Source: an uncultured virus (IMG/VR IMGVR_UViG_3300032232_000272)
Taxonomy: Duplodnaviria; Heunggongvirae; Uroviricota; Caudoviricetes
Virus record (IMG/VR): IMGVR_UViG_3300032232_000272
Length of the DNA stretch: 64,000 nucleotides
Direction: 5' to 3' (one strand)
Shown here: piece by piece, positions 1 through 64,000 of the stretch
How positions within the stretch are numbered: the first letter of the stretch is position 1
Layout of the letters: the number at the start of each line of letters is the position of its first letter
Program-made: the position numbers and the translations under genes
Notes under the pieces: model-generated
The model's database searches: none
The model's input: the letters and a program-made list of their open reading frames with translations, nothing else
What the model was told of the DNA's origin: nothing

Positions 1-1812
1 GCTACTGCCGTAGGTGGAATACCCGCAACCGAATTAAACGCCGAGCACCAAATTACTTATGTAGATCTTGATACCTTTACGTTTACGGTAGCTACGGCTG
101 CTACTTCTACAGTTAACGGGGGTGGTGGCACTGCTATTACGATGGCATTTCAAATCAATACAGGCTTGGACGTATTTGTGGTAGGTAATGGCTGGGGCGC
201 TGGCACTTGGCCTTCTTTTGTTAACACCACGCTAACTAACCCATTTACAGCCGCTGGTATTGGCGTTTCGGTTCTTACTGTTACTCAAACAGCGCATGGT
301 CTAGCGTCTGGAGACTACGTATATTTTTCTAGTATTTCCGCTGATGCCTGCGGTATAAATCGTTTAGTCTTGCAAAAATCATTTGTTGTTACTGTAACAG
401 GCGTTAATACATATACTATTTCTACGGTGATTGGGCAAGCTCCCGGTCCAGTAAATACATACGTAACAACTTCAACTGCGGCTTCTGGTGGAACCGTTGT
501 GGTGTCTACGCCTGTGGCTCCTGTACGGGGTTGGGGTACTGCGGCTACTGTGGGTATTGGTCAGCAGTTACGCTTATGGACAAATGACAACTTTGGCGAA
601 GATTTAGTTATTGCCCCTCGTGGCGGTGCTATTTATTACTGGGATGCTACAACAGGTACTTCGGTTAGAGCACTTTTACTAAATACAGCATCAACCAATG
701 CAGGCTTTTCAGGACAGTTTGTACCTAATAGAACCAACCAGATTATTGGTTCCGCCATCCAGCGCTTTGTGATTGCCTTTGGCTCTAACCCATACGACCC
801 AACTAACGCTAACACTACGTTTGACCCCTTATTAGTGCGTTGGTCAGATCAAGAAAACCCCTTTCAATGGGTACCTGCCGCTACAAACCAGTCTGGTGAA
901 TACCGCTTAAATATTGGCTCATCTATTATTACCGCTCGGTCAACCCGTCAGGAGATCTTGGTTTGGTCTGATGCGGCTATTTATTCTATGCAGTACCTTG
1001 GGCCACCCTACATTTGGGGCTTCCAGTTATTGCAAGACAATATCACAATTATGTCGCCGAATGCGGCAATAACCGTTAACAACATTACCTATTGGATGGG
1101 TACAGATAAGTTTTTCATGTATTCAGGTCGTGTGGAAACGTTACCATGTGCGATCTGGCAGTTTATTTTTGACGACATTAATAAAGACCAAGCCTTCCAA
1201 GTATTCGCTGGATCTAATGAGGCATACAGCGAAGTGTGGTGGTTCTACTGCTCACAGAACAGCAATACAGTAGACAGCTATGTAATCTACAATTACCTTG
1301 AGCGCACATGGTCTTACGGCACAATGAACCGCACTGCTTGGTTAGACTCTGGTTTGCGTCAGTATCCAATGGCAGCCGACGGCGTTAACAACCGCATTCT
1401 TTATCATGAAGCAGCCGTTGATGATGTATCAGGGTTAACCCCAGTACCGATTGAAGCCTATATCCAGTCTTCTGATTTTGACATTGGCGATGGGCATAAC
1501 TTCGGGTTTGTATGGCGCATATTGCCTGACTTGACCTTTAACGGCTCTAACGTAAATCAACCAAAAGTTACCATGACGGTTAAGCCTCGTCAAAACTCAG
1601 GCGCTCCTTACGGCACTGCGGATAGACCAGCAGTAAACAGTACTCAGAACTACACCAGCCGTGGTACCTATGACGTACAGGAGTTTGATGGTCAGGTCTA
1701 TACCCGCTTACGAGCTCGCCAGATGAGCTTTAGGATTGAGTCAACTACCCTAGGCGTTGCTTGGCAGTTAGGTACACCTCGAATTGATATTAGACCAGAC
1801 GGCAGAAGATAG
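1..1812 (+). CDS. Tail/DNA-stabilisation protein (P22 gp10 / tail tubular B-like), 5'-truncated
   Basis: Frame is open from base 1 (ATAVGGIPATELN...) into the 142..1812 ORF; beta-rich, with VRWSDQE and C-terminal RLRARQMSFRIES motifs; lies just before the ejection genes. Confidence 0.7.
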   Translation, partial: ATAVGGIPATELNAEHQITYVDLDTFTFTVATAATSTVNGGGGTAITMAFQINTGLDVFVVGNGWGAGTWPSFVNTTLTNPFTAAGIGVSVLTVTQTAHGLASGDYVYFSSISADACGINRLVLQKSFVVTVTGVNTYTISTVIGQAPGPVNTYVTTSTAASGGTVVVSTPVAPVRGWGTAATVGIGQQLRLWTNDNFGEDLVIAPRGGAIYYWDATTGTSVRALLLNTASTNAGFSGQFVPNRTNQIIGSAIQRFVIAFGSNPYDPTNANTTFDPLLVRWSDQENPFQWVPAATNQSGEYRLNIGSSIITARSTRQEILVWSDAAIYSMQYLGPPYIWGFQLLQDNITIMSPNAAITVNNITYWMGTDKFFMYSGRVETLPCAIWQFIFDDINKDQAFQVFAGSNEAYSEVWWFYCSQNSNTVDSYVIYNYLERTWSYGTMNRTAWLDSGLRQYPMAADGVNNRILYHEAAVDDVSGLTPVPIEAYIQSSDFDIGDGHNFGFVWRILPDLTFNGSNVNQPKVTMTVKPRQNSGAPYGTADRPAVNSTQNYTSRGTYDVQEFDGQVYTRLRARQMSFRIESTTLGVAWQLGTPRIDIRPDGRR

Positions 1813-2684
1813 TGACAATCCCAAGAAACGCACCGCTTCGCCCACCAAAAGCACCCAACCTGCTGGTTGCGCCAGTAGATTATCGTCAGCAATACATTGA
1901 CCAGCTTACTAACGCCTTACGTCTGTACTTCAACCAGATTGATAACAGCCTACAGTCTTTACTATCGCCTACTGGCGGTGGGCTTTTACAGTTTCCTAAT
2001 GGTGCGTTCTCTCAAGACGGCTTTACAACCCTAACTAATGCTATACCAAACTCAAGTTCAACGGCGGCTATTGTTGTAGCCTCAACCGCTAACTTTGCAT
2101 CCGCTGGCACGATTCTGATTGGTAAAGAATTAATTAGTTATACAGGCAAAACTGCCACCTCATTTACAGGAATTACCCGTTCAGAGTACGGCTCTAGTGG
2201 CGCTGCTCATTCTGCTGGAGTTTATGTAACTGAGGCCCAGGCAGTGCCATCTGCAACTACTGCTTTACAAGTCCCATTTGATACAACAGATGTCAGCAAT
2301 CAGATAGCTCTAGACCCCGCAGATAACACTAAAATTGTATTTGCCGTAGCTGGTTATTACAACATACAGTTTAGCGCTCAGCTTCTAAACCCCAAGAGTT
2401 CAATAGATAACGTTACTTTTTGGTTTAGGAAAAACACGGCTGATATAGCACAAACAGCTGGCGTTACTACAGTTCCAACTGGCCCTAGTGCTAATTTAGG
2501 CGCTGCATTAACCGCTTGGAATATAGTAGTACCTCTAAATGCTGGGGATAAAATTCAGTTAATGATGAGTTCAGTTTCTGGGGATACAGTAATTGGCACA
2601 TACCCCCCTGGCACAGCTCCAGTTAGCCCAGCTTCTCCAGCTGTAATTCTTACCGCAACCTTTGTATCTGCGTTATATACATGA
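1812..2684 (+). CDS. Virion/tail-associated protein
   Basis: 290 aa, GTG start overlapping the upstream stop; Thr/Ser-rich beta module plus C-terminal GYYNIQFSAQL domain. Confidence 0.55.
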   Translation: MTIPRNAPLRPPKAPNLLVAPVDYRQQYIDQLTNALRLYFNQIDNSLQSLLSPTGGGLLQFPNGAFSQDGFTTLTNAIPNSSSTAAIVVASTANFASAGTILIGKELISYTGKTATSFTGITRSEYGSSGAAHSAGVYVTEAQAVPSATTALQVPFDTTDVSNQIALDPADNTKIVFAVAGYYNIQFSAQLLNPKSSIDNVTFWFRKNTADIAQTAGVTTVPTGPSANLGAALTAWNIVVPLNAGDKIQLMMSSVSGDTVIGTYPPGTAPVSPASPAVILTATFVSALYT

Positions 2685-2718
2685 TAAACTTTACCCCAAA
2701 CAACCCTATGAGGCGTTT

Positions 2719-4257
2719 ATGAGCCTGCACAATTTAGCCAACAATGTACAGTCACAAGGTCGTGGTAGTGATACCATGCTTGTCCATATGTCTCCCCGTG
2801 AGGTGGGCGGGCTTCAGGCATTAGCTAAAGCACATGGCGGTAGTCTAAGTATTAACCCTAGTACGGGTTTACCCGAAGCGGGATTCCTAGAAAACATTCT
2901 CCCTGTAGTAGCCGCTGGTGCTTTAACTGCTATGACCGCTGGTGCCGCCGCACCAACACTAGCTACTGCACTAGGAGTCAGCACAGCTACTGGAGGACTA
3001 TTGGCAGGTGCTGGTATTGGCGCATTGTTAGGCGGTGGTATGGCAGCCATGCAAGGCCAAAATGTAGGGCGTGGAGCCCTTATGGGAGGTCTTAGCGGGG
3101 CGCTTGGCGGTTATGGTAGCTCAGGCGGGTTTGAAGGTTTATTTGGCTCTACAGCCCCTGCTATTGACACTACAACGGGCGCTGTAATAGAAGGCAGTGC
3201 AATGATCCCACCGCCAAATGTAGCGCCAACTCCAGATGTGTCTAATGTGTATTCTGGAATGGCTGGTCAACCTACTGTTGCTCCTGGAACAATGCCACCA
3301 ATAGCTTCTGGTGCGCCACCAGTTCCAACCGTAACTCCATCAGTAACTCCATCAGTAGTTCCATCCGCAGAAACTTTTGCGCCATCCTTACCAAGTCTTG
3401 CACAGCAGCAAGCTCAAATGACTCAAGCTGGCACTTTACAGTCTGGATTAGATTTAGGCGGTGTAGGGGCTAGCCCAGCAGCAATGGCACCAGGCTCAAC
3501 AGTTCCTATCGCTACATCTGGAGCCGCACCAGCAGTTGCAAAAGCCGGTCTTTTTGGAACAGGAATTACTGGAACTCAAGCAGCTTTAGGTCTTGCAGGA
3601 CTTGGCTTGACAAATACAATGATGGCAGATCAAAAGCGTTTTGGCGTTCCAGAACAAGAAGACTATACAAGCCCATTAAAACGCATATCGCCTAATTTCC
3701 GTGCCCAAGAGCCCGTTAGACCAAATCCATACTATCGCCCCGTTTATGCAGCTTCTGGTGGCGTTGTAGCCCTTCAAGCTGGTGGCCCAGTTGAGCGCAT
3801 GAGCCAAATGAACACAGCTATGAACCCTCAAGGCGGTTTATATCCACAGGGCATGATTGATAAGACTCAGTATGCTACCCCTATTCAGCGCCCAGTAAGT
3901 TCTGAAATGGTATCTGAAGTACCTGCCTATGAGCGTTCTAATCCTATGTTAATGGCTAGCGGTGGCGTTTCCACACTAGGAGACTATTCAGATGGCGGTC
4001 GTTTATTAAAAGGCCCAGGTGATGGTGTATCGGATAACATCCCAGCAACGATTGGTGCGCGCCAGCCAGCCCGTCTTGCTGATGGTGAATTTGTCGTTCC
4101 CGCACGGATTGTGTCCGAACTCGGAAACGGAAGTACCGATGCTGGCGCAAGAAAATTATACGGCATGATGGATCGGATTCAAAAAGCTAGACGCAAGTCA
4201 ATGGGCAAAGGCAAGCATGCCGTTGACTCTAACCCCGAAAAACTTTTGCCAGCATGA
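2719..4257 (+). CDS. Internal virion/ejection protein
   Basis: GAGG before ATG 2719; GRGSDTMLVH and GPGDGVSDNIPA...LADGEFVVPA motifs; Gly/Ala-rich hydrophobic stretches. Confidence 0.6.
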   Translation: MSLHNLANNVQSQGRGSDTMLVHMSPREVGGLQALAKAHGGSLSINPSTGLPEAGFLENILPVVAAGALTAMTAGAAAPTLATALGVSTATGGLLAGAGIGALLGGGMAAMQGQNVGRGALMGGLSGALGGYGSSGGFEGLFGSTAPAIDTTTGAVIEGSAMIPPPNVAPTPDVSNVYSGMAGQPTVAPGTMPPIASGAPPVPTVTPSVTPSVVPSAETFAPSLPSLAQQQAQMTQAGTLQSGLDLGGVGASPAAMAPGSTVPIATSGAAPAVAKAGLFGTGITGTQAALGLAGLGLTNTMMADQKRFGVPEQEDYTSPLKRISPNFRAQEPVRPNPYYRPVYAASGGVVALQAGGPVERMSQMNTAMNPQGGLYPQGMIDKTQYATPIQRPVSSEMVSEVPAYERSNPMLMASGGVSTLGDYSDGGRLLKGPGDGVSDNIPATIGARQPARLADGEFVVPARIVSELGNGSTDAGARKLYGMMDRIQKARRKSMGKGKHAVDSNPEKLLPA

Positions 4258-4667
4258 CATTAACGATTAAGCCCGTACTTACCGCCTATGTTCAACAGAC
4301 ATGGGATATGGTAAAAGACTTCTTAGACAATGGGCTGAAATGGGGTGACGATGACTACACTCTTGAGCAAGCCAGATTGTTTTTATCAAGAGGCGATTGG
4401 TTATTAATTGTTGCAGTAGATGAACAGACTAAAGTACATGGCGCAACCGCAGTAAATTTTATTAACATGCCAAATGATCGTATTGCTTATGTGATTACGA
4501 TGGGTGGTAAGTTAATTTCTAATCAAGCAACATATGAACAGTTTGCACAAATTCTAAAAGGATATGGGGCAACTAAAGTACAGGGGGCGGCTAGAGAATC
4601 AGTTGCTCGATTGTGGACTAGATTTGGGTATAAAGAACGATACAGGATCGTGGAAGCTAAATTATGA
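4254..4667 (+). CDS. Small conserved virion-module protein, possible GNAT-like fold (position of P22 gp14 / T7 gp13)
   Basis: 137 aa, ATGA overlaps at both ends; C-terminal GAARESVARLWTRFGY. Confidence 0.45.
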   Translation: MTLTIKPVLTAYVQQTWDMVKDFLDNGLKWGDDDYTLEQARLFLSRGDWLLIVAVDEQTKVHGATAVNFINMPNDRIAYVITMGGKLISNQATYEQFAQILKGYGATKVQGAARESVARLWTRFGYKERYRIVEAKL

Positions 4668-5830
4668 AAACTTATTCTAGACGCGAGCTATACGCCGCTG
4701 GTGAATTTTTAGGCGAATCTGCTACCGCACACAAAGTCGGTGGCGGTCGCATTTATGGAGGCGGTGGTTCAGGCGGTGGATCTCCACCCCCAACTCAGTC
4801 CACTTCTTATAACACTAATGTCCCAGAATATGCTCGTCCTTATGTAGAGAATATGCTTCAGTCTGCCCAATCGCAGATTTACAACGACGATATGACAACA
4901 TTTCGTCCTTACCAAGCATATAGTTCTAATGTAAACGATTACTTTGCTGGCTTTAGTCCACTACAAATGCAGGCTCAACAAGCTACTGCTGGGCTACAAA
5001 CTCCTACACAATACCAATCTGGCTCAGAATTGGCTGGCTTAGGAGGTTTAGGTTCTTTAGGTTTGGCTGGTCAGGCGGCTGGTGCTGGGCAACAATATGC
5101 ACAGCAAGCTACAAATCCATATGCAGTGCAACAATATATGTCCCCATACATGCAAAATGTGGTGGACTATCAGAAAACACAGGCATTGCGTGATTTCCAA
5201 ATGGGGCAACCAATGCGTCGGGCTCAAGCAGTCGGTGCTGGAGCATTTGGCGGTAGCCGTCAAGCAATTATGGAAGCAGAAGCCGAACGTGCTTTAGGTA
5301 GCCAGTTGCAAGGCATTGCCGCACAAGGATCACAAAATGCATTCCAACAGGCTCAACAAGCTCAACAGTTTGGCGCTAACTTAGGACTTCAAGGTATACA
5401 GGCTGGCTTAGGAGGTTTGGGACAGGCAGTCGGTGCTGGATCAGCATTGGGTCAATTAGGAACAGCCCAGCTTGGAGCCCAACAAAACATCATTGGATTG
5501 CAGTCTCAGCTGGGTGCACAGCAACAAGCCCTTGAGCAGAACAAGATCAATCAAGCTATCCAAGATTACGCTACCGCTCAACAGTACCCATACATGCAAC
5601 TTGGCGTACTCAATGCTATGTTGCGTGGCTTACCATTACAGCAAACAACTACCCAAACATATCAAGCCGCGCCAAGCGTTACATCTCAGATTGCTGGTCT
5701 TGGAACCGCAGGCGTTGGTGCTTATGGATTAGGCAAAGCCGCTGGCGTATTTAAAGAAGGCGGTAAAGTTAAACAAGAAAGCAGTGGTTTAGCAGATCTT
5801 CAATTACACAGATTGGTAGGCAACGCATGA
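4664..5830 (+). CDS. DNA ejection/pilot protein
   Basis: Gln/Gly/Ala-rich, GAGAFGGSRQA motif, position in the ejection cluster. Confidence 0.65.
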   Translation: MKTYSRRELYAAGEFLGESATAHKVGGGRIYGGGGSGGGSPPPTQSTSYNTNVPEYARPYVENMLQSAQSQIYNDDMTTFRPYQAYSSNVNDYFAGFSPLQMQAQQATAGLQTPTQYQSGSELAGLGGLGSLGLAGQAAGAGQQYAQQATNPYAVQQYMSPYMQNVVDYQKTQALRDFQMGQPMRRAQAVGAGAFGGSRQAIMEAEAERALGSQLQGIAAQGSQNAFQQAQQAQQFGANLGLQGIQAGLGGLGQAVGAGSALGQLGTAQLGAQQNIIGLQSQLGAQQQALEQNKINQAIQDYATAQQYPYMQLGVLNAMLRGLPLQQTTTQTYQAAPSVTSQIAGLGTAGVGAYGLGKAAGVFKEGGKVKQESSGLADLQLHRLVGNA

Positions 5831-7686
5831 ATATCGCCCAGCTCTCCGAACAACTAAAGGATGTGCCACAGGCTAAGTTAATTGACTATGCCAAGAATCC
5901 CAATAGCGTAGTCCCCCAGTTCCTAGCACTTGCTGAGATTCAGCGTCGCCAATCGTTACAGCGTACATCTGGGCCTGCACCACAGTCTAGCGTTGCAGAA
6001 GACATCATGGCTCAAGAAGCTCCTGTAATGGCTATGCAATCCCCTGCTGGTGTTTCTGGATTACCGACCCGTGGTATGTATACCGCTCCTGAATCATTAG
6101 CTGGTGGTGGCATTGTTGCTTTTGCAGACGGAGGAGAGGCTGAGGAAGAGTACGAAGAGGCATTGGCTAAATCCCGCCGTAGCCGTTTACAAGGCTTGCA
6201 AGAAGCATTGGCTGAGGCTGGTTCATTTGTTAAGAATCCATTAGCCAAACTAGAAGGTAAACAAGCGCCTGCCCAACGCATGGCAATTGCAGAGACCGCA
6301 TCAGATATCACGCCTACCAAAAAGGGTAGCCATAAATATGAAGATCTAGTATTAGCCGAAGCTCAACGCCAAGGCTTAGATCCAAACCTAGCCCGGCATG
6401 TACTGTATAAAGAAACAGGCAATCTTGCTAATCCAGAGTCCGCTAAGTCTAGGGCTGGTGCTATCGGTGTAATGCAGTTAATGCCTAAGACCGCTAAGAT
6501 GCTGGGTGTTGACCCAATGGATCCAGAACAAAATATTCGTGGTGGCATTACATATCTCAAGCAGATGTACGATAAGTACAATGATCCAATGTTAGCCGCC
6601 GCCGCATACAATGCTGGCCCAGGACGATTAGACAAAGCTCTCAAAGGGCAAGGTATCCAGACTCTACCAAGAGAGACCCGTATGTATATCGCTGGTCTTG
6701 CCGAAGGTGGTGAGGTTAAACGCTATCAAGTCGGCGGTGAACTTGATGCTGACTCTTATGGCATGAGTGATCTTGCTTTACAACAAGAACTTGAAAAACG
6801 TAGAGCAAAAGCTCTTCTTGAGGCAGAAGAAAAGAAAGAATTTTTGCGAACCGCTGCTCCACAATTGATAACGACACCAACTAAAACAACGGCAGAAAAA
6901 GCAAAACCAACAATTGAAATGCCAAAACAAAGCGACCAAGCAGAGGTTCGTAGAGTTGATAATGCAATCGCTGCACAGCAACAATTTAACTATCCTCCAC
7001 AGGGAGGAGTTGGCCCAACAGATGCGGAACTTGGTATTGGTGCTCAAACTGCCGCAGCTCCAAAGAGTGCTACATCACAGTCTTACTTTGATGCATTAAT
7101 GAAGAACATTGAAGAGCAAGCCGCGGATGCCAAGAAGTCTGGCGATATGAATAAGTACTTAGCGCTCATGCAAGCTGGATTTAAGATGATGTCAAGTACA
7201 TCTCCATATGCTATGGCTGGAATTGGTGAGGGCGCTAGTGCTGGTCTTGGAACATATGCTGGGCTACAGAAAGAAACACAGGCTCAAGAGCGTAGTCTCA
7301 TGGCAGGCAGACTTGGACTAGCTAAGGCTAAAGCAACACAAGAAGAGTCAGAAGCCACTCGCGATGCATTGGCTGAGTACCGCAAAGCTACAGGCGCAAG
7401 ACTTGGAGAAGAAGCCAAGTCAAAAGAAGTTGCTATGTTCCGTGATGATTTGCGTCAATATGAGCAAATGCGTATTAAACAAATTGAAAACAAATATAAG
7501 GGTAATCCATTATTTGGAACAGATCCTAAATTGCAAGAACAGTTTAATAGAGAAGTGGGTGCCATCCAAAATGATCCTCAATACATGGCTCTGTTAAAAC
7601 GTGCCTATCCTGGGTTAGAATTACCTAAATCGTCGCCAACTGGTGGCGGAGAAAAGAAAAAACCATTGTCTTCATTTGGTTCTTAA
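5827..7686 (+). CDS. Ejection protein with soluble lytic transglycosylase (SLT) domain
   Basis: SLT motifs KETG...AKSRAGAIGVMQLMPKTA...NIRGGITYL...AAYNAGPG. Confidence 0.85.
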   Translation: MNIAQLSEQLKDVPQAKLIDYAKNPNSVVPQFLALAEIQRRQSLQRTSGPAPQSSVAEDIMAQEAPVMAMQSPAGVSGLPTRGMYTAPESLAGGGIVAFADGGEAEEEYEEALAKSRRSRLQGLQEALAEAGSFVKNPLAKLEGKQAPAQRMAIAETASDITPTKKGSHKYEDLVLAEAQRQGLDPNLARHVLYKETGNLANPESAKSRAGAIGVMQLMPKTAKMLGVDPMDPEQNIRGGITYLKQMYDKYNDPMLAAAAYNAGPGRLDKALKGQGIQTLPRETRMYIAGLAEGGEVKRYQVGGELDADSYGMSDLALQQELEKRRAKALLEAEEKKEFLRTAAPQLITTPTKTTAEKAKPTIEMPKQSDQAEVRRVDNAIAAQQQFNYPPQGGVGPTDAELGIGAQTAAAPKSATSQSYFDALMKNIEEQAADAKKSGDMNKYLALMQAGFKMMSSTSPYAMAGIGEGASAGLGTYAGLQKETQAQERSLMAGRLGLAKAKATQEESEATRDALAEYRKATGARLGEEAKSKEVAMFRDDLRQYEQMRIKQIENKYKGNPLFGTDPKLQEQFNREVGAIQNDPQYMALLKRAYPGLELPKSSPTGGGEKKKPLSSFGS

Positions 7687-7698
7687 TAGGAACTGTTT

Positions 7699-10600
7699 AT
7701 GGCATTTGATATACAGGGTGCCCTCAAAGAGGGCTACTCATTACCAGAGATTGTTGATTATCTTGGCGGTCAAAAAAAGTTTGACGTTGCAGGTGCTCGC
7801 AGTGAAGGGTACTCAGATCAAGAGATTTTAGACTTTTTAAGTCCAAAGAAGAAGGAAGAAGGCATTGGTACAGCACTACGCCGTGGTGCAGAACAGTTAG
7901 TATCTACAGGTCAAACAGCTCTAGAATCCATCACCAAAGGCGGTGAAGAAGCCGCGATTCGTGGTCGTGAGCGCCAAGCAGACATCCAAGCTAGATTAGG
8001 CGAAGGTGCTAGTCTGGATCGATTGCTAGAGACCTATCGTCAACAAGGTTTCTTAGCCGCTGGTAAAGAATTGGCAGGTCAAATTCCTACCGCTATTGCA
8101 GAGCAAGTGCCTGGCATTGCAACTACATTAGCTAGTGCTGGAGCTGGTGCCGCCGCTGGATCCGTTGTTCCTGGTGTTGGTACAGTAATAGGAGGTTTAG
8201 CCGGCGCAGTAGCCCCATCATTGATTCAACAGTATGGCGGTAACATTCAACGCCAAGCAGAGGCACAAGCAGCTACGGGTAAACCCTTAGAGATTGAGCG
8301 TGGTACAGCCGCTGTCACCGCACTTCCACAAGCAGCATTAGATGTAGCCGCCACATTTATTCCGTTGGGCGGTAAGTTAGCATCCTCAGTATTCGGCCCA
8401 AAGGTCGGGCAGATGTTGATGCAATCCAGTGCAGAGGGCAGAGAGAAGTTATTTAAAGAGTCGTTACTATCTACAGTCGGCAAAGGTACTGCTGTTGGTA
8501 TCGCCGCCGAAGTTCCTACTGAGGTTGTGCAGACCATGTTGGAGCGAGCACAAGCAGATTTGCCAGTGCTTAATAATGAAGCTCTCAAAGAATACGGTGA
8601 GGTAGCGTTTGCAACATCGTTACTAGGCCCAATCGGTATTATTGGACGGGTATCAAATAAAGCAGAAGCAGGACGCATGCTTGCTGAAGCCCAACAAAGG
8701 GCGGTAGAAACCAACGAACCACAGCCAGTAATACTACAACTTGGATATGATCCTACAGTTAGTGGCGCTGGTGGCACAGTCAATCCAGAACCGTTTATCG
8801 TATTCCCTGATGGTCGTGTAGCACCATCTGAAGAGGCAGCATTCAAAGAACGCTATGGCATGACGCCACAGCAACGCTCGGTTACTGAATCCTATGCTAG
8901 CGAAGAAGATCGTCTTGCCGCCGAGAAAGCCGCATATGATCGAGCCCGTAAATACTCGCCAACCATGCAAGCATTGGATAAATTGGTAGAAGATCGCAAG
9001 GCTAGAGAACAAGCGCAGATAGCCAAAGTTGATGAGATGAAAGCCGCACAATCGGCATTTAGTACAGCCGAACCAGTTGCTGGCTTATATCGCCCACCAA
9101 CAGCAGAAGAAATTGCCATTGAAGAAGAAAAGGCAAAACAGTTTACTAATACCCGCACAGTTATGCGTAAGACCCCAGAAGGCATCAAGGTCTACGAAGG
9201 CACTATGAATAAGACTGGTACTGCGGTCAATGTCATAGAGAATGGCAAAAAGCTCACCTTTAATCCAAACAATCCAAATGTTGTGATTGATCCTACTGAA
9301 AAGGATATCTATCGTTTTGAGACCGATTCAATGGCAGACGAAGCGCGGGCTCTTAGTGGTAAGGTAGAAGAGGCTAAGATTAAATTTAACAAGTCCGCAC
9401 TTGAGTTCAAGCAGTGGTTACGGGATCCCAAACACCAGCTCAAGCAAGAAGTATTCTCCGATACCATTGCTCCTCGCAAGCGTACCAAAGAAGATCAGTT
9501 CAGAGCTCTATCACCCAAGGTCAGCAAAGGATTCTTTGCTAAGAAACCAGGCGAGGGTCTTGAATTAGACATGGCAGCTGAGATGGCATTTGATGCTGGC
9601 TTCCTATCCGCAGATGAGTTTTATAACCCAGATGATCCAGACGGTAGAGAAGCATTTTCTGAGAAATTAAAAGCTGCTTACGACAATGAGCCAGTAGTAA
9701 CACCTAGATCAGCAGACCTATATTCCGATTATGAGACAGTCAATCAACAGCTCCGAGAACTGGAAGACGAGATTGAGCGCCGTAAATCAACTTTGGAGCA
9801 AGAGTCTCCAGCAGTTGTTGGCGAGCTAACTTCAGAAGAACAAGAAGCAGAAGCAGCTCGTATTGCAGAAGCGTCTACTCGTTATGAAAAGCCATTGCCG
9901 TCAGATAAATTTATTCAAGAGGGTTTGGATTTAGCAATAGAGATGCGTGATGCCTTAGATAAGATGGGACTAAAAAATGTAGGTCTTCAATTTGAAGACT
10001 ATATGTCACGTTATATCAATGGTGAATTAACAGAAGTTACAGGATCTTATTTTGAAAATTTAATTAAAGTATCTTTAGCCAGCACAAATGTTAAGCGCAC
10101 ATTAAATCACGAAGCTCTTCATGCAATGAGAGATATTGGATTATTTTCTGATGCTGAGTGGAAGATTTTATCTAATAAAGCAAAGAACCAATGGATTAAG
10201 AAATACGATCCAGATGGTAGCCGTTATGGTAGCGAGTCAATGGAAGTCCGTATTGAAGAAGCTATTGCCGACGCCTTTGCGGATTACAGAACTCAGCCAG
10301 CAAACATTAAGACTATCTTTGACAAGATCATTGACCTAATGGATATGATCCGTAACTACTTTGCTGGTCGTGGATTCAGAACGGTAGATGATGTATTTCA
10401 AAAAGCTGAGACTGGTGGATTAGACGGTCAAGGTACTTTACGTCAATGGGAAGAGTTGTATGAAATTAAACCACCTAAAGACCCACTTACAGATCAAGAG
10501 ATAACAAACACGTCTTGGTCAGATCAAATTGCTAGCAAACTGTTTGCTAATCGGGAATTACCAGATGGCACCAATGTTATGGTTAGACTTAATTTGAATG

Positions 10601-13600
10601 GTGTGGTTAAGCGTGGAGATCAGAAAATGCATCTCACAACTATCCATGAACCATTCTCCCAAAAACGAGATGGATCATTTTCTATTAGTGTTAAAAATGC
10701 CATTGGATATGACGGAGTTGTAACCATCCGTAATGTTAATTTTATTATTAATCAAAAAGCTAGAGCAGATATTTTCAAGGGAGAAAGTAAGTTGCCTATG
10801 GGTGGCGCACAAGGAGAAATTGTCCAAGGCGTTAGAGATCTAGAGGGAACTAGAATTACATTTAATCCAGCTCGAGAGCATTTATTTGTTCGTGTTGATG
10901 ACGGCAGACCTGTTAAATATGCAGACGAACTTACCATGTCTGACACTGATGTATTTGTAAGAGGGAATGTTGAATACTATACTCCAGAAAATATGCCACA
11001 ACCTCTGGACGATTTGCCTACGGCAGCTAACTTTGATGGAATTCCTTTATCTGAAACTAAAGTAAAGCGTGGGGAAATACCTGCTAAAAAAGAACAAAAA
11101 GAATTATTTGAAGTTCCATCCCGTGCAAAAGTACGAGCCCCGTTAACTGGTGTAGATCCAGCCTACGCAGACAAACTGCTCAAACAGTTTACCGCAGAGA
11201 AAGCTACTGTTAAACAGCGCTTTGAGAACCTAAAAGAAAACTTCTTTGAGCGTATGGTTATCGGCGTATTTGATGAGTTCCGTACCATTAAGAAATACAG
11301 CGATGAAGCCTACATGATGGCTCGTATGTCTAAGTCTATTGACGGTGGATTGCAGGGTCTATTGGAGCATGGTGAGGTATTTAACGATGGCGGTGCTCTT
11401 AACATTCGCCCAGGCACCAAAGGTCTTCTCAAGATCCTAGAGCCATTGGGCACTGAGGTAGACCAATACCAGATGTGGAAGGCGTTAAATCGTGATGCCA
11501 ACCTGCCAGCAGATAAGCGGTCTTTTGACCCAGAGTTATTAGCTGGTAGAGATCAGTTATCCAAAGGTCAGCTAAACGGCAAATCCCGTAAAGACATTTA
11601 TGAGAAGGCGTTGAAAGAAGAACAGGCGCTTAACCGTTCCGTATTAAAGGTTGCTTTAGATGCTGGCATTATTGATAAAGCTGGCTATGATCGTTTTGCT
11701 AGCGATATCTATTACATTCCTTTCTATAAGGCAATGGAAGACGGTGATGTGCAGTCCATCAGTGCATCGTCTAAGTTGACTGGGCAAGAGTTTAGTAAAT
11801 CATTAAAAGGCGGAGAGAAAAAAGTCAACGATTTGATGGAAAACGTCTTGATGAATTGGTCGCATATCCTTTCTGCTGCCATGAAAAACCAAGCCGCCAA
11901 TAAGACTTTAGAAGCCGCCGAAGACATGGGCGTTGCCAAGATCGCTAAACCAGTTGATGGTAAATATCCTCCAAACACCGTTAAGGTTATGAGGGATGGT
12001 CAGCCAGTTCGGATTGAGATTGAGGATGTAGGTCTAGTGGATGCTATTTCTACGATCAGCTATCTTGGGCCTAAGTCCATGTTCTTGGATGTTGCCAAAC
12101 ATTTTACTAACGCCTTGCGCTATGGTGTCACATTGTCTCCAGCCTATAAGCTACGCAACTTGATCCGTGATTCCATTTCCTCAGCAGCTGTGTCGCCATT
12201 GTCTAAGAATCTGTACCAGAACGTTTACAACGGCTTGAAAATGTCAGACAAAGGTAATCCAACCTACATGTCTGCATTAGCATCTGGCGGTATCTTTGAA
12301 ATGGGCGTGGCACACGAAGGCAATCAGGCTAAGTTAATCAAGCGTCTCATAGATAAGGGCGTTGACTACGGCACTATCCTAGATAGCCCTGAGAAAGTAA
12401 AAGGCGTACTACAGTCTGCATTGGATTGGTATAACACCCAAGGCAATCGATTTGAGAACGCTAACCGTCTAGCCCTATACGATAAGTTATTGAAGGAAGG
12501 CAAGACCCACCTTGAGGCTTCTTTCCAGGCTAGAGATTTAATGGACTTCTCCATGCAAGGGCAGTTCCGCGCAGTCAAAGTTCTTAGCTCTGTTGTGCCA
12601 TTCTTTAACGCCCGCTTACAGGGTCTCTATAAGCTCGGACGTGATGGTATCACCCCTACATACCGCCTGATCTACAACACGACAACTGGCAAGGAAGTTA
12701 CCGCATCCGATAAGCAAAAGGCTCAACGCTTTATGACAATCTCCGGCGCAGTTATGCTGGCGTCTATGGCTCTTTATGGCATGTATAAGGACGACGAAGA
12801 GTTTAAAAAGCGGGAAGATTGGGATCGTGATAACTTCTGGTGGTTTAAAATTGGTGATACTAAGTTCCGCATTCCTAAGCCATTTGAGATTGGCGCCCTT
12901 GGCACGATGGCAGAGCGTACCTTGGAACAGATTAGCGATGACAAGGTAGAAGGCAAAGTATTCTTTAACCGCATCAACCATATCCTTATGGACACATTTG
13001 CACTTAACCCAATCCCACAGATGGTTAAGCCAATGATTGACCTGTATTCCAATAAGGACAGCTTTACAGGGGCTCCAATCGTTTCTGCTGGCATGGAACG
13101 TCTATCCGCCCAAGAACGGATTACTAACAATACTAGTGGCATTGCTCAGGCTTTAGGAGGCATATCTGCTGGCATGCACAAAGTACTGACATTTAATCCA
13201 GACGCTCAAGGTATGTCTCCAGTACAGATTGACTACGCTATCAAGGCTTATCTAGGCTGGGCAGGATCTACCGCCGTAGCTACAGCAGACCTAGCCGTAG
13301 AGCCTTTTACAGAAGGCACACGAGTACGCAAGCCCGTGATTGACACGGTAGCTATGGGCTTTATTAAGACAGAGCCAGAGACCGCCTCTAAGTTTATGAC
13401 AGAGTTTTATGAAACAAATGCCCGCGTTCAATCCGCCTTGGCAGACATGCGCCATTATGCCGAATTAGGAGATTCCGAAAAGGTAGGGAAAATCCTTAGA
13501 GATCAAGGGGATGACATTGCGCTTGCAAAGTTGTATGATAAGACGTCAAAACAACTTGCTGAAATTCGTAAACAAATGCGTTTAATTGAACAAAGCAAGG

Positions 13601-13704
13601 ATATTGATACGGAAGACAAACGGGCAGAGATGAATCGCTTAAGAATTCTAATGTCCAAAATGACGGAAAACGTAGAAGGAATGAGGAAGTCACTGAAACA
13701 ATAG
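7699..13704 (+). CDS. Large polyvalent virion protein (zincin-like HExxH domain, LPD38-like C-terminus)
   Basis: 2001 aa; NHEALHAM...EEAIADAF; C-terminal DNFWWFKIG...RIPKPFEIG; hydrophobic N-terminal helices. Confidence 0.7.
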   Translation: MAFDIQGALKEGYSLPEIVDYLGGQKKFDVAGARSEGYSDQEILDFLSPKKKEEGIGTALRRGAEQLVSTGQTALESITKGGEEAAIRGRERQADIQARLGEGASLDRLLETYRQQGFLAAGKELAGQIPTAIAEQVPGIATTLASAGAGAAAGSVVPGVGTVIGGLAGAVAPSLIQQYGGNIQRQAEAQAATGKPLEIERGTAAVTALPQAALDVAATFIPLGGKLASSVFGPKVGQMLMQSSAEGREKLFKESLLSTVGKGTAVGIAAEVPTEVVQTMLERAQADLPVLNNEALKEYGEVAFATSLLGPIGIIGRVSNKAEAGRMLAEAQQRAVETNEPQPVILQLGYDPTVSGAGGTVNPEPFIVFPDGRVAPSEEAAFKERYGMTPQQRSVTESYASEEDRLAAEKAAYDRARKYSPTMQALDKLVEDRKAREQAQIAKVDEMKAAQSAFSTAEPVAGLYRPPTAEEIAIEEEKAKQFTNTRTVMRKTPEGIKVYEGTMNKTGTAVNVIENGKKLTFNPNNPNVVIDPTEKDIYRFETDSMADEARALSGKVEEAKIKFNKSALEFKQWLRDPKHQLKQEVFSDTIAPRKRTKEDQFRALSPKVSKGFFAKKPGEGLELDMAAEMAFDAGFLSADEFYNPDDPDGREAFSEKLKAAYDNEPVVTPRSADLYSDYETVNQQLRELEDEIERRKSTLEQESPAVVGELTSEEQEAEAARIAEASTRYEKPLPSDKFIQEGLDLAIEMRDALDKMGLKNVGLQFEDYMSRYINGELTEVTGSYFENLIKVSLASTNVKRTLNHEALHAMRDIGLFSDAEWKILSNKAKNQWIKKYDPDGSRYGSESMEVRIEEAIADAFADYRTQPANIKTIFDKIIDLMDMIRNYFAGRGFRTVDDVFQKAETGGLDGQGTLRQWEELYEIKPPKDPLTDQEITNTSWSDQIASKLFANRELPDGTNVMVRLNLNGVVKRGDQKMHLTTIHEPFSQKRDGSFSISVKNAIGYDGVVTIRNVNFIINQKARADIFKGESKLPMGGAQGEIVQGVRDLEGTRITFNPAREHLFVRVDDGRPVKYADELTMSDTDVFVRGNVEYYTPENMPQPLDDLPTAANFDGIPLSETKVKRGEIPAKKEQKELFEVPSRAKVRAPLTGVDPAYADKLLKQFTAEKATVKQRFENLKENFFERMVIGVFDEFRTIKKYSDEAYMMARMSKSIDGGLQGLLEHGEVFNDGGALNIRPGTKGLLKILEPLGTEVDQYQMWKALNRDANLPADKRSFDPELLAGRDQLSKGQLNGKSRKDIYEKALKEEQALNRSVLKVALDAGIIDKAGYDRFASDIYYIPFYKAMEDGDVQSISASSKLTGQEFSKSLKGGEKKVNDLMENVLMNWSHILSAAMKNQAANKTLEAAEDMGVAKIAKPVDGKYPPNTVKVMRDGQPVRIEIEDVGLVDAISTISYLGPKSMFLDVAKHFTNALRYGVTLSPAYKLRNLIRDSISSAAVSPLSKNLYQNVYNGLKMSDKGNPTYMSALASGGIFEMGVAHEGNQAKLIKRLIDKGVDYGTILDSPEKVKGVLQSALDWYNTQGNRFENANRLALYDKLLKEGKTHLEASFQARDLMDFSMQGQFRAVKVLSSVVPFFNARLQGLYKLGRDGITPTYRLIYNTTTGKEVTASDKQKAQRFMTISGAVMLASMALYGMYKDDEEFKKREDWDRDNFWWFKIGDTKFRIPKPFEIGALGTMAERTLEQISDDKVEGKVFFNRINHILMDTFALNPIPQMVKPMIDLYSNKDSFTGAPIVSAGMERLSAQERITNNTSGIAQALGGISAGMHKVLTFNPDAQGMSPVQIDYAIKAYLGWAGSTAVATADLAVEPFTEGTRVRKPVIDTVAMGFIKTEPETASKFMTEFYETNARVQSALADMRHYAELGDSEKVGKILRDQGDDIALAKLYDKTSKQLAEIRKQMRLIEQSKDIDTEDKRAEMNRLRILMSKMTENVEGMRKSLKQ

Positions 13705-13712
13705 GAGAGATT

Positions 13713-14948
13713 ATGCCACAGCCAAAGTTGTCGCAGAAGCAGTTACAAGAAGCAGTAGACGCCTTTCATACGGCGGGCAGTAAAACCGAAGCAGCAAAGT
13801 TATTAGGGTTAAACCCTAGAACATATGACGGTCGATATCGTGTAGCAGCTGGTAAAGGTATTAAGCCCACAGTACCAGAGCTCAAGATACAAGACGGCGT
13901 TGATTTTATGGCAGAGTTGCAAGAAGCTAAAGCCAAGATCAGAACCTTAGAGACCGCAGCAGATGCTCAAGCCAAAGAGCAGCTCACCGCAGAATTCATT
14001 AAAAAGAAAATTATCCAGCTCAAGGACGAGAATGTTGATGTTCCAGACTGGTTAATACGAACGCCTAAAGAGGAAGTCTCTGGTGTTCCAACCCTGTTTG
14101 CATCCGATTGGCATTGGGCAGAGATCGTAGATCCTAAGCAGATTGGCGGGGTTAATCAGTACAACATTACCATTTCCCAGCAACGGGCTAGAGCACTCAT
14201 TGAGACGGCTATAGACCTACTAAATAACCACCTAAAGAATCCTGAGTATCCTGGTATTGTTTTCGCTCTAGGCGGTGATATGGTGTCAGGAGACATCCAT
14301 GAGGAGCTGATGGCTACCAATGAAGTGGAGATCATGCCTACAGTCTTAGACCTATTTGGCGTCCTAACTTGGTGCATAACCACCCTAGCAGATCAGTTCG
14401 GCAAGGTATTCGTGCCCTGTGTAACCGGCAACCATGGGCGTAATACCCACAAAATACGGGCTAAGGGACGCAATTTCACATCCTTTGACTGGTTGCTATA
14501 CAGTTTCCTAGCAAAGCGCTTTGAAGCCGATGAGAGGATTAAGTTCCTAATTCCTGATGGCCCAGATGCCTACTATTCTATTTTTGGACATAAGTATCTA
14601 CTAACTCACGGAGACCAGTTTAGGGGCGGTGACGGCATGATTGGAGCCCTAGGCCCGATTATCCGTGGAGACCACCGTAAACGCTCTAGGAACGCTCAGA
14701 TAGACCAAGACTACGATACAATGCTCTTGGGGCATTGGCACCAGCTAATCCAGCTCCAGCGCCTCATAGTCAATGGGTCTCTCAAGGGTTACGATGAATA
14801 TGCAAATCAGAACAATTTCCCGTATGAACCGCCTAGGCAAGCCCTATGGATTACCCATCCACAGCATGGGATTACATTCAGCGCACCAGTTAATGTTGAG
14901 CGTAAGCGTGTAGTTGGGCGGACAGAATGGGTCAGCTGGACGAAGTAA
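13713..14948 (+). CDS. Calcineurin-like metallophosphoesterase with N-terminal HTH
   Basis: SDWH, GGDM, GNHG, HGD and GHWH motifs; N-terminal SKTEAAKLLGLNPRT. Confidence 0.8.
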   Translation: MPQPKLSQKQLQEAVDAFHTAGSKTEAAKLLGLNPRTYDGRYRVAAGKGIKPTVPELKIQDGVDFMAELQEAKAKIRTLETAADAQAKEQLTAEFIKKKIIQLKDENVDVPDWLIRTPKEEVSGVPTLFASDWHWAEIVDPKQIGGVNQYNITISQQRARALIETAIDLLNNHLKNPEYPGIVFALGGDMVSGDIHEELMATNEVEIMPTVLDLFGVLTWCITTLADQFGKVFVPCVTGNHGRNTHKIRAKGRNFTSFDWLLYSFLAKRFEADERIKFLIPDGPDAYYSIFGHKYLLTHGDQFRGGDGMIGALGPIIRGDHRKRSRNAQIDQDYDTMLLGHWHQLIQLQRLIVNGSLKGYDEYANQNNFPYEPPRQALWITHPQHGITFSAPVNVERKRVVGRTEWVSWTK

Positions 14949-15610
14949 AGAATCGCATTGAGGTAGACCTAAAGGTTCTGCCTCCTGATGTACGGGCATG
15001 GGTAGAGTTTGAGGTAATGGCTAGCAATGCCCATGACATCCGCGTAAACATCCTCAGAAAGCGCCAAGTCCTCATGGATAGGGTAAGGGTATCTGGATTC
15101 TTTTGTAGCCATACAGACCGCCTATTCGTGGCTGGGCTATCCCCAGACTGGATTCCTATTATGGTGCATGAAACCTGCCACCGAGATCAATATACTGAAC
15201 AGATCAAGATTTGGAATGCCACTATCAATATTAATGGGGAAGAGCATGACCCGTTGACATTGATGCATGAATGGCTAGATGGCGAACGAGAGCTGGGAGA
15301 GCGTAAGCTACGGGAAGTCCTAAGAGGTGCAATGAGCCTAGAGCTGGATTGTGAGCGCCGGGCAGCTAAAAAGATTGACCAGTTTTATCTACCAATCAAT
15401 TTAAAAGAGTATGTCCAAAAGGCTAATGCTTATGTCTATTTTTACCTTGCAATGCAATATACCCGTAGATGGTACCAGCCTGGCAGGGCGCCTTTTACAC
15501 TACCAGAAGTATGGACTAAGATGCCTACAGACTTTGATAATGACTACACCCGTCTACCTAAAAAAGTCAAGGATTTAATTTTGCATCATTCCTACAATAT
15601 TCGGGTCTAG
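14927..15610 (+). CDS. Putative HExxH zinc metallopeptidase
   Basis: MVHETCH followed by ELDCE as possible third ligand. Confidence 0.5.
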   Translation: MGQLDEVKNRIEVDLKVLPPDVRAWVEFEVMASNAHDIRVNILRKRQVLMDRVRVSGFFCSHTDRLFVAGLSPDWIPIMVHETCHRDQYTEQIKIWNATININGEEHDPLTLMHEWLDGERELGERKLREVLRGAMSLELDCERRAAKKIDQFYLPINLKEYVQKANAYVYFYLAMQYTRRWYQPGRAPFTLPEVWTKMPTDFDNDYTRLPKKVKDLILHHSYNIRV

Positions 15611-15701
15611 AGTAGTACACTAATTATGAGAGGTGAGCTGGAAACAATCAGAACACCTTTGAACAGTAAGTAAGCTAGATCTGTCCACAGCGCCTCTCAC
15701 T

Positions 15702-16550
15702 TTAATCCCCACAAAAGCACGGTATAGTTTCATCATTGCCAAAAAAATCAGATTGATTGTTAGCATAATTCATCATCTCTGAATAAGAGGCTCTATCAAA
15801 TCTAAATACTGCGCCTGTATTATTGTATTCAGGATGTAAATCTTTAATATTTTTTTCCATTTTTGCCCACCATATCGCTCTTGATGGATCCTCTTGAACA
15901 AGGCTTTGAACTATTTTTGACCCCTTTAAAAAGCAAAGATCACAGTTTCCGTGCATAGTTACACCATTAATATTTGGCAACTGTAAATCAAAAGAGTTAT
16001 TTTTCCAAAATTCTCCTACTATTTCTTTTGTAATTTTTGCACTCCACAATGGTATTCTTGATTTATCAGCTATTTTTGCTGCCCTTCTTGGCTCATCAGC
16101 CCTAATACCAACCCAGCTTATATCTTCACCATGAGATTTTTTCTCTACTAATCCAATAGAAAAAAGATAGTTTGCTATTGTTCTAATTTTTAACTCTATT
16201 GTGCAAAACCTTGTAACTGGATTTGGCAAATACTGTTTTTTTAAAATTACAGATTCAAAAGGTTCACCATTTCTGCTTGCTGTTTCAAAAGTAACTTTTT
16301 TCCATCTATCTTTAGATTGTTCTGCATCTTGATACTCAAGCCAAGCAATAGGAACATTCCAATTTTTTTCACAATCATTGACAAATTTTAAAGTAGATTC
16401 ATGCTCTTTACCTGTGTTAGCAAAACAAATTACAGAATCTTCAGGCAATCCATCATTGCTTTGCAATATACGCCACAACATGTATGCTGAAGTTCTGCCA
16501 CCGCTAAAACTAATGACAGTAGGTTCAATTATCTTAAATGGATCATTCAT
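15702..16550 (-). CDS. PAPS-reductase-family (PP-loop) protein, Cys-rich
   Basis: SFSGGRTS PP-loop, FANTGKE, CTIELK, GIRADE, NCDLCF, CFCGD. Confidence 0.85.
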   Translation of the reverse strand: MNDPFKIIEPTVISFSGGRTSAYMLWRILQSNDGLPEDSVICFANTGKEHESTLKFVNDCEKNWNVPIAWLEYQDAEQSKDRWKKVTFETASRNGEPFESVILKKQYLPNPVTRFCTIELKIRTIANYLFSIGLVEKKSHGEDISWVGIRADEPRRAAKIADKSRIPLWSAKITKEIVGEFWKNNSFDLQLPNINGVTMHGNCDLCFLKGSKIVQSLVQEDPSRAIWWAKMEKNIKDLHPEYNNTGAVFRFDRASYSEMMNYANNQSDFFGNDETIPCFCGD

Positions 16551-16555
16551 AATAT

Positions 16556-16861
16556 TTATGTTAGTTTTGGATATCTATTTACAGTAAGATATCCCTGTTC
16601 AAAAAGTTGTCTAATTGTGGATCTATGGGCTTCTTCCCACATCTCGATCCTTGCGACTTTCGTAAGTGTGCTTGACTGATCGACTTCCGCATGGCACCGA
16701 TAACACAGGGCCGCAATAAGGGCATCACTGCATTTAATTCCTCTACCCTTACCATCTCTAAGCTGATTACTATGCGCTGCAACCACGGTACCGTCGGATA
16801 TCCCACAGTGTTGACAAGGCAGTTCTCGTACAATTTCTAATAGCCTCTTATTTCTGTACAC
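16556..16861 (-). CDS. His-Cys (YbcO/DUF1364-like) putative nuclease
   Basis: PCQHCG...VVAAHSN...KGRGIK...LCYRCH pattern. Confidence 0.7.
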   Translation of the reverse strand: MYRNKRLLEIVRELPCQHCGISDGTVVAAHSNQLRDGKGRGIKCSDALIAALCYRCHAEVDQSSTLTKVARIEMWEEAHRSTIRQLFEQGYLTVNRYPKLT

Positions 16862-17111
16862 AAAACCTCATCATTTCCCGAATATGGTGCTCGGTTACTT
16901 GGTCTGATTCACTGCGTTTCATGTTGACAATATCTTTACCAGTAGGAACCCGCCAGCCTTTTTGATCTTTGATCGCCATGCTTTCTTCTGCCAACTGTAT
17001 CAACAGTTTTTCAACGGTCTGAGCTGGTATCCCGACTTTAAACTCAGGGCTGGTGATCCCTGGGTTCTTGTACAGGTATGCCAGCACCTTCTTCTTTTTG
17101 TCCGTAATCAA
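16848..17111 (-). CDS. Small protein, possible winged helix
   Basis: KVLAYLYKNPGITS...KLLIQL...KGWRV. Confidence 0.4.
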   Translation of the reverse strand: MITDKKKKVLAYLYKNPGITSPEFKVGIPAQTVEKLLIQLAEESMAIKDQKGWRVPTGKDIVNMKRSESDQVTEHHIREMMRFCVQK

Positions 17112-17225
17112 AGTAAACCACCCCGTTTTCTAAAATTGTATATTTAGGAACAGCACCTCCAGCAAGACGCAACGCCATAATTGCTTCTTCAATCTCCTCT
17201 ATCAAGCTCATAATGGCGTTATCTC

Positions 17226-17357
17226 CTAGAAACAGTTAGTTATAGTACCGCAGGTAGTACAGGTCATCATTTTACCCCCAACAATAATTGTGTGCGTGGT
17301 GCAAGCTACAGCATATGTTGAGGCTAAAAACAAAACAACGGCTACGATCTTTTTCAT
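17226..17357 (-). CDS. 43-aa secreted Cys-rich peptide (not in ORF track)
   Basis: AGGAG RBS; MKKIVAVVLFLASTYAVA-CTTHTIIVGGKMMTCTTCGTITNCF. Confidence 0.65.
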   Translation of the reverse strand: MKKIVAVVLFLASTYAVACTTHTIIVGGKMMTCTTCGTITNCF

Positions 17358-17366
17358 TTAATTCTC

Positions 17367-17648
17367 CTAGTAAGTATTACCCTTGCGTTTAACATTAAAG
17401 CCATTAGCTGGGTACGATCTAATGTCTCCACTCCAATCAACCATTACTCGCTCACCGCTAGTAGTCCAGCAACCCATGATGGTCTTGCCGTTATCTACAT
17501 AGGAATAAGCAACAAACAGGTTTGAGTTTGGGCAAGTAACGCTAGTTAAAACAATCTTGCCGCCGCCCTGATTATTCATCTCAGCGATTACTTCTGCGTT
17601 TACGTTTAGGGACAATGCTAACAATGCCGCCATCAGTAGCTTTTTCAT
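17367..17648 (-). CDS. Secreted/periplasmic protein
   Basis: Signal peptide MKKLLMAALLALSLNVNA; GGAGG upstream; two Cys. Confidence 0.6.
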   Translation of the reverse strand: MKKLLMAALLALSLNVNAEVIAEMNNQGGGKIVLTSVTCPNSNLFVAYSYVDNGKTIMGCWTTSGERVMVDWSGDIRSYPANGFNVKRKGNTY

Positions 17649-18954
17649 CCTTATCCTCCATAGCATCAATCATTTCGTCTGCAATCGCCCAGACGGATTT
17701 AGGCGTCCAACTATCTTTACTCATAATGGCTCCTGCTAATGCAAAGCCAGCAAACATAATACGGGTGTACTCCTTGTCATCTTTGGTCATTGGATCTCCT
17801 GATTCTGTAGGGAATGCTCTAGATCATAGACCTCATCCATGCAACTCATAAAGGCGTCCTTAGACATATGGCAATTGTTGGCAATCACCGCCGTTAAATA
17901 TGAAGTAACCATAAATGAATTTTTAAAAGACAAATTATGTTGGTTTAATAATTCGTGCATTTCATTCATCAGTGCAATCGTTTCTGGCGATGGGGTTATT
18001 TCCATTTAAGCCTCCAATTGTTCAATTTGATCCGTCAAAATGTCTGCTAAAGGTTTACCCTTAATAGCAATCATCTCGGCTTCTTTGCAATCTTTAATAA
18101 CCCGGCAAGCCTCCCGTAGACCTTTATTAAACCCACTGTTAAAAGAATCATTGTCTTCCAAGGCCATAATCAGGGCGTCCCGAATAAATGCGGATGCCTT
18201 GCGGTTCTTGGCTTTCTTCTTTAACTTTGCAATCTGTTCCTGGGGTAGGTACAGACTATATGGAATTAATTTTTCCATTCTCTAAACTCCCGTAGTATTT
18301 TATTTAATGCTATCTGTGCATCTTGGTTATCTTTTAGCTCGCGCCTAGAATCAATGTTGAGATACGCCTTTAACCATTCGGTAGTGGCTTCCTCATTTGT
18401 TTCTAATAACAAACCCTGTTCGTATAGAAATTCCCAGAACTGCGGATCTCGGCACAACATACCAGCAGCCGAGATATGCTTATTAACTGGCTCCCGTTGC
18501 ATGGGCGTCTCGTCGTCGTTCAAACGAACCATGACCACCATATACCGCGCACCTACAAAATCACGGATTAATTCTTCTGGCAAGTCGTCAGGATGGATTG
18601 CTAAAGACATCACAATGCCATCCTTGGTTTGTTTTAGGGCAACCTTCTTGCCTTCAAATTGACTTGTTTCCATCAGAATGGCAGCTCGTCGTCTTGGATC
18701 CTACGATTCTTTGCCATTTCCTCATAGAGTCTGTTTTCTAGATAGCAGATGATTGCATTCTTGTTCTTATTCTGAACATAGGAACTAGTGCTTTCACCTT
18801 CGTAATGTTCACAAGCCTGACGATAAGAAGCAATTTCTTCGTTAAGATCGGCAATTAATCCCTCCAAACGCTCAACCTCTTTCATTTCTTTGGAGAGAGC
18901 TTCTTGTAGGTTTTGGGCAAGTGACTGCCAATCTACTTTCTTTAGATGTCCCAT
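17581..18954 (-). other. Run of small hypothetical genes (17581-17790, 17787-18005, 18006-18278 RHH-like, 18266-18673, 18673-18954 coiled coil)
   Basis: Tightly overlapping ORFs on one strand; 18006-18278 has a YSLYLP...ASAFIRDAL ribbon-helix-helix-like pattern. Confidence 0.55.
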
Positions 18955-19205
18955 TCTTCTTTCTCCTGTGCTTTAGGTGCTGCGTCTTTTTCATATGTAT
19001 TGACAGATACCGATAGGAATCGATTGCCAGACTTTGATTCTTTTTTCCAAGCAGATAGCTTGATAACAATTAAGTCTTCATCAGTCTTCTCCATGAGACT
19101 TTTAAGATACGCCCGCTCAATCTTGATATCACCAAAGAAGTCTGGTGACTTATCTGATTTTCTAATTGTTGATGGTATTAAACTGCCAGTATTTGGATAT
19201 TCCAT
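18942..19205 (-). CDS. Small ssDNA-binding protein
   Basis: KSDKSPDFFG...LSAWKK...FLSVSV, acidic/aromatic tail EEWDI; next to ERF. Confidence 0.6.
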   Translation of the reverse strand: MEYPNTGSLIPSTIRKSDKSPDFFGDIKIERAYLKSLMEKTDEDLIVIKLSAWKKESKSGNRFLSVSVNTYEKDAAPKAQEKEEWDI

Positions 19206-19214
19206 TATTGCTCC

Positions 19215-19901
19215 TTACGTTAAAGAATTTTTAGTTTTAGAAAAGTTTGACATCATATCTGCATAAAACACTTCGTCCAATGATTTAGCTTTATCAAAGA
19301 TGACACGGTTGACCTTGAAGATAGTCTTCACATCGTCGGGCTTGGTTGCCATCTGCAATAATGCATCGGCTCCAGACCGCAGTGTTTCTAACCAGGCTTT
19401 GGGGTCAGCGTTGTCCTCTAAGGCAATTTGCCATGGCTCGGATACCTGAAGCGGTGTATTTTCTACCTTGGCCTTAACTGGCTTCAAATTAATGGTCAAG
19501 GGTTCAGGCTTTTTTGCTGGTTCAGATCCTCCCATAGTAGCGTCTAAGGCATCGTGTTCTACGATCTCAAAGGCGTTAGTCCATAGGTACCGGCGTAGAT
19601 AAGTCTGCACCGCACCAAGGTTCTGAACATCATGGCATCCTTTGAGCGCAGCAGAGCTCATCGGCGAGGTAAACATAATGGATGTGCCGTCCTCTACATC
19701 CGTGATCTGTAGATACGCCATATGCTCTGTAAACGATACAGCTCCACACAGACCCATATCATTGCAGATGGTCTGAATTGCTGGGAGAAAGTCTCCTAGC
19801 TCAAAGTACTCGTAGCCAGCAAATTTGTTCTTGCCAGACTTGGATAGCTTGGTTCCTTGTAACTTGATCCTTGCTTGTTGTAATTTTTTATAAACACTCA
19901 T
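19215..19901 (-). CDS. erf: ERF-family ssDNA-annealing protein
   Basis: KSGKNKFAGYEYFELGD and QNLGAVQTYLRRY motifs. Confidence 0.85.
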   Translation of the reverse strand: MSVYKKLQQARIKLQGTKLSKSGKNKFAGYEYFELGDFLPAIQTICNDMGLCGAVSFTEHMAYLQITDVEDGTSIMFTSPMSSAALKGCHDVQNLGAVQTYLRRYLWTNAFEIVEHDALDATMGGSEPAKKPEPLTINLKPVKAKVENTPLQVSEPWQIALEDNADPKAWLETLRSGADALLQMATKPDDVKTIFKVNRVIFDKAKSLDEVFYADMMSNFSKTKNSLT

Positions 19902-20137
19902 TATTGCTCCTTGTTAAGTTCAACTTCAATTAACTTCTCTAGATAGTGCGCCGCCTTTCTCAGGTCTTCTACACCACCCTTTTGCTTCCAACGAGACACG
20001 TATTTAATTACGTTTCCCTCTAGATACCCTATGTTGTTTGCCACTATGTAATCCCATGTCTGTATCGGCTTTAGTGCGTAGTGACTTCCGCCCACTTGAT
20101 TTTGGTTTGCGCTCACGTTTTGCTTTCTCCTGTTCAA
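19901..20137 (-). CDS. DUF3310 / T7 gp1.7-like protein
   Basis: QVGGSHY...YLEGNVIKYVSRW...EDLRKAAHYL. Confidence 0.8.
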   Translation of the reverse strand: MNRRKQNVSANQNQVGGSHYALKPIQTWDYIVANNIGYLEGNVIKYVSRWKQKGGVEDLRKAAHYLEKLIEVELNKEQ

Positions 20138-20520
20138 TGTACTGTTTCAAAATTGAGATCATTCCTTCTTGAATCAAAAACTCCATACCTTCTTTATTAA
20201 AGGTCACTACTGCATCAGCAGAACCATCAGGGTTCTCCTTAATTACTTTTAATTTGATTTCCATTCCTCATCCTCTATGCCATGTGCTTTTTCAATTAAT
20301 CGTACAAAGTCGTAAAAATTATCAAAGTTGTTGTTCTTAACAATTTGATTAATCTGCCACTTTTTTAATGGTTCCCTGATATTACTGTGCTTACGTATTG
20401 CCTCAACAATGTGTGTAAATGGCTCACGCATATCCGTGTTGTAAAAGTTCAGCTCATCAATACTTGGCACTGAGCTATCTTTCTCAGATGGAATGTAATA
20501 ACCAGTCCAATCTAAATCCA

Positions 20521-21393
20521 TTATTGCTCCGCTAAATATGTTTGATATTGGTTGCACCATTGACTGACGGGGCAGAAGTTTGCGCAACGAGTGCGCTCGC
20601 CTGGTCTAGTCTCCACATAAAACCCTTTACCCATCTTTTCTACTGCGTCATCGGCTTCTTCTCTGGTGTCGTGGAGGGATTTGGCTCTGACGGCGCCTTC
20701 CTTTTTGACGGCGTATACCGCAGCTTTTTCCCAGCATTCGGCAGGTGTACAAGGTGAAATTTCTTCTCCAGTCTCCGTTGCGAATAGGGCTTCGGAGTGG
20801 GCGTGAATGCGCTCACGGATGTATCTTTCACGCTGTTCCATACTCCATAAAGGAACATCCAAGACCGCCACAGCAGCCTCTGGGTAGCCAGCACGGCTCT
20901 GAGCATCCCTTCGATTCCAATCACGAACAATAGCCACAATCTTGACCTTAGTGACTTGGATTTGCTTAACTGTTTCCACAAGCCAAGCATAGACATTGAG
21001 CTGTTGTTCCCATTCAATCTTTTCATTCATTACTCCCCATGCGCCAACGGTTTTATAGTCATTGATCTCAATGCCGTCGTCGTGGACGATCTGCAAATCA
21101 ATCGCTCCTGAAAGGCGCCAGCCATCCATCTCAGCATGGATTCTCTGCTCTACGATATGGTTAGCGTCTTTGCCTTGCTCCAAGACATGGTGTACCGCAG
21201 AACCAAATACAGACCAGATCATATCGGACACATCGGTCTCTATCTGATCGTCATACTTAGCCTTGAGTTGCACAATCCTTGGACTGTTCAAGAGTTCAGT
21301 AACCGATAGGTGTGCCTTACCCTTGCTGTAAGTTGGTCTCTCAACTATGTTGAGAAAGGTTTGGGGTAGTCCAAACTTATTTGTGATTTTCAC
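20521..21393 (-). CDS. PD-(D/E)XK (Cas4-like) exonuclease
   Basis: GSAVHHVLE, SGAIDL...INDYKT, QLNVY, C-terminal RCANFC...WC; GTG start. Confidence 0.8.
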   Translation of the reverse strand: MKITNKFGLPQTFLNIVERPTYSKGKAHLSVTELLNSPRIVQLKAKYDDQIETDVSDMIWSVFGSAVHHVLEQGKDANHIVEQRIHAEMDGWRLSGAIDLQIVHDDGIEINDYKTVGAWGVMNEKIEWEQQLNVYAWLVETVKQIQVTKVKIVAIVRDWNRRDAQSRAGYPEAAVAVLDVPLWSMEQRERYIRERIHAHSEALFATETGEEISPCTPAECWEKAAVYAVKKEGAVRAKSLHDTREEADDAVEKMGKGFYVETRPGERTRCANFCPVSQWCNQYQTYLAEQ

Positions 21394-21556
21394 GTTTTCC
21401 TCTTATCCACTGTTTTACTTGTATTGCCGCAATGATGATCTCATCTGCCATCTTTTCTGCTTCATCTAGTTTACTACCAAGCAACAGATTGTGCAATTTC
21501 TTTTCACCTGTTTTAATTGTAAGTATATCTTCTGCGTAATCAATCATGGTATTCCC

Positions 21557-21703
21557 TTATTTAGTTGCTAATATGTAAAGTCCAACATTACTAAATGCGT
21601 ATCCGCTATATACCACCGCCATAGGCAAGTTTCCTTTTACGCCTTGCTCTATGGCAATGTATGCATAGATAAGCCCAGTAACGATAATTAACCAGGAGCT
21701 CAT
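21557..21703 (-). CDS. 48-aa two-TM membrane protein (not in ORF track)
   Basis: MSSWLIIVTGLIYAYIAIEQGVKGNLPMAVVYSGYAFSNVGLYILATK; ATGA overlap with upstream gene. Confidence 0.55.
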   Translation of the reverse strand: MSSWLIIVTGLIYAYIAIEQGVKGNLPMAVVYSGYAFSNVGLYILATK

Positions 21704-22464
21704 GCTCTGGGCAATTCACCGCTAAAGTTATATGTACCACTGTGCGTTAGCTTTGCCCAAGGCGCTGCGTATACATGAAATCCATGCGAGCGGGCTAATT
21801 TGCAGAAGTGATAATCCTCAGACAGCAATCGGTTTGTTTCTTCGTCAATGCTGGTATCAAAGAACTCATGGAGTATAGACTTCTTGGGATTCGCCTCAAC
21901 AGTTAAGTGCATGTCATTGGTATAGGTAGGCACAAATTGCTTTAGGTGCTCAAATACTTCGCGCTTAATCAGCATGAATCCTGTGCCACCATTGGCAATT
22001 TCCATAGGCTGATTGATAGACCCTTGCTGTTCCTGAACATTGCCAACTAAGTTAACGACAAACGCCCCAGTCCAACGGTGTAATTCATCTGCTGGCACAC
22101 CGTCTTTGACCGCAGATGCCACTGACGGCCAATTGATTTCTTTCTTTGGATACAGACCGCAGATAATATCTTTATCGGCATTTAACATACGTACAATGTC
22201 CTCTGGATTAAATGTAATATCCGCATCAATAAACATGAGGTGCGTGGAATCTGTAGCTAGGAAGTCATCGGTCAATCTGTTGCGAGCCCTAGTAATTAAG
22301 GACTCATTCTGCATATAGCCGTAGTACATCTGTACATTGTTATTAGAAAATACTTGGACTGAACTTAGCATGCCCATGGCGTAACCGCCGGTACATAATC
22401 CACCATACATTGGCGTTGCAATAAATACTTTTGATTTTGGTTTGTCAGTCACTTTGCTCTCCAT
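21700..22464 (-). CDS. GT-A-fold glycosyltransferase-like protein
   Basis: VFIATPMYGG, SLITRARN, FIDADI (DxD), GTGFMLIKR, LSEDYHFC. Confidence 0.75.
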   Translation of the reverse strand: MESKVTDKPKSKVFIATPMYGGLCTGGYAMGMLSSVQVFSNNNVQMYYGYMQNESLITRARNRLTDDFLATDSTHLMFIDADITFNPEDIVRMLNADKDIICGLYPKKEINWPSVASAVKDGVPADELHRWTGAFVVNLVGNVQEQQGSINQPMEIANGGTGFMLIKREVFEHLKQFVPTYTNDMHLTVEANPKKSILHEFFDTSIDEETNRLLSEDYHFCKLARSHGFHVYAAPWAKLTHSGTYNFSGELPRA

Positions 22465-23186
22465 GGAAAATTGCCGTTATAAAGTTTATTCATGTATTCA
22501 TTACCTTCTTTAAAAAATATTTCCGCATCAGGACGGATTCTGTAGTTCACTGTATAAAGTCCAGTGCAACCATAACTATAAAAGTCCTTAGCCGTAGACA
22601 CCGCCACCCTAGATAACAATCTGTCAGTCCAGTAGTAATCGGTCTGTAAGGTGCTATTGATCTTCATTAGGAACTCGGTCTTAAAACAATAACAGTTCAT
22701 ATCCACCAGGTTAATGTTCTTCCAGCTTGCAAAGATCCCAAGGCTATCGCAGTCGTCGTTAAATAGGTAGTTGCCTTCCTGGTTGACACATTTGCGCAAG
22801 CTATAACACCACTCATGTTCCCGTTCTGGCATGTCAAACATGCTGAGCATGGTTTCTACATGATAGGGATCAAACCAATTGTCCTCATCCAAGAACAAAA
22901 CATGCTCGGCATTAACTAGATTAGATATGCCAGCATAGACTCGATTACCAAAGAATTTGACTCCATCCTTCTTGCTCCAATGGTTATTGGGTTTGCCCGT
23001 ATTCTCTGGTAGTAGGATGATCTTCTTGTTGGTATACTGCCTAGCCCAAATCATCTCAGCAGCCTTCTCTGCATGCTCTGCGCCATCAATCACGATCCAG
23101 TGCTCGCAGGGTTGACCCTCGGTGGAGTCCATAGCCTGAGCCAAGAAAGGCGTTCCAGTTGTAGGGGTTATGACTACTGCGCTCAT
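22449..23186 (-). CDS. Glycosyltransferase family 2-like
   Basis: VVITPTTG, VIDG, FLDEDNW motifs. Confidence 0.75.
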   Translation of the reverse strand: MSAVVITPTTGTPFLAQAMDSTEGQPCEHWIVIDGAEHAEKAAEMIWARQYTNKKIILLPENTGKPNNHWSKKDGVKFFGNRVYAGISNLVNAEHVLFLDEDNWFDPYHVETMLSMFDMPEREHEWCYSLRKCVNQEGNYLFNDDCDSLGIFASWKNINLVDMNCYCFKTEFLMKINSTLQTDYYWTDRLLSRVAVSTAKDFYSYGCTGLYTVNYRIRPDAEIFFKEGNEYMNKLYNGNFPWRAK

Positions 23187-23525
23187 TTATTTTGTTCCTT
23201 AGTATTTTTAATACGGTAAATTTGATTGTCTCTCCATGTAACTAATTTTGGTTTAGTCCAATAAATCTTTCCACACGCAGTTTTAATTCCCTGTTCAATC
23301 TCAGCACCATCAGCCCATGCCTTAATTAGTTCTGCGTGTTTGCGTGGTTCTGCCATTATTTCTGAATCCTCTCCCATAAATCAGACAAGGACATCCCTTT
23401 AATCTCTTTCCATCCAATGTGTACGCAGGCATACATAATGAACAGAAAGAAACTAAACACCGCAGCAAATATCAGCACCGCAAAGGTAGCCAAAAACAAA
23501 GCAAATAAATTTAGCATTGTGACGA

Positions 23526-24056
23526 TCATTTCTTCCTCACGGCCAGTTGATAGTTCTTTAGCACCATGTCAAATTGCCCGTCAAACGCAGATAGAAACGC
23601 ATCAATACCCAGTTTTGTTGGCTCATGCGGATATTCGTAGTCATCAAATAACATCACTCCACCGCTACGCAACAGACCCCAAGCCATACATGCGTCAGTC
23701 AATGCCATGTCGGGCGCGTGATTGCCATCCACATAAATAAAATCAAACACTTGTTTTTTAACGATTAAGTCTGCTATTGCTTGATAAGAAGTATTCTTAA
23801 TCAATACAACCATCTGACCCTTTATTGCCTCTCGTGTGTTATCCCAAAACCGTTGTTCTACATCCTGCATATTTTTGTATGGATCTATGCAATAAATAGT
23901 TCCTAGCTTTGGTAATGCTTTCTCCAGAAGCCAGCAGGTAGATCGACCCTCATAAGAGCCAATCTCTAAAAACTCTTTGCGTTGTTCGCCAACCGCCTCC
24001 ATGCATAACTGAAAGTTGGGTATGTTGTTTGTAAACCAATCTTGAGTAAAGTTCAT
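23526..24056 (-). CDS. Class I SAM methyltransferase (Methyltransf_24-like)
   Basis: LEIGSYEGRS, FDFIYVDGNH, GGVMLFDDY. Confidence 0.85.
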   Translation of the reverse strand: MNFTQDWFTNNIPNFQLCMEAVGEQRKEFLEIGSYEGRSTCWLLEKALPKLGTIYCIDPYKNMQDVEQRFWDNTREAIKGQMVVLIKNTSYQAIADLIVKKQVFDFIYVDGNHAPDMALTDACMAWGLLRSGGVMLFDDYEYPHEPTKLGIDAFLSAFDGQFDMVLKNYQLAVRKK

Positions 24057-25721
24057 TTCTTTTTTCTCTGTTTAAAGATCTTAGCTAACTTTTTTTCCCT
24101 CTCAGCTATCACCTCTGGCGGGGCATACTCGTCCAATTGATACACTTGTTTATAGGTATCAAACAACTTTTCTAGGCGCAGTTCTAGGTGGTTCTGAACC
24201 GCCATAATGCCGTTGCATAACTGATCTTCACTCATCTGGTCAGGATGATCCATATAACGCCATAGCAACGCATCTAGCTGGTCTGCGACGCTGTTTAGCA
24301 TATGGATCTCAGATTCAATGTAATGGTGCTCTTTCATGTCAGCATCAACTTTAAGCAAACAACCATCAAAACAAAGCAGCTAGAACAGAAAACAATCTTA
24401 TCAATCCAATACCGGCGGTTTAGAACGCCTGGATCATGGATCAAATACGACTGAATTAAGAGCATGTCACAGTCTTGCTCCACATACTTTGGTGGCTCAT
24501 AGTACTGACCGATTTTTACTTTTCCGTTGTTGTAATACTGTACTGGTTTCACGTTTTCTCCTTTATTAAAATAATGCCTCTGGTAACTTTAATTCTGGCG
24601 GTGGATCAACCTTCATATATCGGTATGTCCAATCCGTATAAGTTTTAATCAAATGCTCTGCCTCATGCTTGGTCTTAACCATGCGGATAGGCTGTCCAAA
24701 TTCGTCGTATAGCATGTACATTATTTAATCCCATGCCTTTCTTCAATGGCTCTAACAAACTTTAGATCTTCTTTGGTTAGCTCAGTAAACCCATATGCTT
24801 CACGGGCACACGCAACAATCTGATCCATGTCTAACGGTTTTGACTTGTAGATTCCGTGTAAAAATGGCTTTGGCTCCGTGACTACGGCATCCTCATAGCC
24901 AGGTTGGTACGGCGCTTCTGCTACATAATTTGGTTTACCCATTTCTTTCCTCGTCGTGTTTAATAATCCAATTTAATGCGTCTGTAAGAACATCAAATGT
25001 AGGCGATTGAACACCTTTATACTCCCAAAAATATGATGGTTTGTCTGCCACTTCCCATGTGTCATTTCTCCACTTGGCAGTTTTATTGTGAACAATATGT
25101 AGGTTCAATTCATTTCATCCAAAATGTCTTGATCTAAACAACGCAACATGCGCTCCAATGTTTCTCGCAAATCCGCAATATTTTCACCGCAAACGCTGAC
25201 GCCCTTAGAGGTATGGGCAAATACACTGCCGTCCTCTTCGTAATAGACTTCGCAGATCTCATACCAATCTTCGTCGCCCTTAAATTGCACCACTCGATGG
25301 TTCCACGAGCTCATTGCTCCCGCTCCTTCAATAGTTTTTCAGCGTAGTCAAACTCTTGTTTAAGCCTTGCTTCCAACTCCGCTATTCGGTCTGCTCTAGT
25401 ATCCCAACCCTTACTCCATGCGATGCACCATACATCGTAAAAGCCATTCAACGGAAAGCCCTCCTTATCAACCGCCCAACCCGCAACATCTTTGCGTTTA
25501 ATAAATGCTTCCCATGCCTTGTCTCTATCGGGGTTGTTGATTTGAATATCGTCAAACAATCCTGTATTCATTTCTCTCAGATCTTTCCGTCGTTTTTTGG
25601 CAAACGCTTCGGCTTCTTCTAAAGAACATACTTTGTACTCGTCGGCTTCTTTCATGTAGGTTCCTCGGTCTATTGCTTTAGCGACCTGACGTGCCTTATC
25701 AAAGAATTGTTTTTCATCCAT
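24053..25721 (-). other. Small hypothetical genes at the start of the leftward arm (24053-24358, 24334-24552, 24721-24942, 25105-25314, 25311-25721)
   Basis: Co-oriented overlapping ORFs, several with GAGG/GGAG RBS. Confidence 0.55.
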
Positions 25722-25796
25722 TTGCGTTTCCTCTATAATCATATTATGCACGAACCAAACAGGTTGTACCTAATCTATTTCATGTATTGTAATCTA

Positions 25797-25814
25797 CATG
25801 GTAACGTTTCCATG
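25797..25814. promoter_or_regulatory. 18-bp near-palindrome CATGGTAACGTTTCCATG at the divergence point
   Basis: Exact reverse-complement copy at 38569-38586; core AAACGTTACC again at 26325-26334. Confidence 0.65.
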
Positions 25815-25831
25815 AATAGGTACTTTCCCTA

Positions 25832-26185
25832 ATGATTACATTCCAGTTCCCATACCCGCCATCCGTCAATTCGTACTGGCTACAGTCTGGTAAGCGTCGT
25901 TATATTTCCAAGCGGGGCGTAGAGTTTAAGAAAGCGGTGCATGAAATTTGTAAACAATCAGAAACATTTTTCGGCAACAAGCATGTTGAGGTATCCATCA
26001 TTCTGTTCCCGCGTGATAAGCGCCTCCTAGATATTGATAACTGCTGCAAAGCCATCCTTGATTCCATGAATGGGATTATGTTTGACGATGACCAGCAGGT
26101 CTGGAAGCTCACGGTAGAGCGCGGTGAAAAGATCAAGGGTGGTGGGTGTCAGGTAACCATCTCAGAATATAAGGGTAAACCCTAA
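25832..26185 (+). CDS. rusA: RusA Holliday junction resolvase
   Basis: PYPPSVNSYW, DIDNCCKAILD, DDDQQV motifs. Confidence 0.9.
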   Translation: MITFQFPYPPSVNSYWLQSGKRRYISKRGVEFKKAVHEICKQSETFFGNKHVEVSIILFPRDKRLLDIDNCCKAILDSMNGIMFDDDQQVWKLTVERGEKIKGGGCQVTISEYKGKP

Positions 26186-26216
26186 TACTGTATATCCATA
26201 CAGATTCATGTAGAAT
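26186..26216 (+). promoter_or_regulatory. LexA (SOS) box overlapping a sigma70-like promoter
   Basis: CTGTATATCCATACAG at 26188-26203; CTGTAT-17 bp-TAGAAT (26211-26216). Confidence 0.75.
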
Positions 26217-26221
26217 TATAT

Positions 26222-26309
26222 GGACGACTATTCTCCATGGCCGTCTTCATTTGTGATTTTCCTTGTATGTTTGGGGGTTGGCTTTCACGTGGCTGACCCC
26301 CTTTTTTTT
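26222..26309 (+). ncRNA. Candidate ~88-nt small RNA ending in an intrinsic terminator
   Basis: Promoter/SOS box upstream; 5' hairpin with UCUCC loop; terminator stem 26274-26300 followed by T9. Confidence 0.5.
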
Positions 26310-26418
26310 GGTGATTCGTAACATAAACGTTACCTTAACCCCACTTAATGTAATAAATACGATACATTGTTGCACTGCACCATTTATCGTAGTAGACTAT
26401 GGTTTTAAGGAGAAAACC

Positions 26419-26598
26419 ATGTTCAAACGCTATGCAGAAATCGCAGACCAAACTGTTTCAAACCTTGTAGACCTAGCACCTAAAATGCCTACGCCCGCCG
26501 AATACATTGACGCAGCGATCCAGGCAAACAAGTTATGGGCAAAGGTTGTAGAAGATTCTTTGGCTACCATGACCAAGGGTGTTTACAACTTTAAATAA
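26419..26598 (+). CDS. 59-aa amphipathic protein, possibly phasin-like
   Basis: AAGGAG RBS; helical Ala-rich sequence; TGTTGCACTGCACCA upstream at 26368-26382. Confidence 0.5.
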   Translation: MFKRYAEIADQTVSNLVDLAPKMPTPAEYIDAAIQANKLWAKVVEDSLATMTKGVYNFK

Positions 26599-26660
26599 TC
26601 TGTGGTAAATTAGTAGCACTAGGAGATTGTGGAAAATCTCCTTGTGTTACAATATCCGAA

Positions 26661-26966
26661 CAAGCCCCGTAGTGTATGGGGTCTATACCAGTATCTTTTG
26701 AGTTGGTTGGTTCGGTGACAACACAAAGGGTATTTTCCACATAGACCTCATACCTTACGGGGTTTTGCTTTTCTAGTGCCTGATCTGTTGGACGGGGAAT
26801 ACCACACCAGCGACAGATCTTGTAAGCGGACTGGGGGTAAGTAACTGAAACACCGCACAAAGGGATGGCGAAGGAAGAGTCCCTGTTACGCACGTCTTCC
26901 GGGTGCTGTGGCTCCGATTGGAAACGGCTGAAGGACGCATCAGGTGGGCAAGGTGCGTCCACCAAA
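26661..26966 (+). ncRNA. Candidate large structured RNA / leader
   Basis: Extended -10 TGTTACAAT at 26645-26653; at least six helices and three loop-distal complementarities; no credible ORF. Confidence 0.6.
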
Positions 26967-27015
26967 TGGAAACAGAGACTGTGTTAGACATATACAGAGA
27001 TATACAGGGAGGGGC

Positions 27016-27204
27016 ATGGAAGTCCGAAAAATGTTGCAAAAACAAATAGGGATAATCCCTGATAGCGTAAAAACTGGATCCGTGCAAAATGTAATCCAGT
27101 GGAAAGAAAAAGCAGAACGGGCAACGAAATTATTAAAAAACCCTAGAGCGTCAGTCCGTGAAATGCAAGACGCACTAGAACAATTACAGAGGATAAGCAA
27201 ATGA
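27016..27204 (+). CDS. Hypothetical protein (62 aa)
   Basis: GGAGG RBS before ATG 27016; stop overlaps the ParB-like gene. Confidence 0.55.
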   Translation: MEVRKMLQKQIGIIPDSVKTGSVQNVIQWKEKAERATKLLKNPRASVREMQDALEQLQRISK

Positions 27205-28007
27205 ACTTGAAGTTAAGCGATATACGCGTTGATGGAGATTTACAAGTAAGGGCTACGATCAATGATGCAGTTGTCTCAGATTATTACGACATCCTACGAG
27301 AGGGTGGCAAGCTCCCTCCAGTTATTGTGTTCTTTGACAGTGCGCAGTATCACCTGGCTGATGGATACCACCGCTTCCATGCTCACAAGTCTGCGGGCTT
27401 GGCTCTCATTGAAGCAGATGTCCGTGAAGGAACGAAACGGGACGCAATGCTCTACGCCTTGGGCGCTAATGCAGAACATGGTTTCCGTAGAACTGCACAA
27501 GATAAGCACAAAGCAGTCACGATTATGCTCAATGATATGGAGTGGGGTGAGTGGTCTGACCGAGAGATTGCAAAGCAGTGCAAAGTATCTCATCCATTTG
27601 TTTCAAAGGTTCGCAAAGAACTAGGTGCTGATACCGACGCCGTAAAGTACAGCCGTAACGGTAAAGAGCAGACCAGAAAGAAAGCAAAAAAAGATGCGCA
27701 GAGTGAAGATCAATCTGAGCCAAACCCTCTTGAGACTAAGGTTCAGGAACTTGCAACGGAGTATGCTGAACTGGCGGAAGAGAAGGCAAAACTGGAAGAC
27801 AGGATTGCGGTCGCCGCAGTGGATGCGACAGAGGAAGAAAAGAATCAATACGCTGAAACTTTGGAGTCTCTCCGCTCACAAGTTAAAACTTTGGAGGTTG
27901 AGAACAGAGCGCTAAAGGCGACTCGCTCGGCATTACAAGACGAGAACAATCAGTTGAAGAAGCAAGTGAATTATTGGAAAAAACAAGCACAGAAAGGGAC
28001 TAAATGA
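27201..28007 (+). CDS. ParB/Srx N-terminal domain protein with HTH and coiled coil
   Basis: LPPVIV...LADGYHRFHA ParB box; WSDREIAKQCKVSHPFVSKVR HTH. Confidence 0.8.
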   Translation: MNLKLSDIRVDGDLQVRATINDAVVSDYYDILREGGKLPPVIVFFDSAQYHLADGYHRFHAHKSAGLALIEADVREGTKRDAMLYALGANAEHGFRRTAQDKHKAVTIMLNDMEWGEWSDREIAKQCKVSHPFVSKVRKELGADTDAVKYSRNGKEQTRKKAKKDAQSEDQSEPNPLETKVQELATEYAELAEEKAKLEDRIAVAAVDATEEEKNQYAETLESLRSQVKTLEVENRALKATRSALQDENNQLKKQVNYWKKQAQKGTK

Positions 28008-28206
28008 TTCGGTCAAACATTGAGCCGGCAGATTACGAACAGGCACAGATCATCTTACAAAGCACGATGGATTGCTTGGGCAGTAACGAGCCGACTGAAT
28101 TTCAATCGTTAATCATTGATAACTTAAAGAGAGTCATTGACGAATTTAGACTAACCATGACGCATTAAAGCGACGCTGGGCGCTTTCCCAGCAGATAGGA
28201 ATACAA

Positions 28207-29691
28207 ATGTTAGAGTTGCGCGAGCATCAGCTCGAAGTAGTGGAGAAATTAAACGAAGGTTTTGCCAACGGCCACACCAGGCAGTTGTTGTATGCACCAA
28301 CAGGATTTGGTAAGACCGAGGTAGCAATGGCTATTATGAAAGCCGTTGCTGACAATTATCAGAAGACCGCCATGGTCTTGGATCGTATCGTCTTGGTCAA
28401 TCAAACAAGTATGCGTCTTGCCCGTTATGGTATTGAGCATGGCGTGATGCAATCAGGGCACTGGAGAGAGCGCCCATACGAAAAGATCCAAGTCTGTTCG
28501 GCCCAGACCCTAGAAAAGCGTAAGAATACACCAGACATTGATCTATTGATTATTGACGAGTGCCACGTCCTGCGCCGTTCTACTGTTAACTTCTTAAAAG
28601 ATAACCCCCAAATCAAGGTCATTGGATTGACCGCTACGCCATTCACCAAAGGTTTGGGTGATATCTATACCCATATCATTGGCGCATCTCCTACGGGCGA
28701 TCTGATTGAAAAGGGATGGCTTGTCCCGCTTAAAGTATTTATCGCTAAAGAGATTGATATGACAGGCGTTAAGAAGATTGCGGGCGAATGGTCTGCTGAC
28801 CAAGTATCTGAACGTGGTATGCGTATCGTTGGGGATGTCGTATCTGAATGGGCTAAGAAAACTTATGAGATCTTTGGTAAGCCCGTTAAGACTATCGTAT
28901 TCTGCGCCGGCGTAGATCATGGCAAAGAGTTAGCAAAGCGATTTGAAGATGCAGGATTTAACTTTAAGTCAATCTCCTACAAAGAGGACGACGACTACAA
29001 GAGAATGATTATTGAGGATTTCTCCCGACCTGATACCGATATCAATGGGCTGATTGCTACAGACATTCTGACCCGTGGATTTGATGTTACCGATGTAATG
29101 ATTGGTGTATCAGCAAGACCCTTCTCAAAATCATTCTCTTCCCATGTTCAGCAGATGGGGCGCGTAATGCGTCCGCATGAGGGCAAAGAGTATGGGGTAT
29201 GGCTAGATCACTCTGGCAATTACCTTCGATTCAAAGACGATTGGGATCGGGTGTTTGACTATGGCGTTGACTCCCTGGATGGTGGTCTTGAAGAGAAGGC
29301 TAAGAAAGAGCCGACTGAGAAAGAAAAAGTAGAAGCCAAGTGCCCATCTTGTGGTGCGCTATGGATTTGGAAGTCGGATGAGTGCGGTGAATGCGGGCAC
29401 ATCAAGAAGAAGATCGCACAGATCCAAGTATTGGATGGTGAACTGCAAGAGTTAGCCGTTGCCAATTCCAAACTAAAGATTGATAACCGACAGTTTTTCC
29501 AAGAACTTATGCACTACGCCACATCTCGTGGATACAAGGAGGGTTGGGCAGCTCACAAATATAAAGAGAAATTCGGAGTCTTTCCTAAGAACATACCAAA
29601 AGAAATGAAGCCTCCGTCGCCACAGACATTGAGTTGGATTAAGAGTCGCATGATCGCATACAGTAAATCAAAACAGAGGATAGCAGCATGA
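28207..29691 (+). CDS. Superfamily 2 DExH helicase with Zn ribbon
   Basis: APTGFGKT, DECH, LTATP, QQMGRVMR, CPSC...CGEC. Confidence 0.9.
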   Translation: MLELREHQLEVVEKLNEGFANGHTRQLLYAPTGFGKTEVAMAIMKAVADNYQKTAMVLDRIVLVNQTSMRLARYGIEHGVMQSGHWRERPYEKIQVCSAQTLEKRKNTPDIDLLIIDECHVLRRSTVNFLKDNPQIKVIGLTATPFTKGLGDIYTHIIGASPTGDLIEKGWLVPLKVFIAKEIDMTGVKKIAGEWSADQVSERGMRIVGDVVSEWAKKTYEIFGKPVKTIVFCAGVDHGKELAKRFEDAGFNFKSISYKEDDDYKRMIIEDFSRPDTDINGLIATDILTRGFDVTDVMIGVSARPFSKSFSSHVQQMGRVMRPHEGKEYGVWLDHSGNYLRFKDDWDRVFDYGVDSLDGGLEEKAKKEPTEKEKVEAKCPSCGALWIWKSDECGECGHIKKKIAQIQVLDGELQELAVANSKLKIDNRQFFQELMHYATSRGYKEGWAAHKYKEKFGVFPKNIPKEMKPPSPQTLSWIKSRMIAYSKSKQRIAA

Positions 29692-29861
29692 GAAAATACA
29701 TAAAGAAAACACATTACGAAATGACCTACGATGAGATCGCCAAAGAACTAGGCGTGAGCAGAGAGGCAGTCGCCGAAGTTTGCAAAAGGGCAGAGGCTAA
29801 AGTTAAAGAAGCCCTTAAACAAAAAGGGATAGACCCTGATGATCTATATGGTGAACTATGA
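29688..29861 (+). CDS. Sigma70 region-4-like HTH protein (57 aa, not in ORF track)
   Basis: MTYDEIAKELGVSREAV; ATGA overlaps at both ends. Confidence 0.65.
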   Translation: MRKYIKKTHYEMTYDEIAKELGVSREAVAEVCKRAEAKVKEALKQKGIDPDDLYGEL

Positions 29862-31384
29862 ATTACTTATCCGTATGCTCAGGAGTTGAAGCCGCCACAG
29901 TAGCGTGGCATTCAATGGGATGGAAGCCCGTAGGTTTCTCGGAGATTGAGAAGTTTCCATCAGCAGTTTTACAACATCATTACCCTCAAATAAAAAACTA
30001 TGGGGATATGACTACATATAAGGAGTGGGATATAAATGACACAGTTGGACTTTTGGTCGGAGGGACTCCCTGCCAATCATTCTCAGTCGCAGGACTACGC
30101 AAAGGACTTGAAGACCCCAGGGGAAACCTTGCCCTTACCTATGTTGGAATACTTGACCGCTTTAAACCCAAGTGGTTCATTTGGGAAAACGTGCCGGGCG
30201 TCCTCAGTTCAAACGGTGGACGGGACTTTGGTTCCTTCCTTGGGGCGGTGGCAGAATGCGGGTATGGGTTCGCATACAGGGTGCTTGACGCTCAATACTT
30301 CGGAGTTCCCCAAAGACGCAGACGTGTGTTTGTTGTCGGATGTCTTGGAGATTGGGAATCTGCCGCAAAAGTTTTATTTGAGCCCGACTGCTTGCGCGGG
30401 GATACTCCGCCGAGCAGAGAAAAGGGGAAAGAAACTCCCGGAGTTACTACAAATCGCCTTGTCGCATTCGGTGAATACTCAGACGATGGAGTCGCCAGCA
30501 CCATAAAGGCACGGGACTGCAAAGGGCATACAGATCTAATCGTTTATGAGACCCATCCCGCAGACTCAAGAGTCAAAGATATGGGTGATGTATGTCAAAC
30601 AGTAACCTCAAGATGGGGCACAGGTGGTGGAAATGTGCCATTGGTTCAGTCTGTTGGGTTTACGCAGTGTGATGCAGCAAGAGATGTTGGTATAAATGTA
30701 AGCCCGACCCTCCGCTCTGGCGGTAATGGCGGGTATCCTAGCCATTCTGTTGCCTATGGGTTTGAACCAGGCATCTCTAAAAGGGAAGGGAATCCAAATA
30801 GATTTTCTGAAGAACTTTCCCCAACACTAAGGGCGCAGATGGGAGATAACCAAGCCGCAGTCGCTTATTCCATCCGTGAAGACGCAAAAGCAAACAACTT
30901 TAGTGCTACCCCGTTACATGTAACGCCCGCTCTCCAGGCACTGCGTCCGTCAGTTCAATCTCACCATGCTCAGACTTTTATCGTGGATCGTGCAGCTTTT
31001 AATCAGGGAGAGAACGCACAATATGAGCCTAGGATTGAAGAGTCCGACACCATGTCTACTTTGGTAGCAAGAGGCCCGCATGCCGTTGCGCAGTCCTTCA
31101 ATGTTAATGCTAGACCTGATGAGATGAAGTTGGAGACGGAGATCTCTGGCACATTAACTTCTAGTCAAAACGCTGGTCTGTTTCAAGACATGGCAGTCCG
31201 CCGTCTTACTCCCGTGGAATGCGAAAGACTTCAAGGGTTTCCTGATAACTACACTCAGATCCCATGGGGCAAAGGTGATACTCCTGATAGCCATCGATAC
31301 AAGGCTATGGGTAATTCAATGGCAGTCCCATGCATGCAGTGGATTGGTGATCGTATTCAAAAGGTAGAAAATGGACTTCTTTAG
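29858..31384 (+). CDS. DNA (cytosine-5)-methyltransferase with long modular variable region
   Basis: SVCSGVE (I), GGTPCQSFS (IV), ENVPG (VI), PQRRRR (VIII), RRLTPVECERLQGFP (IX), YKAMGNS (X). Confidence 0.95.
   Translation: MNYLSVCSGVEAATVAWHSMGWKPVGFSEIEKFPSAVLQHHYPQIKNYGDMTTYKEWDINDTVGLLVGGTPCQSFSVAGLRKGLEDPRGNLALTYVGILDRFKPKWFIWENVPGVLSSNGGRDFGSFLGAVAECGYGFAYRVLDAQYFGVPQRRRRVFVVGCLGDWESAAKVLFEPDCLRGDTPPSREKGKETPGVTTNRLVAFGEYSDDGVASTIKARDCKGHTDLIVYETHPADSRVKDMGDVCQTVTSRWGTGGGNVPLVQSVGFTQCDAARDVGINVSPTLRSGGNGGYPSHSVAYGFEPGISKREGNPNRFSEELSPTLRAQMGDNQAAVAYSIREDAKANNFSATPLHVTPALQALRPSVQSHHAQTFIVDRAAFNQGENAQYEPRIEESDTMSTLVARGPHAVAQSFNVNARPDEMKLETEISGTLTSSQNAGLFQDMAVRRLTPVECERLQGFPDNYTQIPWGKGDTPDSHRYKAMGNSMAVPCMQWIGDRIQKVENGLL
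30036..30506 (+). CDS. Nested alternative-frame polypeptide, M.EcoHK31I-beta-like
   Basis: 156 aa in the +1 frame with AGGAG 10 nt before ATG; WQNAGM...LSDVLE...FYLSPTACAGILRRAEKRGKKLP. Confidence 0.6.
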   Translation: MTQLDFWSEGLPANHSQSQDYAKDLKTPGETLPLPMLEYLTALNPSGSFGKTCRASSVQTVDGTLVPSLGRWQNAGMGSHTGCLTLNTSEFPKDADVCLLSDVLEIGNLPQKFYLSPTACAGILRRAEKRGKKLPELLQIALSHSVNTQTMESPAP

Positions 31385-32189
31385 ATTTGCAGAACACCAT
31401 GGGTTAATTATTGATAACCTAGTCTCTGATCGTTGGGTTCGTGTGCCTACGATTGACCATCCAGGCAAACGCAATGGCGCTTATATCTTCAATGGATCCA
31501 ATGGCGCAGTGCAGAATTGGGCCTTGCATGAGAAACCCATAACATGGCGGGATAAAAACTATAAGCATGACCCTCAATTACAAATCAGGGTAAAAAAATC
31601 CCAAGACGATCAGGTTGTCCGGCAAGATAAGGCAGCAAAGAAGGCGGGATGGATACTCAATAATGCAGTCAAATCTACCCATCCATATCTCGCTAAGAAG
31701 GGATTCCCTGATGAGAAAGGGTATGTATGGGAAGGTCTATTGGTAATCCCTATGCGGGTGGATGGCAGTCTGGTTGGATGCCAATTGATCGATGCCAATG
31801 GCACTAAGAAATTCTTGTATGGGCAGAGAACCAAGGGCGCGTCTGCTTGCTTTGATAATAAGGGCAGCATCATTCTCTGTGAGGGATACGCTACCGCTTT
31901 ATCAATTCGTAAAATCTTAAAGAAAAGCATGACCCGCTACTGTATTCATGTGTGTTTTTCTGCGGGCAATTTGGTTGAAGTAGCCAAGTCGTATCCCAAT
32001 TGCGTGATCGTGGCAGACAATGATCCTGTTGGCATTCGATCGGCTAAGAAGACGGGTCGTCCGTATTGGGTATCCCCAAACCAGGGGGAAGACTTTAATG
32101 ATTATGAGTTAAGGGTAAACCCTAAGACTGCTAAAGACTTACTGAATCTGATCGGTGGGAGAACTGATAAAGACACTCTCACGGACTAG
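31371..32189 (+). CDS. Toprim-domain primase
   Basis: HPYLAKKG, LVIPM, LCEGYATA, VADND, DFND. Confidence 0.85.
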   Translation: MDFFRFAEHHGLIIDNLVSDRWVRVPTIDHPGKRNGAYIFNGSNGAVQNWALHEKPITWRDKNYKHDPQLQIRVKKSQDDQVVRQDKAAKKAGWILNNAVKSTHPYLAKKGFPDEKGYVWEGLLVIPMRVDGSLVGCQLIDANGTKKFLYGQRTKGASACFDNKGSIILCEGYATALSIRKILKKSMTRYCIHVCFSAGNLVEVAKSYPNCVIVADNDPVGIRSAKKTGRPYWVSPNQGEDFNDYELRVNPKTAKDLLNLIGGRTDKDTLTD

Positions 32190-33669
32190 ATAAGTTCCGT
32201 CTGCTTGGGATAGATCCCTCATCAAATCATCTGCCAATAAAAAGGATTGGACGGGATCCCCGATAACTTCTACGGAGATCTCTACCTTGCCCGCTTTCTC
32301 ATCCGAGTCTTTCAGATAAATGATTGTTGCGTTCATAAACTAATCTCAAACCATGACCCTCAATAAATAGATGGGGGAATGCGTTCACGAGTCTCCGTAA
32401 GTTATCTTGGTCTGCCAGGAGGGCCGCCTTACCCAATTGTCTCGCAAAACCCCCTAGTCTGTCCATTCTATCAACAGATTGGATTAGCGTGGTTCTATCT
32501 GTCAATATCCTCATACAAAACATAATCCTACGATCAGGATGCCCATAAAAAAAGTGCAAACAATATCGTCCATCATTTGAATATTCTCCTCTTGGTTAGT
32601 CTTTCGCATAATGCTTGCACATCAGGCGGGCTATCTTTGTCCACCTCATGGCAAGCGTATACGATATTAGGTTCGTAGATCTCTTTCACCACGACATAAA
32701 GGGCTAGCGTTCCTATTACAACTGCCCAAAATGTCAAGATCTTAGTCCACATATACATCCTCAATCTCATAATCAGTGATGTCATCATCACATAATTCCC
32801 AAGGGTAATCCAAAACTGCCATAGCAGCCTCCTCCTCATTGGGTGCTATGACTGTGATGGTCTTTCTGAATGATCCCGTAATGACAACTTCGTATTCCAT
32901 GCTTTTCTCCTTAAGTAAATGCTTAATAAAATAATCGTGTCCGGCTACCCATTCCATCCGTTTCTCCTCATCTCAGCGTTTAGATCAGCGTATTGTTGAT
33001 GCGTAAAGTCTAGATTCCTCGTCAATACTTCCTTAAATCCCTCGTATCTGGAGTCGTGAATGCAAGCCTCAATCGCTAGGATGGCGGTCTGCAAATCGCG
33101 TAGTCGGCTCTTTTCTGCATGGAACTGTGGCTTTCTACGCATCATATTCCCCTAGAAAATATGTTCCCAAGATCGTGGTGCAAACCAATCCAATCGTGGC
33201 TAGCCAATTGTCTTTCGTCATCACTATGGCTACACATACCATAAATAATAGGACTATTACCCCCCAAAAAATAGCATCGATGCCTCTCATTTAATTCCCC
33301 TTTTAATAAACTGTTTAGAAAAATAGACCTCTCCCTGGAACTCGCTTGGAACTAAGTAAGCCTCGTATTCGGAGAGAAAATTCTCCTCCTCTCCCTCTTC
33401 AAGTAATAACTTAGCCTTGATCTCATGGATTATGGTGCATTGATACTCATCCTTACCCTTGAGAAAGTCCCCAAATTCAAAATTACCAAACCAAACTTGC
33501 CTACGCATTTTCCATCTCCTCTACATCATCCACTCGCCATGCGCCATAATCCATAAAGTTCCATTGGGGATCAATGTAGCCTCCCTCTACCAATTTCTTT
33601 GCCTCTTCAGGGCTTTCTGCCTCCACCTTGGCAAACTCATACACAATTTGTCGTGCAATAACTCTATAT

Positions 33670-34272
33670 TTAGGCATTTTTAAACTCCTCTTGTTTTTCT
33701 AAAAGTGCGTCCAATTCATTGAGCAATTCTTGTCTCTTGGATAAGTCTTTCTCTTCTTCTACCAAGTCTTTTAATTCCTCAATGCGTTCTTTGCGTTCCT
33801 CATTTTCCCAATCTGCCATGCCAATAGAAATACCCTCAGCATCGTCAATAATGCGTGGAATATGATCCCTGACCCATTCAGAATCGCCTGTAATATCATA
33901 GTAATCGTCTGTGGAATTGTCCCAATATCCACAAAACATCATGCCTGGTTCGTAGTAGGTAGCCTCAATTTCAAAACCGAGATCCGATAATTTTTCGTAG
34001 GCTGCGGTAGGCGGAGACCACGCACTACAAAAAGTAAAACCAAGTTCATGCTCTTTATCTCTAAAGATTGCACCCTGATCTAAACCCACATCCCATTTTG
34101 TTCCCCAATTACTAAGCCGAAAACCATACCAAGCCTCGGTCTCCAACATTTCAAGAGGCACGGGGATAAATTCATCTAACAATGTTCCTGTTTGTAATGC
34201 TTTCTTAGCCCGCTCAATCATGGATGAATCGGTATGGGTAAGTGTGATTGTGTTATTGCACCAATTAGGCAT
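33670..34272 (-). CDS. DUF1281/YubB ferredoxin-like domain protein
   Basis: MPNWCNN, NWGTKWD, SAWSPP, YYEPGMMFCG motifs. Confidence 0.75.
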   Translation of the reverse strand: MPNWCNNTITLTHTDSSMIERAKKALQTGTLLDEFIPVPLEMLETEAWYGFRLSNWGTKWDVGLDQGAIFRDKEHELGFTFCSAWSPPTAAYEKLSDLGFEIEATYYEPGMMFCGYWDNSTDDYYDITGDSEWVRDHIPRIIDDAEGISIGMADWENEERKERIEELKDLVEEEKDLSKRQELLNELDALLEKQEEFKNA

Positions 34273-35516
34273 TTGCGTTCTCCTACCAATTTGCTAGTTT
34301 TTTGAATGCCTTTTTATACTCGGCATGGTTCTTAAATGATCCGACCACCATACAATGCTCTAGGAATCTATCGTCCATAAAATACCCTTGTGCCATCTCG
34401 TTATGAGATTTGCCAAGATCCTTATAAGATTCACCCTCGTATGCGTCTGCAATAACAAACTTCAAACTTTCCCAAAGATCGTGATCGTATCCATTCGGGC
34501 ATATATCTACCCCGTCTATCCTCCCGTATCCGTCATAGATACCCTCTACCTTTTTGCCGTCAGGATAAAGAACAACAACAGTGTGTAGTTTTGGATACCC
34601 TACACAATCTGCGACCACTGGTAAATGCGTCTTTGCACAAGTTTTAGAAAAAAATCCCATAACATTCTCCTCTGTTAAATAATTGAACAATCTCGGTATG
34701 ATTTACCGAGTTCGTATTCCACTACTTCAATGCCATCTACATCACCAAACATAAACCAATCAGGTTCACACTTGTATTGCTTGCCATGCTTTTTCAAGCC
34801 CGCTAAAAGAATGGCATGGGCCTTCGCCTCTGTCTCAGCGAAAGCCTCAAAACTAAAGTTACGGGAATCGTAATAAGCCTTATAGATTTTCAAGATAATT
34901 TCTCCGTTAAATTGCCCTCGTTCCACATAGCCCTAGCGAAATTAATGACATCATCACTGATTGGAAAATCATAACTCTCAGCGTGATGTTCAATGACATC
35001 GATTGGGCATTGATCTGCCGTAGGAAAGTTATCCCCCCAACTTTGACCCCATGATTGTTTTGGGGTTGGGGTTTTCACATAAGAATCTGTGCCATCAATA
35101 CCCATACTTCTATACAACATGGCATCAATGCAAGATAAGCCCAAATAAAGGTTGTTGGTAATACGACCAATAGCCTCTTCACGACTGCAAGCATTAATCT
35201 CAATAGCCTCATCAATGTCTGCCTCTGCAATATCTACGACTAAATTAAATTTCATTTTGATCTCCTCTTAATCTAATAAAACTGTGCCATCTGAAAGAAT
35301 GGCAGACTGAACAAATGAATCCGCCAGGATGCCGGATTCCGCTAAAGACTCATCAATCTTGACGCAAAATCTTGCAAGCCTTGGCAACAAAATGTCTAAA
35401 TTGGTTTTGTCATCTACATCTACATAAATTGCTATCTGCATTTGATTCTCCTCTGTTAAAAAGCGTGGGCCTTAATAGCAAACCATGACCCTCAATAACT
35501 AATCACTACATGAGAG

Positions 35517-35545
35517 AGATTACTCTCACCTATTGCAAAAGTAAA
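35517..35545 (-). promoter_or_regulatory. Leftward sigma70-like promoter
   Basis: TTTACT-17 bp-TAATCT on the minus strand, directly after a terminator. Confidence 0.45.
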
Positions 35546-35569
35546 TAAAACCCGACTAAAAAAGTCGGG
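35543..35569 (-). terminator. Intrinsic terminator
   Basis: CCCGACT/AGTCGGG 7-bp stem followed by TTTTATTT on the minus strand. Confidence 0.65.
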
Positions 35570-36134
35570 AATTATTCCAGGTTAGGGTAAACCCTTAGTT
35601 TTTGCTGCGGTGTATTTCTACCCCAAAAGCACCTAAAAAGCGTATAGATTCGGGCTCGTTTGCTAGTGCCTCCCGTATCTTTTCGGCTATCTGTTCGGGT
35701 GTGTGTCGTGGGTTTGCCTCCTCCAATCGGTGGCGGGCTATTGCCTTCGGAACGGGTCGGGAGTTGATAAAGAATTGGATCATTTGACCTCCCAATTCTC
35801 ATAAAGGTCTTTTATTTTGTTTAGCGTCTCTTCTGCGTGTGAGTCCATTTCATAATCGTATTCTTTGGGGTTATGTTTCGCCCCCTCTGCCTTTGCTAAT
35901 TTGTAAGCCAATTGCTCTAATAAATGATCTTTTCCATCTAAAAAATGGCGATACGATTTTGAGTGAATCCAATTAAATGCCTCCTGAGATGTAAATCCCG
36001 AATCTATAAGCCCATTCATAATGGCATTAGCAACAATCCAAGCGGGGCGATCATAAGAGTAAGCATTCTCAAATAAACCTCTGCCCGTAAAATCAATAAA
36101 TTCTGCTTTCATGGTTTAATTCTCCTTTGTAATT

Positions 36135-36185
36135 GACTTAGACCCCTTGACGGGGTTTCGGCTCATAAAGCCTCATCAGTAAGCC
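36135..36185 (-). ncRNA. Type I hammerhead ribozyme
   Basis: Minus strand GGCUUA-CUGAUGA-GGCU(UUAUG)AGCC-GAAA-CCCC(GUCAA)GGGG-UC-UAAGUC: complete core and three stems. Confidence 0.92.
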
Positions 36186-37768
36186 TAGCGATTTGTAGAC
36201 CACCATTCATAGAGTTTGCGTTCCATTTTTTCTAAATCTTTGCTTTTGTATTCTGAACGATCAAGTATTAAGTAATACTCGCCTCCCTCTACAATTTCTA
36301 TGAAATAGCACTCGTCATAAACTAAAACGGGATTTGTGGCATATTCTGAGTCTATCGCATTCACTTTTGACCCATCAGGGAAAAAGGTGCGAGTCTTTAC
36401 AAAATCGTTAAATGCTTTTTCTTCTGCGGTTGTTCTGATCCGTTGGACTTCCATATTGTCAAAAGTCCATTGTTGATAATTGCCCTCTAGCATCCGATTA
36501 AAAGCCGTTGGGAAGTTGATCCAATCGCCTACGGCTCTGTCTCTGTCGGTAATTACTGTGTCGTCTGTATCGTCAAAAACCCCCGTTTCTGAGTATTTGT
36601 CTCGGAAGGTTTGCGGGCTATGTATTTCTACAATTTCGCCTCCATTCCAAGAAAATAAAAAAAGCGGTTCGGTGTATTGGCTAAGATCTAAAGTTGTGTT
36701 GAGTTTCATTTGTTTGTTTTCCTTAAAAGTTCTCAAAAATAATCTCTTCGTTATCATTAACGAGGGCATACCAAAAGCCATTGCGACCAATATATTCAGT
36801 GATTGCCTCCGCTTTATCTTCCATAGTGGAAAATTCGTCTAAGTCCGCATCTACCCCATAAGATTTTAAAAACTCATCTAGCGAACATTCCGAAAAATCG
36901 CAACATATTGCGATCGGGTCAAATTCCAAATCCTCCCCCATCTCCTCTAGATAATCAAAAAGTTCTCCCAATCCCTCATAAGAAAAGTTGTCGGGTCTAA
37001 TTTTTTGCATTTCATCTCTAAAAATGTTTAATGTGATGGTCTGTTTCATTTGCTTAGTTTCCTTTTAAGTTATTTGATTCAATAAAAGATAAAATTTCGT
37101 CTAGGTTGTCCGACTCTAAAATTGCCTCTAGGGTCTCGCCATAAATACCTTTGGCTAGAATGAATTGTTTCCCGCCCGCCTCTCTCATATCGGGGTCGGT
37201 ATAGTCAAACCAAATACGAACGATCTCCTCGCCCTCTAGTGGGTAATCCATACTAGGGCAAGAGTCGTTATGCCAAGAGTTATCCTCCCATCCTTTGCCA
37301 AGGTTGGGAATAACATAATCAAAGTTTGGGAATTCGTTTAAGTAATTCGCAAGTGATCTATTTTTATAAATTGCCATTTGTTTAATCTCCTAATAATATT
37401 TAGATGCTCTAAATTCTTTTGCGTCTTGTTCGTGACCCGTTGCGACTAGCCAAAAATATTCGCATAAGTCTTGTGCTTTTTCGGGAGTTTGTCCCTCGCT
37501 AATGGCTAGATCAAATACAAGTTTTGCGATTTTGTCGGCATTTTTAACAGTGAAATTTTTCATTTGTTCATTCTCCTATTGTGTTTGAGTTCTGCGTTGT
37601 ATTGCATTACCACGATTAAACCATAAAACACAATGCAAGTGTAATACTTGACTAGATTCCAGGGGTATTAGGTAAAAAGTATCAATGCAAAAAAGCCCGC
37701 AATCGTTCCTATTGGATGGTTTGGGATCTGTTCCACTAAGGGAAAGATACAAGAGAATCAGCCTGGAA

Positions 37769-37799
37769 TACTGTGTATTTATACAGTGTATGCTATCCT
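37769..37799 (+). promoter_or_regulatory. LexA (SOS) box plus extended -10 upstream of terS
   Basis: TACTGTGTATTTATACAGT at 37769-37787; TGcTATCCT at 37791-37799. Confidence 0.7.
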
Positions 37800-37843
37800 C
37801 TAGTCTGAGATTCCTAAACCATACCTATTATTAAGATAAAGCA

Positions 37844-38509
37844 ATGAAAGTGCAGAGATTAACGAGGGCACAAGCAAAAGAGTTAATTAAAAAAACTCCA
37901 ATGGATGTGATTCTGTGCAATGAGAATAAGCGATTAACCCACAAGCAGAAAGAGTTTGCTCGCCATATTGCATTAGGTGAGACTAAGACAGAGGCATATA
38001 GGAAAGCATATAAAGGGGGAAAGGCATCCGTGAATAAGAAAAGAGACGGGAATAGAGGTTCTGATCTAGCAAAGCATGAGGGGATTAGCAGGGAGGTAGA
38101 TGCGATAAAGGCGGGGATTGAGTTCCAGAGACTATATTCCGAGGCACAATTGAAAGCCCTTGTTGTCGCACAACTAACAAAAGAGGCACTAAACCCCGAC
38201 AATCAGGGCTCTACAAGGGTCAATGCCCTCAAGACTCTGGGCACAGTTGCTGGTGTGGACGCCTTCATTCACAGAACCGAGACTCGTGTCATTAAGGATA
38301 GCGAGACACTCAAGGCGGAACTCATGGCAAAGATTAAAGAGGCGATTAGTGATAAGGGCAGAACCATTGACGCAGATGCCGAGGCACTATTGAACGAGAT
38401 CAGCACCCGCCCGCCATCGATGCCTGGGGACGCAAGGCCCACCGAGGGGCAGCCCCCAAATTCTGAGATCGCTGAGGCTGACATACTGTATAGTATTCCA
38501 CCCAAATAA
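37844..38509 (+). CDS. terS: Terminase small subunit (putative)
   Basis: LTHKQKEFA...TEAYRKAY HTH and RVNALKTLG motif; upstream of terL. Confidence 0.65.
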   Translation: MKVQRLTRAQAKELIKKTPMDVILCNENKRLTHKQKEFARHIALGETKTEAYRKAYKGGKASVNKKRDGNRGSDLAKHEGISREVDAIKAGIEFQRLYSEAQLKALVVAQLTKEALNPDNQGSTRVNALKTLGTVAGVDAFIHRTETRVIKDSETLKAELMAKIKEAISDKGRTIDADAEALLNEISTRPPSMPGDARPTEGQPPNSEIAEADILYSIPPK

Positions 38510-39139
38510 TTATCAAATTTTTCATAATCCCTAAAAAAAATGTATATACATCATAGACTTCCAGCCCTCATGGAAACGTTACCATGAAGAATTGGGACAA
38601 AAAGGGGGTGGGGGGTATCATTTTTTGGGTACGACAATACTCAATGTGGGTATGGAAATCGGCCCCCTTGTGTTTTGGAATGAAAGGGTAGGGGGGGTAT
38701 ATATTTTGACGGAATTGATTTTTTTGACATGGTTCTTTGGTCTACTCGCCTTAGTAGCATTCCTCTTATGGTTGGGAGATAGATAATGATTGAGATATTA
38801 GTAGCCTATATCCTGGTGGAGGGGGGCGCGGGGGTTGAGTGGTGGCTGCTTTATACGGCGGTCTTTGGATATAAAGCGTATGTCTTATGGGAGCAACATA
38901 AAGTAAAGAGTGCGTTGATTAAGTCTTTAGGAGGAATAGATGGAAGTAAAAAATGAAGCAGCCCTTAGTGAGAATGGTATAGCCGTTACGGTGGAAAAGG
39001 AGCCGCGGGCGATTAAGTTTATAGCTTGGCTTAGTTTTGAGGATTGGATTGCGGATGATCTAATGCATGAAGGCAGGACGCGCGGCGCCCATAATCGGCG
39101 CTGGATGCATAAGAAATTGGATGAATTTATTGATAGTCT

Positions 39140-39361
39140 ATGACAGAGAAGCAAGCATCTATATATCGGTTTATCGATGAGTGGTGGAAGCGAAACGGCT
39201 TTGCACCATCTATTGACGACATCATGCAGGCGACAAACGACAGAAGTCGGAGCTCAGTCCATCATGTCATTATTAGGCTATGTGAGATGGGGGTCTGTAA
39301 ACGGATCCCAGGCAAGAAGAGCGTTAGACCCTCTTATATGAGGATTCGGGACGTTGTATGA
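39140..39361 (+). CDS. LexA-like DNA-binding-domain-only protein
   Basis: MTEKQASIYRFI...GFAPSIDDI...SRSSVHHVIIRL wHTH; no peptidase domain. Confidence 0.75.
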   Translation: MTEKQASIYRFIDEWWKRNGFAPSIDDIMQATNDRSRSSVHHVIIRLCEMGVCKRIPGKKSVRPSYMRIRDVV

Positions 39362-39524
39362 ATGAGGAGCTAATTAAGTTGTTTAACCACAGGACTTTGA
39401 CGGAAAAGGAAATCCGAGCCTGTTTTGAGAACCTAACGCATACGCGCCCAGACGGGAGTTATTACACGGCGGATGAGCTGATGATTAACTTTGCCAGAGC
39501 CATTGAGCAGTTACACGGAATAGA

Positions 39525-41012
39525 ATGAATTTAGAAGAATTAATGAAAAGCCTACCGGCAACGGATCAAGTCAATATGACTGAGCTGATGCAGGAGTACT
39601 TGGACTCTATTAAGCGGGAAGAGAACCAAAATAGCTTTTTGAAGTTTGTACATACGATGTGGCCCGGCTTTATTGACGGCGCCCACCATAAAATCATGGC
39701 TCAAAAATTTGAGGAGATAGCCAATGGAACATGTAAGCGTCTTATTATTAATATGCCTCCCCGCCATACTAAGTCTGAGTTTGCTAGTTACATGCTTCCT
39801 GCGTGGTTCTTGGGCAGATTCCCTGGAAAGAAAGTTATTCAGACTTCTAATACAGCTGAACTTGCTGTGGGGTTCGGTCGTAAGGTTCGTAACCTCGTGG
39901 GCTCCGAAGCCTATCAATCTATCTTTCCTGACGTCGGACTTCAAGCGGACTCTAAGGCGGCTGGTCGTTGGGCTACAAATAAAGGCGGCGATTATTTCGC
40001 TATCGGTGTCGGTGGTACGGTCACGGGTAAAGGTGCGGATCTCCTCATTATTGACGACCCTCATTCGGAACAAGAAGCAGCCATAGCTGCCTCTAACCCA
40101 GAGGTCTACGATAAAGTCCATGAGTGGTACTCATCAGGCCCACGCCAGCGTCTACAGCCAGGCGGTGCGATTGTAGTCGTTATGACCCGTTGGTCTAAGC
40201 GAGACTTAACTGGCAGGATCTTACAATCGGCAGTAGAGCGGGATGGCGACAAATGGGAAGTCATTAGTTTTCCAGCAATCCTGCCGTCAGGTAACTGTTT
40301 ATGGCCGCAGTTCTGGAGTCTTACTGAACTAACCGCCCTTAAGGAAGAACTCCCTGTTTCCAAGTGGAACGCCCAGTATCAGCAAGAGCCGACATCGGAA
40401 GAAGGTGCTCTAGTCAAAAGGGAGTGGTGGCAAATTTGGGAGGGAGAAAAGCCTCCTGTCTGTGAATTCATTATCCAGTCTTGGGATACCGCCTTTACTA
40501 AAAATGAGCGAAGCGACTATTCGGCATGCACGACTTGGGGCGTCTTTTATTTAAACGAAGACGAGCGCGAGCCCAATGTTATTCTTTTGGATGCCTTTAA
40601 AGAGAGGTTAGAATTCCCAGAATTAAAACAGCGGGCGTTTGAAACCTATAAAGAATGGGAGCCAGATGCATTTATCGTGGAAGCAAAAGCTGCTGGAAGC
40701 CCATTAATCTTTGAATTGCGTAGAATGGGCATACCCGTATCAGAGTTTACACCTACGAGGGGCAATGATAAGATTGCGAGATTGAACGCAGTAACAGATT
40801 TATTTGCTTCTGGCAAGATCTGGGCGCCACCCAAAAGGTGGGCAGAAGAGGTTATAGAAGAGATGGCAGCATTTCCTAATTCGGATCACGATGACTTAGT
40901 GGACTCATCCACCCAAGCATTGCTCCGCTTTAGAAAAGGTGGATTTGTAAGACTACCCTCAGACGAGGAAGATGAACCAACGTATTTCAAACGCAAAGCC
41001 GCGTACTACTAA
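39525..41012 (+). CDS. terL: Terminase large subunit
   Basis: INMPPRHTKS, LIIDDPH, MTRW, QSWDTA, HDDLVDS. Confidence 0.95.
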   Translation: MNLEELMKSLPATDQVNMTELMQEYLDSIKREENQNSFLKFVHTMWPGFIDGAHHKIMAQKFEEIANGTCKRLIINMPPRHTKSEFASYMLPAWFLGRFPGKKVIQTSNTAELAVGFGRKVRNLVGSEAYQSIFPDVGLQADSKAAGRWATNKGGDYFAIGVGGTVTGKGADLLIIDDPHSEQEAAIAASNPEVYDKVHEWYSSGPRQRLQPGGAIVVVMTRWSKRDLTGRILQSAVERDGDKWEVISFPAILPSGNCLWPQFWSLTELTALKEELPVSKWNAQYQQEPTSEEGALVKREWWQIWEGEKPPVCEFIIQSWDTAFTKNERSDYSACTTWGVFYLNEDEREPNVILLDAFKERLEFPELKQRAFETYKEWEPDAFIVEAKAAGSPLIFELRRMGIPVSEFTPTRGNDKIARLNAVTDLFASGKIWAPPKRWAEEVIEEMAAFPNSDHDDLVDSSTQALLRFRKGGFVRLPSDEEDEPTYFKRKAAYY

Positions 41013-41021
41013 GGACATACC

Positions 41022-43490
41022 ATGGCAATTGACAAGAGTATCGCTCAAGCCCCGAAAGGGATTCTAGATATGTTGGAACTAGAAGGAGCTGGAGAACCTG
41101 ATCTAGAAATTGAGATTGAGGATCCAGAATCCATAAAAATCGGCATGGATGGCTTAGAGATAGAAATTGAGAAAGCCCCAGAAACCGACGAAGACTTTGG
41201 AGCCAACCTTGCTGAGTACATGAGCGAGGGCGACCTTGCAGAATTAACTGGCGATTTAGTGGGCGACTTTGAGGGAGATATTGCCTCCCGTAAAGATTGG
41301 ATCCAAGCCTATGTGGATGGACTAGAGTTACTAGGTCTAAAGATTGAAGAGCGCACTGAGCCATGGCCCGGCGCCTGCGGTGTCTACCACCCCCTATTAT
41401 CGGAAGCCTTAGTCAAGTTCCAATCAGAAACCATGATGGAAACTTTCCCAGCACAAGGCCCAGTAAAAACCCAGATTATCGGTAAAGAAACGCCTGAGAA
41501 AAAAGACGCGGCAGAGCGTGTCAAGAACGATATGAACTATCAATTGACCGATGTAATGAATGAATATCGCCCTGAGCATGAGCGCTTACTTTGGGGATTG
41601 GGCTTGGCTGGTAACGCATTTAAGAAGGTTTACTACGATCCAGGCTTAGAGCGTCAGGTAGCCATGTATGTGCCAGCTGAAGATATCGTGGTACCATACG
41701 GCGCATCAAGCATTGAATCGTCAGAGCGCGTCACCCATGTAATGCGCAAGACTGAAAACGATTTGCGCCGTTTGCAAATAGCTGGCTTCTACCGTGATAT
41801 AGATTTAGGTGAGCCAAACAACGTTTTAGATGAAGTAGAGAAGAAGATTGCCGAGAAGCTCGGATTTAGAGCAACTACGGATAATCGGTATAAAGTGCTT
41901 GAAATGCACGTTGACCTAGACTTACCAGGTTACGAGCATACGGATGAGGACGGCAAGCCTACGGGCATGGCGCTTCCTTATGTGGTAACAATCGAAAAGG
42001 GTAGCAATCACGTTTTAGCTATCCGCAGAAATTGGGAGCCAGATGACGAAACTTATAAAAAGCGTCAGCACTTTGTTCACTACGGTTATGTACCCGGTTT
42101 TGGGTTCTACTGTTTTGGTCTTATTCATCTTATCGGGGCATTTGCTAAATCGGGAACTTCAATCCTCCGTCAATTGGTCGATGCCGGATCTTTGTCAAAT
42201 CTTCCCGGTGGATTTAAAACCCGTGGATTGCGAGTTAAAGGCGACGATACGCCAATTGCGCCTGGTGAATTCAGGGACGTAGACGTACCAAGTGGCACGA
42301 TGAAAGACAACATCATGCCACTGCCCTACAAAGAACCAAGCCTAGTACTGGCTGGATTGTTAGACAAGATCGTAGATGAAGGACGTCGCTTTGCCTCGGC
42401 TGGCGATATCAAAGTCTCGGATATGTCTTCACAGTCCCCAGTAGGGACAACCCTTGCTATCTTGGAGCGTACCCTCAAGGTAATGTCTGCGGTACAAAGC
42501 CGTATCCATTACTCCATGAAGCAAGAGTTCCGCTTACTCAAAAAGATCATTGCGGAATTTACGCCAGAGGATTACAGCTACATTCCAGTAGAAGGTAGTC
42601 CACGGGCTAAGAAGTCGGACTATGACCAAGTAAACGTCATTCCAGTATCCGATCCTAATGCCGCGACGATGAGCCAAAAGGTAGTGCAGTATCAAGCCGC
42701 GCTACAACTAGCTCAGACAGCTCCCCAACTTTACAACCTTCCGTTACTGCACCGCCAAATGCTGGACGTTCTGGGAATCAAGAACGCCAACAAACTGGTG
42801 CCGATGGCGGAAGACCATAAACCTACCGATCCAATCTCGGAGAATATGAATGTTATTAAGGGTAAACCCTTAAAAGCATTTATCTATCAAGATCACCAAG
42901 CGCACATCACGGTTCATATGAATGCCATGCGTGATCCCAAGATCGCTATGTTGATCGGTCAAAACCCACAAGCTCAAACAATGCAAGCCGCAATGCTGGC
43001 TCACATTAATGAGCACGTTGCCTATGAGTACCGCAAGCAAATGGAAGAGCTTATTGGTGTTCCAGTGCCTTATACAGAAGAGCAAGACGAAGGCATGCCA
43101 GAAGCAGTTGAATTGCAAATCGCCCGTTTGGCTGCCGCGGCTTCTAATAAGTTGCTACAGCGTGACCAAAACGAAATGGCTGCCCAACAAGCCCAGCAGG
43201 CTGCTCAGGATCCATTAGTCCAGATCCAGCAACAAGAGCTGGCTCTTAAGGCACAAGAAGTACAAATTAAGCAGAAGAAGCTCATGGCAGACGCTGCGGC
43301 TAAAGCCGATCAGCTCAAGATTGAGGAAGAGCGCATCCAGTCCCAAGAGCGTATTGCTGGTATGAATGCGGCTATAAAAGTCCAAAAAGACAAAGTGGAA
43401 TTACAAGACCGAAGAGATATTGAGGGCGCTAAATTAGCCAACGATCTAATGAAGTCTATGCAACAAAAGAAAGAAACGCCTAAGCAGTAA
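41022..43490 (+). CDS. Portal protein
   Basis: 822 aa after terL; GNAFKKVYYD; long Gln-rich C-terminal coiled coil (P22-like barrel). Confidence 0.85.
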   Translation: MAIDKSIAQAPKGILDMLELEGAGEPDLEIEIEDPESIKIGMDGLEIEIEKAPETDEDFGANLAEYMSEGDLAELTGDLVGDFEGDIASRKDWIQAYVDGLELLGLKIEERTEPWPGACGVYHPLLSEALVKFQSETMMETFPAQGPVKTQIIGKETPEKKDAAERVKNDMNYQLTDVMNEYRPEHERLLWGLGLAGNAFKKVYYDPGLERQVAMYVPAEDIVVPYGASSIESSERVTHVMRKTENDLRRLQIAGFYRDIDLGEPNNVLDEVEKKIAEKLGFRATTDNRYKVLEMHVDLDLPGYEHTDEDGKPTGMALPYVVTIEKGSNHVLAIRRNWEPDDETYKKRQHFVHYGYVPGFGFYCFGLIHLIGAFAKSGTSILRQLVDAGSLSNLPGGFKTRGLRVKGDDTPIAPGEFRDVDVPSGTMKDNIMPLPYKEPSLVLAGLLDKIVDEGRRFASAGDIKVSDMSSQSPVGTTLAILERTLKVMSAVQSRIHYSMKQEFRLLKKIIAEFTPEDYSYIPVEGSPRAKKSDYDQVNVIPVSDPNAATMSQKVVQYQAALQLAQTAPQLYNLPLLHRQMLDVLGIKNANKLVPMAEDHKPTDPISENMNVIKGKPLKAFIYQDHQAHITVHMNAMRDPKIAMLIGQNPQAQTMQAAMLAHINEHVAYEYRKQMEELIGVPVPYTEEQDEGMPEAVELQIARLAAAASNKLLQRDQNEMAAQQAQQAAQDPLVQIQQQELALKAQEVQIKQKKLMADAAAKADQLKIEEERIQSQERIAGMNAAIKVQKDKVELQDRRDIEGAKLANDLMKSMQQKKETPKQ

Positions 43491-43511
43491 GTTTAACGAA
43501 AGAGGAGAAAC

Positions 43512-43706
43512 ATGCTAGAAAAAGCATTGGAACATCTAACCAAACAAATAGATGAAAAAATCCAGCGCCTACAGGAGGAATTAGCTTCTGGGGGCGCCAA
43601 GGATTACGCGGAGTACCAAAAGATGTGCGGCGAGATCAAAGGTCTGCTTACTGCACGTCTCAACACGACAGACCTTAAACGAAATGTAGAGGAACAAGAT
43701 GACTGA
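43512..43706 (+). CDS. Conserved small head-module protein
   Basis: GAGGAG RBS; DYAEYQKMCGEIKGL. Confidence 0.55.
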   Translation: MLEKALEHLTKQIDEKIQRLQEELASGGAKDYAEYQKMCGEIKGLLTARLNTTDLKRNVEEQDD

Positions 43707-44115
43707 AATTCTTATTGGGGCTAACCCTAATAAACCCGAAGTAGTAGGAGCCTATAATTTTGAGGCTTCCGTAGAGGAGAAAGCGCGACAACTTCCCCGA
43801 CCATCTGGATATCGCATTCTTTGCGCGATTCCTAATGTGGAAGAGGAGTATGAGAGCGGTTTACTAAAAGCAGACGCCACCATAGATTACGAAGAGAAGC
43901 TGGCAACAGTCCTATTCGTAGTGGATCTTGGCCCAGATTGCTATAAGGATACCTCACGGTTCCCGACTGGCGCCTGGTGCAAGAAAGGTGACTTTGTGAT
44001 TGTTAGACCTAACTCAGGAACACGGTTGTTAATTCACGGCAAAGAATTCAGATTAATAAACGATGATTCCGTTGAGTCTGTAGTCCAAGACCCACGCGGT
44101 ATTAAACGTGCATAA
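43699..44115 (+). CDS. GroES/Cpn10-like co-chaperonin
   Basis: PSGYRIL...ESGLL...VVDLGPD...KKGDFV...GKEFRLINDDSVESVV. Confidence 0.75.
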   Translation: MTEILIGANPNKPEVVGAYNFEASVEEKARQLPRPSGYRILCAIPNVEEEYESGLLKADATIDYEEKLATVLFVVDLGPDCYKDTSRFPTGAWCKKGDFVIVRPNSGTRLLIHGKEFRLINDDSVESVVQDPRGIKRA

Positions 44116-44143
44116 CCTGAATTAAACGAAAAAGGAGAAGTAA

Positions 44144-45133
44144 ATGGCTGATAACGCCCAAGAAATGGTGGAATTTGAGTTCCCCGATGAGCAAAAGGAG
44201 ACCGCAAAGGCTCCAGAACCAGAGGTACAGGCGAAAGCTGACCTAGAAATTGAGATGGAGGATGATACTCCGATCCAAGATCAGGGCAGAAAGAACCTAC
44301 CAAAAGAGGTAAAACAGGAATTAGAGCAGGACAACTATGATGAATTGCAGGAATTGTCTCAAGTTGCCAAAGATAAGCTCAAAGCTCTTAAAAAAGCATG
44401 GCACGATGAGCGTAGAGAGAAAGAAGCTACCCAGCGTGAGCAGCAAGAAGCACTGCGAATTGCACAAAAGCTGATTGATGAGAATAAAAAGCTCAAAGAA
44501 AAGCTGTCTAGCGGTGAAGAAGTCTATGTTGATGCGGTAAAACAGGCAGTAACCCGTGAGCTTGAGATTGCAAAATCAGAATATAAGGCTGCTTATGAGT
44601 CTGGGGACTCTGATCGCCTCTTAGAAGCTCAAGATAAACTGACTCAAGCCCGTATAAAAGCGGATAAAGCAGAAAATTATCAACATGTTTACAAAAATGC
44701 TGGACAAGATGTAGAATCTGAGGTACAAATACCTCAACAACAGATCAGTTCACCTGATTCTAAGGCGTTAGATTGGCAGAAACGCAACGTGTGGTTCGGC
44801 CAAGATGAAGAAATGACGTCTTTAGCATTGGGATTACATGAAAAGCTGGTACGCAGCGGAGTTTCTGTAGGATCTGATGAGTATTACAAACGCATTGACG
44901 ATAGAATGCGTAAATTGTTCCCCGAAACGTTCGAGGACTCAAACGACGACGAAGAAGTAGAGGCTAAAGTAAAGCCTAAAGCTAGTCCCACGGTAGTTGC
45001 TCCAGCGTCGCGTAGTACGTCTCCGAAAAAGATCAGACTAAGCAAAACGCAGGTAATGCTAGCCAAAAAGCTAGGATTAACACCAGAGCAGTACGCCCGT
45101 GAACTAACTAAATTGGAGGCCCAAAATGGCTGA
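44144..45133 (+). CDS. Capsid scaffolding protein (putative)
   Basis: Acidic coiled coil; C-terminal AKKLGLTPEQYA; upstream of the capsid gene. Confidence 0.7.
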   Translation: MADNAQEMVEFEFPDEQKETAKAPEPEVQAKADLEIEMEDDTPIQDQGRKNLPKEVKQELEQDNYDELQELSQVAKDKLKALKKAWHDERREKEATQREQQEALRIAQKLIDENKKLKEKLSSGEEVYVDAVKQAVTRELEIAKSEYKAAYESGDSDRLLEAQDKLTQARIKADKAENYQHVYKNAGQDVESEVQIPQQQISSPDSKALDWQKRNVWFGQDEEMTSLALGLHEKLVRSGVSVGSDEYYKRIDDRMRKLFPETFEDSNDDEEVEAKVKPKASPTVVAPASRSTSPKKIRLSKTQVMLAKKLGLTPEQYARELTKLEAQNG

Positions 45134-45569
45134 AGTAAGAAAAACTCGTGATGTAGATACTCGTGCAACTCAAGAGCGCCCTATGCAGTGGCAGCAACCT
45201 GAATTGCTCCCAGAGCCAGATAAACAGGCTGGGTATGCATATCGCTGGATACGTGTTGCAACCTTGAATCAAGCTGATCCTCGTAATCTATCCGCAAAGT
45301 TGCGTGAAGGATGGGAACCAGTAAGGATTGAAGAGCAACCCAAATTCCAACTGCTAGTTGATCCTAATAGTCGTTATAAAGACAACATTGAGATCGGCGG
45401 CTTGTTGTTATGCAAGACTCCTGATGAGTTTGTGGCGCAGCGGAATGCATATTACCGCAAACAAAGCGATGCTCAGACGGAAGCTGTTGACAACAATTTA
45501 ATGCGCCAGAGCGACCCACGGATGCCACTCTTTAAAGAGCGGAAATCGTCAAGTAGCACTGGAAAATAG
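45126..45569 (+). CDS. Conserved head-module protein
   Basis: GYAYRWIR...EGWEPV...GGLLLCK. Confidence 0.55.
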   Translation: MAEVRKTRDVDTRATQERPMQWQQPELLPEPDKQAGYAYRWIRVATLNQADPRNLSAKLREGWEPVRIEEQPKFQLLVDPNSRYKDNIEIGGLLLCKTPDEFVAQRNAYYRKQSDAQTEAVDNNLMRQSDPRMPLFKERKSSSSTGK

Positions 45570-45594
45570 TTAATTTTTAATTTAGGAGATTTAA

Positions 45595-46224
45595 ATGGCT
45601 TATCCAACCGTTTCAGCTCCCTATGGTTTACGTGCAGTTAACCGTGTAGATGGTCTACCATATGCAGGTGCAATTCGTCAGATTCCTATTGCATCCACAT
45701 ATAACACCCCAATCTACTTTGGTGACATTGTTCGTATCGCCGCAGGTGGCACAATTCAAAAATCAACTGTAACTGTTGACTCTACTACAGCAGCTGCAAA
45801 CAACACCGTTGGTGTGTTTGTTGGTGTTCAGTTTGTTAACAGCCAAAGTCAGCAAGTACAAGGTCAAGCATATATCAGCAACACCGCTCAGACCTCTGCT
45901 ATTGCTTATGTTGTAGATGATCCTTTAGCTTTGTTTAAAGTAGCCGTAACCAATACCAATGGTAATGGTGCTATGTCTTCTGTAAACCAAAGCATTGTCG
46001 GTACCAATATGGCTATTGTTCAAGGTACTGGTTCTAACACTACTGGCGATTCCGCTGTTTCTGTCTTTGCAACTACTGCACAAGGCAACGCAGCAGCTCT
46101 TCCAGTTCGTGTTATTGCTGGTGTTCCTGATACAGAAACATCAACTGGGCTCTACACTGAAGTATTAGTGAAGATTAACAACCATCAGTACAACAACGCT
46201 TCTGCGTTGAACTACACAGCATAA
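45595..46224 (+). CDS. Capsid decoration/cement protein (putative)
   Basis: Beta-rich, directly before the major capsid gene, strong RBS. Confidence 0.55.
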   Translation: MAYPTVSAPYGLRAVNRVDGLPYAGAIRQIPIASTYNTPIYFGDIVRIAAGGTIQKSTVTVDSTTAAANNTVGVFVGVQFVNSQSQQVQGQAYISNTAQTSAIAYVVDDPLALFKVAVTNTNGNGAMSSVNQSIVGTNMAIVQGTGSNTTGDSAVSVFATTAQGNAAALPVRVIAGVPDTETSTGLYTEVLVKINNHQYNNASALNYTA

Positions 46225-46236
46225 GGAGCTATATAA

Positions 46237-47145
46237 ATGGCTATTTCACGCGCACAACTATTGAAAGAGCTCCTCCCTGGCTTGAACGCTTTGTTCGGCT
46301 TAGAGTATGCTCGTTACGGCGAAGAGCACAAAGAGATCTATGAAACTGAGACCTCTGAGCGTTCTTTTGAAGAAGAAACCAAATTGTCTGGCTTTAGCGC
46401 CGCACCTGTCAAAAACGAAGGCTCTGCCATCGCTTATGATAACGGTCAAGAAGCATGGACAGCTCGCTATAACCACGAAACCATCGCCCTCGGCTTCTCC
46501 CTAACGGAAGAGGCAATTGAGGACAACTTGTATGACAGCCTCTCGGCTCGTTATACCAAGGCTTTGGCTCGTGCTATGGCATATACCAAGCAAGTAAAAG
46601 CTGCTGCCGTTTTAAATACGGGCTTTAGCGCAAGCTATCCAGGCGGTGACGGTGTTGCATTATTTGCAAACAACCACCCACTTGTTTCTGGTGGCACAAA
46701 CAGCAACATTCCTACGACTCCTGCTGACCTCAACGAAACTTCCTTGGAAGCCGCCGTTATTCAGATCAGCTTGTGGACTGACGAACGTGATCTGTTGATC
46801 GCTGCTAAACCCAAGAAGTTGATTGTTCCACCTGCACTCCAGTTCGTTGCAACTCGCTTGCTTGAGACTGAATTGCGTGTTGGTACAGCCGACAATGACA
46901 TCAACGCAATTAAGAACAATGGTTCGATTCCAGATGGTTACACAATTAACCACTTCTTGACCGACACCAATGCTTGGTTCTTGACTACTGATGTTCCAAA
47001 CGGTATGAAGCATTTTGAGCGTACCCCCCTCCAGAACAGCATGGATGGCGATTTCGATACTGGTAACGTCCGTTACAAGGCTCGTGAGCGTTACTCTTTC
47101 GGCTGGTCTGATCCACTTGGCATGTTCGGTTCTGCCGGCGCCTAA
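46237..47145 (+). CDS. Major capsid protein (Mu gpT-like family)
   Basis: MAISRAQLLKELLPGLNALFG, PKKLIVPPAL, KARERYSFGWSD; followed by a terminator. Confidence 0.9.
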   Translation: MAISRAQLLKELLPGLNALFGLEYARYGEEHKEIYETETSERSFEEETKLSGFSAAPVKNEGSAIAYDNGQEAWTARYNHETIALGFSLTEEAIEDNLYDSLSARYTKALARAMAYTKQVKAAAVLNTGFSASYPGGDGVALFANNHPLVSGGTNSNIPTTPADLNETSLEAAVIQISLWTDERDLLIAAKPKKLIVPPALQFVATRLLETELRVGTADNDINAIKNNGSIPDGYTINHFLTDTNAWFLTTDVPNGMKHFERTPLQNSMDGDFDTGNVRYKARERYSFGWSDPLGMFGSAGA

Positions 47146-47169
47146 TCAAACCTACTCCTCTGGGTTTGG

Positions 47170-47198
47170 ATCCCCTGCTTCGGCGGGGGATTTTTTTT
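47170..47198 (+). terminator. Intrinsic terminator after the capsid gene
   Basis: ATCCCCTGC-TTCG-GCGGGGGAT then a T run. Confidence 0.9.
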
Positions 47199-47240
47199 GC
47201 ATATTTATTGCTAAATTTATAAAAGAGGTGTATAAAGATA

Positions 47241-47320
47241 GGAACCGGGTGAACCGGCTTATTAGACTGCCCCGGCAGACGCTTACACGACTAATAGGCT
47301 ATATCTTTGTAAGAAGGACA
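47241..47320 (+). ncRNA. Structured RNA downstream of the capsid gene (possibly the Mu-gpT-DE motif)
   Basis: TTGCTA-17-TATAAA promoter; 10-bp stem 47256-65/47291-300; CCGGG/CCCGG and CTTACA/TGTAAG crossing pairings. Confidence 0.6.
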
Positions 47321-47327
47321 ATTTGAA

Positions 47328-47832
47328 ATGGCAAAAACCACATTTAGTGGCCCAGTTAGCTTGGGCACATACACTGTTGCAACCGCTCCAGCTCCAACCA
47401 CAAACCAAAGTTTAACTGGCACTATTACTTTTTTCTCAAACGGTGCTAATGGATCTCCTGTTGTAGCTTTCTACAATGGAACAAACTGGTTGCGCGTTGA
47501 TACTCTTGGCGTTATTTCGGCTACCTAATTAGGAGGCCCTTATGGGTATGCAATATGATGTAAAGTCAACGGCGATAGCCGCGGCTCAGACTGACGCAGC
47601 TGTATTTGCGGGCGCTGCTCGTATCAAAGGAATGGTTGTTGGCGTTCCTACAGCTGGTGGCACTCTAACTTTAAAGAACGGTTCTGGCGGCACTACGGTG
47701 TTTTCAGTCGTTATTCCAGCAAACGCAGGTGGCGCTTCTAATATCGTAATTCCTGGTGAAGGTATTCGCTGTGAAAACGGTATTTATGCAACCACCCCAG
47801 CCAGCATGACGGTTACGGTGTTCTATGGCTAA
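47328..47832 (+). other. Two small virion proteins (47328-47528, 47542-47832)
   Basis: RBS-led beta-rich ORFs after the capsid gene. Confidence 0.55.
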
Positions 47833-49563
47833 GAGCCCTGCTTGGACTCGTAAGGAAGGCAAAAACCCCGAAGGCGGTCTAAACGCTAAGGGGCGAGCTT
47901 CCTATAATGCCGCTAACCCTGGTAAACCTGGTTTAAAGGCTCCTCAACCAGAAGGCGGCCCACGCAAGAAGTCATTTTGTGCACGGATGTCAGGCATGAA
48001 GAAAAAGCTAACTTCCGCTAAAACCGCTAATGATCCAAACTCACGGATTAACAAGTCTTTACGGGCTTGGAATTGCAAAGAAGGTGGCGCTGTCCGTGGC
48101 GGTGGCTGTGAAGTTAGGGGTAAGACTAAGGGTAAGATAGTATGAAAGAGCATTTAACCGAAGGCACTAAACACGCTGTAGACGGCTTATCTTTAATTAC
48201 AGTGGTAGGCACACTAACAGATTTATTGCCTGCGGTAGCGGCTTTATTTACGATTGTATGGACATGCATTCGTATTTATGAAACCAAGACAGTTCAAGGA
48301 TGGATTGCTCGTGCCAAGCGTAAGTAAAAAACAACACAATTTTATGGCAGCAGTGGCTAACAACCCTAAGTTTGCCAAGAAAGCAGGAGTGCCTCGCTCT
48401 GTTGGTGAGGAATTTTTAACTGCCGATAAAGGCAAAAAATTTAGAGAGGGCGGTATGGCGCTTAAACCAGTAGACTCAGAAGACAACCCAGGATTAGCAA
48501 AATTACCAACCGAAGTACGTAACAAAATGGGATACGCAAAGAAAGGTGGAATTATGAAACATTCAGATATTAAACAAGATATGCCAATGATGAAAAAAGT
48601 CGCTGGCGCAGCTGTTAAAGGGCATGAAAAGAAAATGCATGGCATGGCTAAGGGCGGAGTAACCCGTGGCGATGGTTGTGTTACCAAAGGTCACACCAAA
48701 GGCAAAATGATTACTATGAAAAAAGGCGGAGCCTGCTAATCATGGCTACCAAAGATGAGTTGCCACAAGAGATGGTAGACCGCCTCACTCGTGAGGAGAA
48801 CGAAGCCAATCCTATGGTTAAACTGCGTGACAAGATTTTTGGGCCTGAGAAAGTAAAGCAGCCAAAACCTGAGCCAGTTAAAAAAGCTAAGGGTGGCACA
48901 GTTAGCTCTGCATCAAAGCGAGCTGATGGATGTGCTATTAAAGGCAAAACGAAAGGACGTATCGTATGAGACCTAGCCGCGGAATGGGAGATATTGCTCC
49001 ATCCAAAATGCCTAAAGGAAAACGTAAAGAGCGCCGGGATGATACGGACTTTACCCAATATGCTAAAGGCGGCAAGGTCGGCTTATATGCCAATATTCAT
49101 GCAAAACGTGAAAGAATTAAAGCAGGATCAGGGGAGAAAATGCGCAAGGTAGGCTCCAAAGGCGCCCCTACTAAACAAGCCTTTATTGAGTCAGCAAAAA
49201 CTGCAAAGAGGAGGTAGTTATGGATTTTATGAAGCAACAGATTGATGCATCAGAGCGTTTGTTTAGAATGATGCTACAGGATCACGAAGAGCGCTTGCAC
49301 CAAAGCCAAATTATGGGCGAGATTACTACTGGTCTAATGAAGAAATTGGATGAGCGTGATACTGAGATTTTGCGTTTGCGGGATGAGCTAAAGATTCTCA
49401 AAGGAATTCAAAAGTGAACTTTGTTTTTACATGGATCCTTGATCTCTTTAAAAGAGATGAGCCAATCATTCCTACTGCGCCTATTAAATCACAGCGTAAG
49501 AGAAGACCAGCAGTTAAAAAAGCTGCTCCAAAGATTACTGTCAGAAAGAAAAAGGCAGCCTAA
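47825..49563 (+). other. Cluster of small, mostly very basic proteins (47825-48145, 48311-48739, 48742-48969, 48966-49217, 49220-49417, 49414-49563) plus a holin-like membrane ORF (48142-48327)
   Basis: Lys/Gly-rich ORFs with shared xGG and G-x-T-K-G motifs; overlapping start/stop codons. Confidence 0.6.
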
Positions 49564-50489
49564 TGACCACAACTGGGATTAGTTCATTCAACCTTGATAT
49601 TAACGATATCATTGAAGAAGCATTTGAGCGGTGCGGGAAAGAATTGCGTACCGGCTACGACTTTAGAACAGCGCGTCGTAGCTTAAACCTTCTTTCTATT
49701 GAATGGGCTAATCGAGGTCTAAATCTTTGGACGATTGAACAAGGGCAGATTCAGTTAAATACTGGGCAGATTACTTACCCATATCCAACAGATACAGTAG
49801 ACCTGTTAGATCAGGTTATTCGTACCAATAACGGTCAGAATATGACCCAAATTGATATTAATATCAGCCGTATTAGTGAATCTACCTATTCCACATTACC
49901 TAATAAAAGCGCTCAAGGGCGCCCTATTCAGGTATGGATTAATCGTCAAACAGGCGGTATTGCCAGCATTCCACAGACTACTTTGTCGGCTAATTTATCC
50001 TCCACAGCAACCACGATTTCGGTGCTTTCGGTAGCAGATCTACCAGCCACTGGCTTTATAAATGTAGATAACGAGACTATCCTCTATCAAAACATCGTAA
50101 ACGGGCAATTAACCAATTGTTTCCGTGGTCAGAATGGTACAACCGCAGCTTCCCATTTAAGTGGCGCTAATGTCTTTGTAAACCGTCTACCATCGATTAA
50201 TGTATGGCCCAGCCCCAATGCGCCTGGCAATCAGTATATGTTCGTCTATTGGCGTATGAGACGGATGCAGGATACTGGAACTGGTGTTAGCACAGAAGAC
50301 ATTCCATTCCGTTTCTTAAACTGCCTAATTGCTGGCTTGGCGTATCAATTAAGCAACAAGCTCGCTGATATTGATCCAAATAGAATAATGATGTTAAAAG
50401 CAGATTATGAGCAACAATGGCAATTGGCTGCCGACGAAGACAGGGAAAAAGCCCCGATCCGTTTTGTGCCAAGAGCATTATTCTATTGA
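49563..50489 (+). CDS. Head-tail adaptor / tail tubular A-like protein
   Basis: ARRSLNLL...WANRGLNLW; LIAGLAYQL...LKADYEQQWQLA helical ends. Confidence 0.6.
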   Translation: MTTTGISSFNLDINDIIEEAFERCGKELRTGYDFRTARRSLNLLSIEWANRGLNLWTIEQGQIQLNTGQITYPYPTDTVDLLDQVIRTNNGQNMTQIDINISRISESTYSTLPNKSAQGRPIQVWINRQTGGIASIPQTTLSANLSSTATTISVLSVADLPATGFINVDNETILYQNIVNGQLTNCFRGQNGTTAASHLSGANVFVNRLPSINVWPSPNAPGNQYMFVYWRMRRMQDTGTGVSTEDIPFRFLNCLIAGLAYQLSNKLADIDPNRIMMLKADYEQQWQLAADEDREKAPIRFVPRALFY

Positions 50490-50497
50490 GGATATGA

Positions 50498-50923
50498 ATG
50501 CCATCACGTTTTGCGTCTGGGAAATGGTCAATTGCGGAATGCGACAGGTGCGCACAACGCTATAAGTTAAAAGAATTAAAGATTCAGATTCTTAAAACTA
50601 AGCCGTATCGTATTAAAGTTTGTCCGACTTGCTGGGATCCAGATCATCCACAATTACAATTGGGAATGTATCCAGTTAATGATCCTCAAGCAGTTCGGGA
50701 TCCAAGACCTGATGTTAGTTATTTGGTTTCTGGACAAAGTGGATTACAGACAAATCAGACTGGTATTGGCCCAGACGGGTTTGGCAGTCCAGAAGGTGGT
50801 AGTAGAGTGTTTCAATGGGGGTGGGCGCCAGTCGGTGGCACAAGAGCGGATGATGCTGGTCTAACGCCAAATGATTTGGTAATATCTGTACAGGTGGGAT
50901 CGGTAACAGTAACAACAACTTAG
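50498..50923 (+). CDS. Zn-ribbon protein
   Basis: ECDRC...VCPTCWD. Confidence 0.55.
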   Translation: MPSRFASGKWSIAECDRCAQRYKLKELKIQILKTKPYRIKVCPTCWDPDHPQLQLGMYPVNDPQAVRDPRPDVSYLVSGQSGLQTNQTGIGPDGFGSPEGGSRVFQWGWAPVGGTRADDAGLTPNDLVISVQVGSVTVTTT

Positions 50924-50932
50924 GAGTAAAAC

Positions 50933-51393
50933 ATGGGATTCAGAAAATCAGCAGGCGGTATTGAAAAGAAAGGTAAAACCGATACTAAGGTTTACCCTAA
51001 TGATGGTAAACACATCGTTGACCAAGGCCCAAAGAAAAACGTCAGCACGTTAAATCGTGATATGAAAGCTATGGGTCGTAACTTAGCTCGCGCTAAGAAC
51101 CAAATGAAATCAGGAAGAGGTCGATAATGGCTAAGTTCTCTATGAAAAAAGGTGGCAAAGAAGTCGGCCCAGCCGAAGTCTATGCAGAGCCACACAATAT
51201 GCAGGGTGGTGCTATTAACGTAAACACATACAGTGGTTACGAGCCAGGCGCTAAGGTTATTGATAATATCAACATCTCTGTTGGCGGTATCAGCAAAGGT
51301 AACTACAAGCCAGTAAATCCATATGGCGTTGGCGAGATGCGCGGTTATGGCGCTGCTACTAAAGGTCGCAAGATTAGCGGAAAAATGGGCTAA
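50933..51393 (+). other. Two small basic proteins (50933-51127, 51127-51393)
   Basis: GGAG RBS; MKKGG and RGYGAATKG motifs. Confidence 0.55.
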
Positions 51394-52319
51394 TGAATTA
51401 CGTCCAGCTATACCAAGCCGTTCAGGATTATGCGGAATCTACAGAGCAACTCTTTGTAGATAATATTTCCACCTTTGTCCGTCAGGCAGAGGAAAGGGTA
51501 TATAACACCGTACAAATCCCGTCGTTACGTAAAAACGTAACTGGTACGCTGACGTCTAGCAATAAATATTTAAGCTGTCCAAATGACTATCTGTCTACGT
51601 TTTCAATGGCGGTTATTGAAGGTTATGGCACAGCTAACGAAACCTATACGTATTTACTCAATAAAGACGTTAACTTTATTCGTGAATCCTACCCAAACCC
51701 CACGGATACTGGTCTGCCTAAATACTATGCGCTCTTTGGTTCTCAGTACTCTAACTCCAACGAACTGTCTTTTATATTAGGCCCAACTCCAAATAGCAAC
51801 TATACAGCTGAATTGCACTATTATTACTACCCAATTTCAATTGTTCAGGGCGCCATTTCTGGTGGCACTGTTACGGGCGGTTCTAGCTATGTAAACGGGA
51901 TTTACAGTAATGTACCGTTATCTGGTGGTCAAGGCTCTGGGGCAGTAGCAAATATTGTGGTAAGTGGCAATGCTGTAACCAGTGTAACCATTAAGAACCA
52001 AGGTAATTTCTATGCCGCTGGAGATGTTTTAACGGCGGCTTCTTCTTATATTGGGGGCTCTGGTACGGGCTTTTTATACACAGTTACCTCTGTGGATAAC
52101 GCTGCTGGCACATCTTGGCTTGGTGATAACTATGATCCATGCTTGCTATATGGCACATTGCGTGAAGCCGTTATATTCCAAAAAGGTGAGCAAGATATGG
52201 TCGCTTACTACGAGAAGCAATTCCAAGAGGCTATGGGTCAATTGAATCGCCTTGGCACAGGTCTTGAGCGTGGTGATGCATATCGCGATGGTCAGGCTAA
52301 GATTAAGGTTAATCCATGA
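51393..52319 (+). CDS. Neck/adaptor protein with inserted Gly-rich beta domain
   Basis: [10 protein letters not shown]...LLYGTLREA adaptor-like helices interrupted by a GGSSY...GGQGSGA module. Confidence 0.55.
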
Positions 52320-53342
52320 TTACCCAAACCGCATGCACCGTATTTAAAGTCAATCTTTTGAATGGCGCTGAGAACTTTACAACCGGCACCTATAAGATGG
52401 CTCTGTATACTGCATTGGCAGATATAAATGCTGGTACTTTGGCATATACAACCAGCAACGAGATTAGCGGAACTGGCTATACCCCAGGGGGCAAAACCTT
52501 AACAAATATCGTACCCACATCTAGTAATAATGTGGCGTATATCTCATTCGATACATTAATTTGGAACCCAGCATCCTTTACTGCAAGAGGGGCGTTAATT
52601 TATAATAATGCAACAAGTGCGGCAGTTGCGGTACTAGACTTTGGATCGGATAAAACAGCTACAAATACATTCACCGTAACATTCCCAGCAGCTACATCTA
52701 GTAGCGCTGTTATTAGATTGGCTTAAAGGAGCAATTATGCAAAAAGAACTATCAAATTTTGGCGACCATGCTGTAGCTACCCTACAAGCAAACGCCGCTG
52801 GTAACGAGACTGTTGGTATGGAAGGTGTATACCATGTTGTCTGCCGTGACAAAGACGGTAACGTTAAATGGGAAGAGCAACTCCCTAATCTAGTCAATGC
52901 CGTAGGCAAACAGCTTATGCTGGACACTTTGTTAAAAGGCTCTTCATACACCGTTGTTGGCCCATTCTTAGGCTTGATTTCTGGTGCTAGCCCAACCTTT
53001 GTAGCGTCTGACACAATGACCTCGCATAGTGGCTGGACTGAGTTTACTAATTACACCGTTGGTGGTTCGGCTGTTCGTGGAACCGCTGTATTTGCTTCGG
53101 CAACCTCGACTGGTACAACACCATCTAACGTAACGACTTCTGCTGCTGCGGCGATTACTTATACGATTACAGGCGCAGGCGGCACGGTTGGTGGATGTTT
53201 CTTGGTTACTGGATCCGGTGCTTCTTCGACACAAGGCAATACGTCTGGTACTTTATATAGCGCTGGTGCATTTACGACCGCTAAAATTACAACCGCTGGT
53301 GATACTGTTTCTGTAACTTATAGTACTACCGCTACAAGTTAA
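52316..53342 (+). other. Two tail structural proteins (52316-52726, 52737-53342)
   Basis: KMALYT...ARGALIYN...VLDFGSDK; NLVNAVGK...GTLYSAG...GDTVSVTY. Confidence 0.6.
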
Positions 53343-53352
53343 GGGGGCATAA

Positions 53353-55626
53353 ATGCCTTTGGTTTTAGCAGATCGGGTTCAAGAGACTTCGACTAGTACA
53401 GGCACAGGTTCGTTCACACTCGCAGGAGCTGTAACGGGCTATCAATCCTTTGCTGTCATTGGTAACGGCAATACAACTTACTACACCATTGCCGATCAAG
53501 GCGGAGCAAACTGGGAAGTAGGTATTGGTACCTATAGCACTACTGGGCCAACTCTTGCTCGTACTACTGTTTTATCGTCTAGCAATAGTGGTAATCTAGT
53601 TAACTTTACTGCGGGCACTAAAACCGTATTTGTTACTTATCCGTCTTCGCAATCTGTATATGAAGATGCCTCTGGTAACGTATCACCACTAGGCACTATT
53701 GCTTCTGGTGTATGGCAGGGTTCTACGATTGGCGTAGCTTACGGGGGTACAGGCGTAACAGCTTCTTCTGGCGCTAATTCGGTAGTTTTAAGGGATGCTA
53801 GTCAAAACATAACGGTTAACCGGGTTAATCAAGCTAATACAACTACTACAGCCGCTGGTGGAACCACCGCACTAACAGCCGCTTCAAGCTATATCCAGAC
53901 TCTTGTGGGTACTGGAGGGCAGACATACACACTACCTGATGCCACTACCGTAACTACCGGGGTAGCGTTTGTATTTAACAATCTTGCTACAGGCACTCTG
54001 ACAGTCCAAAATTACGCTGCTGCAACAGTCGGCACTATTGCCTCTGGTGGAGCTGGAGCAGTATTTTTAACGAATAATGCCACTACTGGCGGTACATGGG
54101 ATTTGCATGCCTATCTTCCTGAAGGCGTGACTTTTGGCACCAATTCATTTAATCTTGGATCCGCTGTTATTTCGGGTGGCACTTGGCAAGGTGGTACAGT
54201 CCAACCTGCTTATGGTGGTACGGGGCTAACGACTTTTACTGGCGCTAATAATGCGCTCTACTCAACAGGATCTACTACATTAACTGCTGGTACTTTGCCT
54301 GTAGCCGCTGGTGGTACTGGGGTTACAACTTCTACTGGTACCGGCTCTGTTGTATTAAGCAACTCGCCAACTCTAGTTACTCCAGCTTTAGGCACACCCT
54401 CTTCGGCTACTTTAACCAATGCTACTGGTCTGCCAATTTCTACTGGCGTGTCTGGTTTAGGTTCTGGCGTTGCTACATTTTTAGGCACACCAAGCTCTGC
54501 TAATTTAGCCGCTGCAGTAACGGATGAGACAGGCTCTGGATCTCTAGTATTTGCAACTAGCCCAACCCTTGTAACGCCAGCATTGGGAACCCCGTCTTCA
54601 GCAACACTTACTAACGCTACTGGCTTACCACTTTCTACTGGTGTAACAGGCACATTACCAATCGGCAACGGCGGTACAGGGCAAACCACAGCGGGTGCAG
54701 CGTTTAATGCGCTAAGTCCAATTACTACTACGGGCGACTTAATTGTCGGTAACGGCACAAATAGTGCAACTCGCCTTGGTATTGGCTCAACAGGTCAAGT
54801 ATTAACAGTTAGTGGTGGAACAACTGTATGGTCAACACCATCATCGGGCGCTGGTACGATTACACGCACGGACTTTACGGCAACGGCTGGGCAGACTGTA
54901 TTTAGCGTTGCTTACTCGGTTGGCTTAATTGATGTTTATCGCAACGGTGTTAAATTAGCTACAGCAGACTTTACTGCTACTAACGGCACATCATTTACAT
55001 TAGCTACCGCTGCCAACGCTGGCGATATAGTCCAAGCAGAAGTATTTAGTTCGCTCAATCTGTACAGCAGCATGACGGCTGATACCTTTAGTGGTAACGG
55101 TTCACAAACAGCCTTTACGATGTCGGTGTCTCCAGCTAGCGCCGCATCTGTTTTAGTGGTTGTTTCTGGTGTTACTCAAGAGCCATCAACATACACGGTA
55201 GCTAGTACAACTTTAACGTTCTCCGCCGCACCCCCATCGGGAACTAATAACATTTCTGTTCGATATTTGGGCGTACCATCGGCTACAACAGTGGCATCAT
55301 TTAGTGGTGGCACAACAGGCTTAACACCAGCGACAGCTACTACAGGTGCTGTTACCCTTGCGGGCGTATTAAACGTAGCAAACGGCGGTACTGGTCAGTC
55401 TTCTCCCGGTGCGTCAGGCAACGTCTTAACATCAGACGGCACAAACTGGGTATCAAGCCCCTCATCTGGCGCTGTTGCTAACGGCACGATGTACGAGAAC
55501 AGTTTAGTTATTAGTTCAAATTACACTTTGACTGCTGGTAAAAACGCATTTAGCGTTGGGCCTATCACGATCAATTCGGGCGTGTCGGTTACGGTGCCAT
55601 CAGGTCAACGCTGGGTAGTAATGTAA
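53353..55626 (+). CDS. Tail fibre protein
   Basis: [10 protein letters not shown]-terminus, repeated L-x-V-x-x-GGTG, internal duplicated [19 protein letters not shown]. Confidence 0.8.
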
Positions 55627-55635
55627 AGGAAAGAT

Positions 55636-56474
55636 ATGTCAATTGTACTTGTCGGATCAACTAGTGGAAGCGTTACATTACAAGAACCAGCCATTGCTGG
55701 CTCTACTGTATTAACTTTGCCAGCAGTAACAGGAACAGTTCTTACAACCACATCGCCTAAAGCTGGTAATGTGATTCAAGTAGTAACTGCTGAATATTCA
55801 ACACAAGTTAGTATATCGAACACTACAACTTGGACTGATTCAGGTTTATCTGCTTCTATTACTCCTTCAAGTTCTTCTAGCAAAATATTAGTCATTATTT
55901 CTCAAGCTACACAAGTAGAAAGAGCATCTACATCGCCAACACTAGGCAATGTTCGTTTATTGCGTGGTGCTACAAGTATTTGGTCTAATACAGATTTTGT
56001 AGGTGGAATTGCCGCTACTGGAGCATTTAGCGTAGCAAATTGGAAAATTACTGGCTCTATTGTTTATTTGGATAGTCCAGCAACAACCTCATCTACAACT
56101 TACAAAACACAGGGCAGACCAAATTCTGCGGAAGCGAGCTACTCAGTTAATTTTCAAAATGCAGGAACAAATACCTCGACAATTACTTTGTTGGAGATAG
56201 CGGTATGAACCACAATGTTATATTTAAATTAAATCCTAGCGTTACAGTAATTCGTGGCGATGTCGCCTACGATGCCGATGGCAACGAAGTCGCATACGAT
56301 AAAGACGCAGTACAGGCTTATGTAGATGCTCATGCTTATATTGCTAAAAGAGCCGCAGAATACCCACCCATCACCGATTACATTGATGGTGTAGTAAAGG
56401 GTGACCAAGCACAGATTGATAAATACATTGCTGACTGCTTGGCGGTCAAAGCCCGTCATCCTAAAGGAGCATAA
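55636..56474 (+). other. Fibre tip-like protein (55636-56208) plus small assembly chaperone (56205-56474)
   Basis: GNVIQVV...SSSSKILV...YLDSPATTS; KRAAEYP...AVKARHPK. Confidence 0.6.
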
Positions 56475-56476
56475 CA

Positions 56477-57400
56477 ATGGCATCAATTATTAACGCCACA
56501 ACTACAAACGGATTATCAACAAGTGCTGATAATTCAGGCTCATTGCAACTTGCTACTAATAATGGTACTACTGCCGTAACGATTAACACCAGCCAACAGG
56601 TGGGTATTGGTAAAGTTCCTAGTACTGGTAGAACATTAGAAATTGCTACTGCAACAGATTATACAAACATTGTTTTACAAAACACTTCAACTGGCTCAGG
56701 ATCAACAGACGGATTCCTTTTAGAAGCTGGCGGTTCAGATGCCCTAGTTGTTAATTATGAAGTAGGTAATATGCGGTTTTTTACAAGTGCCACAGAACGG
56801 ATGCGTATTGACTCTAGTGGTAATTTGTTGGTTGGTGCAACTGGTCAAATTAGCAGCGAAAAACTTGGAGTAACACAATCGGCAAATAGTCAAGCAATAA
56901 CAATTAGTGCTACTAATGCTTCATATACAGCCGATGCTTTTATTGTGTACGCTTCTAGAAATACTACAAATAATTCATTTTATGTTTTTAATTATTTTAA
57001 TACAGGTGCGAGTGCTTATAAATTTAGGGTTGCTGATTCAGGAAATGTAACAAACACCAACGGTTCTTACGGCACTATTTCGGATGCAAAACTAAAAGAA
57101 AATATTGTTGATTCAACACCTAAATTAGATAAAGTTAATCAATTAAAAGTTCGTAATTATAATTTTATTGGTGATGAATTAAAACAAATTGGCTTTGTTG
57201 CTCAAGAGTTTGAACAAGTCTTTCCATCAATGGTAGAAGAATCTGCCGACAAAGATGTAGATGGAAACGACTTAGGAACAACCACAAAGACAATTAAAAC
57301 TACTGTTCTTATTCCAATTCTTGTAAAAGCTATCCAAGAACTAAACGCTAAAGTAGAAGCACAAGCAGTCCGCATCGCTGAATTAGAAGGAGCAAAATAA
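56477..57400 (+). CDS. Tail fibre with S74 intramolecular chaperone domain
   Basis: ISDAKLKENI...IGFVAQE...LVKAIQEL. Confidence 0.85.
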   Translation: MASIINATTTNGLSTSADNSGSLQLATNNGTTAVTINTSQQVGIGKVPSTGRTLEIATATDYTNIVLQNTSTGSGSTDGFLLEAGGSDALVVNYEVGNMRFFTSATERMRIDSSGNLLVGATGQISSEKLGVTQSANSQAITISATNASYTADAFIVYASRNTTNNSFYVFNYFNTGASAYKFRVADSGNVTNTNGSYGTISDAKLKENIVDSTPKLDKVNQLKVRNYNFIGDELKQIGFVAQEFEQVFPSMVEESADKDVDGNDLGTTTKTIKTTVLIPILVKAIQELNAKVEAQAVRIAELEGAK

Positions 57401-58566
57401 TGCCTATTACCTTAGACGGCACAAACGGAATAACAACTCCCATGTACAACGGGAGTATTGCTGCTAATGCGGTAACTCCTGTAACTGGATTTAAAAATAG
57501 AATAATTAATGGCGGGATGACTTTCGACCAGCGTAATGCTGGTGCTAGTGTTACTGCTACTGGAAGCCCATTTTCTGTGGATAGGTGGCAAGCTATTGTT
57601 TCTCAGGCTTCAAAATTTACTATTCAGCAAAATGCTGGTTCTATAACACCGCCTGCTGGTTTTACAAATTATGTTGGCGTTACTTCAAGTTCTGCATATT
57701 CTGTATTAACTAACGATTATTTTATTTTAAATCAAACAGTCGAAGGTTTTAATATTGCTGACTTGGGTTGGGGAACTGCTAACGCTAAAACAATTACCAT
57801 TTCATTTTGGGTGCGTTCTTCATTAACAGGCACATTTGGTTTGGCATTAAGCAATCAAGATTGGAATTACTCTTATCCAGCCAGTTACACCATTTCTGTT
57901 GCAAACACTTGGGAATACAAAACAGTAACTATTGCTGGTCCAACTGCTGGAACTTGGAACACTAATAATAATGGTGGTGTAAGGGTGCAGTTTGGTCTTG
58001 GCGTAGGTTCAACATATAACGGAACTGCTGGGTCTTGGGCAGCCGCACAATATCTTGGAACTACAGGAGCAACATCTGTAGTCGGCACAAACGGAGCAAC
58101 TTTCTACATTACTGGAGTTCAGCTAGAGGTAGGCTCTACAGCTACTAGCTTTGATTACAGACCTATAACTACTGAATTGGCTTTGTGTCAGAGGTACTAC
58201 ACACAATCAACTGCTACATATACTGTTCTTAACACAGATAATACTTTTGTTGTTTTTAAAACAACCATGAGGGCTACACCAACAGTTACAGCATCTGCTG
58301 GCACAATCTCAGGCGGTTCTTATACAGGTGTTGATTATTTTAGAATTACAGGAAATACAGATTTTACTTGGACAGCATCTGCGGAGCTATAAATGTATAA
58401 ACTTATTAATACTAAATATACTAATGGAACATCGGCTGTATCGTCCGTAATTCGTTTATTTGATAATGCTTGCATCCCATTCGACCCAGCCAACACCGAT
58501 TACCAAGCATATTTAAAATGGCTTGAAGAAGGCAATACTCCATTACCAGCAGAAGGAACTGAATAA
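57400..58566 (+). other. Fibre/carbohydrate-binding-like protein (57400-58392) plus 57-aa partner (58393-58566)
   Basis: FKNRIING...VQLEVGS...[25 protein letters not shown]. Confidence 0.65.
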
Positions 58567-60097
58567 TGCCATTAACAATCGTACAACCCGGAGTAGGAGG
58601 TACAGGGCTATCAACAGGCACACCCCTTTCTTCTACAACTGCGCCAGCTACCAACCCCGCTACTGGCACTCCATCAGCTAGCACATACCTACGGGGTGAC
58701 GGCACTTGGGCATCTATTGCGTCTACATCGCCGGGCGGTTCAAACACTCAGGTTCAATACAACTCAAGTGGGTCTTTTGCTGGGTCTAGTAATTTTGTTT
58801 GGGATAATTCAAATACTAGATTGGGTATAGGTATTAGTAGCCCTGCAGCAGCCATTGATGTTTTGGGTTCTTATTTAAATGGTGGTAGTTCTCGAACAAA
58901 TACCAATACTAAAACATTTGGATTTAGAGTTCCACATTGTTTTACAGCAACAAACCCAATGAATGTTATCGGTGGCTTGTCTACTACATCGATAAATAAT
59001 GTTTACATTGGAGGTAGCGACTCAAATATTGGAGGCACGGCTGCAACGAATTTACTTTTTTATACTGCTGCAAATAACACTACGGCAGACGGAACATTGC
59101 GTATGGCTATAGATTCTGCTGGTAATGTAGGTATTGGTACTAGTAGTCCCGGGGTTAAATTAGATGTAAGCGGTGGGGATTTTAGAATCCAGCAGTCTGC
59201 TGCTACAGCCAGACAGCGTTTTGTTGCTGGTTCAAATCAATGGAACGTAGAGGCATCAAATTCTTCAAATACATGGGGCGTATATGATGCAGCCGCAGGA
59301 ACTGCAAATATGGTTCTTAGTGGCTCCAATCTTCAATTCAACTCAGGATACGGATCTGCTGCTACTGCATACGGCTGCCGTGCATGGGTAAGTTTTGATG
59401 GACAAAACACACCATCTATTCGTGGAAGTGGAAATGTGAGCAGTATTACTGATGATGGAACCGGCAGATTCAGGGTTAATTTTACAAATGCTATGCCTGA
59501 TGCAAATTATTCAGCAGTTGCCACTGCTCGTGCGCCCGGAACTGTTACGGCTTTTACTAACTTATTTGATAATAGTGGGGCATACAGCACAACACAATTT
59601 GCTCTTACTTTTTACAGTGCTAGTGATGGTTATATTGACCCATCTATTTTTAATGCCGTGGTATGCCGTTAGGAGATATAAATGACCAAAAGAATTATTT
59701 ATCCAAATGACGAAGGCGGTGTATCTATTTTGATACCGACAGAAGAATATCTTGCAGAACATACCATTGAAGAACTAGCCGCTAAAGACGTACCAGAAGG
59801 CAAACCTTACAAAATTGTAGACGTCAAAGATATTCCAACAGACAGAACTTTTCGTGACGCATGGGAGTACACAGAATGATTACGATTAATCTAGACAAAG
59901 CAAAAGCTATCACCAAAGACCGTCTACGCAAAGAACGTGCGCCGTTACTGGCAGCACAAGACGTGCTTTATATGCGAGCTACCGAAGCAAACCAAGATAC
60001 AACTGAAATCGTAGCTGAGAAACAACGCCTAAGAGATATTACTAAACTGGCTGATGAAGCCACCACGCTTGAAGAACTCAAAGACTTAAAGGTATAA
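58566..60097 (+). other. Tail fibre (58566-59672) plus two small chaperones (59682-59879, 59876-60097)
   Basis: GNVGIGTSSP, CRAWVSFDG...NVSSITD; DRTFRDAW; KQRLRDIT. Confidence 0.65.
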
Positions 60098-60099
60098 CC

Positions 60100-61112
60100 A
60101 TGTCACAAGCAGATAACTTAGCAGCGCTCGGTTCAAACGTAAACTCATCTGGTGTATTACAGCCAGCTAGTGGGGGTACTGGGGCAACTACAACGGCGGG
60201 AGCAGCAAACGCTATTCTCCCAAGCCAAACTGGGAATACTGGTAAATACTTAACTACAGACGGTACAAATACTTCATGGGGCACTGTTACAAGCAACCCA
60301 GGTACTGTAACTTCTGTAGGTGGCACAGGCACAGTCAACGGCATTACGCTTACTGGTACAGTAACTTCATCAGGTAATTTAACTCTTGGTGGTACTTTAT
60401 CAGGTGTAAGCCTTACCACTCAAGTAACAGGAACTTTGCCTGTAGCCAATGGTGGCACAGGAACTTCTAGCCCATCATTAGTAGCGGGTTCAGGAATTAG
60501 TATTAGCGGTTCTTTTCCTAATCAAACTATTACTAATACTTCATCTGCATCAGGAACAGTTACATCTGTAGCAACAGGTAATGGACTTAGTGGTGGAACT
60601 ATTACTACTTCAGGAACTTTAAGTGTTGCTTGTCCTACATTTAATACTGTTGGTAGTTATGCATTTTGTTTAACAGAAGGCGGTTCTGTTAGTAGTGGTT
60701 CAAATTATTCACCAACAAAATCTTGGACTATGTATAACGCAGGTGAAGGTCTTGATGCAGATAATTCAACTAATTTATCAGGAACTTGGAAAGTTATGGG
60801 TGCTAGTTCAAGTGCTCGGAGTGTTTATTTTTGGCTTGGTTGTAGAGTTTCATAGGAGAATATATGTTTACACTTGAATATGCTAAAAACCCTATTTACA
60901 ACAATGAAGAAGGCACAATAATTCTTTTAACAGTTAAGTGGGAAGAATTTGTAGAAGAAATGCCATTTGGTGCTTGTTCTTATGACTCTGAAGAACATGG
61001 TCGTGATTTATTTAATCGTGCAAAAGCAGGTGAGTTTGGTGAAGTAGCATCTTATGTAGCACCAATTCAACCAACTATTGATTTTGAGCCAACCCCAACA
61101 AATGCAAACTGA
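60100..61112 (+). other. Short tail fibre (60100-60855) plus chaperone (60864-61112)
   Basis: GTVTSV repeats, VGSYAF...SGTWKVMG tip; EEHGRDLF...GEFGEVA. Confidence 0.6.
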
Positions 61113-61271
61113 GTATTACAAAGGCAGAATTTACCCAGGCTCAGTGCCTGAGTTCAAAATGGTGCAAAAAGAGAACGGCGCCATGGTAATGCAAGTGCGT
61201 TATCGTAACGACCCGATGGGTTATTGCGGTAAATGGATGGACGTACAGACTGAGAAAGAAGTAACTGAGTA

Positions 61272-62177
61272 ATGTTCGGAATAGGCGCTTTTGCTCAAAC
61301 CCCGTTTGCTTCTTTAGCAAGCATCTTCCATGACGCCTCTGTCACGGAGAACTCTGGGCTTGCCGATTCTTGTGTGGCTTCTGCTAGCTTCACGGACAGT
61401 CTTACCGAAAACGTTAACATGTTTGAGTTTGACACCACTACTGGTGAGTTTTACGGGCTAATTAACGAGTTTGTTACGATGGCAGACACCCCTGCTATTA
61501 CCGCCCAGTTTGCCTCTAGCCTAACCGAAAACTTTACCCCAGAAGACACCTCAACTATAGCCGCTCAGTTTGCCGTTAGCCAAGCCGAAAACTTTAACCC
61601 TGCTGACGTTTACGAGGTGTATTTTGCTGCACTGCAAGACCTTACAGAGCCAATTAATGAAGTAGCCGACTCCAGTGCCCAGCAGTCTGCTTTTGGTCAA
61701 AGCATAGCGGAAAACAGCAACCTAGCAGACATAGAAACCATTACCGCCCAGTTTGCCTCAAATATTACCGAGCCATTAACTTCTGAAGATACCCCCGCTA
61801 TTTCTGCTCAGTTTGCGGCTAGCATTGCCGAGGCTACCTCGATGCAGGATGTGATTACTATTATTTCGTTGTTTTTCTTGGATATTACCGAGCCACTAAC
61901 ATCCAACGACATAAGGGCTATTACAGCGCAGTTTGCTGGGGCGGTGACAGAGAACACTAACCTAGCCGACTCCAGCACCCAAACATTTAATTTCTTACAA
62001 ACTATTACCGAGAGCTTTACCCTTTTGGACTCGCAAATTCCAAGGGGTTGGTTTAGAATCAACGATGACCAGACAGTAACTTGGCAAGCTGTTAACAACA
62101 CACAAAGCATCACTTGGCAAGACATTGGGAATAGTCAAAACCCCAATTGGATAGAAATCGACAACTCGCAAGGGTAA
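61272..62177 (+). CDS. Acidic 20-aa-repeat virion protein
   Basis: MFG...FAQTPFA start; repeated I-x-AQFA-x3-E; almost no Lys/Arg. Confidence 0.55.
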   Translation: MFGIGAFAQTPFASLASIFHDASVTENSGLADSCVASASFTDSLTENVNMFEFDTTTGEFYGLINEFVTMADTPAITAQFASSLTENFTPEDTSTIAAQFAVSQAENFNPADVYEVYFAALQDLTEPINEVADSSAQQSAFGQSIAENSNLADIETITAQFASNITEPLTSEDTPAISAQFAASIAEATSMQDVITIISLFFLDITEPLTSNDIRAITAQFAGAVTENTNLADSSTQTFNFLQTITESFTLLDSQIPRGWFRINDDQTVTWQAVNNTQSITWQDIGNSQNPNWIEIDNSQG

Positions 62178-62186
62178 GGATAAATT

Positions 62187-63326
62187 ATGGCAAGTACATT
62201 TTCACCATCACTACGCATCGAGCTAATCGGTGACGGCGACCAATCTGGTATTTGGGGTCAAACCACTAATACCAACCTAGGAACCCTTATAGAACAAGGC
62301 ATTACAGGCGTTCAGGGTATTACCATGGTAAATGCTACCTACACGCTGACTAACTTTAACGGGGTGTCAGACGAGGCACGAAACGCTGTACTGGTCGTTA
62401 CTGGCACAAACACCGCCCAACGAGACATAATCGCTCCTCTGGTAGAAAAGACTTACATTATTTATAACAACACTACAGGCGGCTTTGCCATACGTATTAT
62501 TGGTGCTTCTGGGCTTGGCGTAGTTATTCCTAACGGCATTACAGCGTTTGTTTATTGTGATGGCACAAACTTCTACAACGCCATATCTGGTTCGGTAGGT
62601 AACTTCACGGTTAATGGCAATTTAGCAGTTACTGGCACAACGGCTTTAACAGGCGCTACAACACTTTCTGCTGCTTTAACTTATGGCGGCGTAGCTTTAT
62701 CTAACTCGGTTACAGGCACTGGAAGCATGGTTTTATCTGCTTCGCCAACATTTACTGGGGTACCTGCGGCACCAACCGCAGCAGCTGGAACTAACACTAC
62801 TCAGATCGCTACAACGGCTTTTGTAGCCCAGAATGCTGTTTTATCTGGCGCTTTGTTAATGTGGCCCACTGCTTCTGCGCCAACTGGATATTTGCTTTGC
62901 GATGGTACTGCGGTATCTCGTACAACCTATGCGGCGCTATTTGCGGTTATTGGCACTACATTTGGAGCGGGCGATACAACAACTACTTTTAATCTGCCAG
63001 ATTATCGTGGAAGAATGCCTATCGGAGTAAGCGGTTCTTACGCTTTAGCGGCAACGGGTGGAGCAGCAACTACAACATTAAGTACTCCTAATTTACCTTC
63101 GCATACCCACTCTATTACAGATCCGGGGCATAGCCATGGTGTTCTTACCTATCGTGGTAGTGGCCCAGAAAACTGGATTAGTGGTTCTTTTTCTGCGTCT
63201 CCAGTAAATACATACACAACAAATTCAGCAGTTACCGGCATTACAGCAACGGATGCAACAGGTTCTGGTACAGCGGCAACAACGATTTCTCCGTACCTTG
63301 CAATTAACTTCATCATCAAAACCTAA
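62187..63326 (+). CDS. Tail collar domain protein
   Basis: APTGYLLCDGTAVSRTTYAALFAVIG...FNLPDYRGR; NFIIKT end. Confidence 0.85.
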   Translation: MASTFSPSLRIELIGDGDQSGIWGQTTNTNLGTLIEQGITGVQGITMVNATYTLTNFNGVSDEARNAVLVVTGTNTAQRDIIAPLVEKTYIIYNNTTGGFAIRIIGASGLGVVIPNGITAFVYCDGTNFYNAISGSVGNFTVNGNLAVTGTTALTGATTLSAALTYGGVALSNSVTGTGSMVLSASPTFTGVPAAPTAAAGTNTTQIATTAFVAQNAVLSGALLMWPTASAPTGYLLCDGTAVSRTTYAALFAVIGTTFGAGDTTTTFNLPDYRGRMPIGVSGSYALAATGGAATTTLSTPNLPSHTHSITDPGHSHGVLTYRGSGPENWISGSFSASPVNTYTTNSAVTGITATDATGSGTAATTISPYLAINFIIKT

Positions 63327-63344
63327 AGGTGCGAACAGTGGATC

Positions 63345-63797
63345 ATGGCGGACGAACTGGGGTTAGCGGCTGGTGCCAAGGGGATCAGCGAAGGGTTTAA
63401 GACTGGGCGAGAAGCCGGTAAAGAGATTGGTAAGAACATCGAGGATGTTCAGAAGGAAGCAGTAGATTTAGCAAGGCAGCAAGCGAATGCAAAGATTCGT
63501 GAGCGCAGAGAAGCAGAGTTAAGGAAAGAGCGGGCGATATTTAAAGCCCTTGAAGAGTACCGGCACCGTAAGAAAATATCGGATGAAGAGTACAAATTAA
63601 GGGTGGATTTTATAAAGCAACACGGCACCAAAGAGTGGCAAAAGGTGCTAGACATCAAGACGGAAATTGAGCGTCTTGAGAAAGAAGATAAGAAGTATTT
63701 TGATGCAGAGTTGGCAAAGGTTAAATGGGTGCAGTTCTGGTGCTTTATGGTGGCTGCTTGGATTGCTTATTACATAGTGTGGGGGTCTAAAAGATGA
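63345..63797 (+). CDS. Coiled-coil protein with C-terminal TM helix
   Basis: Charged helix then WVQFWCFMVAAWIAYYIVW. Confidence 0.55.
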   Translation: MADELGLAAGAKGISEGFKTGREAGKEIGKNIEDVQKEAVDLARQQANAKIRERREAELRKERAIFKALEEYRHRKKISDEEYKLRVDFIKQHGTKEWQKVLDIKTEIERLEKEDKKYFDAELAKVKWVQFWCFMVAAWIAYYIVWGSKR

Positions 63798-64000
63798 ATA
63801 TGCAAGACGTACTAAAGGCGGTTATTCCGATTCTTGTAGCCTGTATAGCGTGGCTACTCGGTCAGGTTTCTTCATTTCAGACCCGCCTAACCCAGATTGA
63901 AGGCAAGATGCCAGCGTTGATTACTAGCGAAGGCATACCAACAGACAGCCCTATTTCAGCCGAGCGTAGAGCAAAGATGCGTGAAGAACTGTACAAAGAA
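63794..64000 (+). CDS. Membrane-anchored protein, 3'-truncated
   Basis: ATGA overlap; MNMQDVLKAVIPILVACIAWLLG...; open to the window end. Confidence 0.5.
   Translation, partial: MNMQDVLKAVIPILVACIAWLLGQVSSFQTRLTQIEGKMPALITSEGIPTDSPISAERRAKMREELYKE

What the first reader, a model, noticed from the sequence alone, without database searches (positions are those of the whole stretch)
26661..26966. ~300-nt promoter-preceded RNA with multiple potential pseudoknots in front of the ParB-helicase-primase operon
Seen: an extended -10 (TGTTACAAT 26645-53) places a start near 26660. Domain 1 is a ~105-nt hairpin (CCCCGTAG 26665-72/TTACGGGG 26755-62; GTATGGGGTCTAT 26674-86/ATAGACCTCATAC 26741-53) ending in a U-rich run. 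Domain 2 has stems 26782-90/26811-19, GTAAC 26841-45/GTTAC 26885-89, AGGGAT 26861-66/GTCCCT 26879-84, GCTGT 26905-09/ACGGC 26924-28 and GGACGCATC 26933-41/GGTGCGTCC 26952-60. Loops match distal segments: CCAG 26807-10/CTGG 26831-34 with TACC/GGTA, GGAAGA 26873-78/TCTTCC 26895-900, CGGA 26827-30/TCCG 26913-16. Many stem mismatches are G-U on the + strand, which favours an RNA. Inference: a compact, ribozyme- or riboswitch-like RNA. No initiator or polymerase gene is visible, so it could be an RNA-based origin/primer (ColE1 RNA II-like) or an attenuator of the replication operon. I do not recognise it as a named family.
Basis: partly seen in the sequence, partly recalled or inferred. Interest (0 to 1): 0.85.

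Follow-up and report, generated by a model that had tools for sequence, protein, structure and literature searches.

The report
Known orphan phage RNA, extended
The flagged stretch is a real, intricately folded phage RNA whose core already has a database entry (Rfam Betaproteobacteria-1) but no known function, and it proves to be larger and more knotted than that entry shows.

Summary
Window 26665-26973 (+) encodes a three-domain structured RNA. Its centre, 26781-26904, is a full-length match to Rfam RF02932, Betaproteobacteria-1 RNA (85.9 bits, cut-off 49.4). So it is a named family, though one with no assigned function.

About 99 homologues came from viral contigs. It also supports three pseudoknots that the Rfam model line printed does not mark.

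The conserved RNA runs about 70 nt past the Rfam model, through two more hairpins. This part holds a ~23-nt direct repeat that varies between phages but is kept alike within each phage. I cannot explain the repeat.

It recurs in about half of the loci, often 30-37 nt behind a sigma-70-like promoter.

The RNA sits beside helicase/primase genes, sometimes before and sometimes after them. That argues against a classical riboswitch.

The mechanism is open. My best guess is cis control of transcription read-through (about 0.3). The rivals are a trans-acting RNA and an origin RNA. Transcription is not shown.

The parts
26582..26611 (+). Sigma-70-like promoter candidate, TTTACA-18-TAAATT with TG before the -10
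   Evidence: In the family a promoter-like site lies in the 130 nt before domain 1 in 14 of 33 loci, against 41 of 710 control windows. Function not shown.
26621..26642 (+). Small leader hairpin between the promoter candidate and domain 1
   Evidence: Fold of the upstream region. L006 has a comparable small hairpin at the same place. Not tested further.
26645..26653 (+).
   Evidence: The sequence is present and identical in L001. No start-site data.
26665..26762 (+). Domain 1: a long (98-nt) hairpin with internal-loop motif TTTTCCAC at 26733-40
   Evidence: Folds as one hairpin. Comparable hairpins of 60-122 nt, with a YUUCCACC-type 3'-side internal loop in many of them, stand 11-28 nt before P1 in about 33 of 74 loci. 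Outer stem: 78.1% paired against 59.4% in shuffles, 10 of 10 pairs with compensatory changes (rows were pre-selected for pairing).
26763..26773 (+). U-rich run (TTTTGCTTTTC) after domain 1; together they look like a long-stem intrinsic terminator
   Evidence: Not picked up by the simple terminator scan, whose loop limit is 8. Termination not tested.
26781..26904 (+). Domain 2: full-length Rfam RF02932 (Betaproteobacteria-1 RNA). It holds P1 26782-90/26811-19, P2 26826-29/26853-56, P3 26873-78/26895-900, PK1 26805-10/26831-36, PK2 26841-45/26885-89 and helix A/A' 26862-66/26879-83. A/A' and P3 together form an H-type pseudoknot.
   Evidence: Rfam hit: 85.9 bits against a cut-off of 49.4, model positions 1-120 of 120. 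Covariation in all seven helices.
26905..26928 (+). P4 hairpin (GCTGT/ACGGC). Its loop holds the invariant GGCTCC (26910-15) and repeat core X (TGGAAAC, 26919-25).
   Evidence: 5 of 5 pairs show compensatory changes; 90.7% paired. Outer pairs are also seen on the plain MAFFT alignment.
26929..26964 (+). Conserved TGAAGG linker (26929-34), P5 hairpin (26933-41/26952-60), then ACCA (26961-64)
   Evidence: The P5 region has a mean MFE z-score of -3.44 in 75 sequences. Pair counts. Model R1 of domain 3 finds it next to the core in 82 of 100 sources, 35 of which were seeds; the window scores 61.6 bits.
26901..26925 (+). Direct-repeat copy 1 (GGGTGCTGTGGCTCC GATTGGAAAC)
   Evidence: Identity-type covariation with copy 2. 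The phage's own copy 2 is the best or tied-best partner of copy 1 in 43 of 75 sequences; for the X part alone, in 54 of 75.
26951..26973 (+). Direct-repeat copy 2 (AGGTGCGTCCACC AAATGGAAAC). This is the 3' strand of P5 plus the tail X', and marks the end of conservation.
   Evidence: No complementary 'anti-X' element sits at a consistent place in the flanks held for 88 loci, up to 3 kb each side for the first 80 loci and 300 nt for the rest.

Best explanation
Identity (confidence about 0.95). Window 26665-26973 (+), possibly starting near 26618 or 26660, encodes a non-coding RNA of about 310 nt in a phage or prophage. It has three domains.
- D1 is a long-stem hairpin followed by a U-run.
- D2 (26781-26904) is a full-length member of Rfam RF02932, Betaproteobacteria-1 RNA. 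It folds compactly: P1 and P2 kiss through their loops (PK1), the P2 loop also pairs with a loop of an H-type pseudoknot (PK2), and the single-stranded stretches UGGCGAAG and CG(R)G are invariant, the first fixed by my search pattern.
- D3 has two hairpins (P4, P5) and a ~23-nt direct repeat kept in concert within each phage.

Mechanism (inferred; about 0.3). The RNA is made as part of the early/replication transcript. Either it has its own sigma-70 promoter followed by D1, or it forms the tail of the preceding gene, often the primase gene. I think it acts in cis on transcription read-through at a module boundary. D1 would be a long-stem terminator or insulator. D2 would be the fold that engages the elongating polymerase or a factor, as put RNA of HK022 does. 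D3 would be a two-state element in which the 5' strand of P5 can pair with either repeat copy.

Shown: the family membership, the structure, the gene contexts and the promoter-like sites. Inferred: transcription itself, termination at D1, any contact with RNA polymerase, and the switch in D3.
For: Identity:
- RF02932 scores 85.9 bits against a cut-off of 49.4, E 2e-14, and covers the whole model.
- All 20 of 20 homologous loci tested also pass the cut-off, at 79-104 bits.
- A near-identical relative keeps 26778-27030 unchanged while the flanks vary.

Structure. Strand: G.U 263 against A.C 65 cells.

Embedded in operons:
- A same-strand ORF ends within 25 nt before, or overlaps the first 45 nt of, the RNA in 20 of 69 loci.
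- A Toprim_3 primase gene lies upstream on the same strand in 22 of 69 loci, and an SF2 helicase gene on the same strand in 17 of 69, upstream except in L003 and L024.
- Only 9 of 69 loci have a strict terminator within 220 nt downstream of the RNA, against 74 of 710... see note: control windows gave 74 of 906.
- Downstream coding lies mostly on the RNA strand in 55 of 66 loci.

Promoter followed by a terminator-like hairpin:
- 14 of 33 D1 loci have a promoter-like site, against 41 of 710 control windows. Its -10 ends 30-37 nt before D1 in 11 of them, and seven carry a perfect TTGACA.

Precedents:
- put RNA is a cis-acting phage RNA that makes RNA polymerase termination-resistant without any protein (PMC9378689, passages read).
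- Long stems make terminators resist processive antitermination (PMC10325885, abstract read).
Against: - No transcript is shown. The RNA-library data are contigs only, and one contig includes the promoter-like sequence itself.
- D1 lies upstream of D2, so D2 cannot help the polymerase pass D1.
- In the window there is no terminator-like site on the + strand between 26973 and 32189 for an antiterminator to act on. Rho-dependent sites could not be assessed.
- In 11 of 66 loci the downstream genes are mostly on the other strand, so nothing is left there to read into.
- The 83% same-strand figure is about what any phage locus would give.
- put RNA is about 70 nt with two stem-loops and shows no likeness to this RNA.
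- The identity of X and X' is not explained by a P5 switch, because X has no partner in the RNA.
- No conserved protein partner is encoded next to the RNA.
Confidence: 0.4

Rival explanations
1. A trans-acting phage RNA: a small RNA, a protein sponge or decoy, or a tRNA-like mimic. D2 would bind a host or phage macromolecule through its invariant loops. The recurring 'hairpin + YCCACC(A)' modules in D1 and D3 would be repeated binding or processing sites. P5 followed by ACCA resembles a tRNA acceptor minihelix or an RNase P substrate.
For: - Rfam files the family as 'Gene; sRNA'.
- Its position is independent of neighbouring gene identity and direction, and includes ends of transcription units that face convergent genes, such as L042 and L025.
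- It has its own strong promoter in many loci.
- Its spread is sporadic, like an accessory gene: 1 of 3 related named phages and 2 of 151 genomes of one order.
- ACCA follows P5 in most sequences, and A-rich sequence comes next.
Against: - There is usually no terminator of its own (9 of 69 loci), so its 3' end would have to come from processing.
- ARAGORN finds no tRNA or tmRNA.
- The ACCA is replaced by other letters in a minority of sequences.
- No conserved seed or target complementarity was found nearby.
- Expression is not shown.
Confidence: 0.25
2. An origin-associated RNA for helicase-primase phage replicons that lack a classical initiator. The transcript (R-loop or primer, ColE1 RNA II-like or T4 oriF/G-like) or its gene would mark where the helicase and primase load. 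The AT-rich, repeat-bearing DNA just downstream would be the unwinding or iteron region.
For: - It is adjacent to replication genes in about 28 of 69 loci.
- No initiator gene is recognised in the window's module.
- The 120 nt after X' are 59.2% AT against 48.9% in control windows, and carry about twice the repeated 7-mers, 15.8 against 7.5 nt covered.
- The cumulative GC-skew minimum lies near 26 kb.
Against: - The control windows are mostly coding, and any intergenic DNA is AT-rich.
- The skew minimum coincides with the switch in transcription direction.
- Related helicase-primase phages lack the RNA (Pseudomonas phage PS-1 and MW202426.1).
- In L006 the RNA sits before terminase genes.
- No antisense promoter or antisense RNA partner was seen.
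Confidence: 0.12
3. A riboswitch-like sensor. D2 would be a ligand-binding aptamer and D3 its expression platform, with the two repeat copies competing for the 5' strand of P5.
For: - A compact pseudoknotted fold with invariant unpaired nucleotides.
- Copy 1 starts right at the 3' edge of D2 and mirrors the 3' strand of P5. That is the geometry of a switching sequence.
Against: - Downstream genes have no common theme, and the distance to the next ORF varies.
- P5 is not followed by a U-run, and no ribosome-binding site is sequestered at a fixed place.
- The only terminator-like element, D1, lies upstream of the would-be aptamer.
- No Rfam riboswitch family matches.
Confidence: 0.08
4. A transcript-stability or processing element. 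D1 would be an RNase III-type site or a terminator that ends the upstream message. D2-D3 would be a knotted block that protects the upstream replication mRNA from 3'-to-5' decay, or sets processing sites at the two repeat copies.
For: - The RNA abuts the stop codon of the preceding gene in 20 of 69 loci.
- D1 is a long double-stranded hairpin.
- The two repeat copies lie about 46-58 nt apart and could give a unit-length product if both were cut.
Against: - Simple hairpins would do for protection, so the invariant loops and three pseudoknots seem more than is needed.
- The concerted evolution of the repeat is not needed for host RNases.
- Nothing was tested.
Confidence: 0.08
5. The folded molecule is single-stranded DNA, for example a primase or primosome loading signal on the displaced strand, and not RNA.
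For: - Covariation shows pairing in a single strand but not its chemistry.
- It lies next to primase and helicase genes.
- Transcription is not shown.
Against: - G.U (G.T) pairs are frequent and conserved, 263 cells, several of them nearly fixed.
- Three pseudoknots and invariant loops are typical of RNA tertiary folds.
- A promoter-like site stands in front in many loci.
- The family was curated as an RNA.
Confidence: 0.05

Closest known systems
Rfam RF02932, Betaproteobacteria-1 RNA. I recall it comes from the comparative-genomics survey of Weinberg et al. 2017, PMC5737381. The main text does not name it and the supplement could not be read.
   Same: Window 26781-26904 matches the whole 120-position model at 85.9 bits. 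The three hairpins P1-P3 are the same. It is a member.
   Different: - The model line printed marks no pseudoknots; three covary here.
- The model stops at CGGGU, while the conserved RNA goes on about 70 nt (P4, P5, direct repeat) in 82 of 100 sources.
- About half of the loci add a 5' long-stem hairpin domain.
- Most copies I found are in viral contigs, not cellular genomes.
put RNA of phage HK022, and other RNA-based processive antiterminators such as EAR (recalled)
   Same: A phage-encoded structured RNA inside early transcripts, near a promoter, needing no dedicated neighbouring protein gene. It acts, or here would act, in cis on read-through.
   Different: put is about 70 nt with two stem-loops and lies upstream of the terminators it overcomes (PMC9378689, passages read). 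This RNA is about 190-310 nt with pseudoknots and has a terminator-like hairpin in front of it. No sequence or model likeness. Contact with RNA polymerase was not tested.
P1/P7 C4 RNA and P4 CI RNA (immunity RNAs processed by RNase P; recalled, not read here)
   Same: Structured phage RNAs in the leader of an operon (for P4, the replication operon). Phage-specific direct repeats flank or accompany the RNA, and a helix is followed by CCA.
   Different: In those systems the repeats are targets complementary to loops of the RNA. Here no complement to X/X' sits at a consistent place within the flanks held, up to 3 kb. No Rfam family other than RF02932 matches.
ColE1 RNA II and T4 oriF/oriG origin transcripts (recalled)
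   Different: No antisense regulator, no defined RNA-DNA hybrid site, and the RNA is missing from related replicons. Nothing here shows priming.
Long-stem, antitermination-resistant intrinsic terminators (TerR of plasmid pLS20; PMC10325885, abstract read)
   Same: D1 has a GC-rich stem base, an unusually long stem and a U-run, and stands at the end of an upstream operon in the loci that follow a primase gene.
   Different: D1 carries a conserved internal-loop motif and is often preceded at 30-37 nt by its own promoter, which a plain end-of-operon terminator would not need. Termination not tested.

Membership tests
Rfam RF02932 Betaproteobacteria-1 RNA | Covariance-model score at or above the curated gathering score | tested here: met
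   85.9 bits against 49.4; E 2e-14 over 64 kb; 3.1e-16 over 1 kb.
Rfam RF02932 Betaproteobacteria-1 RNA | Full-length match to the model, not truncated | tested here: met
   Model positions 1-120 of 120, not cut off.
Rfam RF02932 Betaproteobacteria-1 RNA | The three model hairpins are present and kept by compensatory changes in relatives | tested here: met
   P1: 8 of 8 pairs with compensatory changes. P2: 5 of 5. P3: 3 of 6, the other three never vary; two of these (A-U, G-C) had one side fixed by my search pattern.
Rfam RF02932 Betaproteobacteria-1 RNA | Occurrence in Betaproteobacteria or their phages | tested here: inconclusive
   The window's own assembly is not held. Named carriers found: Acidovorax phage AP1, host Paracidovorax oryzae, and a Roseateles MAG. 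I recall both as Betaproteobacteria.
Riboswitch (aptamer plus expression platform in a 5' leader) | Fixed position upstream of a functionally coherent gene set | tested here: not met
   The RNA lies before or after replication genes, before terminase genes, or facing convergent genes.
Riboswitch (aptamer plus expression platform in a 5' leader) | Ligand-dependent structural change | not testable with these tools
   Needs in-line probing or binding assays.
put-type processive antiterminator RNA | About 70 nt, two stem-loops, just downstream of an early promoter and upstream of the terminators bypassed | tested here: not met
   The architecture differs. The terminator-like D1 lies upstream. The window has no intrinsic terminator in the downstream operon. 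Feature list from PMC9378689.
put-type processive antiterminator RNA | Binds RNA polymerase and suppresses termination | not testable with these tools
   Needs in vitro transcription.
C4/CI-type antisense immunity RNA | Loops complementary to the flanking direct-repeat targets | tested here: not met
   No complement to X/X' recurs at a consistent place in the flanks held for 88 loci, up to 3 kb, nor within the RNA.
tRNA / tmRNA-like RNA | Recognised by a tRNA/tmRNA detector | tested here: not met
   ARAGORN finds 0 genes in the window.
Protein-coding ORF (minus-strand ORF 26591-26965, 124 aa; plus-strand ORF 26865-26987) | A conserved open frame or a family match | tested here: not met
   No Pfam or PHROG match. 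The frame opening at NTG GCG AAG runs 3-46 codons in 75 homologues. The open minus-strand frames fit the purine-rich composition of the + strand.

The most novel reading that the evidence does not exclude
The three domains would form one self-contained phage riboregulator of a kind not yet described. A constitutive promoter would fire into a long-stem terminator (D1). D2 would be a knotted sensor or effector fold that binds RNA polymerase, another macromolecule or a small molecule. D3 would be a bistable element whose duplicated strand (copy 1 = copy 2, including the partnerless X/X') lets the RNA toggle or be read twice. Possible uses are timing the switch from early transcription to replication or late transcription, or handing a 3' tail to the helicase-primase machinery. 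The concerted ~23-nt repeat would then be the specificity determinant that differs between phages.
Probability: 0.15. Interest if true: 0.75.

Novelty: new member of a known kind. Interest (0 to 1): 0.45.

Why it matters
RF02932 is one of many 'orphan' structured RNAs: it is catalogued but has no function.

This case shows three things. The family is mainly a phage RNA. And it is tied to helicase-primase replication modules.

The printed Rfam consensus also under-describes it. Three pseudoknots, a 3' domain and an optional 5' domain are missing.

An RNA of about 120 nt with three covarying pseudoknots and invariant loops is the kind of fold seen in ribozymes, aptamers and polymerase-binding RNAs. 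The family is therefore a good candidate for structural and functional work.

The direct repeat, kept alike within each phage but differing between phages, is an unusual feature. It gives a concrete handle for experiments: swap or mutate one copy.

For the scan itself, the result is sobering.

Tried and rejected
- blastn of the intergenic region and of the phage AP1 RNA against 50,697 phage records found nothing beyond AP1 itself. The family is too divergent for BLAST.
- The pattern scan of genome contigs gave 120 rows, of which only 2 are true homologues (L163, L219). The rest are chance matches, so the scan says nothing about taxonomy.
- Papers: 'Betaproteobacteria-1' gave 3 irrelevant hits. 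'RF02932' gave 0. A six-term search on phage RNA, primase and origin gave 2 irrelevant hits. The 2017 survey's main text does not mention the motif and its supplement could not be read; it may hold the authors' consensus drawing and comments.
- RNA evidence consists only of assembled contigs. A 317-nt metatranscriptome contig of a relative covers 26656-26915 plus 54 nt upstream, promoter-like sequence included. A 162-nt contig from a run guessed to be RNA covers 26901-27059. Neither shows a start, an end or a strand, so I draw no conclusion on expression.
- The search for a complement to X/X' found no consistent site.
- GC skew is confounded by transcription direction.
- That search's shuffled control was too permissive: 43 of 74 shuffles reached the score. 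The D1 count therefore rests on inspection and on covariation.
- The impression that a terminator follows the RNA did not hold. Only 9 of 69 loci have one, against 74 of 906 control windows.
- The small-ORF reading (ATG/GTG GCG AAG) was rejected.
- Also considered and set aside: hammerhead or other known ribozymes (no Rfam hit), a retron (no reverse transcriptase gene), a type III antitoxin (no conserved toxin gene downstream), and a CRISPR-like mini-array (the segment between the copies is conserved and paired).
Full report
**What is there.** The finding lies in a 417-nt gap between a 59-aa ORF (26419-26598) and a 62-aa ORF (27016-27204), both on the + strand. The neighbouring genes are those of a phage:
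- RusA (25832-26185), followed by a strong terminator (26273-26301).
- After the gap: a ParB-like protein (27201-28007), an SF2 helicase (28207-29691), a small HTH protein, a C5 DNA methyltransferase, and a Toprim primase (31371-32189).

**It is a named family.** A scan of the whole window against Rfam at the curated thresholds gives one match: RF02932, Betaproteobacteria-1 RNA, at 26781-26904 (+). It scores 85.9 bits against a gathering score of 49.4, E 2e-14, and covers all 120 model positions.
- A permissive scan of 26300-27300 adds only chance-level microRNA matches on the first hairpin, E 1.2-7.1.
- The + strand folds better than shuffles (-113.5 kcal/mol, z -2.78). The - strand does not (z -1.17).
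- I found no paper that discusses the family. Searches for 'Betaproteobacteria-1' (3 irrelevant hits) and 'RF02932' (0 hits) gave nothing. The main text of the 2017 survey does not mention it, and its supplement could not be read.

**Relatives.** The window's own assembly is not held. A virus record (G001/L001) is 95% identical over the region. It keeps 26778-27030 letter for letter, while the upstream ORF and the loop of the first hairpin vary.

By inspection, 21 are chance matches and 99 are homologues. All 20 of 20 homologues that I re-scanned pass the Rfam cut-off at 79-104 bits, and no other family occurs in those loci.

In cellular genomes the family is sporadic:
- 2 true hits among 120 pattern matches.
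- 2 of 151 genomes sampled from the order of one carrier.
- One genome with two copies.

Among three named phages with a related helicase, only Acidovorax phage AP1 carries it, at OM049504.1 11856-11979, 35 nt after the primase stop, 93.4 bits.

**Structure of the core.** I used a plain MAFFT alignment of 75 distinct sequences (A3). A mutual-information scan, RNAalifold and pair counts agree on these helices:

| Helix | Window coordinates |
|---|---|
| P1 | 26782-90 / 26811-19 |
| P2 | 26826-29 / 26853-56 |
| P3 | 26873-78 / 26895-900 |
| PK1 (P1 loop with P2 loop) | 26805-10 / 26831-36 |
| PK2 (P2 loop with the loop between A' and P3) | 26841-45 / 26885-89 |
| A/A' (forms an H-type pseudoknot with P3) | 26862-66 / 26879-83 |

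Over 37 pairs, 89.1% of cells pair, against 66.3% in shuffles (0 of 500 as high). The covariation score is 0.605 against 0.187, and slid controls give 0.10-0.13. Six pairs never vary, and four of them had at least one side fixed by my search pattern.

G.U pairs outnumber A.C by 263 to 65, or 188 to 65 without the pattern-fixed pair. So the + strand is the folded one.

The proposed CGGA/TCCG pairing is not supported. TACC/GGTA was not tested.

**The RNA is longer than the Rfam model.** Conservation continues past CGGGU, through:
- P4 (26905-09/26924-28), whose loop holds the invariant GGCTCC.
- A TGAAGG linker.
- P5 (26933-41/26952-60).
- ACCA and a tail, ending at 26973.

On a MAFFT alignment of 35 sequences, P4 and P5 give 79.6% paired against 68.6%, and covariation 0.408 against 0.225.

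A covariance model of this 3' domain (R1) finds it next to the core in 82 of 100 sources. Of these, 35 were seeds; the window scores 61.6 bits. On the resulting alignment, 84.7% of cells pair against 69.2%. All five P4 pairs show compensatory changes. That alignment is fitted to the structure and so leans towards it. The P5 region has a mean MFE z-score of -3.44 in 75 sequences; for P4 the value is -1.12.

**An unexplained direct repeat.** The segment 26901-25 (the end of D2, the 5' strand of P4, GGCTCC and X) mirrors 26951-73 (the 3' strand of P5, CCACC and X').
- The variable letters change together within a phage (identity-type covariation).
- Copy 1 scores 18.2 against its own copy 2, but 10.8 against copy 2 of other phages.
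- The phage's own X' is the best or tied-best match of X in 54 of 75 sequences.
- The spacing is mostly 46-58 nt.

The first half of the repeat could be explained if the 5' strand of P5 must be able to pair with either copy. The X half has no complementary partner, either in the RNA or at any consistent place in the flanks held, up to 3 kb.

**Domain 1.** In about 33 of 74 loci, a hairpin domain of 60-122 nt ends 11-28 nt before P1. It has a GC-rich base, a T-run and inner hairpins, and in many loci a 3'-side internal loop of the type YUUCCACC (TTTTCCAC at 26733-40 in the window).

Its outer stem covaries: 78.1% paired against 59.4%, with 10 of 10 pairs compensatory. The rows were chosen for arm complementarity, and my shuffled control for that choice was weak. 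I dropped L019, L063, L074 and L103.

A sigma-70-like promoter lies in the 130 nt before this domain in 14 of 33 loci, against 41 of 710 control windows. Its -10 ends 30-37 nt before the hairpin in 11 of them, and seven have a perfect TTGACA.

Which one is used is unknown. AP1-type loci, where the RNA follows the primase stop codon directly, have no domain 1.

**Context.**
- A Toprim_3 primase gene lies upstream on the same strand in 22 of 69 loci. An SF2 helicase gene lies on the same strand in 17 of 69, upstream except in L003 and L024 (Pfam was run on 150 of 203 ORFs of 100 aa or more).
- In the window, L003 and L024, the RNA precedes ParB-like plus helicase genes.
- In L015, L047 and L063 it lies upstream of a Toprim-DnaB fusion; in L047 and L063 smaller ORFs intervene.
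- In L006 it precedes the terminase subunits.
- In 20 of 69 loci a same-strand ORF ends at the RNA's 5' edge.
- No protein family is a constant neighbour.
- A strict terminator follows within 220 nt in only 9 of 69 loci, against 74 of 906 control windows.
- Downstream coding lies mostly on the RNA strand in 55 of 66 loci and mostly opposite in 11.
- The 120 nt after X' are AT-rich (59.2% against 48.9%) and richer in repeats, but the controls are mostly coding DNA.
- In the window, the + strand has no terminator-like site from 26973 to 32189.

**Not coding.**
- The minus-strand ORF 26591-26965 and the other overlapping ORFs have no Pfam or PHROG match.
- The frame that opens at the invariant NTG GCG AAG stays open for only 3-46 codons in homologues.
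- Open minus-strand frames fit the purine-rich composition of the + strand.

**Expression.** It is not shown. Public RNA libraries gave only assembled contigs of relatives. One 317-nt metatranscriptome contig spans 26656-26915 plus 54 nt upstream. It includes the promoter-like sequence, so it says nothing about a start site.

**How it may work.** The identity as an RF02932 RNA is secure. The mechanism is inferred.

The RNA is embedded in transcription units. It usually has no terminator of its own. It sometimes has its own promoter followed by a terminator-like long hairpin. These features make me favour a cis role in transcription read-through at a module boundary (about 0.3). The precedents are put RNA (PMC9378689) and long-stem terminators that resist antitermination (PMC10325885).

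Against this reading:
- D1 lies upstream of D2.
- The window's downstream operon has no intrinsic terminator.
- 11 of 66 loci face convergent genes.
- The X/X' identity stays unexplained.

The rivals are a trans-acting or decoy RNA (0.25), an origin or primer RNA (0.12), a riboswitch (0.08), a stability or processing element (0.08) and a single-stranded DNA signal (0.05).

**Verdict.** The finding is a real and well-drawn structure, but it is a member of a catalogued family. What this analysis adds is the phage context, three pseudoknots, the 3' and 5' domains and the concerted repeat.

Noticed in passing
window 26273-26301 (+): A strong intrinsic terminator (11-bp stem, 7 G-C pairs, T8) ends the short rusA unit. 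That unit has its own promoter-like site at 25711-25739 (10 of 12 matches).
   Followed up: partly
window 26310-26400 compared with L001 1015-1110: Between two otherwise 95%-identical phages, the ~90 nt just after the rusA terminator are replaced by unrelated sequence, a mosaic joint. The RNA region downstream stays identical.
   Followed up: no
window 29858-31384 (+): A 508-aa C5 cytosine methyltransferase sits between the helicase and primase genes. Pfam matches it in two separate stretches, which suggests a large insertion. A 57-aa sigma-70 region-4-like HTH protein (29688-29861) precedes it.
   Followed up: no
L031, L058, L072, L076, L088, L090: A divergent subfamily keeps the pseudoknot core. 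It has a different 5' part and, in place of P4/P5, a GC-rich element rich in GCGC repeats. Model R1 does not detect its 3' domain.
   Followed up: no
L015 2881-3108 (-), L089: A variant 3' domain lacks P4. P5 is followed by a GC-rich hairpin (GCGCCCC...GGGGCGC), and these loci continue into a Toprim-DnaB fusion gene.
   Followed up: no
L012, L014, L036, L060, L066, L078, L101 (100 nt after X'): In the subfamily followed by a 2OG-Fe(II) oxygenase gene, the DNA after the RNA carries 3-4 copies of a motif of the type (A/T)RTAAG(G/T), then an intrinsic terminator. The window instead has ATATACAG twice (26991-27009).
   Followed up: partly
G003 contigs C107 25722-25838 and C32 69520-69636: One bacterial genome holds two copies of RF02932 (104.6 and 96.7 bits), presumably in two prophages.
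   Followed up: no
D1 internal loop (window 26733-40) and D3 (26957-64): A 'hairpin followed by YCCACC' module occurs both inside domain 1 and after P5. A related GGCTCC sits in the P4 loop. These could be repeated sites for one partner. I saw no covariation with the GGNTGG of the core.
   Followed up: partly
window 7699-13704 (+): A 2001-aa ORF, the longest in the window, lies in the co-directional block upstream of the region studied. I did not examine it.
   Followed up: no

Follow-up and report, generated by a model that had tools for sequence, protein, structure and literature searches.

Genes and sequence elements at the locus

The window, by which we mean the whole 64,000-nt stretch of DNA analysed here, is almost the entire genome (~65 kb) of an uncultured podovirus-like phage from freshwater (lake water). 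Among cultured phages it is distantly related to the pelagiphages HTVC023P and HTVC027P, to DSL-LC04, and to Pag-Yong1. The large terminase gene (39525..41012, plus strand) starts the conserved structural module. Three putative ejection proteins are encoded at 4664..13704 (plus strand), namely a DNA-ejection protein, an SLT transglycosylase protein, and a 2001-aa protein with an LPD38 polyvalent-protein domain. The characterised relatives nearest to the terminase share no more than 32% identity with it and include T1-like phages and cluster B mycobacteriophages, both of which are headful packagers. A terS-like gene (37844..38509, plus strand) encodes 221 aa and matches phrog_51 with an E value of 6e-5. 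To its left are about 18 small ORFs without assigned function (32299..37752, minus strand) that are presumed to form an early operon. They read away from the boundary at ~38.57 kb that we call the cliff, and the early promoter region is found ~0.75 kb from it. Converging on these ORFs is a plus-strand operon (25832..32189) that encodes RusA, a ParB-like protein, a helicase, a sigma-region-4-like helix-turn-helix protein, a C5 methyltransferase, and a Toprim protein.

Several of the early proteins are strongly acidic. One of them (36723..37049, minus strand) is made up of 108 aa with a net charge of -21 and a pI of 4.1; it has 684 uncharacterised homologs, and we can only infer that it is a candidate early anti-defence protein. 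Another (33670..34272, minus strand) is 200 aa long with a net charge of -26, bears a weak resemblance to DUF1281_C, and is kept in the related genome G004 at 42% identity. Family and homolog searches gave no match to a known anti-restriction family for any early protein. The equivalent early block of Pag-Yong1 contains a gene annotated as a SAM lyase.

Just beyond the terS-like gene are two 34-nt direct repeats (38592..38707, plus strand), in which runs of G are followed by TAT..TTTT. This region may be a late promoter or a packaging signal, and an ORF that spans it (38592-38786) is probably not a gene. The cliff falls in the right arm, S2, of a 23-nt inverted repeat (38568..38590). This arm has a near-palindromic 19-nt core, and the ACGT at its centre is the first of the sites to reappear there. 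The left arm, S1 (25793..25815), is 96% complementary over the 23 nt and lies at the outer edge of the depleted domain, in the divergent intergenic region that separates a block of minus-strand genes from the RusA operon. A third copy of the 12-nt core is present within a structural gene (1134..1145, plus strand). That this repeat bounds the depleted domain is new, as is the single recombinant (inverted) junction in the assemblies of two samples (contigs of two runs from two studies), so some genomes may carry the domain flipped. Such an isomer would bring the site-bearing end beside the cliff. The contigs compared held no reciprocal junction, the left site falling outside the stretch compared. 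Invertible segments of the Gin/Cin/Hin kind have inverted repeats at both ends, both orientations in a population, and a recombinase or invertase gene. No resolvase, invertase, or integrase family was found among the window ORFs scanned with PHROGs and Pfam, several small ORFs being without any match.

Positional purge of restriction-type words

The words AGCT, GTAC, and ACGT occur 238, 175, and 97 times in the window and not once in a core zone of 7.6 kb (30998..38574). The flanking sites are AGCT at 30994 and 39023, GTAC at 27647 and 38629, and ACGT at 30322 and 38576, and the AGCT sites and right-hand GTAC and ACGT sites are where a sequence-only reading of the same DNA had placed them. At the rate of the rest of the window, 34 AGCT, 26 GTAC, and 13 ACGT sites would be expected in this zone. 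An order-2 Markov model predicts ~14, ~15, and 14-17, and a synonymous-codon shuffle, which keeps the proteins and the codon usage, predicts 20.7, 15.7, and 13.0. The lowest sum of the three words in 1000 such shuffles was 31, compared with the 0 observed. The probability of gaps of this length anywhere in the window is 2.6e-11 for AGCT, 1.6e-11 for GTAC, 3.6e-4 for ACGT, and 1.0e-4 for the corresponding gap in GCGC. The purge is real, and neither composition nor coding accounts for it.

Additional words share this behaviour. GCGC is present 5 times in the region, compared with 22 expected at the rest-of-window rate, and is absent from the core zone from 33542 on, the next site to the right of 33541 being at 38826. 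CCGG, GGCC, CGCG, and TCGA are rare throughout the window (46-52 each per 64 kb), and their scarcity is therefore not specific to the zone; the earlier remark that GCGC, CCGG, GGCC, and CGCG are scarce here holds as a regional statement for GCGC only. GATC, which had been called common, is even enriched (46 observed, 35.3 expected from the codon shuffle, with 1 of 300 shuffles reaching 46). Measured by the same shuffle, GTNAC is found twice where 7.2 are expected, while the asymmetric words GAAGC and ACAGC are found 0 times where 15.4 and 6.9 are expected. GCTCC and ACCGT, also asymmetric, are likewise absent or almost so. In total, at least eight words are purged across 8-13 kb.

The right limits of all gaps, those of GTNAC, GAAGC, and ACAGC included, coincide at ~38.57-39.0 kb, and the left limits are word-specific and spread over 27.6-33.5 kb (GTAC 27647, ACGT 30322, AGCT 30994, GCGC 33541). 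The right edge is found 60-70 nt past the stop codon of the terS-like gene, confirming the sharp edge after terS. The gene itself contains 0 sites, where the far-field rate predicts 9.2. On the right side of the cliff, site density is normal already in the first 500 nt, and it is normal in the structural module from the large terminase on. To the left, the core zone passes into a ramp (25816..30997) of partial depletion that varies by word. GTAC is missing from 27648 on, AGCT is sparse from its left limit back to 25.3 kb, and the ramp holds 5 AGCT sites, compared with ~22 expected at the rest-of-window rate. The leftward fading across 26-31 kb is real, with a separate left limit for each word. 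The profile is made up of a cliff, a plateau, and a rise, with near-zero counts over 7-12 kb and then the far-field rate. The counts bear out a regional depletion with a one-sided cliff, and the window has one segment without restriction words while the remaining genome carries them.

In all six large related genomes the cliff is located at a conserved G/C-run element related to the 34-nt repeats, with sets of purged words that differ. In each of the six, most ORFs on the left side of the cliff are oriented away from it, as had been proposed for the cliff-adjacent genes. Words absent from the zones of relatives include GGATG, GCAGC, CCGC, and ACTGG, which we take to be type IIS sites. If an observed/expected ratio of at most 0.15 is counted as purged, 62 of 355 palindromic and 5 of 2760 non-palindromic 4-mers are purged upstream of terL in 23 relatives, which upholds the claim of selection against restriction-type words; downstream, the corresponding figures are 13 of 296 and 0 of 2280. 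At least one palindrome is purged only upstream of terL in 14 of 19 relatives, with one reverse case (TCGA in L074). An upstream-only purge was not seen in the other five (L008, L020, L052, L064, and L067), nor in the cultured relatives DSL-LC04 and Pag-Yong1.

The purge depends on position, not on genes. Of the terS homologs, the two on the left of the element contain no sites at all, compared with 9.2 and 8.8 expected, and the three on its right contain 9, 8, and 9, compared with 6.7, 4.3, and 8.3. Zone genes of G002, G003, G005, and G006 gave no tblastn match to 11 query proteins from the window (25.8-38.5 kb), and the helicase and Toprim genes, which are conserved inside the domain of G004, are purged too. 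Purifying selection is still acting. Strain G001, 97% identical to the window, lacks the sites as well, even in a 1.2-kb replacement cassette of its own, and 0 of 110 substitutions between the two create a site (4.3 expected, P = 0.013). Regional selection against restriction-type words in the domain is well supported, and across the family the 8-13 kb left of the G/C-run element are under far stronger anti-site selection than the remaining genome.

These comparisons bear on whether the domain could be an imported mosaic, assembled from cassettes of phages that avoid these words genome-wide, so that ancestry and not local selection would set the pattern. Such an origin would fit the lower GC content of the zone (0.39-0.43, compared with ~0.46 elsewhere), the strain-variable stretch of the early operon at 35.0-37.7 kb, where cassettes have been replaced, and an AGCT-rich 2-kb block immediately beside the cliff in the otherwise purged zone of G005. 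Some relatives also avoid one word genome-wide (GATC in G003, TCGA in L067 and L083, AGCT in L046). However, none of the relatives examined avoids the full word set in this way, the same map position is purged in all six large genomes even with unrelated zone genes, the purge extends to the conserved helicase and Toprim genes of G004, and substitutions between strains avoid making sites. We consider import very unlikely as the cause; mosaicism accounts for details of the pattern, not for the pattern itself.

Alternatively, the domain may be purged as an early regulon that must stay intact until its protective or repair functions have been expressed. The genome would then enter at once, and the remainder would be shielded or mended otherwise, by the co-injected 2001-aa LPD38 protein or by Erf, exonuclease, and RusA recombination functions. 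The domain does coincide with non-late transcription units, with the cliff at the start of the late operon, and in G002, G003, and G006 a palindromic element is repeated 7-10 times within the zone, as early operators or promoters would be. Recombination genes and the polyvalent virion protein are present, and an excerpt of a 2026 bioRxiv preprint (10.64898/2026.09.21.753257) reports ligase-dependent repair that gives PhiKMV-like phages broad resistance to DNA-cutting defences. Set against this, the adjoining block of small minus-strand genes at 15.7-25.75 kb shows no depletion whatever, and in the window and G004 the cliff is beyond the plus-strand terS, not at the early promoter region. Hundreds of simultaneous cuts would also be expected in the other 50 kb, and their rejoining seems implausible. 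On balance, this alternative is doubtful.

The methyltransferase and the genome ends

The C5 cytosine methyltransferase (29858..31384, plus strand) is a 508-aa protein that scores 193 bits with PF00145, for which the cut-off is 22. Its N- and C-terminal catalytic blocks, at residues 3-162 and 438-500, can be aligned with M.HhaI, and the variable region between the catalytic motifs is 275 aa long, compared with ~90 aa in M.HhaI, with blocks common to homologs that cover 27-100% of it. Phage C5 methyltransferases of the SPR/phi3T kind are multispecific, with an enlarged variable region that has several target-recognition modules and with several target words, and the window enzyme may be of this kind. 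The sequence-only reading placed this gene at the other edge of the zone and proposed a staged strategy in which the leader avoids sites and the early methyltransferase protects the DNA that enters later. The gene does sit in the ramp, and the left limits of AGCT and ACGT, and only these, fall within it, those of GTAC and GCGC lying elsewhere; the long variable region would also fit several target-recognition modules.

The link to the methyltransferase is not supported, because all five relatives G002-G006 have a site-free zone and none gave a match to PF00145, PF01555, or PF02086. In the syntenic G004, the Toprim gene comes immediately after the helicase gene, and the methyltransferase gene is missing from this place. 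Homologs are present in 3 of 80 related loci (L006, L064, and L065). AGCT is tolerated in the zone of two of these three, and likewise at many loci that lack the gene. At the DNA level, part of the gene shares 79% identity with a methyltransferase gene in the record of a different uncultured phage, suggesting that the gene is mobile. Progeny DNA would, in addition, already be methylated over its full length by the enzyme of the previous cycle. The proposed strategy is highly improbable, and the site purge is independent of a phage methyltransferase.

It is plausible that the DNA of the domain enters first and that the physical end of the genome is near 38.55 kb. The virus was found in 22 runs, all as assembled contigs, and contigs of all four of four runs bridge 38.5-38.7 kb. 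Bridging is expected for concatemers or collapsed terminal repeats and so speaks neither for nor against defined ends. The large contigs of relatives show no break at the cliff. Contig ends are found 0.2-1.25 kb upstream of terL in 26 of 66 cases and at an equal distance downstream in 5 of 66; the upstream excess is scattered over several positions, and assembly breaks at a conserved/variable boundary or in homopolymer runs would account for it just as well. The terminal repeats assigned to G002 are a 123-bp exact overlap located 26 kb from the cliff, which is probably an assembly overlap, its length being presumably the assembly k-mer size. Contigs of run X1 have mean depths of 28.6 and 27.4 inside the domain and 27.3 outside, a coarse measure that shows no two-fold excess in the domain. 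The authors of PMC12455610 argue, in an excerpt of that paper, that headful packaging should not give positional avoidance.

Proposed order of genome entry and known systems

The best explanation of the site-free domain, and one we hold to be reasonably probable, is that it forms a first-entering leader of the T5 or T7 kind. The purge of the early domain probably reflects exposure of its DNA at a stage when the host defences are not yet disabled, and staged entry is the most likely reason for the regional selection. The cliff end would enter the cell first, with the terS side leading, and the leader would remain accessible for minutes, during which the minus-strand early operon is read inward by host RNA polymerase. 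Restriction would then be neutralised by the small early proteins, which are frequently very acidic, or by other early functions. The remaining DNA would follow with the help of the internal ejection proteins. A site would be lethal within the leader and tolerated elsewhere. We infer here in what order the DNA enters, where its physical end lies, and that early proteins counter restriction. The ejection-type virion proteins and the SAM lyase annotation in Pag-Yong1 support a first-entering leader, as do the word-specific and position-dependent purge, its cliff-and-plateau profile, the ORFs oriented away from the cliff, the avoidance of new sites between strains, and the precedents of T5 and Murciavirus described below. 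Counting against it are the large contigs of relatives that run on through the cliff, the headful packagers among the nearest terminase relatives, the AGCT-rich block of G005, the five of 19 relatives and two cultured phages that have no upstream-only purge, the early proteins without a match to a known anti-restriction family, and the inverted junction with its possibly flipped domain. Entry driven by transcription in the manner of T7 cannot extend over the entire domain, since the plus-strand replication operon in the ramp is oriented toward the cliff.

A tentative and rather unlikely proposal is that the two 23-nt sites delimit a discrete first-step-transfer module of T5-independent origin, which spans 25.8-38.6 kb or one fifth of the genome. 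One palindromic site would lie beside the entering end, at the packaging signal of this terS type, and the other would serve as the inner limit or stop signal. The acidic early proteins would include a general type II/IIS inhibitor, and the sites would recombine, with both orientations in the population. If this were true, cliff-and-plateau word statistics alone would give polarity, first-step size, and host restriction repertoire for many uncultured phages.

The idea that restriction acts mainly on first-injected DNA has so far come from a small number of cultured phages, namely T5 with its relatives and the T7-like Murciavirus (2025). If the domain is indeed a first-entering leader, the same logic is written clearly in a widespread family of uncultured freshwater phages, with lineage-specific sets of purged words. 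From sequence alone, one could predict the polarity of injection and how large the exposed leader is, the list of purged words would be a readout of the restriction enzymes of uncultured hosts, and the small uncharacterised proteins of the domain would be prime candidates for type II restriction inhibitors.

According to an excerpt of PMC10644984, which cites Davison and Brunel (1979), restriction of T5 and its relatives requires sites in the first-step-transfer DNA, and the type II restriction inhibitor function of T5 is described there as still unidentified. Small early host-takeover genes occupy one terminal segment of the Tequintavirus genome, and sites elsewhere are tolerated in vivo (PMC10644984, in excerpt), an arrangement that the window domain would share as a first-entering leader. 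The step-like zone limits at 8-12 kb in G003, G004, and G005 are also those that a discrete first step would give. Unlike T5, the window phage is ~65 kb and podovirus-like with an unrelated virion (no T5 match was seen), its domain is not within a long terminal repeat by the coarse measure of contig depth in run X1, and it purges many words of 4-5 bp instead of a few 6-bp sites.

About 850 bp of the T7 genome enter without transcription, and the ~0.75 kb between the cliff and the early promoter region of the window is similar. In Murciavirus and the gene 0.3 region of T7, the early genes are placed by one end and transcribed inward, as the presumed early operon of the window would be. The leading region of such phages varies greatly and carries many anti-defence genes, and an excerpt of PMC12455610 reports that sensitivity of the T7-like Murciavirus is decided only by motifs in the first-injected region. 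The differences are that no phage RNA polymerase was found among the window ORFs scanned and that the window domain is partly transcribed toward the end. The Murciavirus case concerns a single type I motif, whereas the window shows a purge of many type II/IIS-like words. T5 displays two-step entry and a stop signal, and Murciavirus phages are cultured; the window phage is known only as sequence.

The leading regions of conjugative plasmids carry anti-defence genes, orphan methyltransferases, and ParB-like genes. They are first-entering DNA depleted of restriction targets (PMC12455610, in excerpt). The likeness to the window domain lies in this depletion and in the methyltransferase and ParB-like genes, but the plasmid regions enter single-stranded from oriT and are not phages. 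Genome-wide analyses of avoidance, as an excerpt of PMC12455610 puts it, ignored where sites lie in the genome. Genome-wide palindrome avoidance reflects the same kind of selection, and the window itself avoids CCGG, GGCC, CGCG, and TCGA throughout. What differs is that the window adds a second tier of words, avoided only in one cliff-edged domain, a warning that genome-wide statistics miss the strongest signal.

Words missing beside the terminase genes

The tetranucleotides AGCT, GTAC and ACGT are entirely absent from positions 30998 to 38574 of the window, and the sites that flank this zone lie exactly where the sequence-only reading had placed them. In 2-kb bins, all three words stand at zero across 32-38 kb and return immediately after 38.57 kb, while bins elsewhere in the window hold 4 to 18 copies of AGCT, 3 to 14 of GTAC and 0 to 11 of ACGT. 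The zone would be expected to contain 34, 26 and 13 copies, respectively, at the rate of the rest of the window, approximately 14, approximately 15 and 14 to 17 under an order-2 Markov model of the zone itself, and 20.7, 15.7 and 13.0 under a synonymous-codon shuffle in which all proteins and the codon usage of the zone are preserved. A codon-shuffled null, which the sequence-only reading had proposed as a check, bears the depletion out, as the smallest sum of the three words in 1000 shuffles was 31 compared with 0 observed. The chance of so long a gap anywhere in the window is 2.6e-11 for AGCT, 1.6e-11 for GTAC, 3.6e-4 for ACGT and 1.0e-4 for GCGC. Mutational decay of methylated sites is ruled out as the cause, as its action would be genome-wide.

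GCGC, CCGG, GGCC and CGCG had also been described as scarce here. This is correct as a regional statement for GCGC, which is missing from 33541-38826, but the other three are scarce throughout the window and, together with TCGA (each 46-52 copies over the whole window), make up a separate, genome-wide avoidance tier. GATC, described as common, is even enriched in the zone, with 46 copies compared with 35.3 by codon shuffle. Relatives differ in GATC: upstream of terL, some have 7-12 copies per kb (loci L080, L063 and L065), and others have purged it there or genome-wide.

Further words are affected. Counting either strand, GAAGC is missing from 29923-38955, ACAGC from 27649-39852, GCTCC from 27311-38890 and ACCGT from 30213-38988, gaps of 8.8-12.2 kb that have a common right-hand limit. 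The codon shuffle predicts 15.4 +/- 3.1 copies of GAAGC and 6.9 of ACAGC in the zone where there are none, and GTNAC occurs there twice, where the shuffle predicts 7.2 and the rates of other window parts predict 16-26. All word gaps therefore end on the right at one cliff, at about 38.57-39.0 kb, and their left limits are specific to the word, falling between about 27.3 and 33.5 kb.

Depletion by position in relatives

Relatives with 53-100% identity in terL were taken from IMG/VR, and a 4-mer was called purged when its observed/expected ratio was at most 0.15 at a Markov expectation of at least 4. In the 23 loci that extend 3.3 kb or more upstream of terL, 62 of 355 palindromic 4-mers were purged on the upstream side compared with 5 of 2760 non-palindromic ones; the downstream figures were 13 of 296 and 0 of 2280. 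At least one palindrome was purged upstream yet present downstream in 14 of the 19 loci that had at least 3 kb on both sides, and these 19 loci gave 31 word-cases purged upstream only compared with a single case in the opposite direction. The remaining five (L008, L020, L052, L064 and L067) showed no upstream-only purge.

The set of purged words differs with each lineage. Among the large related genomes, the zone is purged of AGCT, ACGT and GCGC in G002, of AGCT, GTAC, ACGT and GATC in G004, and of GTAC, GCGC, CCGG, GGCC and CGCG in G003. Locus L061 has purged GTAC, ACGT and GCGC and carries AGCT at 6.5 per kb. Non-palindromic words are included: relative to the rest-of-genome rate, the G002 zone has 2 copies of CCGC where 42 are expected, none of GCAGC (18) and none of GGATG (13), and the G004 zone has 2 copies of ACTGG (22). 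Several of these we take to be type IIS sites. Leftward of the cliff there are almost no copies for 7-12 kb before the count per kb recovers to the far-field rate; the recovery is abrupt in G003, G004 and G005 and gradual in G002 and the window. On the right side, normal density is reached within the initial 500 nt. The depletion is a property of the phage family and not of one genome.

The cultured phages closest in terL, at 48-59% identity, are DSL-LC04, 023Pt_psg01, pelagiphages HTVC027P and HTVC023P, and cyanophages MinM2 and Pag-Yong1, and sequencing runs that contain the present phage DNA are labelled freshwater metagenomes. No regional zone was found in the distant cultured relatives DSL-LC04 and Pag-Yong1. 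In Pag-Yong1 (L099), a gene annotated as SAM lyase (14611-14925) lies near the start of the minus-strand early block, and GTAC is absent from all 41.5 kb examined.

What is conserved is the location of the zone. The G004 zone is syntenic with that of the window, and no protein homology to the window's zone was detectable in the zones of G002, G003, G005 and G006. In six of six genomes, a cluster of G/C-run motifs (G runs followed by TAT..TTTT, or complementary C runs) lies no more than about 50 nt from the cliff, and most ORFs left of the cliff read away from it. Homologs of terS make the point within one gene type: where the gene lies left of the G/C-run element (window, G004) it has 0 and 0 sites compared with 9.2 and 8.8 expected, and where it lies to the right (G002, G005, G006) it has 9, 8 and 9 compared with 6.7, 4.3 and 8.3. 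G001, a 97%-identical strain, is also site-free across the zone, including its own 1.2-kb replacement cassette, and none of the 110 zone substitutions between the two strains creates a site, compared with 4.3 expected (P = 0.013). The purge is set by position, not by genes. An ORF at 38592-38786 runs across two 34-nt G-run repeats, which relatives conserve as motifs in non-coding DNA, and is probably not a gene; G-run length varies among strains through 1-nt deletions at 38615, 38619 and 38691.

In G005 (L100-L102), a 2-kb minus-strand gene block beside the cliff (34-36.2 kb) carries 15 AGCT, and the next 6 kb carry none. The block is still without GTAC, ACGT, GCGC and GGCC, and it looks like a recent import from an AGCT-tolerant lineage. 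An origin of the whole pattern as an imported mosaic would account for details of this kind but leaves conservation by position unexplained, and we regard it as improbable.

The sequence-only reading had proposed the C5 methyltransferase (29858-31384, plus strand) as a possible part of the strategy. With a PF00145 match of 193 bits, it is predicted to be a genuine C5 enzyme, and its variable region is 275 aa long compared with approximately 90 aa in M.HhaI. Homologs cover 27%, 46%, 64%, 78%, 91% or 100% of this region at high identity, block-wise sharing that would fit several recognition modules, as if these were swapped among phage enzymes. The homologs bear generic names only, from which no specificity can be inferred. 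A 580-bp segment has 79% DNA identity to a methyltransferase gene in the record of an uncultured spring-water phage, and this gene is the record's sole match to a 20-kb query. None of the five zone-bearing relatives (G002-G006) matches PF00145, PF01555 or PF02086, with control genomes matching; the syntenic G004 has Toprim directly after the helicase; and a homolog occurs in 3 of 80 related loci, with AGCT tolerance in the zone independent of its presence. The methyltransferase is not part of the depletion phenomenon, and staging based on it is very improbable.

Boundaries of the depleted domain

The best inverted repeat of the region has arms at 25793-25815 and 38568-38590 (23 nt, 96% complementary), and its exact, near-palindromic 19-nt core contains at its center the ACGT at 38576 that the sequence-only reading had recorded. 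Because the arms flank both the zone and a partly depleted ramp (25816-30997), the 12.8-kb depleted domain is the segment bounded by the repeat. The same pair is present in G001. A related perfect palindrome occurs at three places in G004: the cliff, the point where the zone free of AGCT and GTAC ends on the left, and one other position. In contigs from two sequencing runs of two studies (X1 and X2), the sequence after 38590 matches minus-strand positions 25763-25792 exactly. This junction, from 38590 into the reverse complement of 25792 leftward, is what is expected for inversion of approximately 25.8-38.6 kb. An assembly artefact is an unlikely source, since the repeat is shorter than the 31-letter words from which we presume the contigs were built. 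Restriction at AACGTT by the host followed by rejoining is ruled out, as the window contains 11 copies of AACGTT, not only those in the repeat. The ORFs scanned with PHROGs and Pfam included neither an invertase nor an integrase. The flipped order was not seen in IMG/VR, where the right-site flank was found only in G001 in parental order, nor in JGI metagenome contigs, where the core occurs at four loci, one related and in parental order and three unrelated. Candidate roles for the repeat sites are those of a signal for packaging by this type of terS, an operator, a stop signal and a site of recombination. In other lineages the palindromes are different ones, 13-17 nt long, with 7-10 copies inside the zone and one at the cliff (G002, 18165-26381; G003, 53606-60104 and 603-739; G006, 704-3879), and these recurrent, lineage-specific elements may be early operators or promoters.

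The DNA was found in 22 runs, in all as contigs. Four of these, compared with the window, showed no positions at which molecules start or stop, as is usual for contigs. Contigs cross 38.5-38.7 kb in all four, although concatemers or collapsed terminal repeats would look alike. The terminal repeat of G002, a 123-bp exact overlap 26 kb from the G002 cliff, is probably an assembly overlap, given the k-mer size of the assembler. Contig ends fall 0.2-1.25 kb upstream of terL in 26 of 66 cases compared with 5 of 66 at equal distance downstream, and the C-run motif is where at least seven contigs begin. These ends are ambiguous as evidence on termini, since they are not at one homologous position, and a boundary between conserved and hypervariable DNA beside homopolymer runs would break assemblies too. 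A T5-like long terminal repeat over the domain is rejected on contig depth, a coarse measure. The large terminase has a Terminase_6C domain, and its nearest characterised relatives, at no more than 32% identity, presumably include headful packagers, which is mild evidence against fixed ends.

Probable staged entry and known systems

The window is an almost complete phage genome, as judged from greedily picked ORFs and their PHROGs and Pfam annotation. Right of the cliff come small ORFs, terL (39525-41012, plus strand), portal, a GroES-like protein, and head and tail-fibre genes, a module that continues at the window's left end with a DNA-ejection protein, an SLT-domain protein and a 2001-aa LPD38 protein. 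To the left of the cliff lies the terS-like gene (37844-38509, plus strand), followed by about 18 small minus-strand ORFs without assigned function, several strongly acidic, from 37752 down to 32299. A plus-strand operon of RusA, ParB-like, helicase, sigma-region-4-like, C5 methyltransferase and Toprim genes (25832-32189) converges on them. It is possible that an early regulon simply must stay intact, without staged entry; this we consider unlikely, as terS lies inside the zone and another minus-strand block of small genes, at 15.7-25.75 kb, shows no depletion.

Several features of these modules can be described individually. The 2001-aa protein (7699-13704) combines an LPD38 polyvalent-protein domain with a segment like mycobacteriophage L5 gp82 and may be an injected anti-defence protein. 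PAPS-reductase-like, two glycosyltransferase-like, Methyltransf_24 and ParB-like proteins (15702-16550, 21700-24056 and 27201-28007) form a set with a possible role in modification of DNA or of the cell surface. The early operon is hypervariable at its promoter-proximal end (35051-37740), with cassettes at 35051-35228, 35783-36133, 36187-37045, 37065-37561 and 37670-37740 replaced or deleted in strains from other samples. A promoter and terminator scan of 25-40 kb was uninformative (23 promoter-like sites compared with 29.7 in shuffles). The predicted fold of a 108-aa acidic protein (36723-37049, minus strand; alignment of 43 sequences drawn from 120 matches listed of 684) has a mean pLDDT of 66 and no Foldseek match in the PDB at E <= 0.001. 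In the ESM Atlas, this protein and a 200-aa acidic one (33670-34272, minus strand) match only nameless phage clusters; DUF1281_C occurs in 28-31% of members of the clusters nearest the latter. Further acidic proteins of the early operon are encoded at 34890-35255 and 37054-37377.

If a genome enters all at once, a restriction site anywhere should be equally lethal. The purge is confined to one domain, its cliff is at a fixed landmark and it is independent of genes; therefore, the sites are not equivalent. Staged entry is the way known to make them unequal, and it is probably what the layout of the window reflects. A tip of approximately 0.75 kb would enter first, followed by an inward-reading early operon of small acidic proteins, and the ejection-type virion proteins would also belong to such a layout.

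The principle that restriction acts mainly on first-injected DNA is already known and was restated experimentally in 2025. T5 and its relatives are described as restricted only via sites in the first-step-transfer DNA (PMC10644984). For the T7-like Murciavirus, sensitivity depends on motifs in the first-injected region alone; its authors conclude that selection is concentrated on this segment and should not be expected in headful packagers (PMC12455610). No published description of the pattern for the present family was found in the literature searched, which is not proof of absence. To the principle known from T5 and Murciavirus, this family adds an unrelated, uncultured and widespread group of phages, many purged words that resemble type II and type IIS sites, a cliff tied to a landmark in the sequence, and a repeat-bounded domain that may be invertible.
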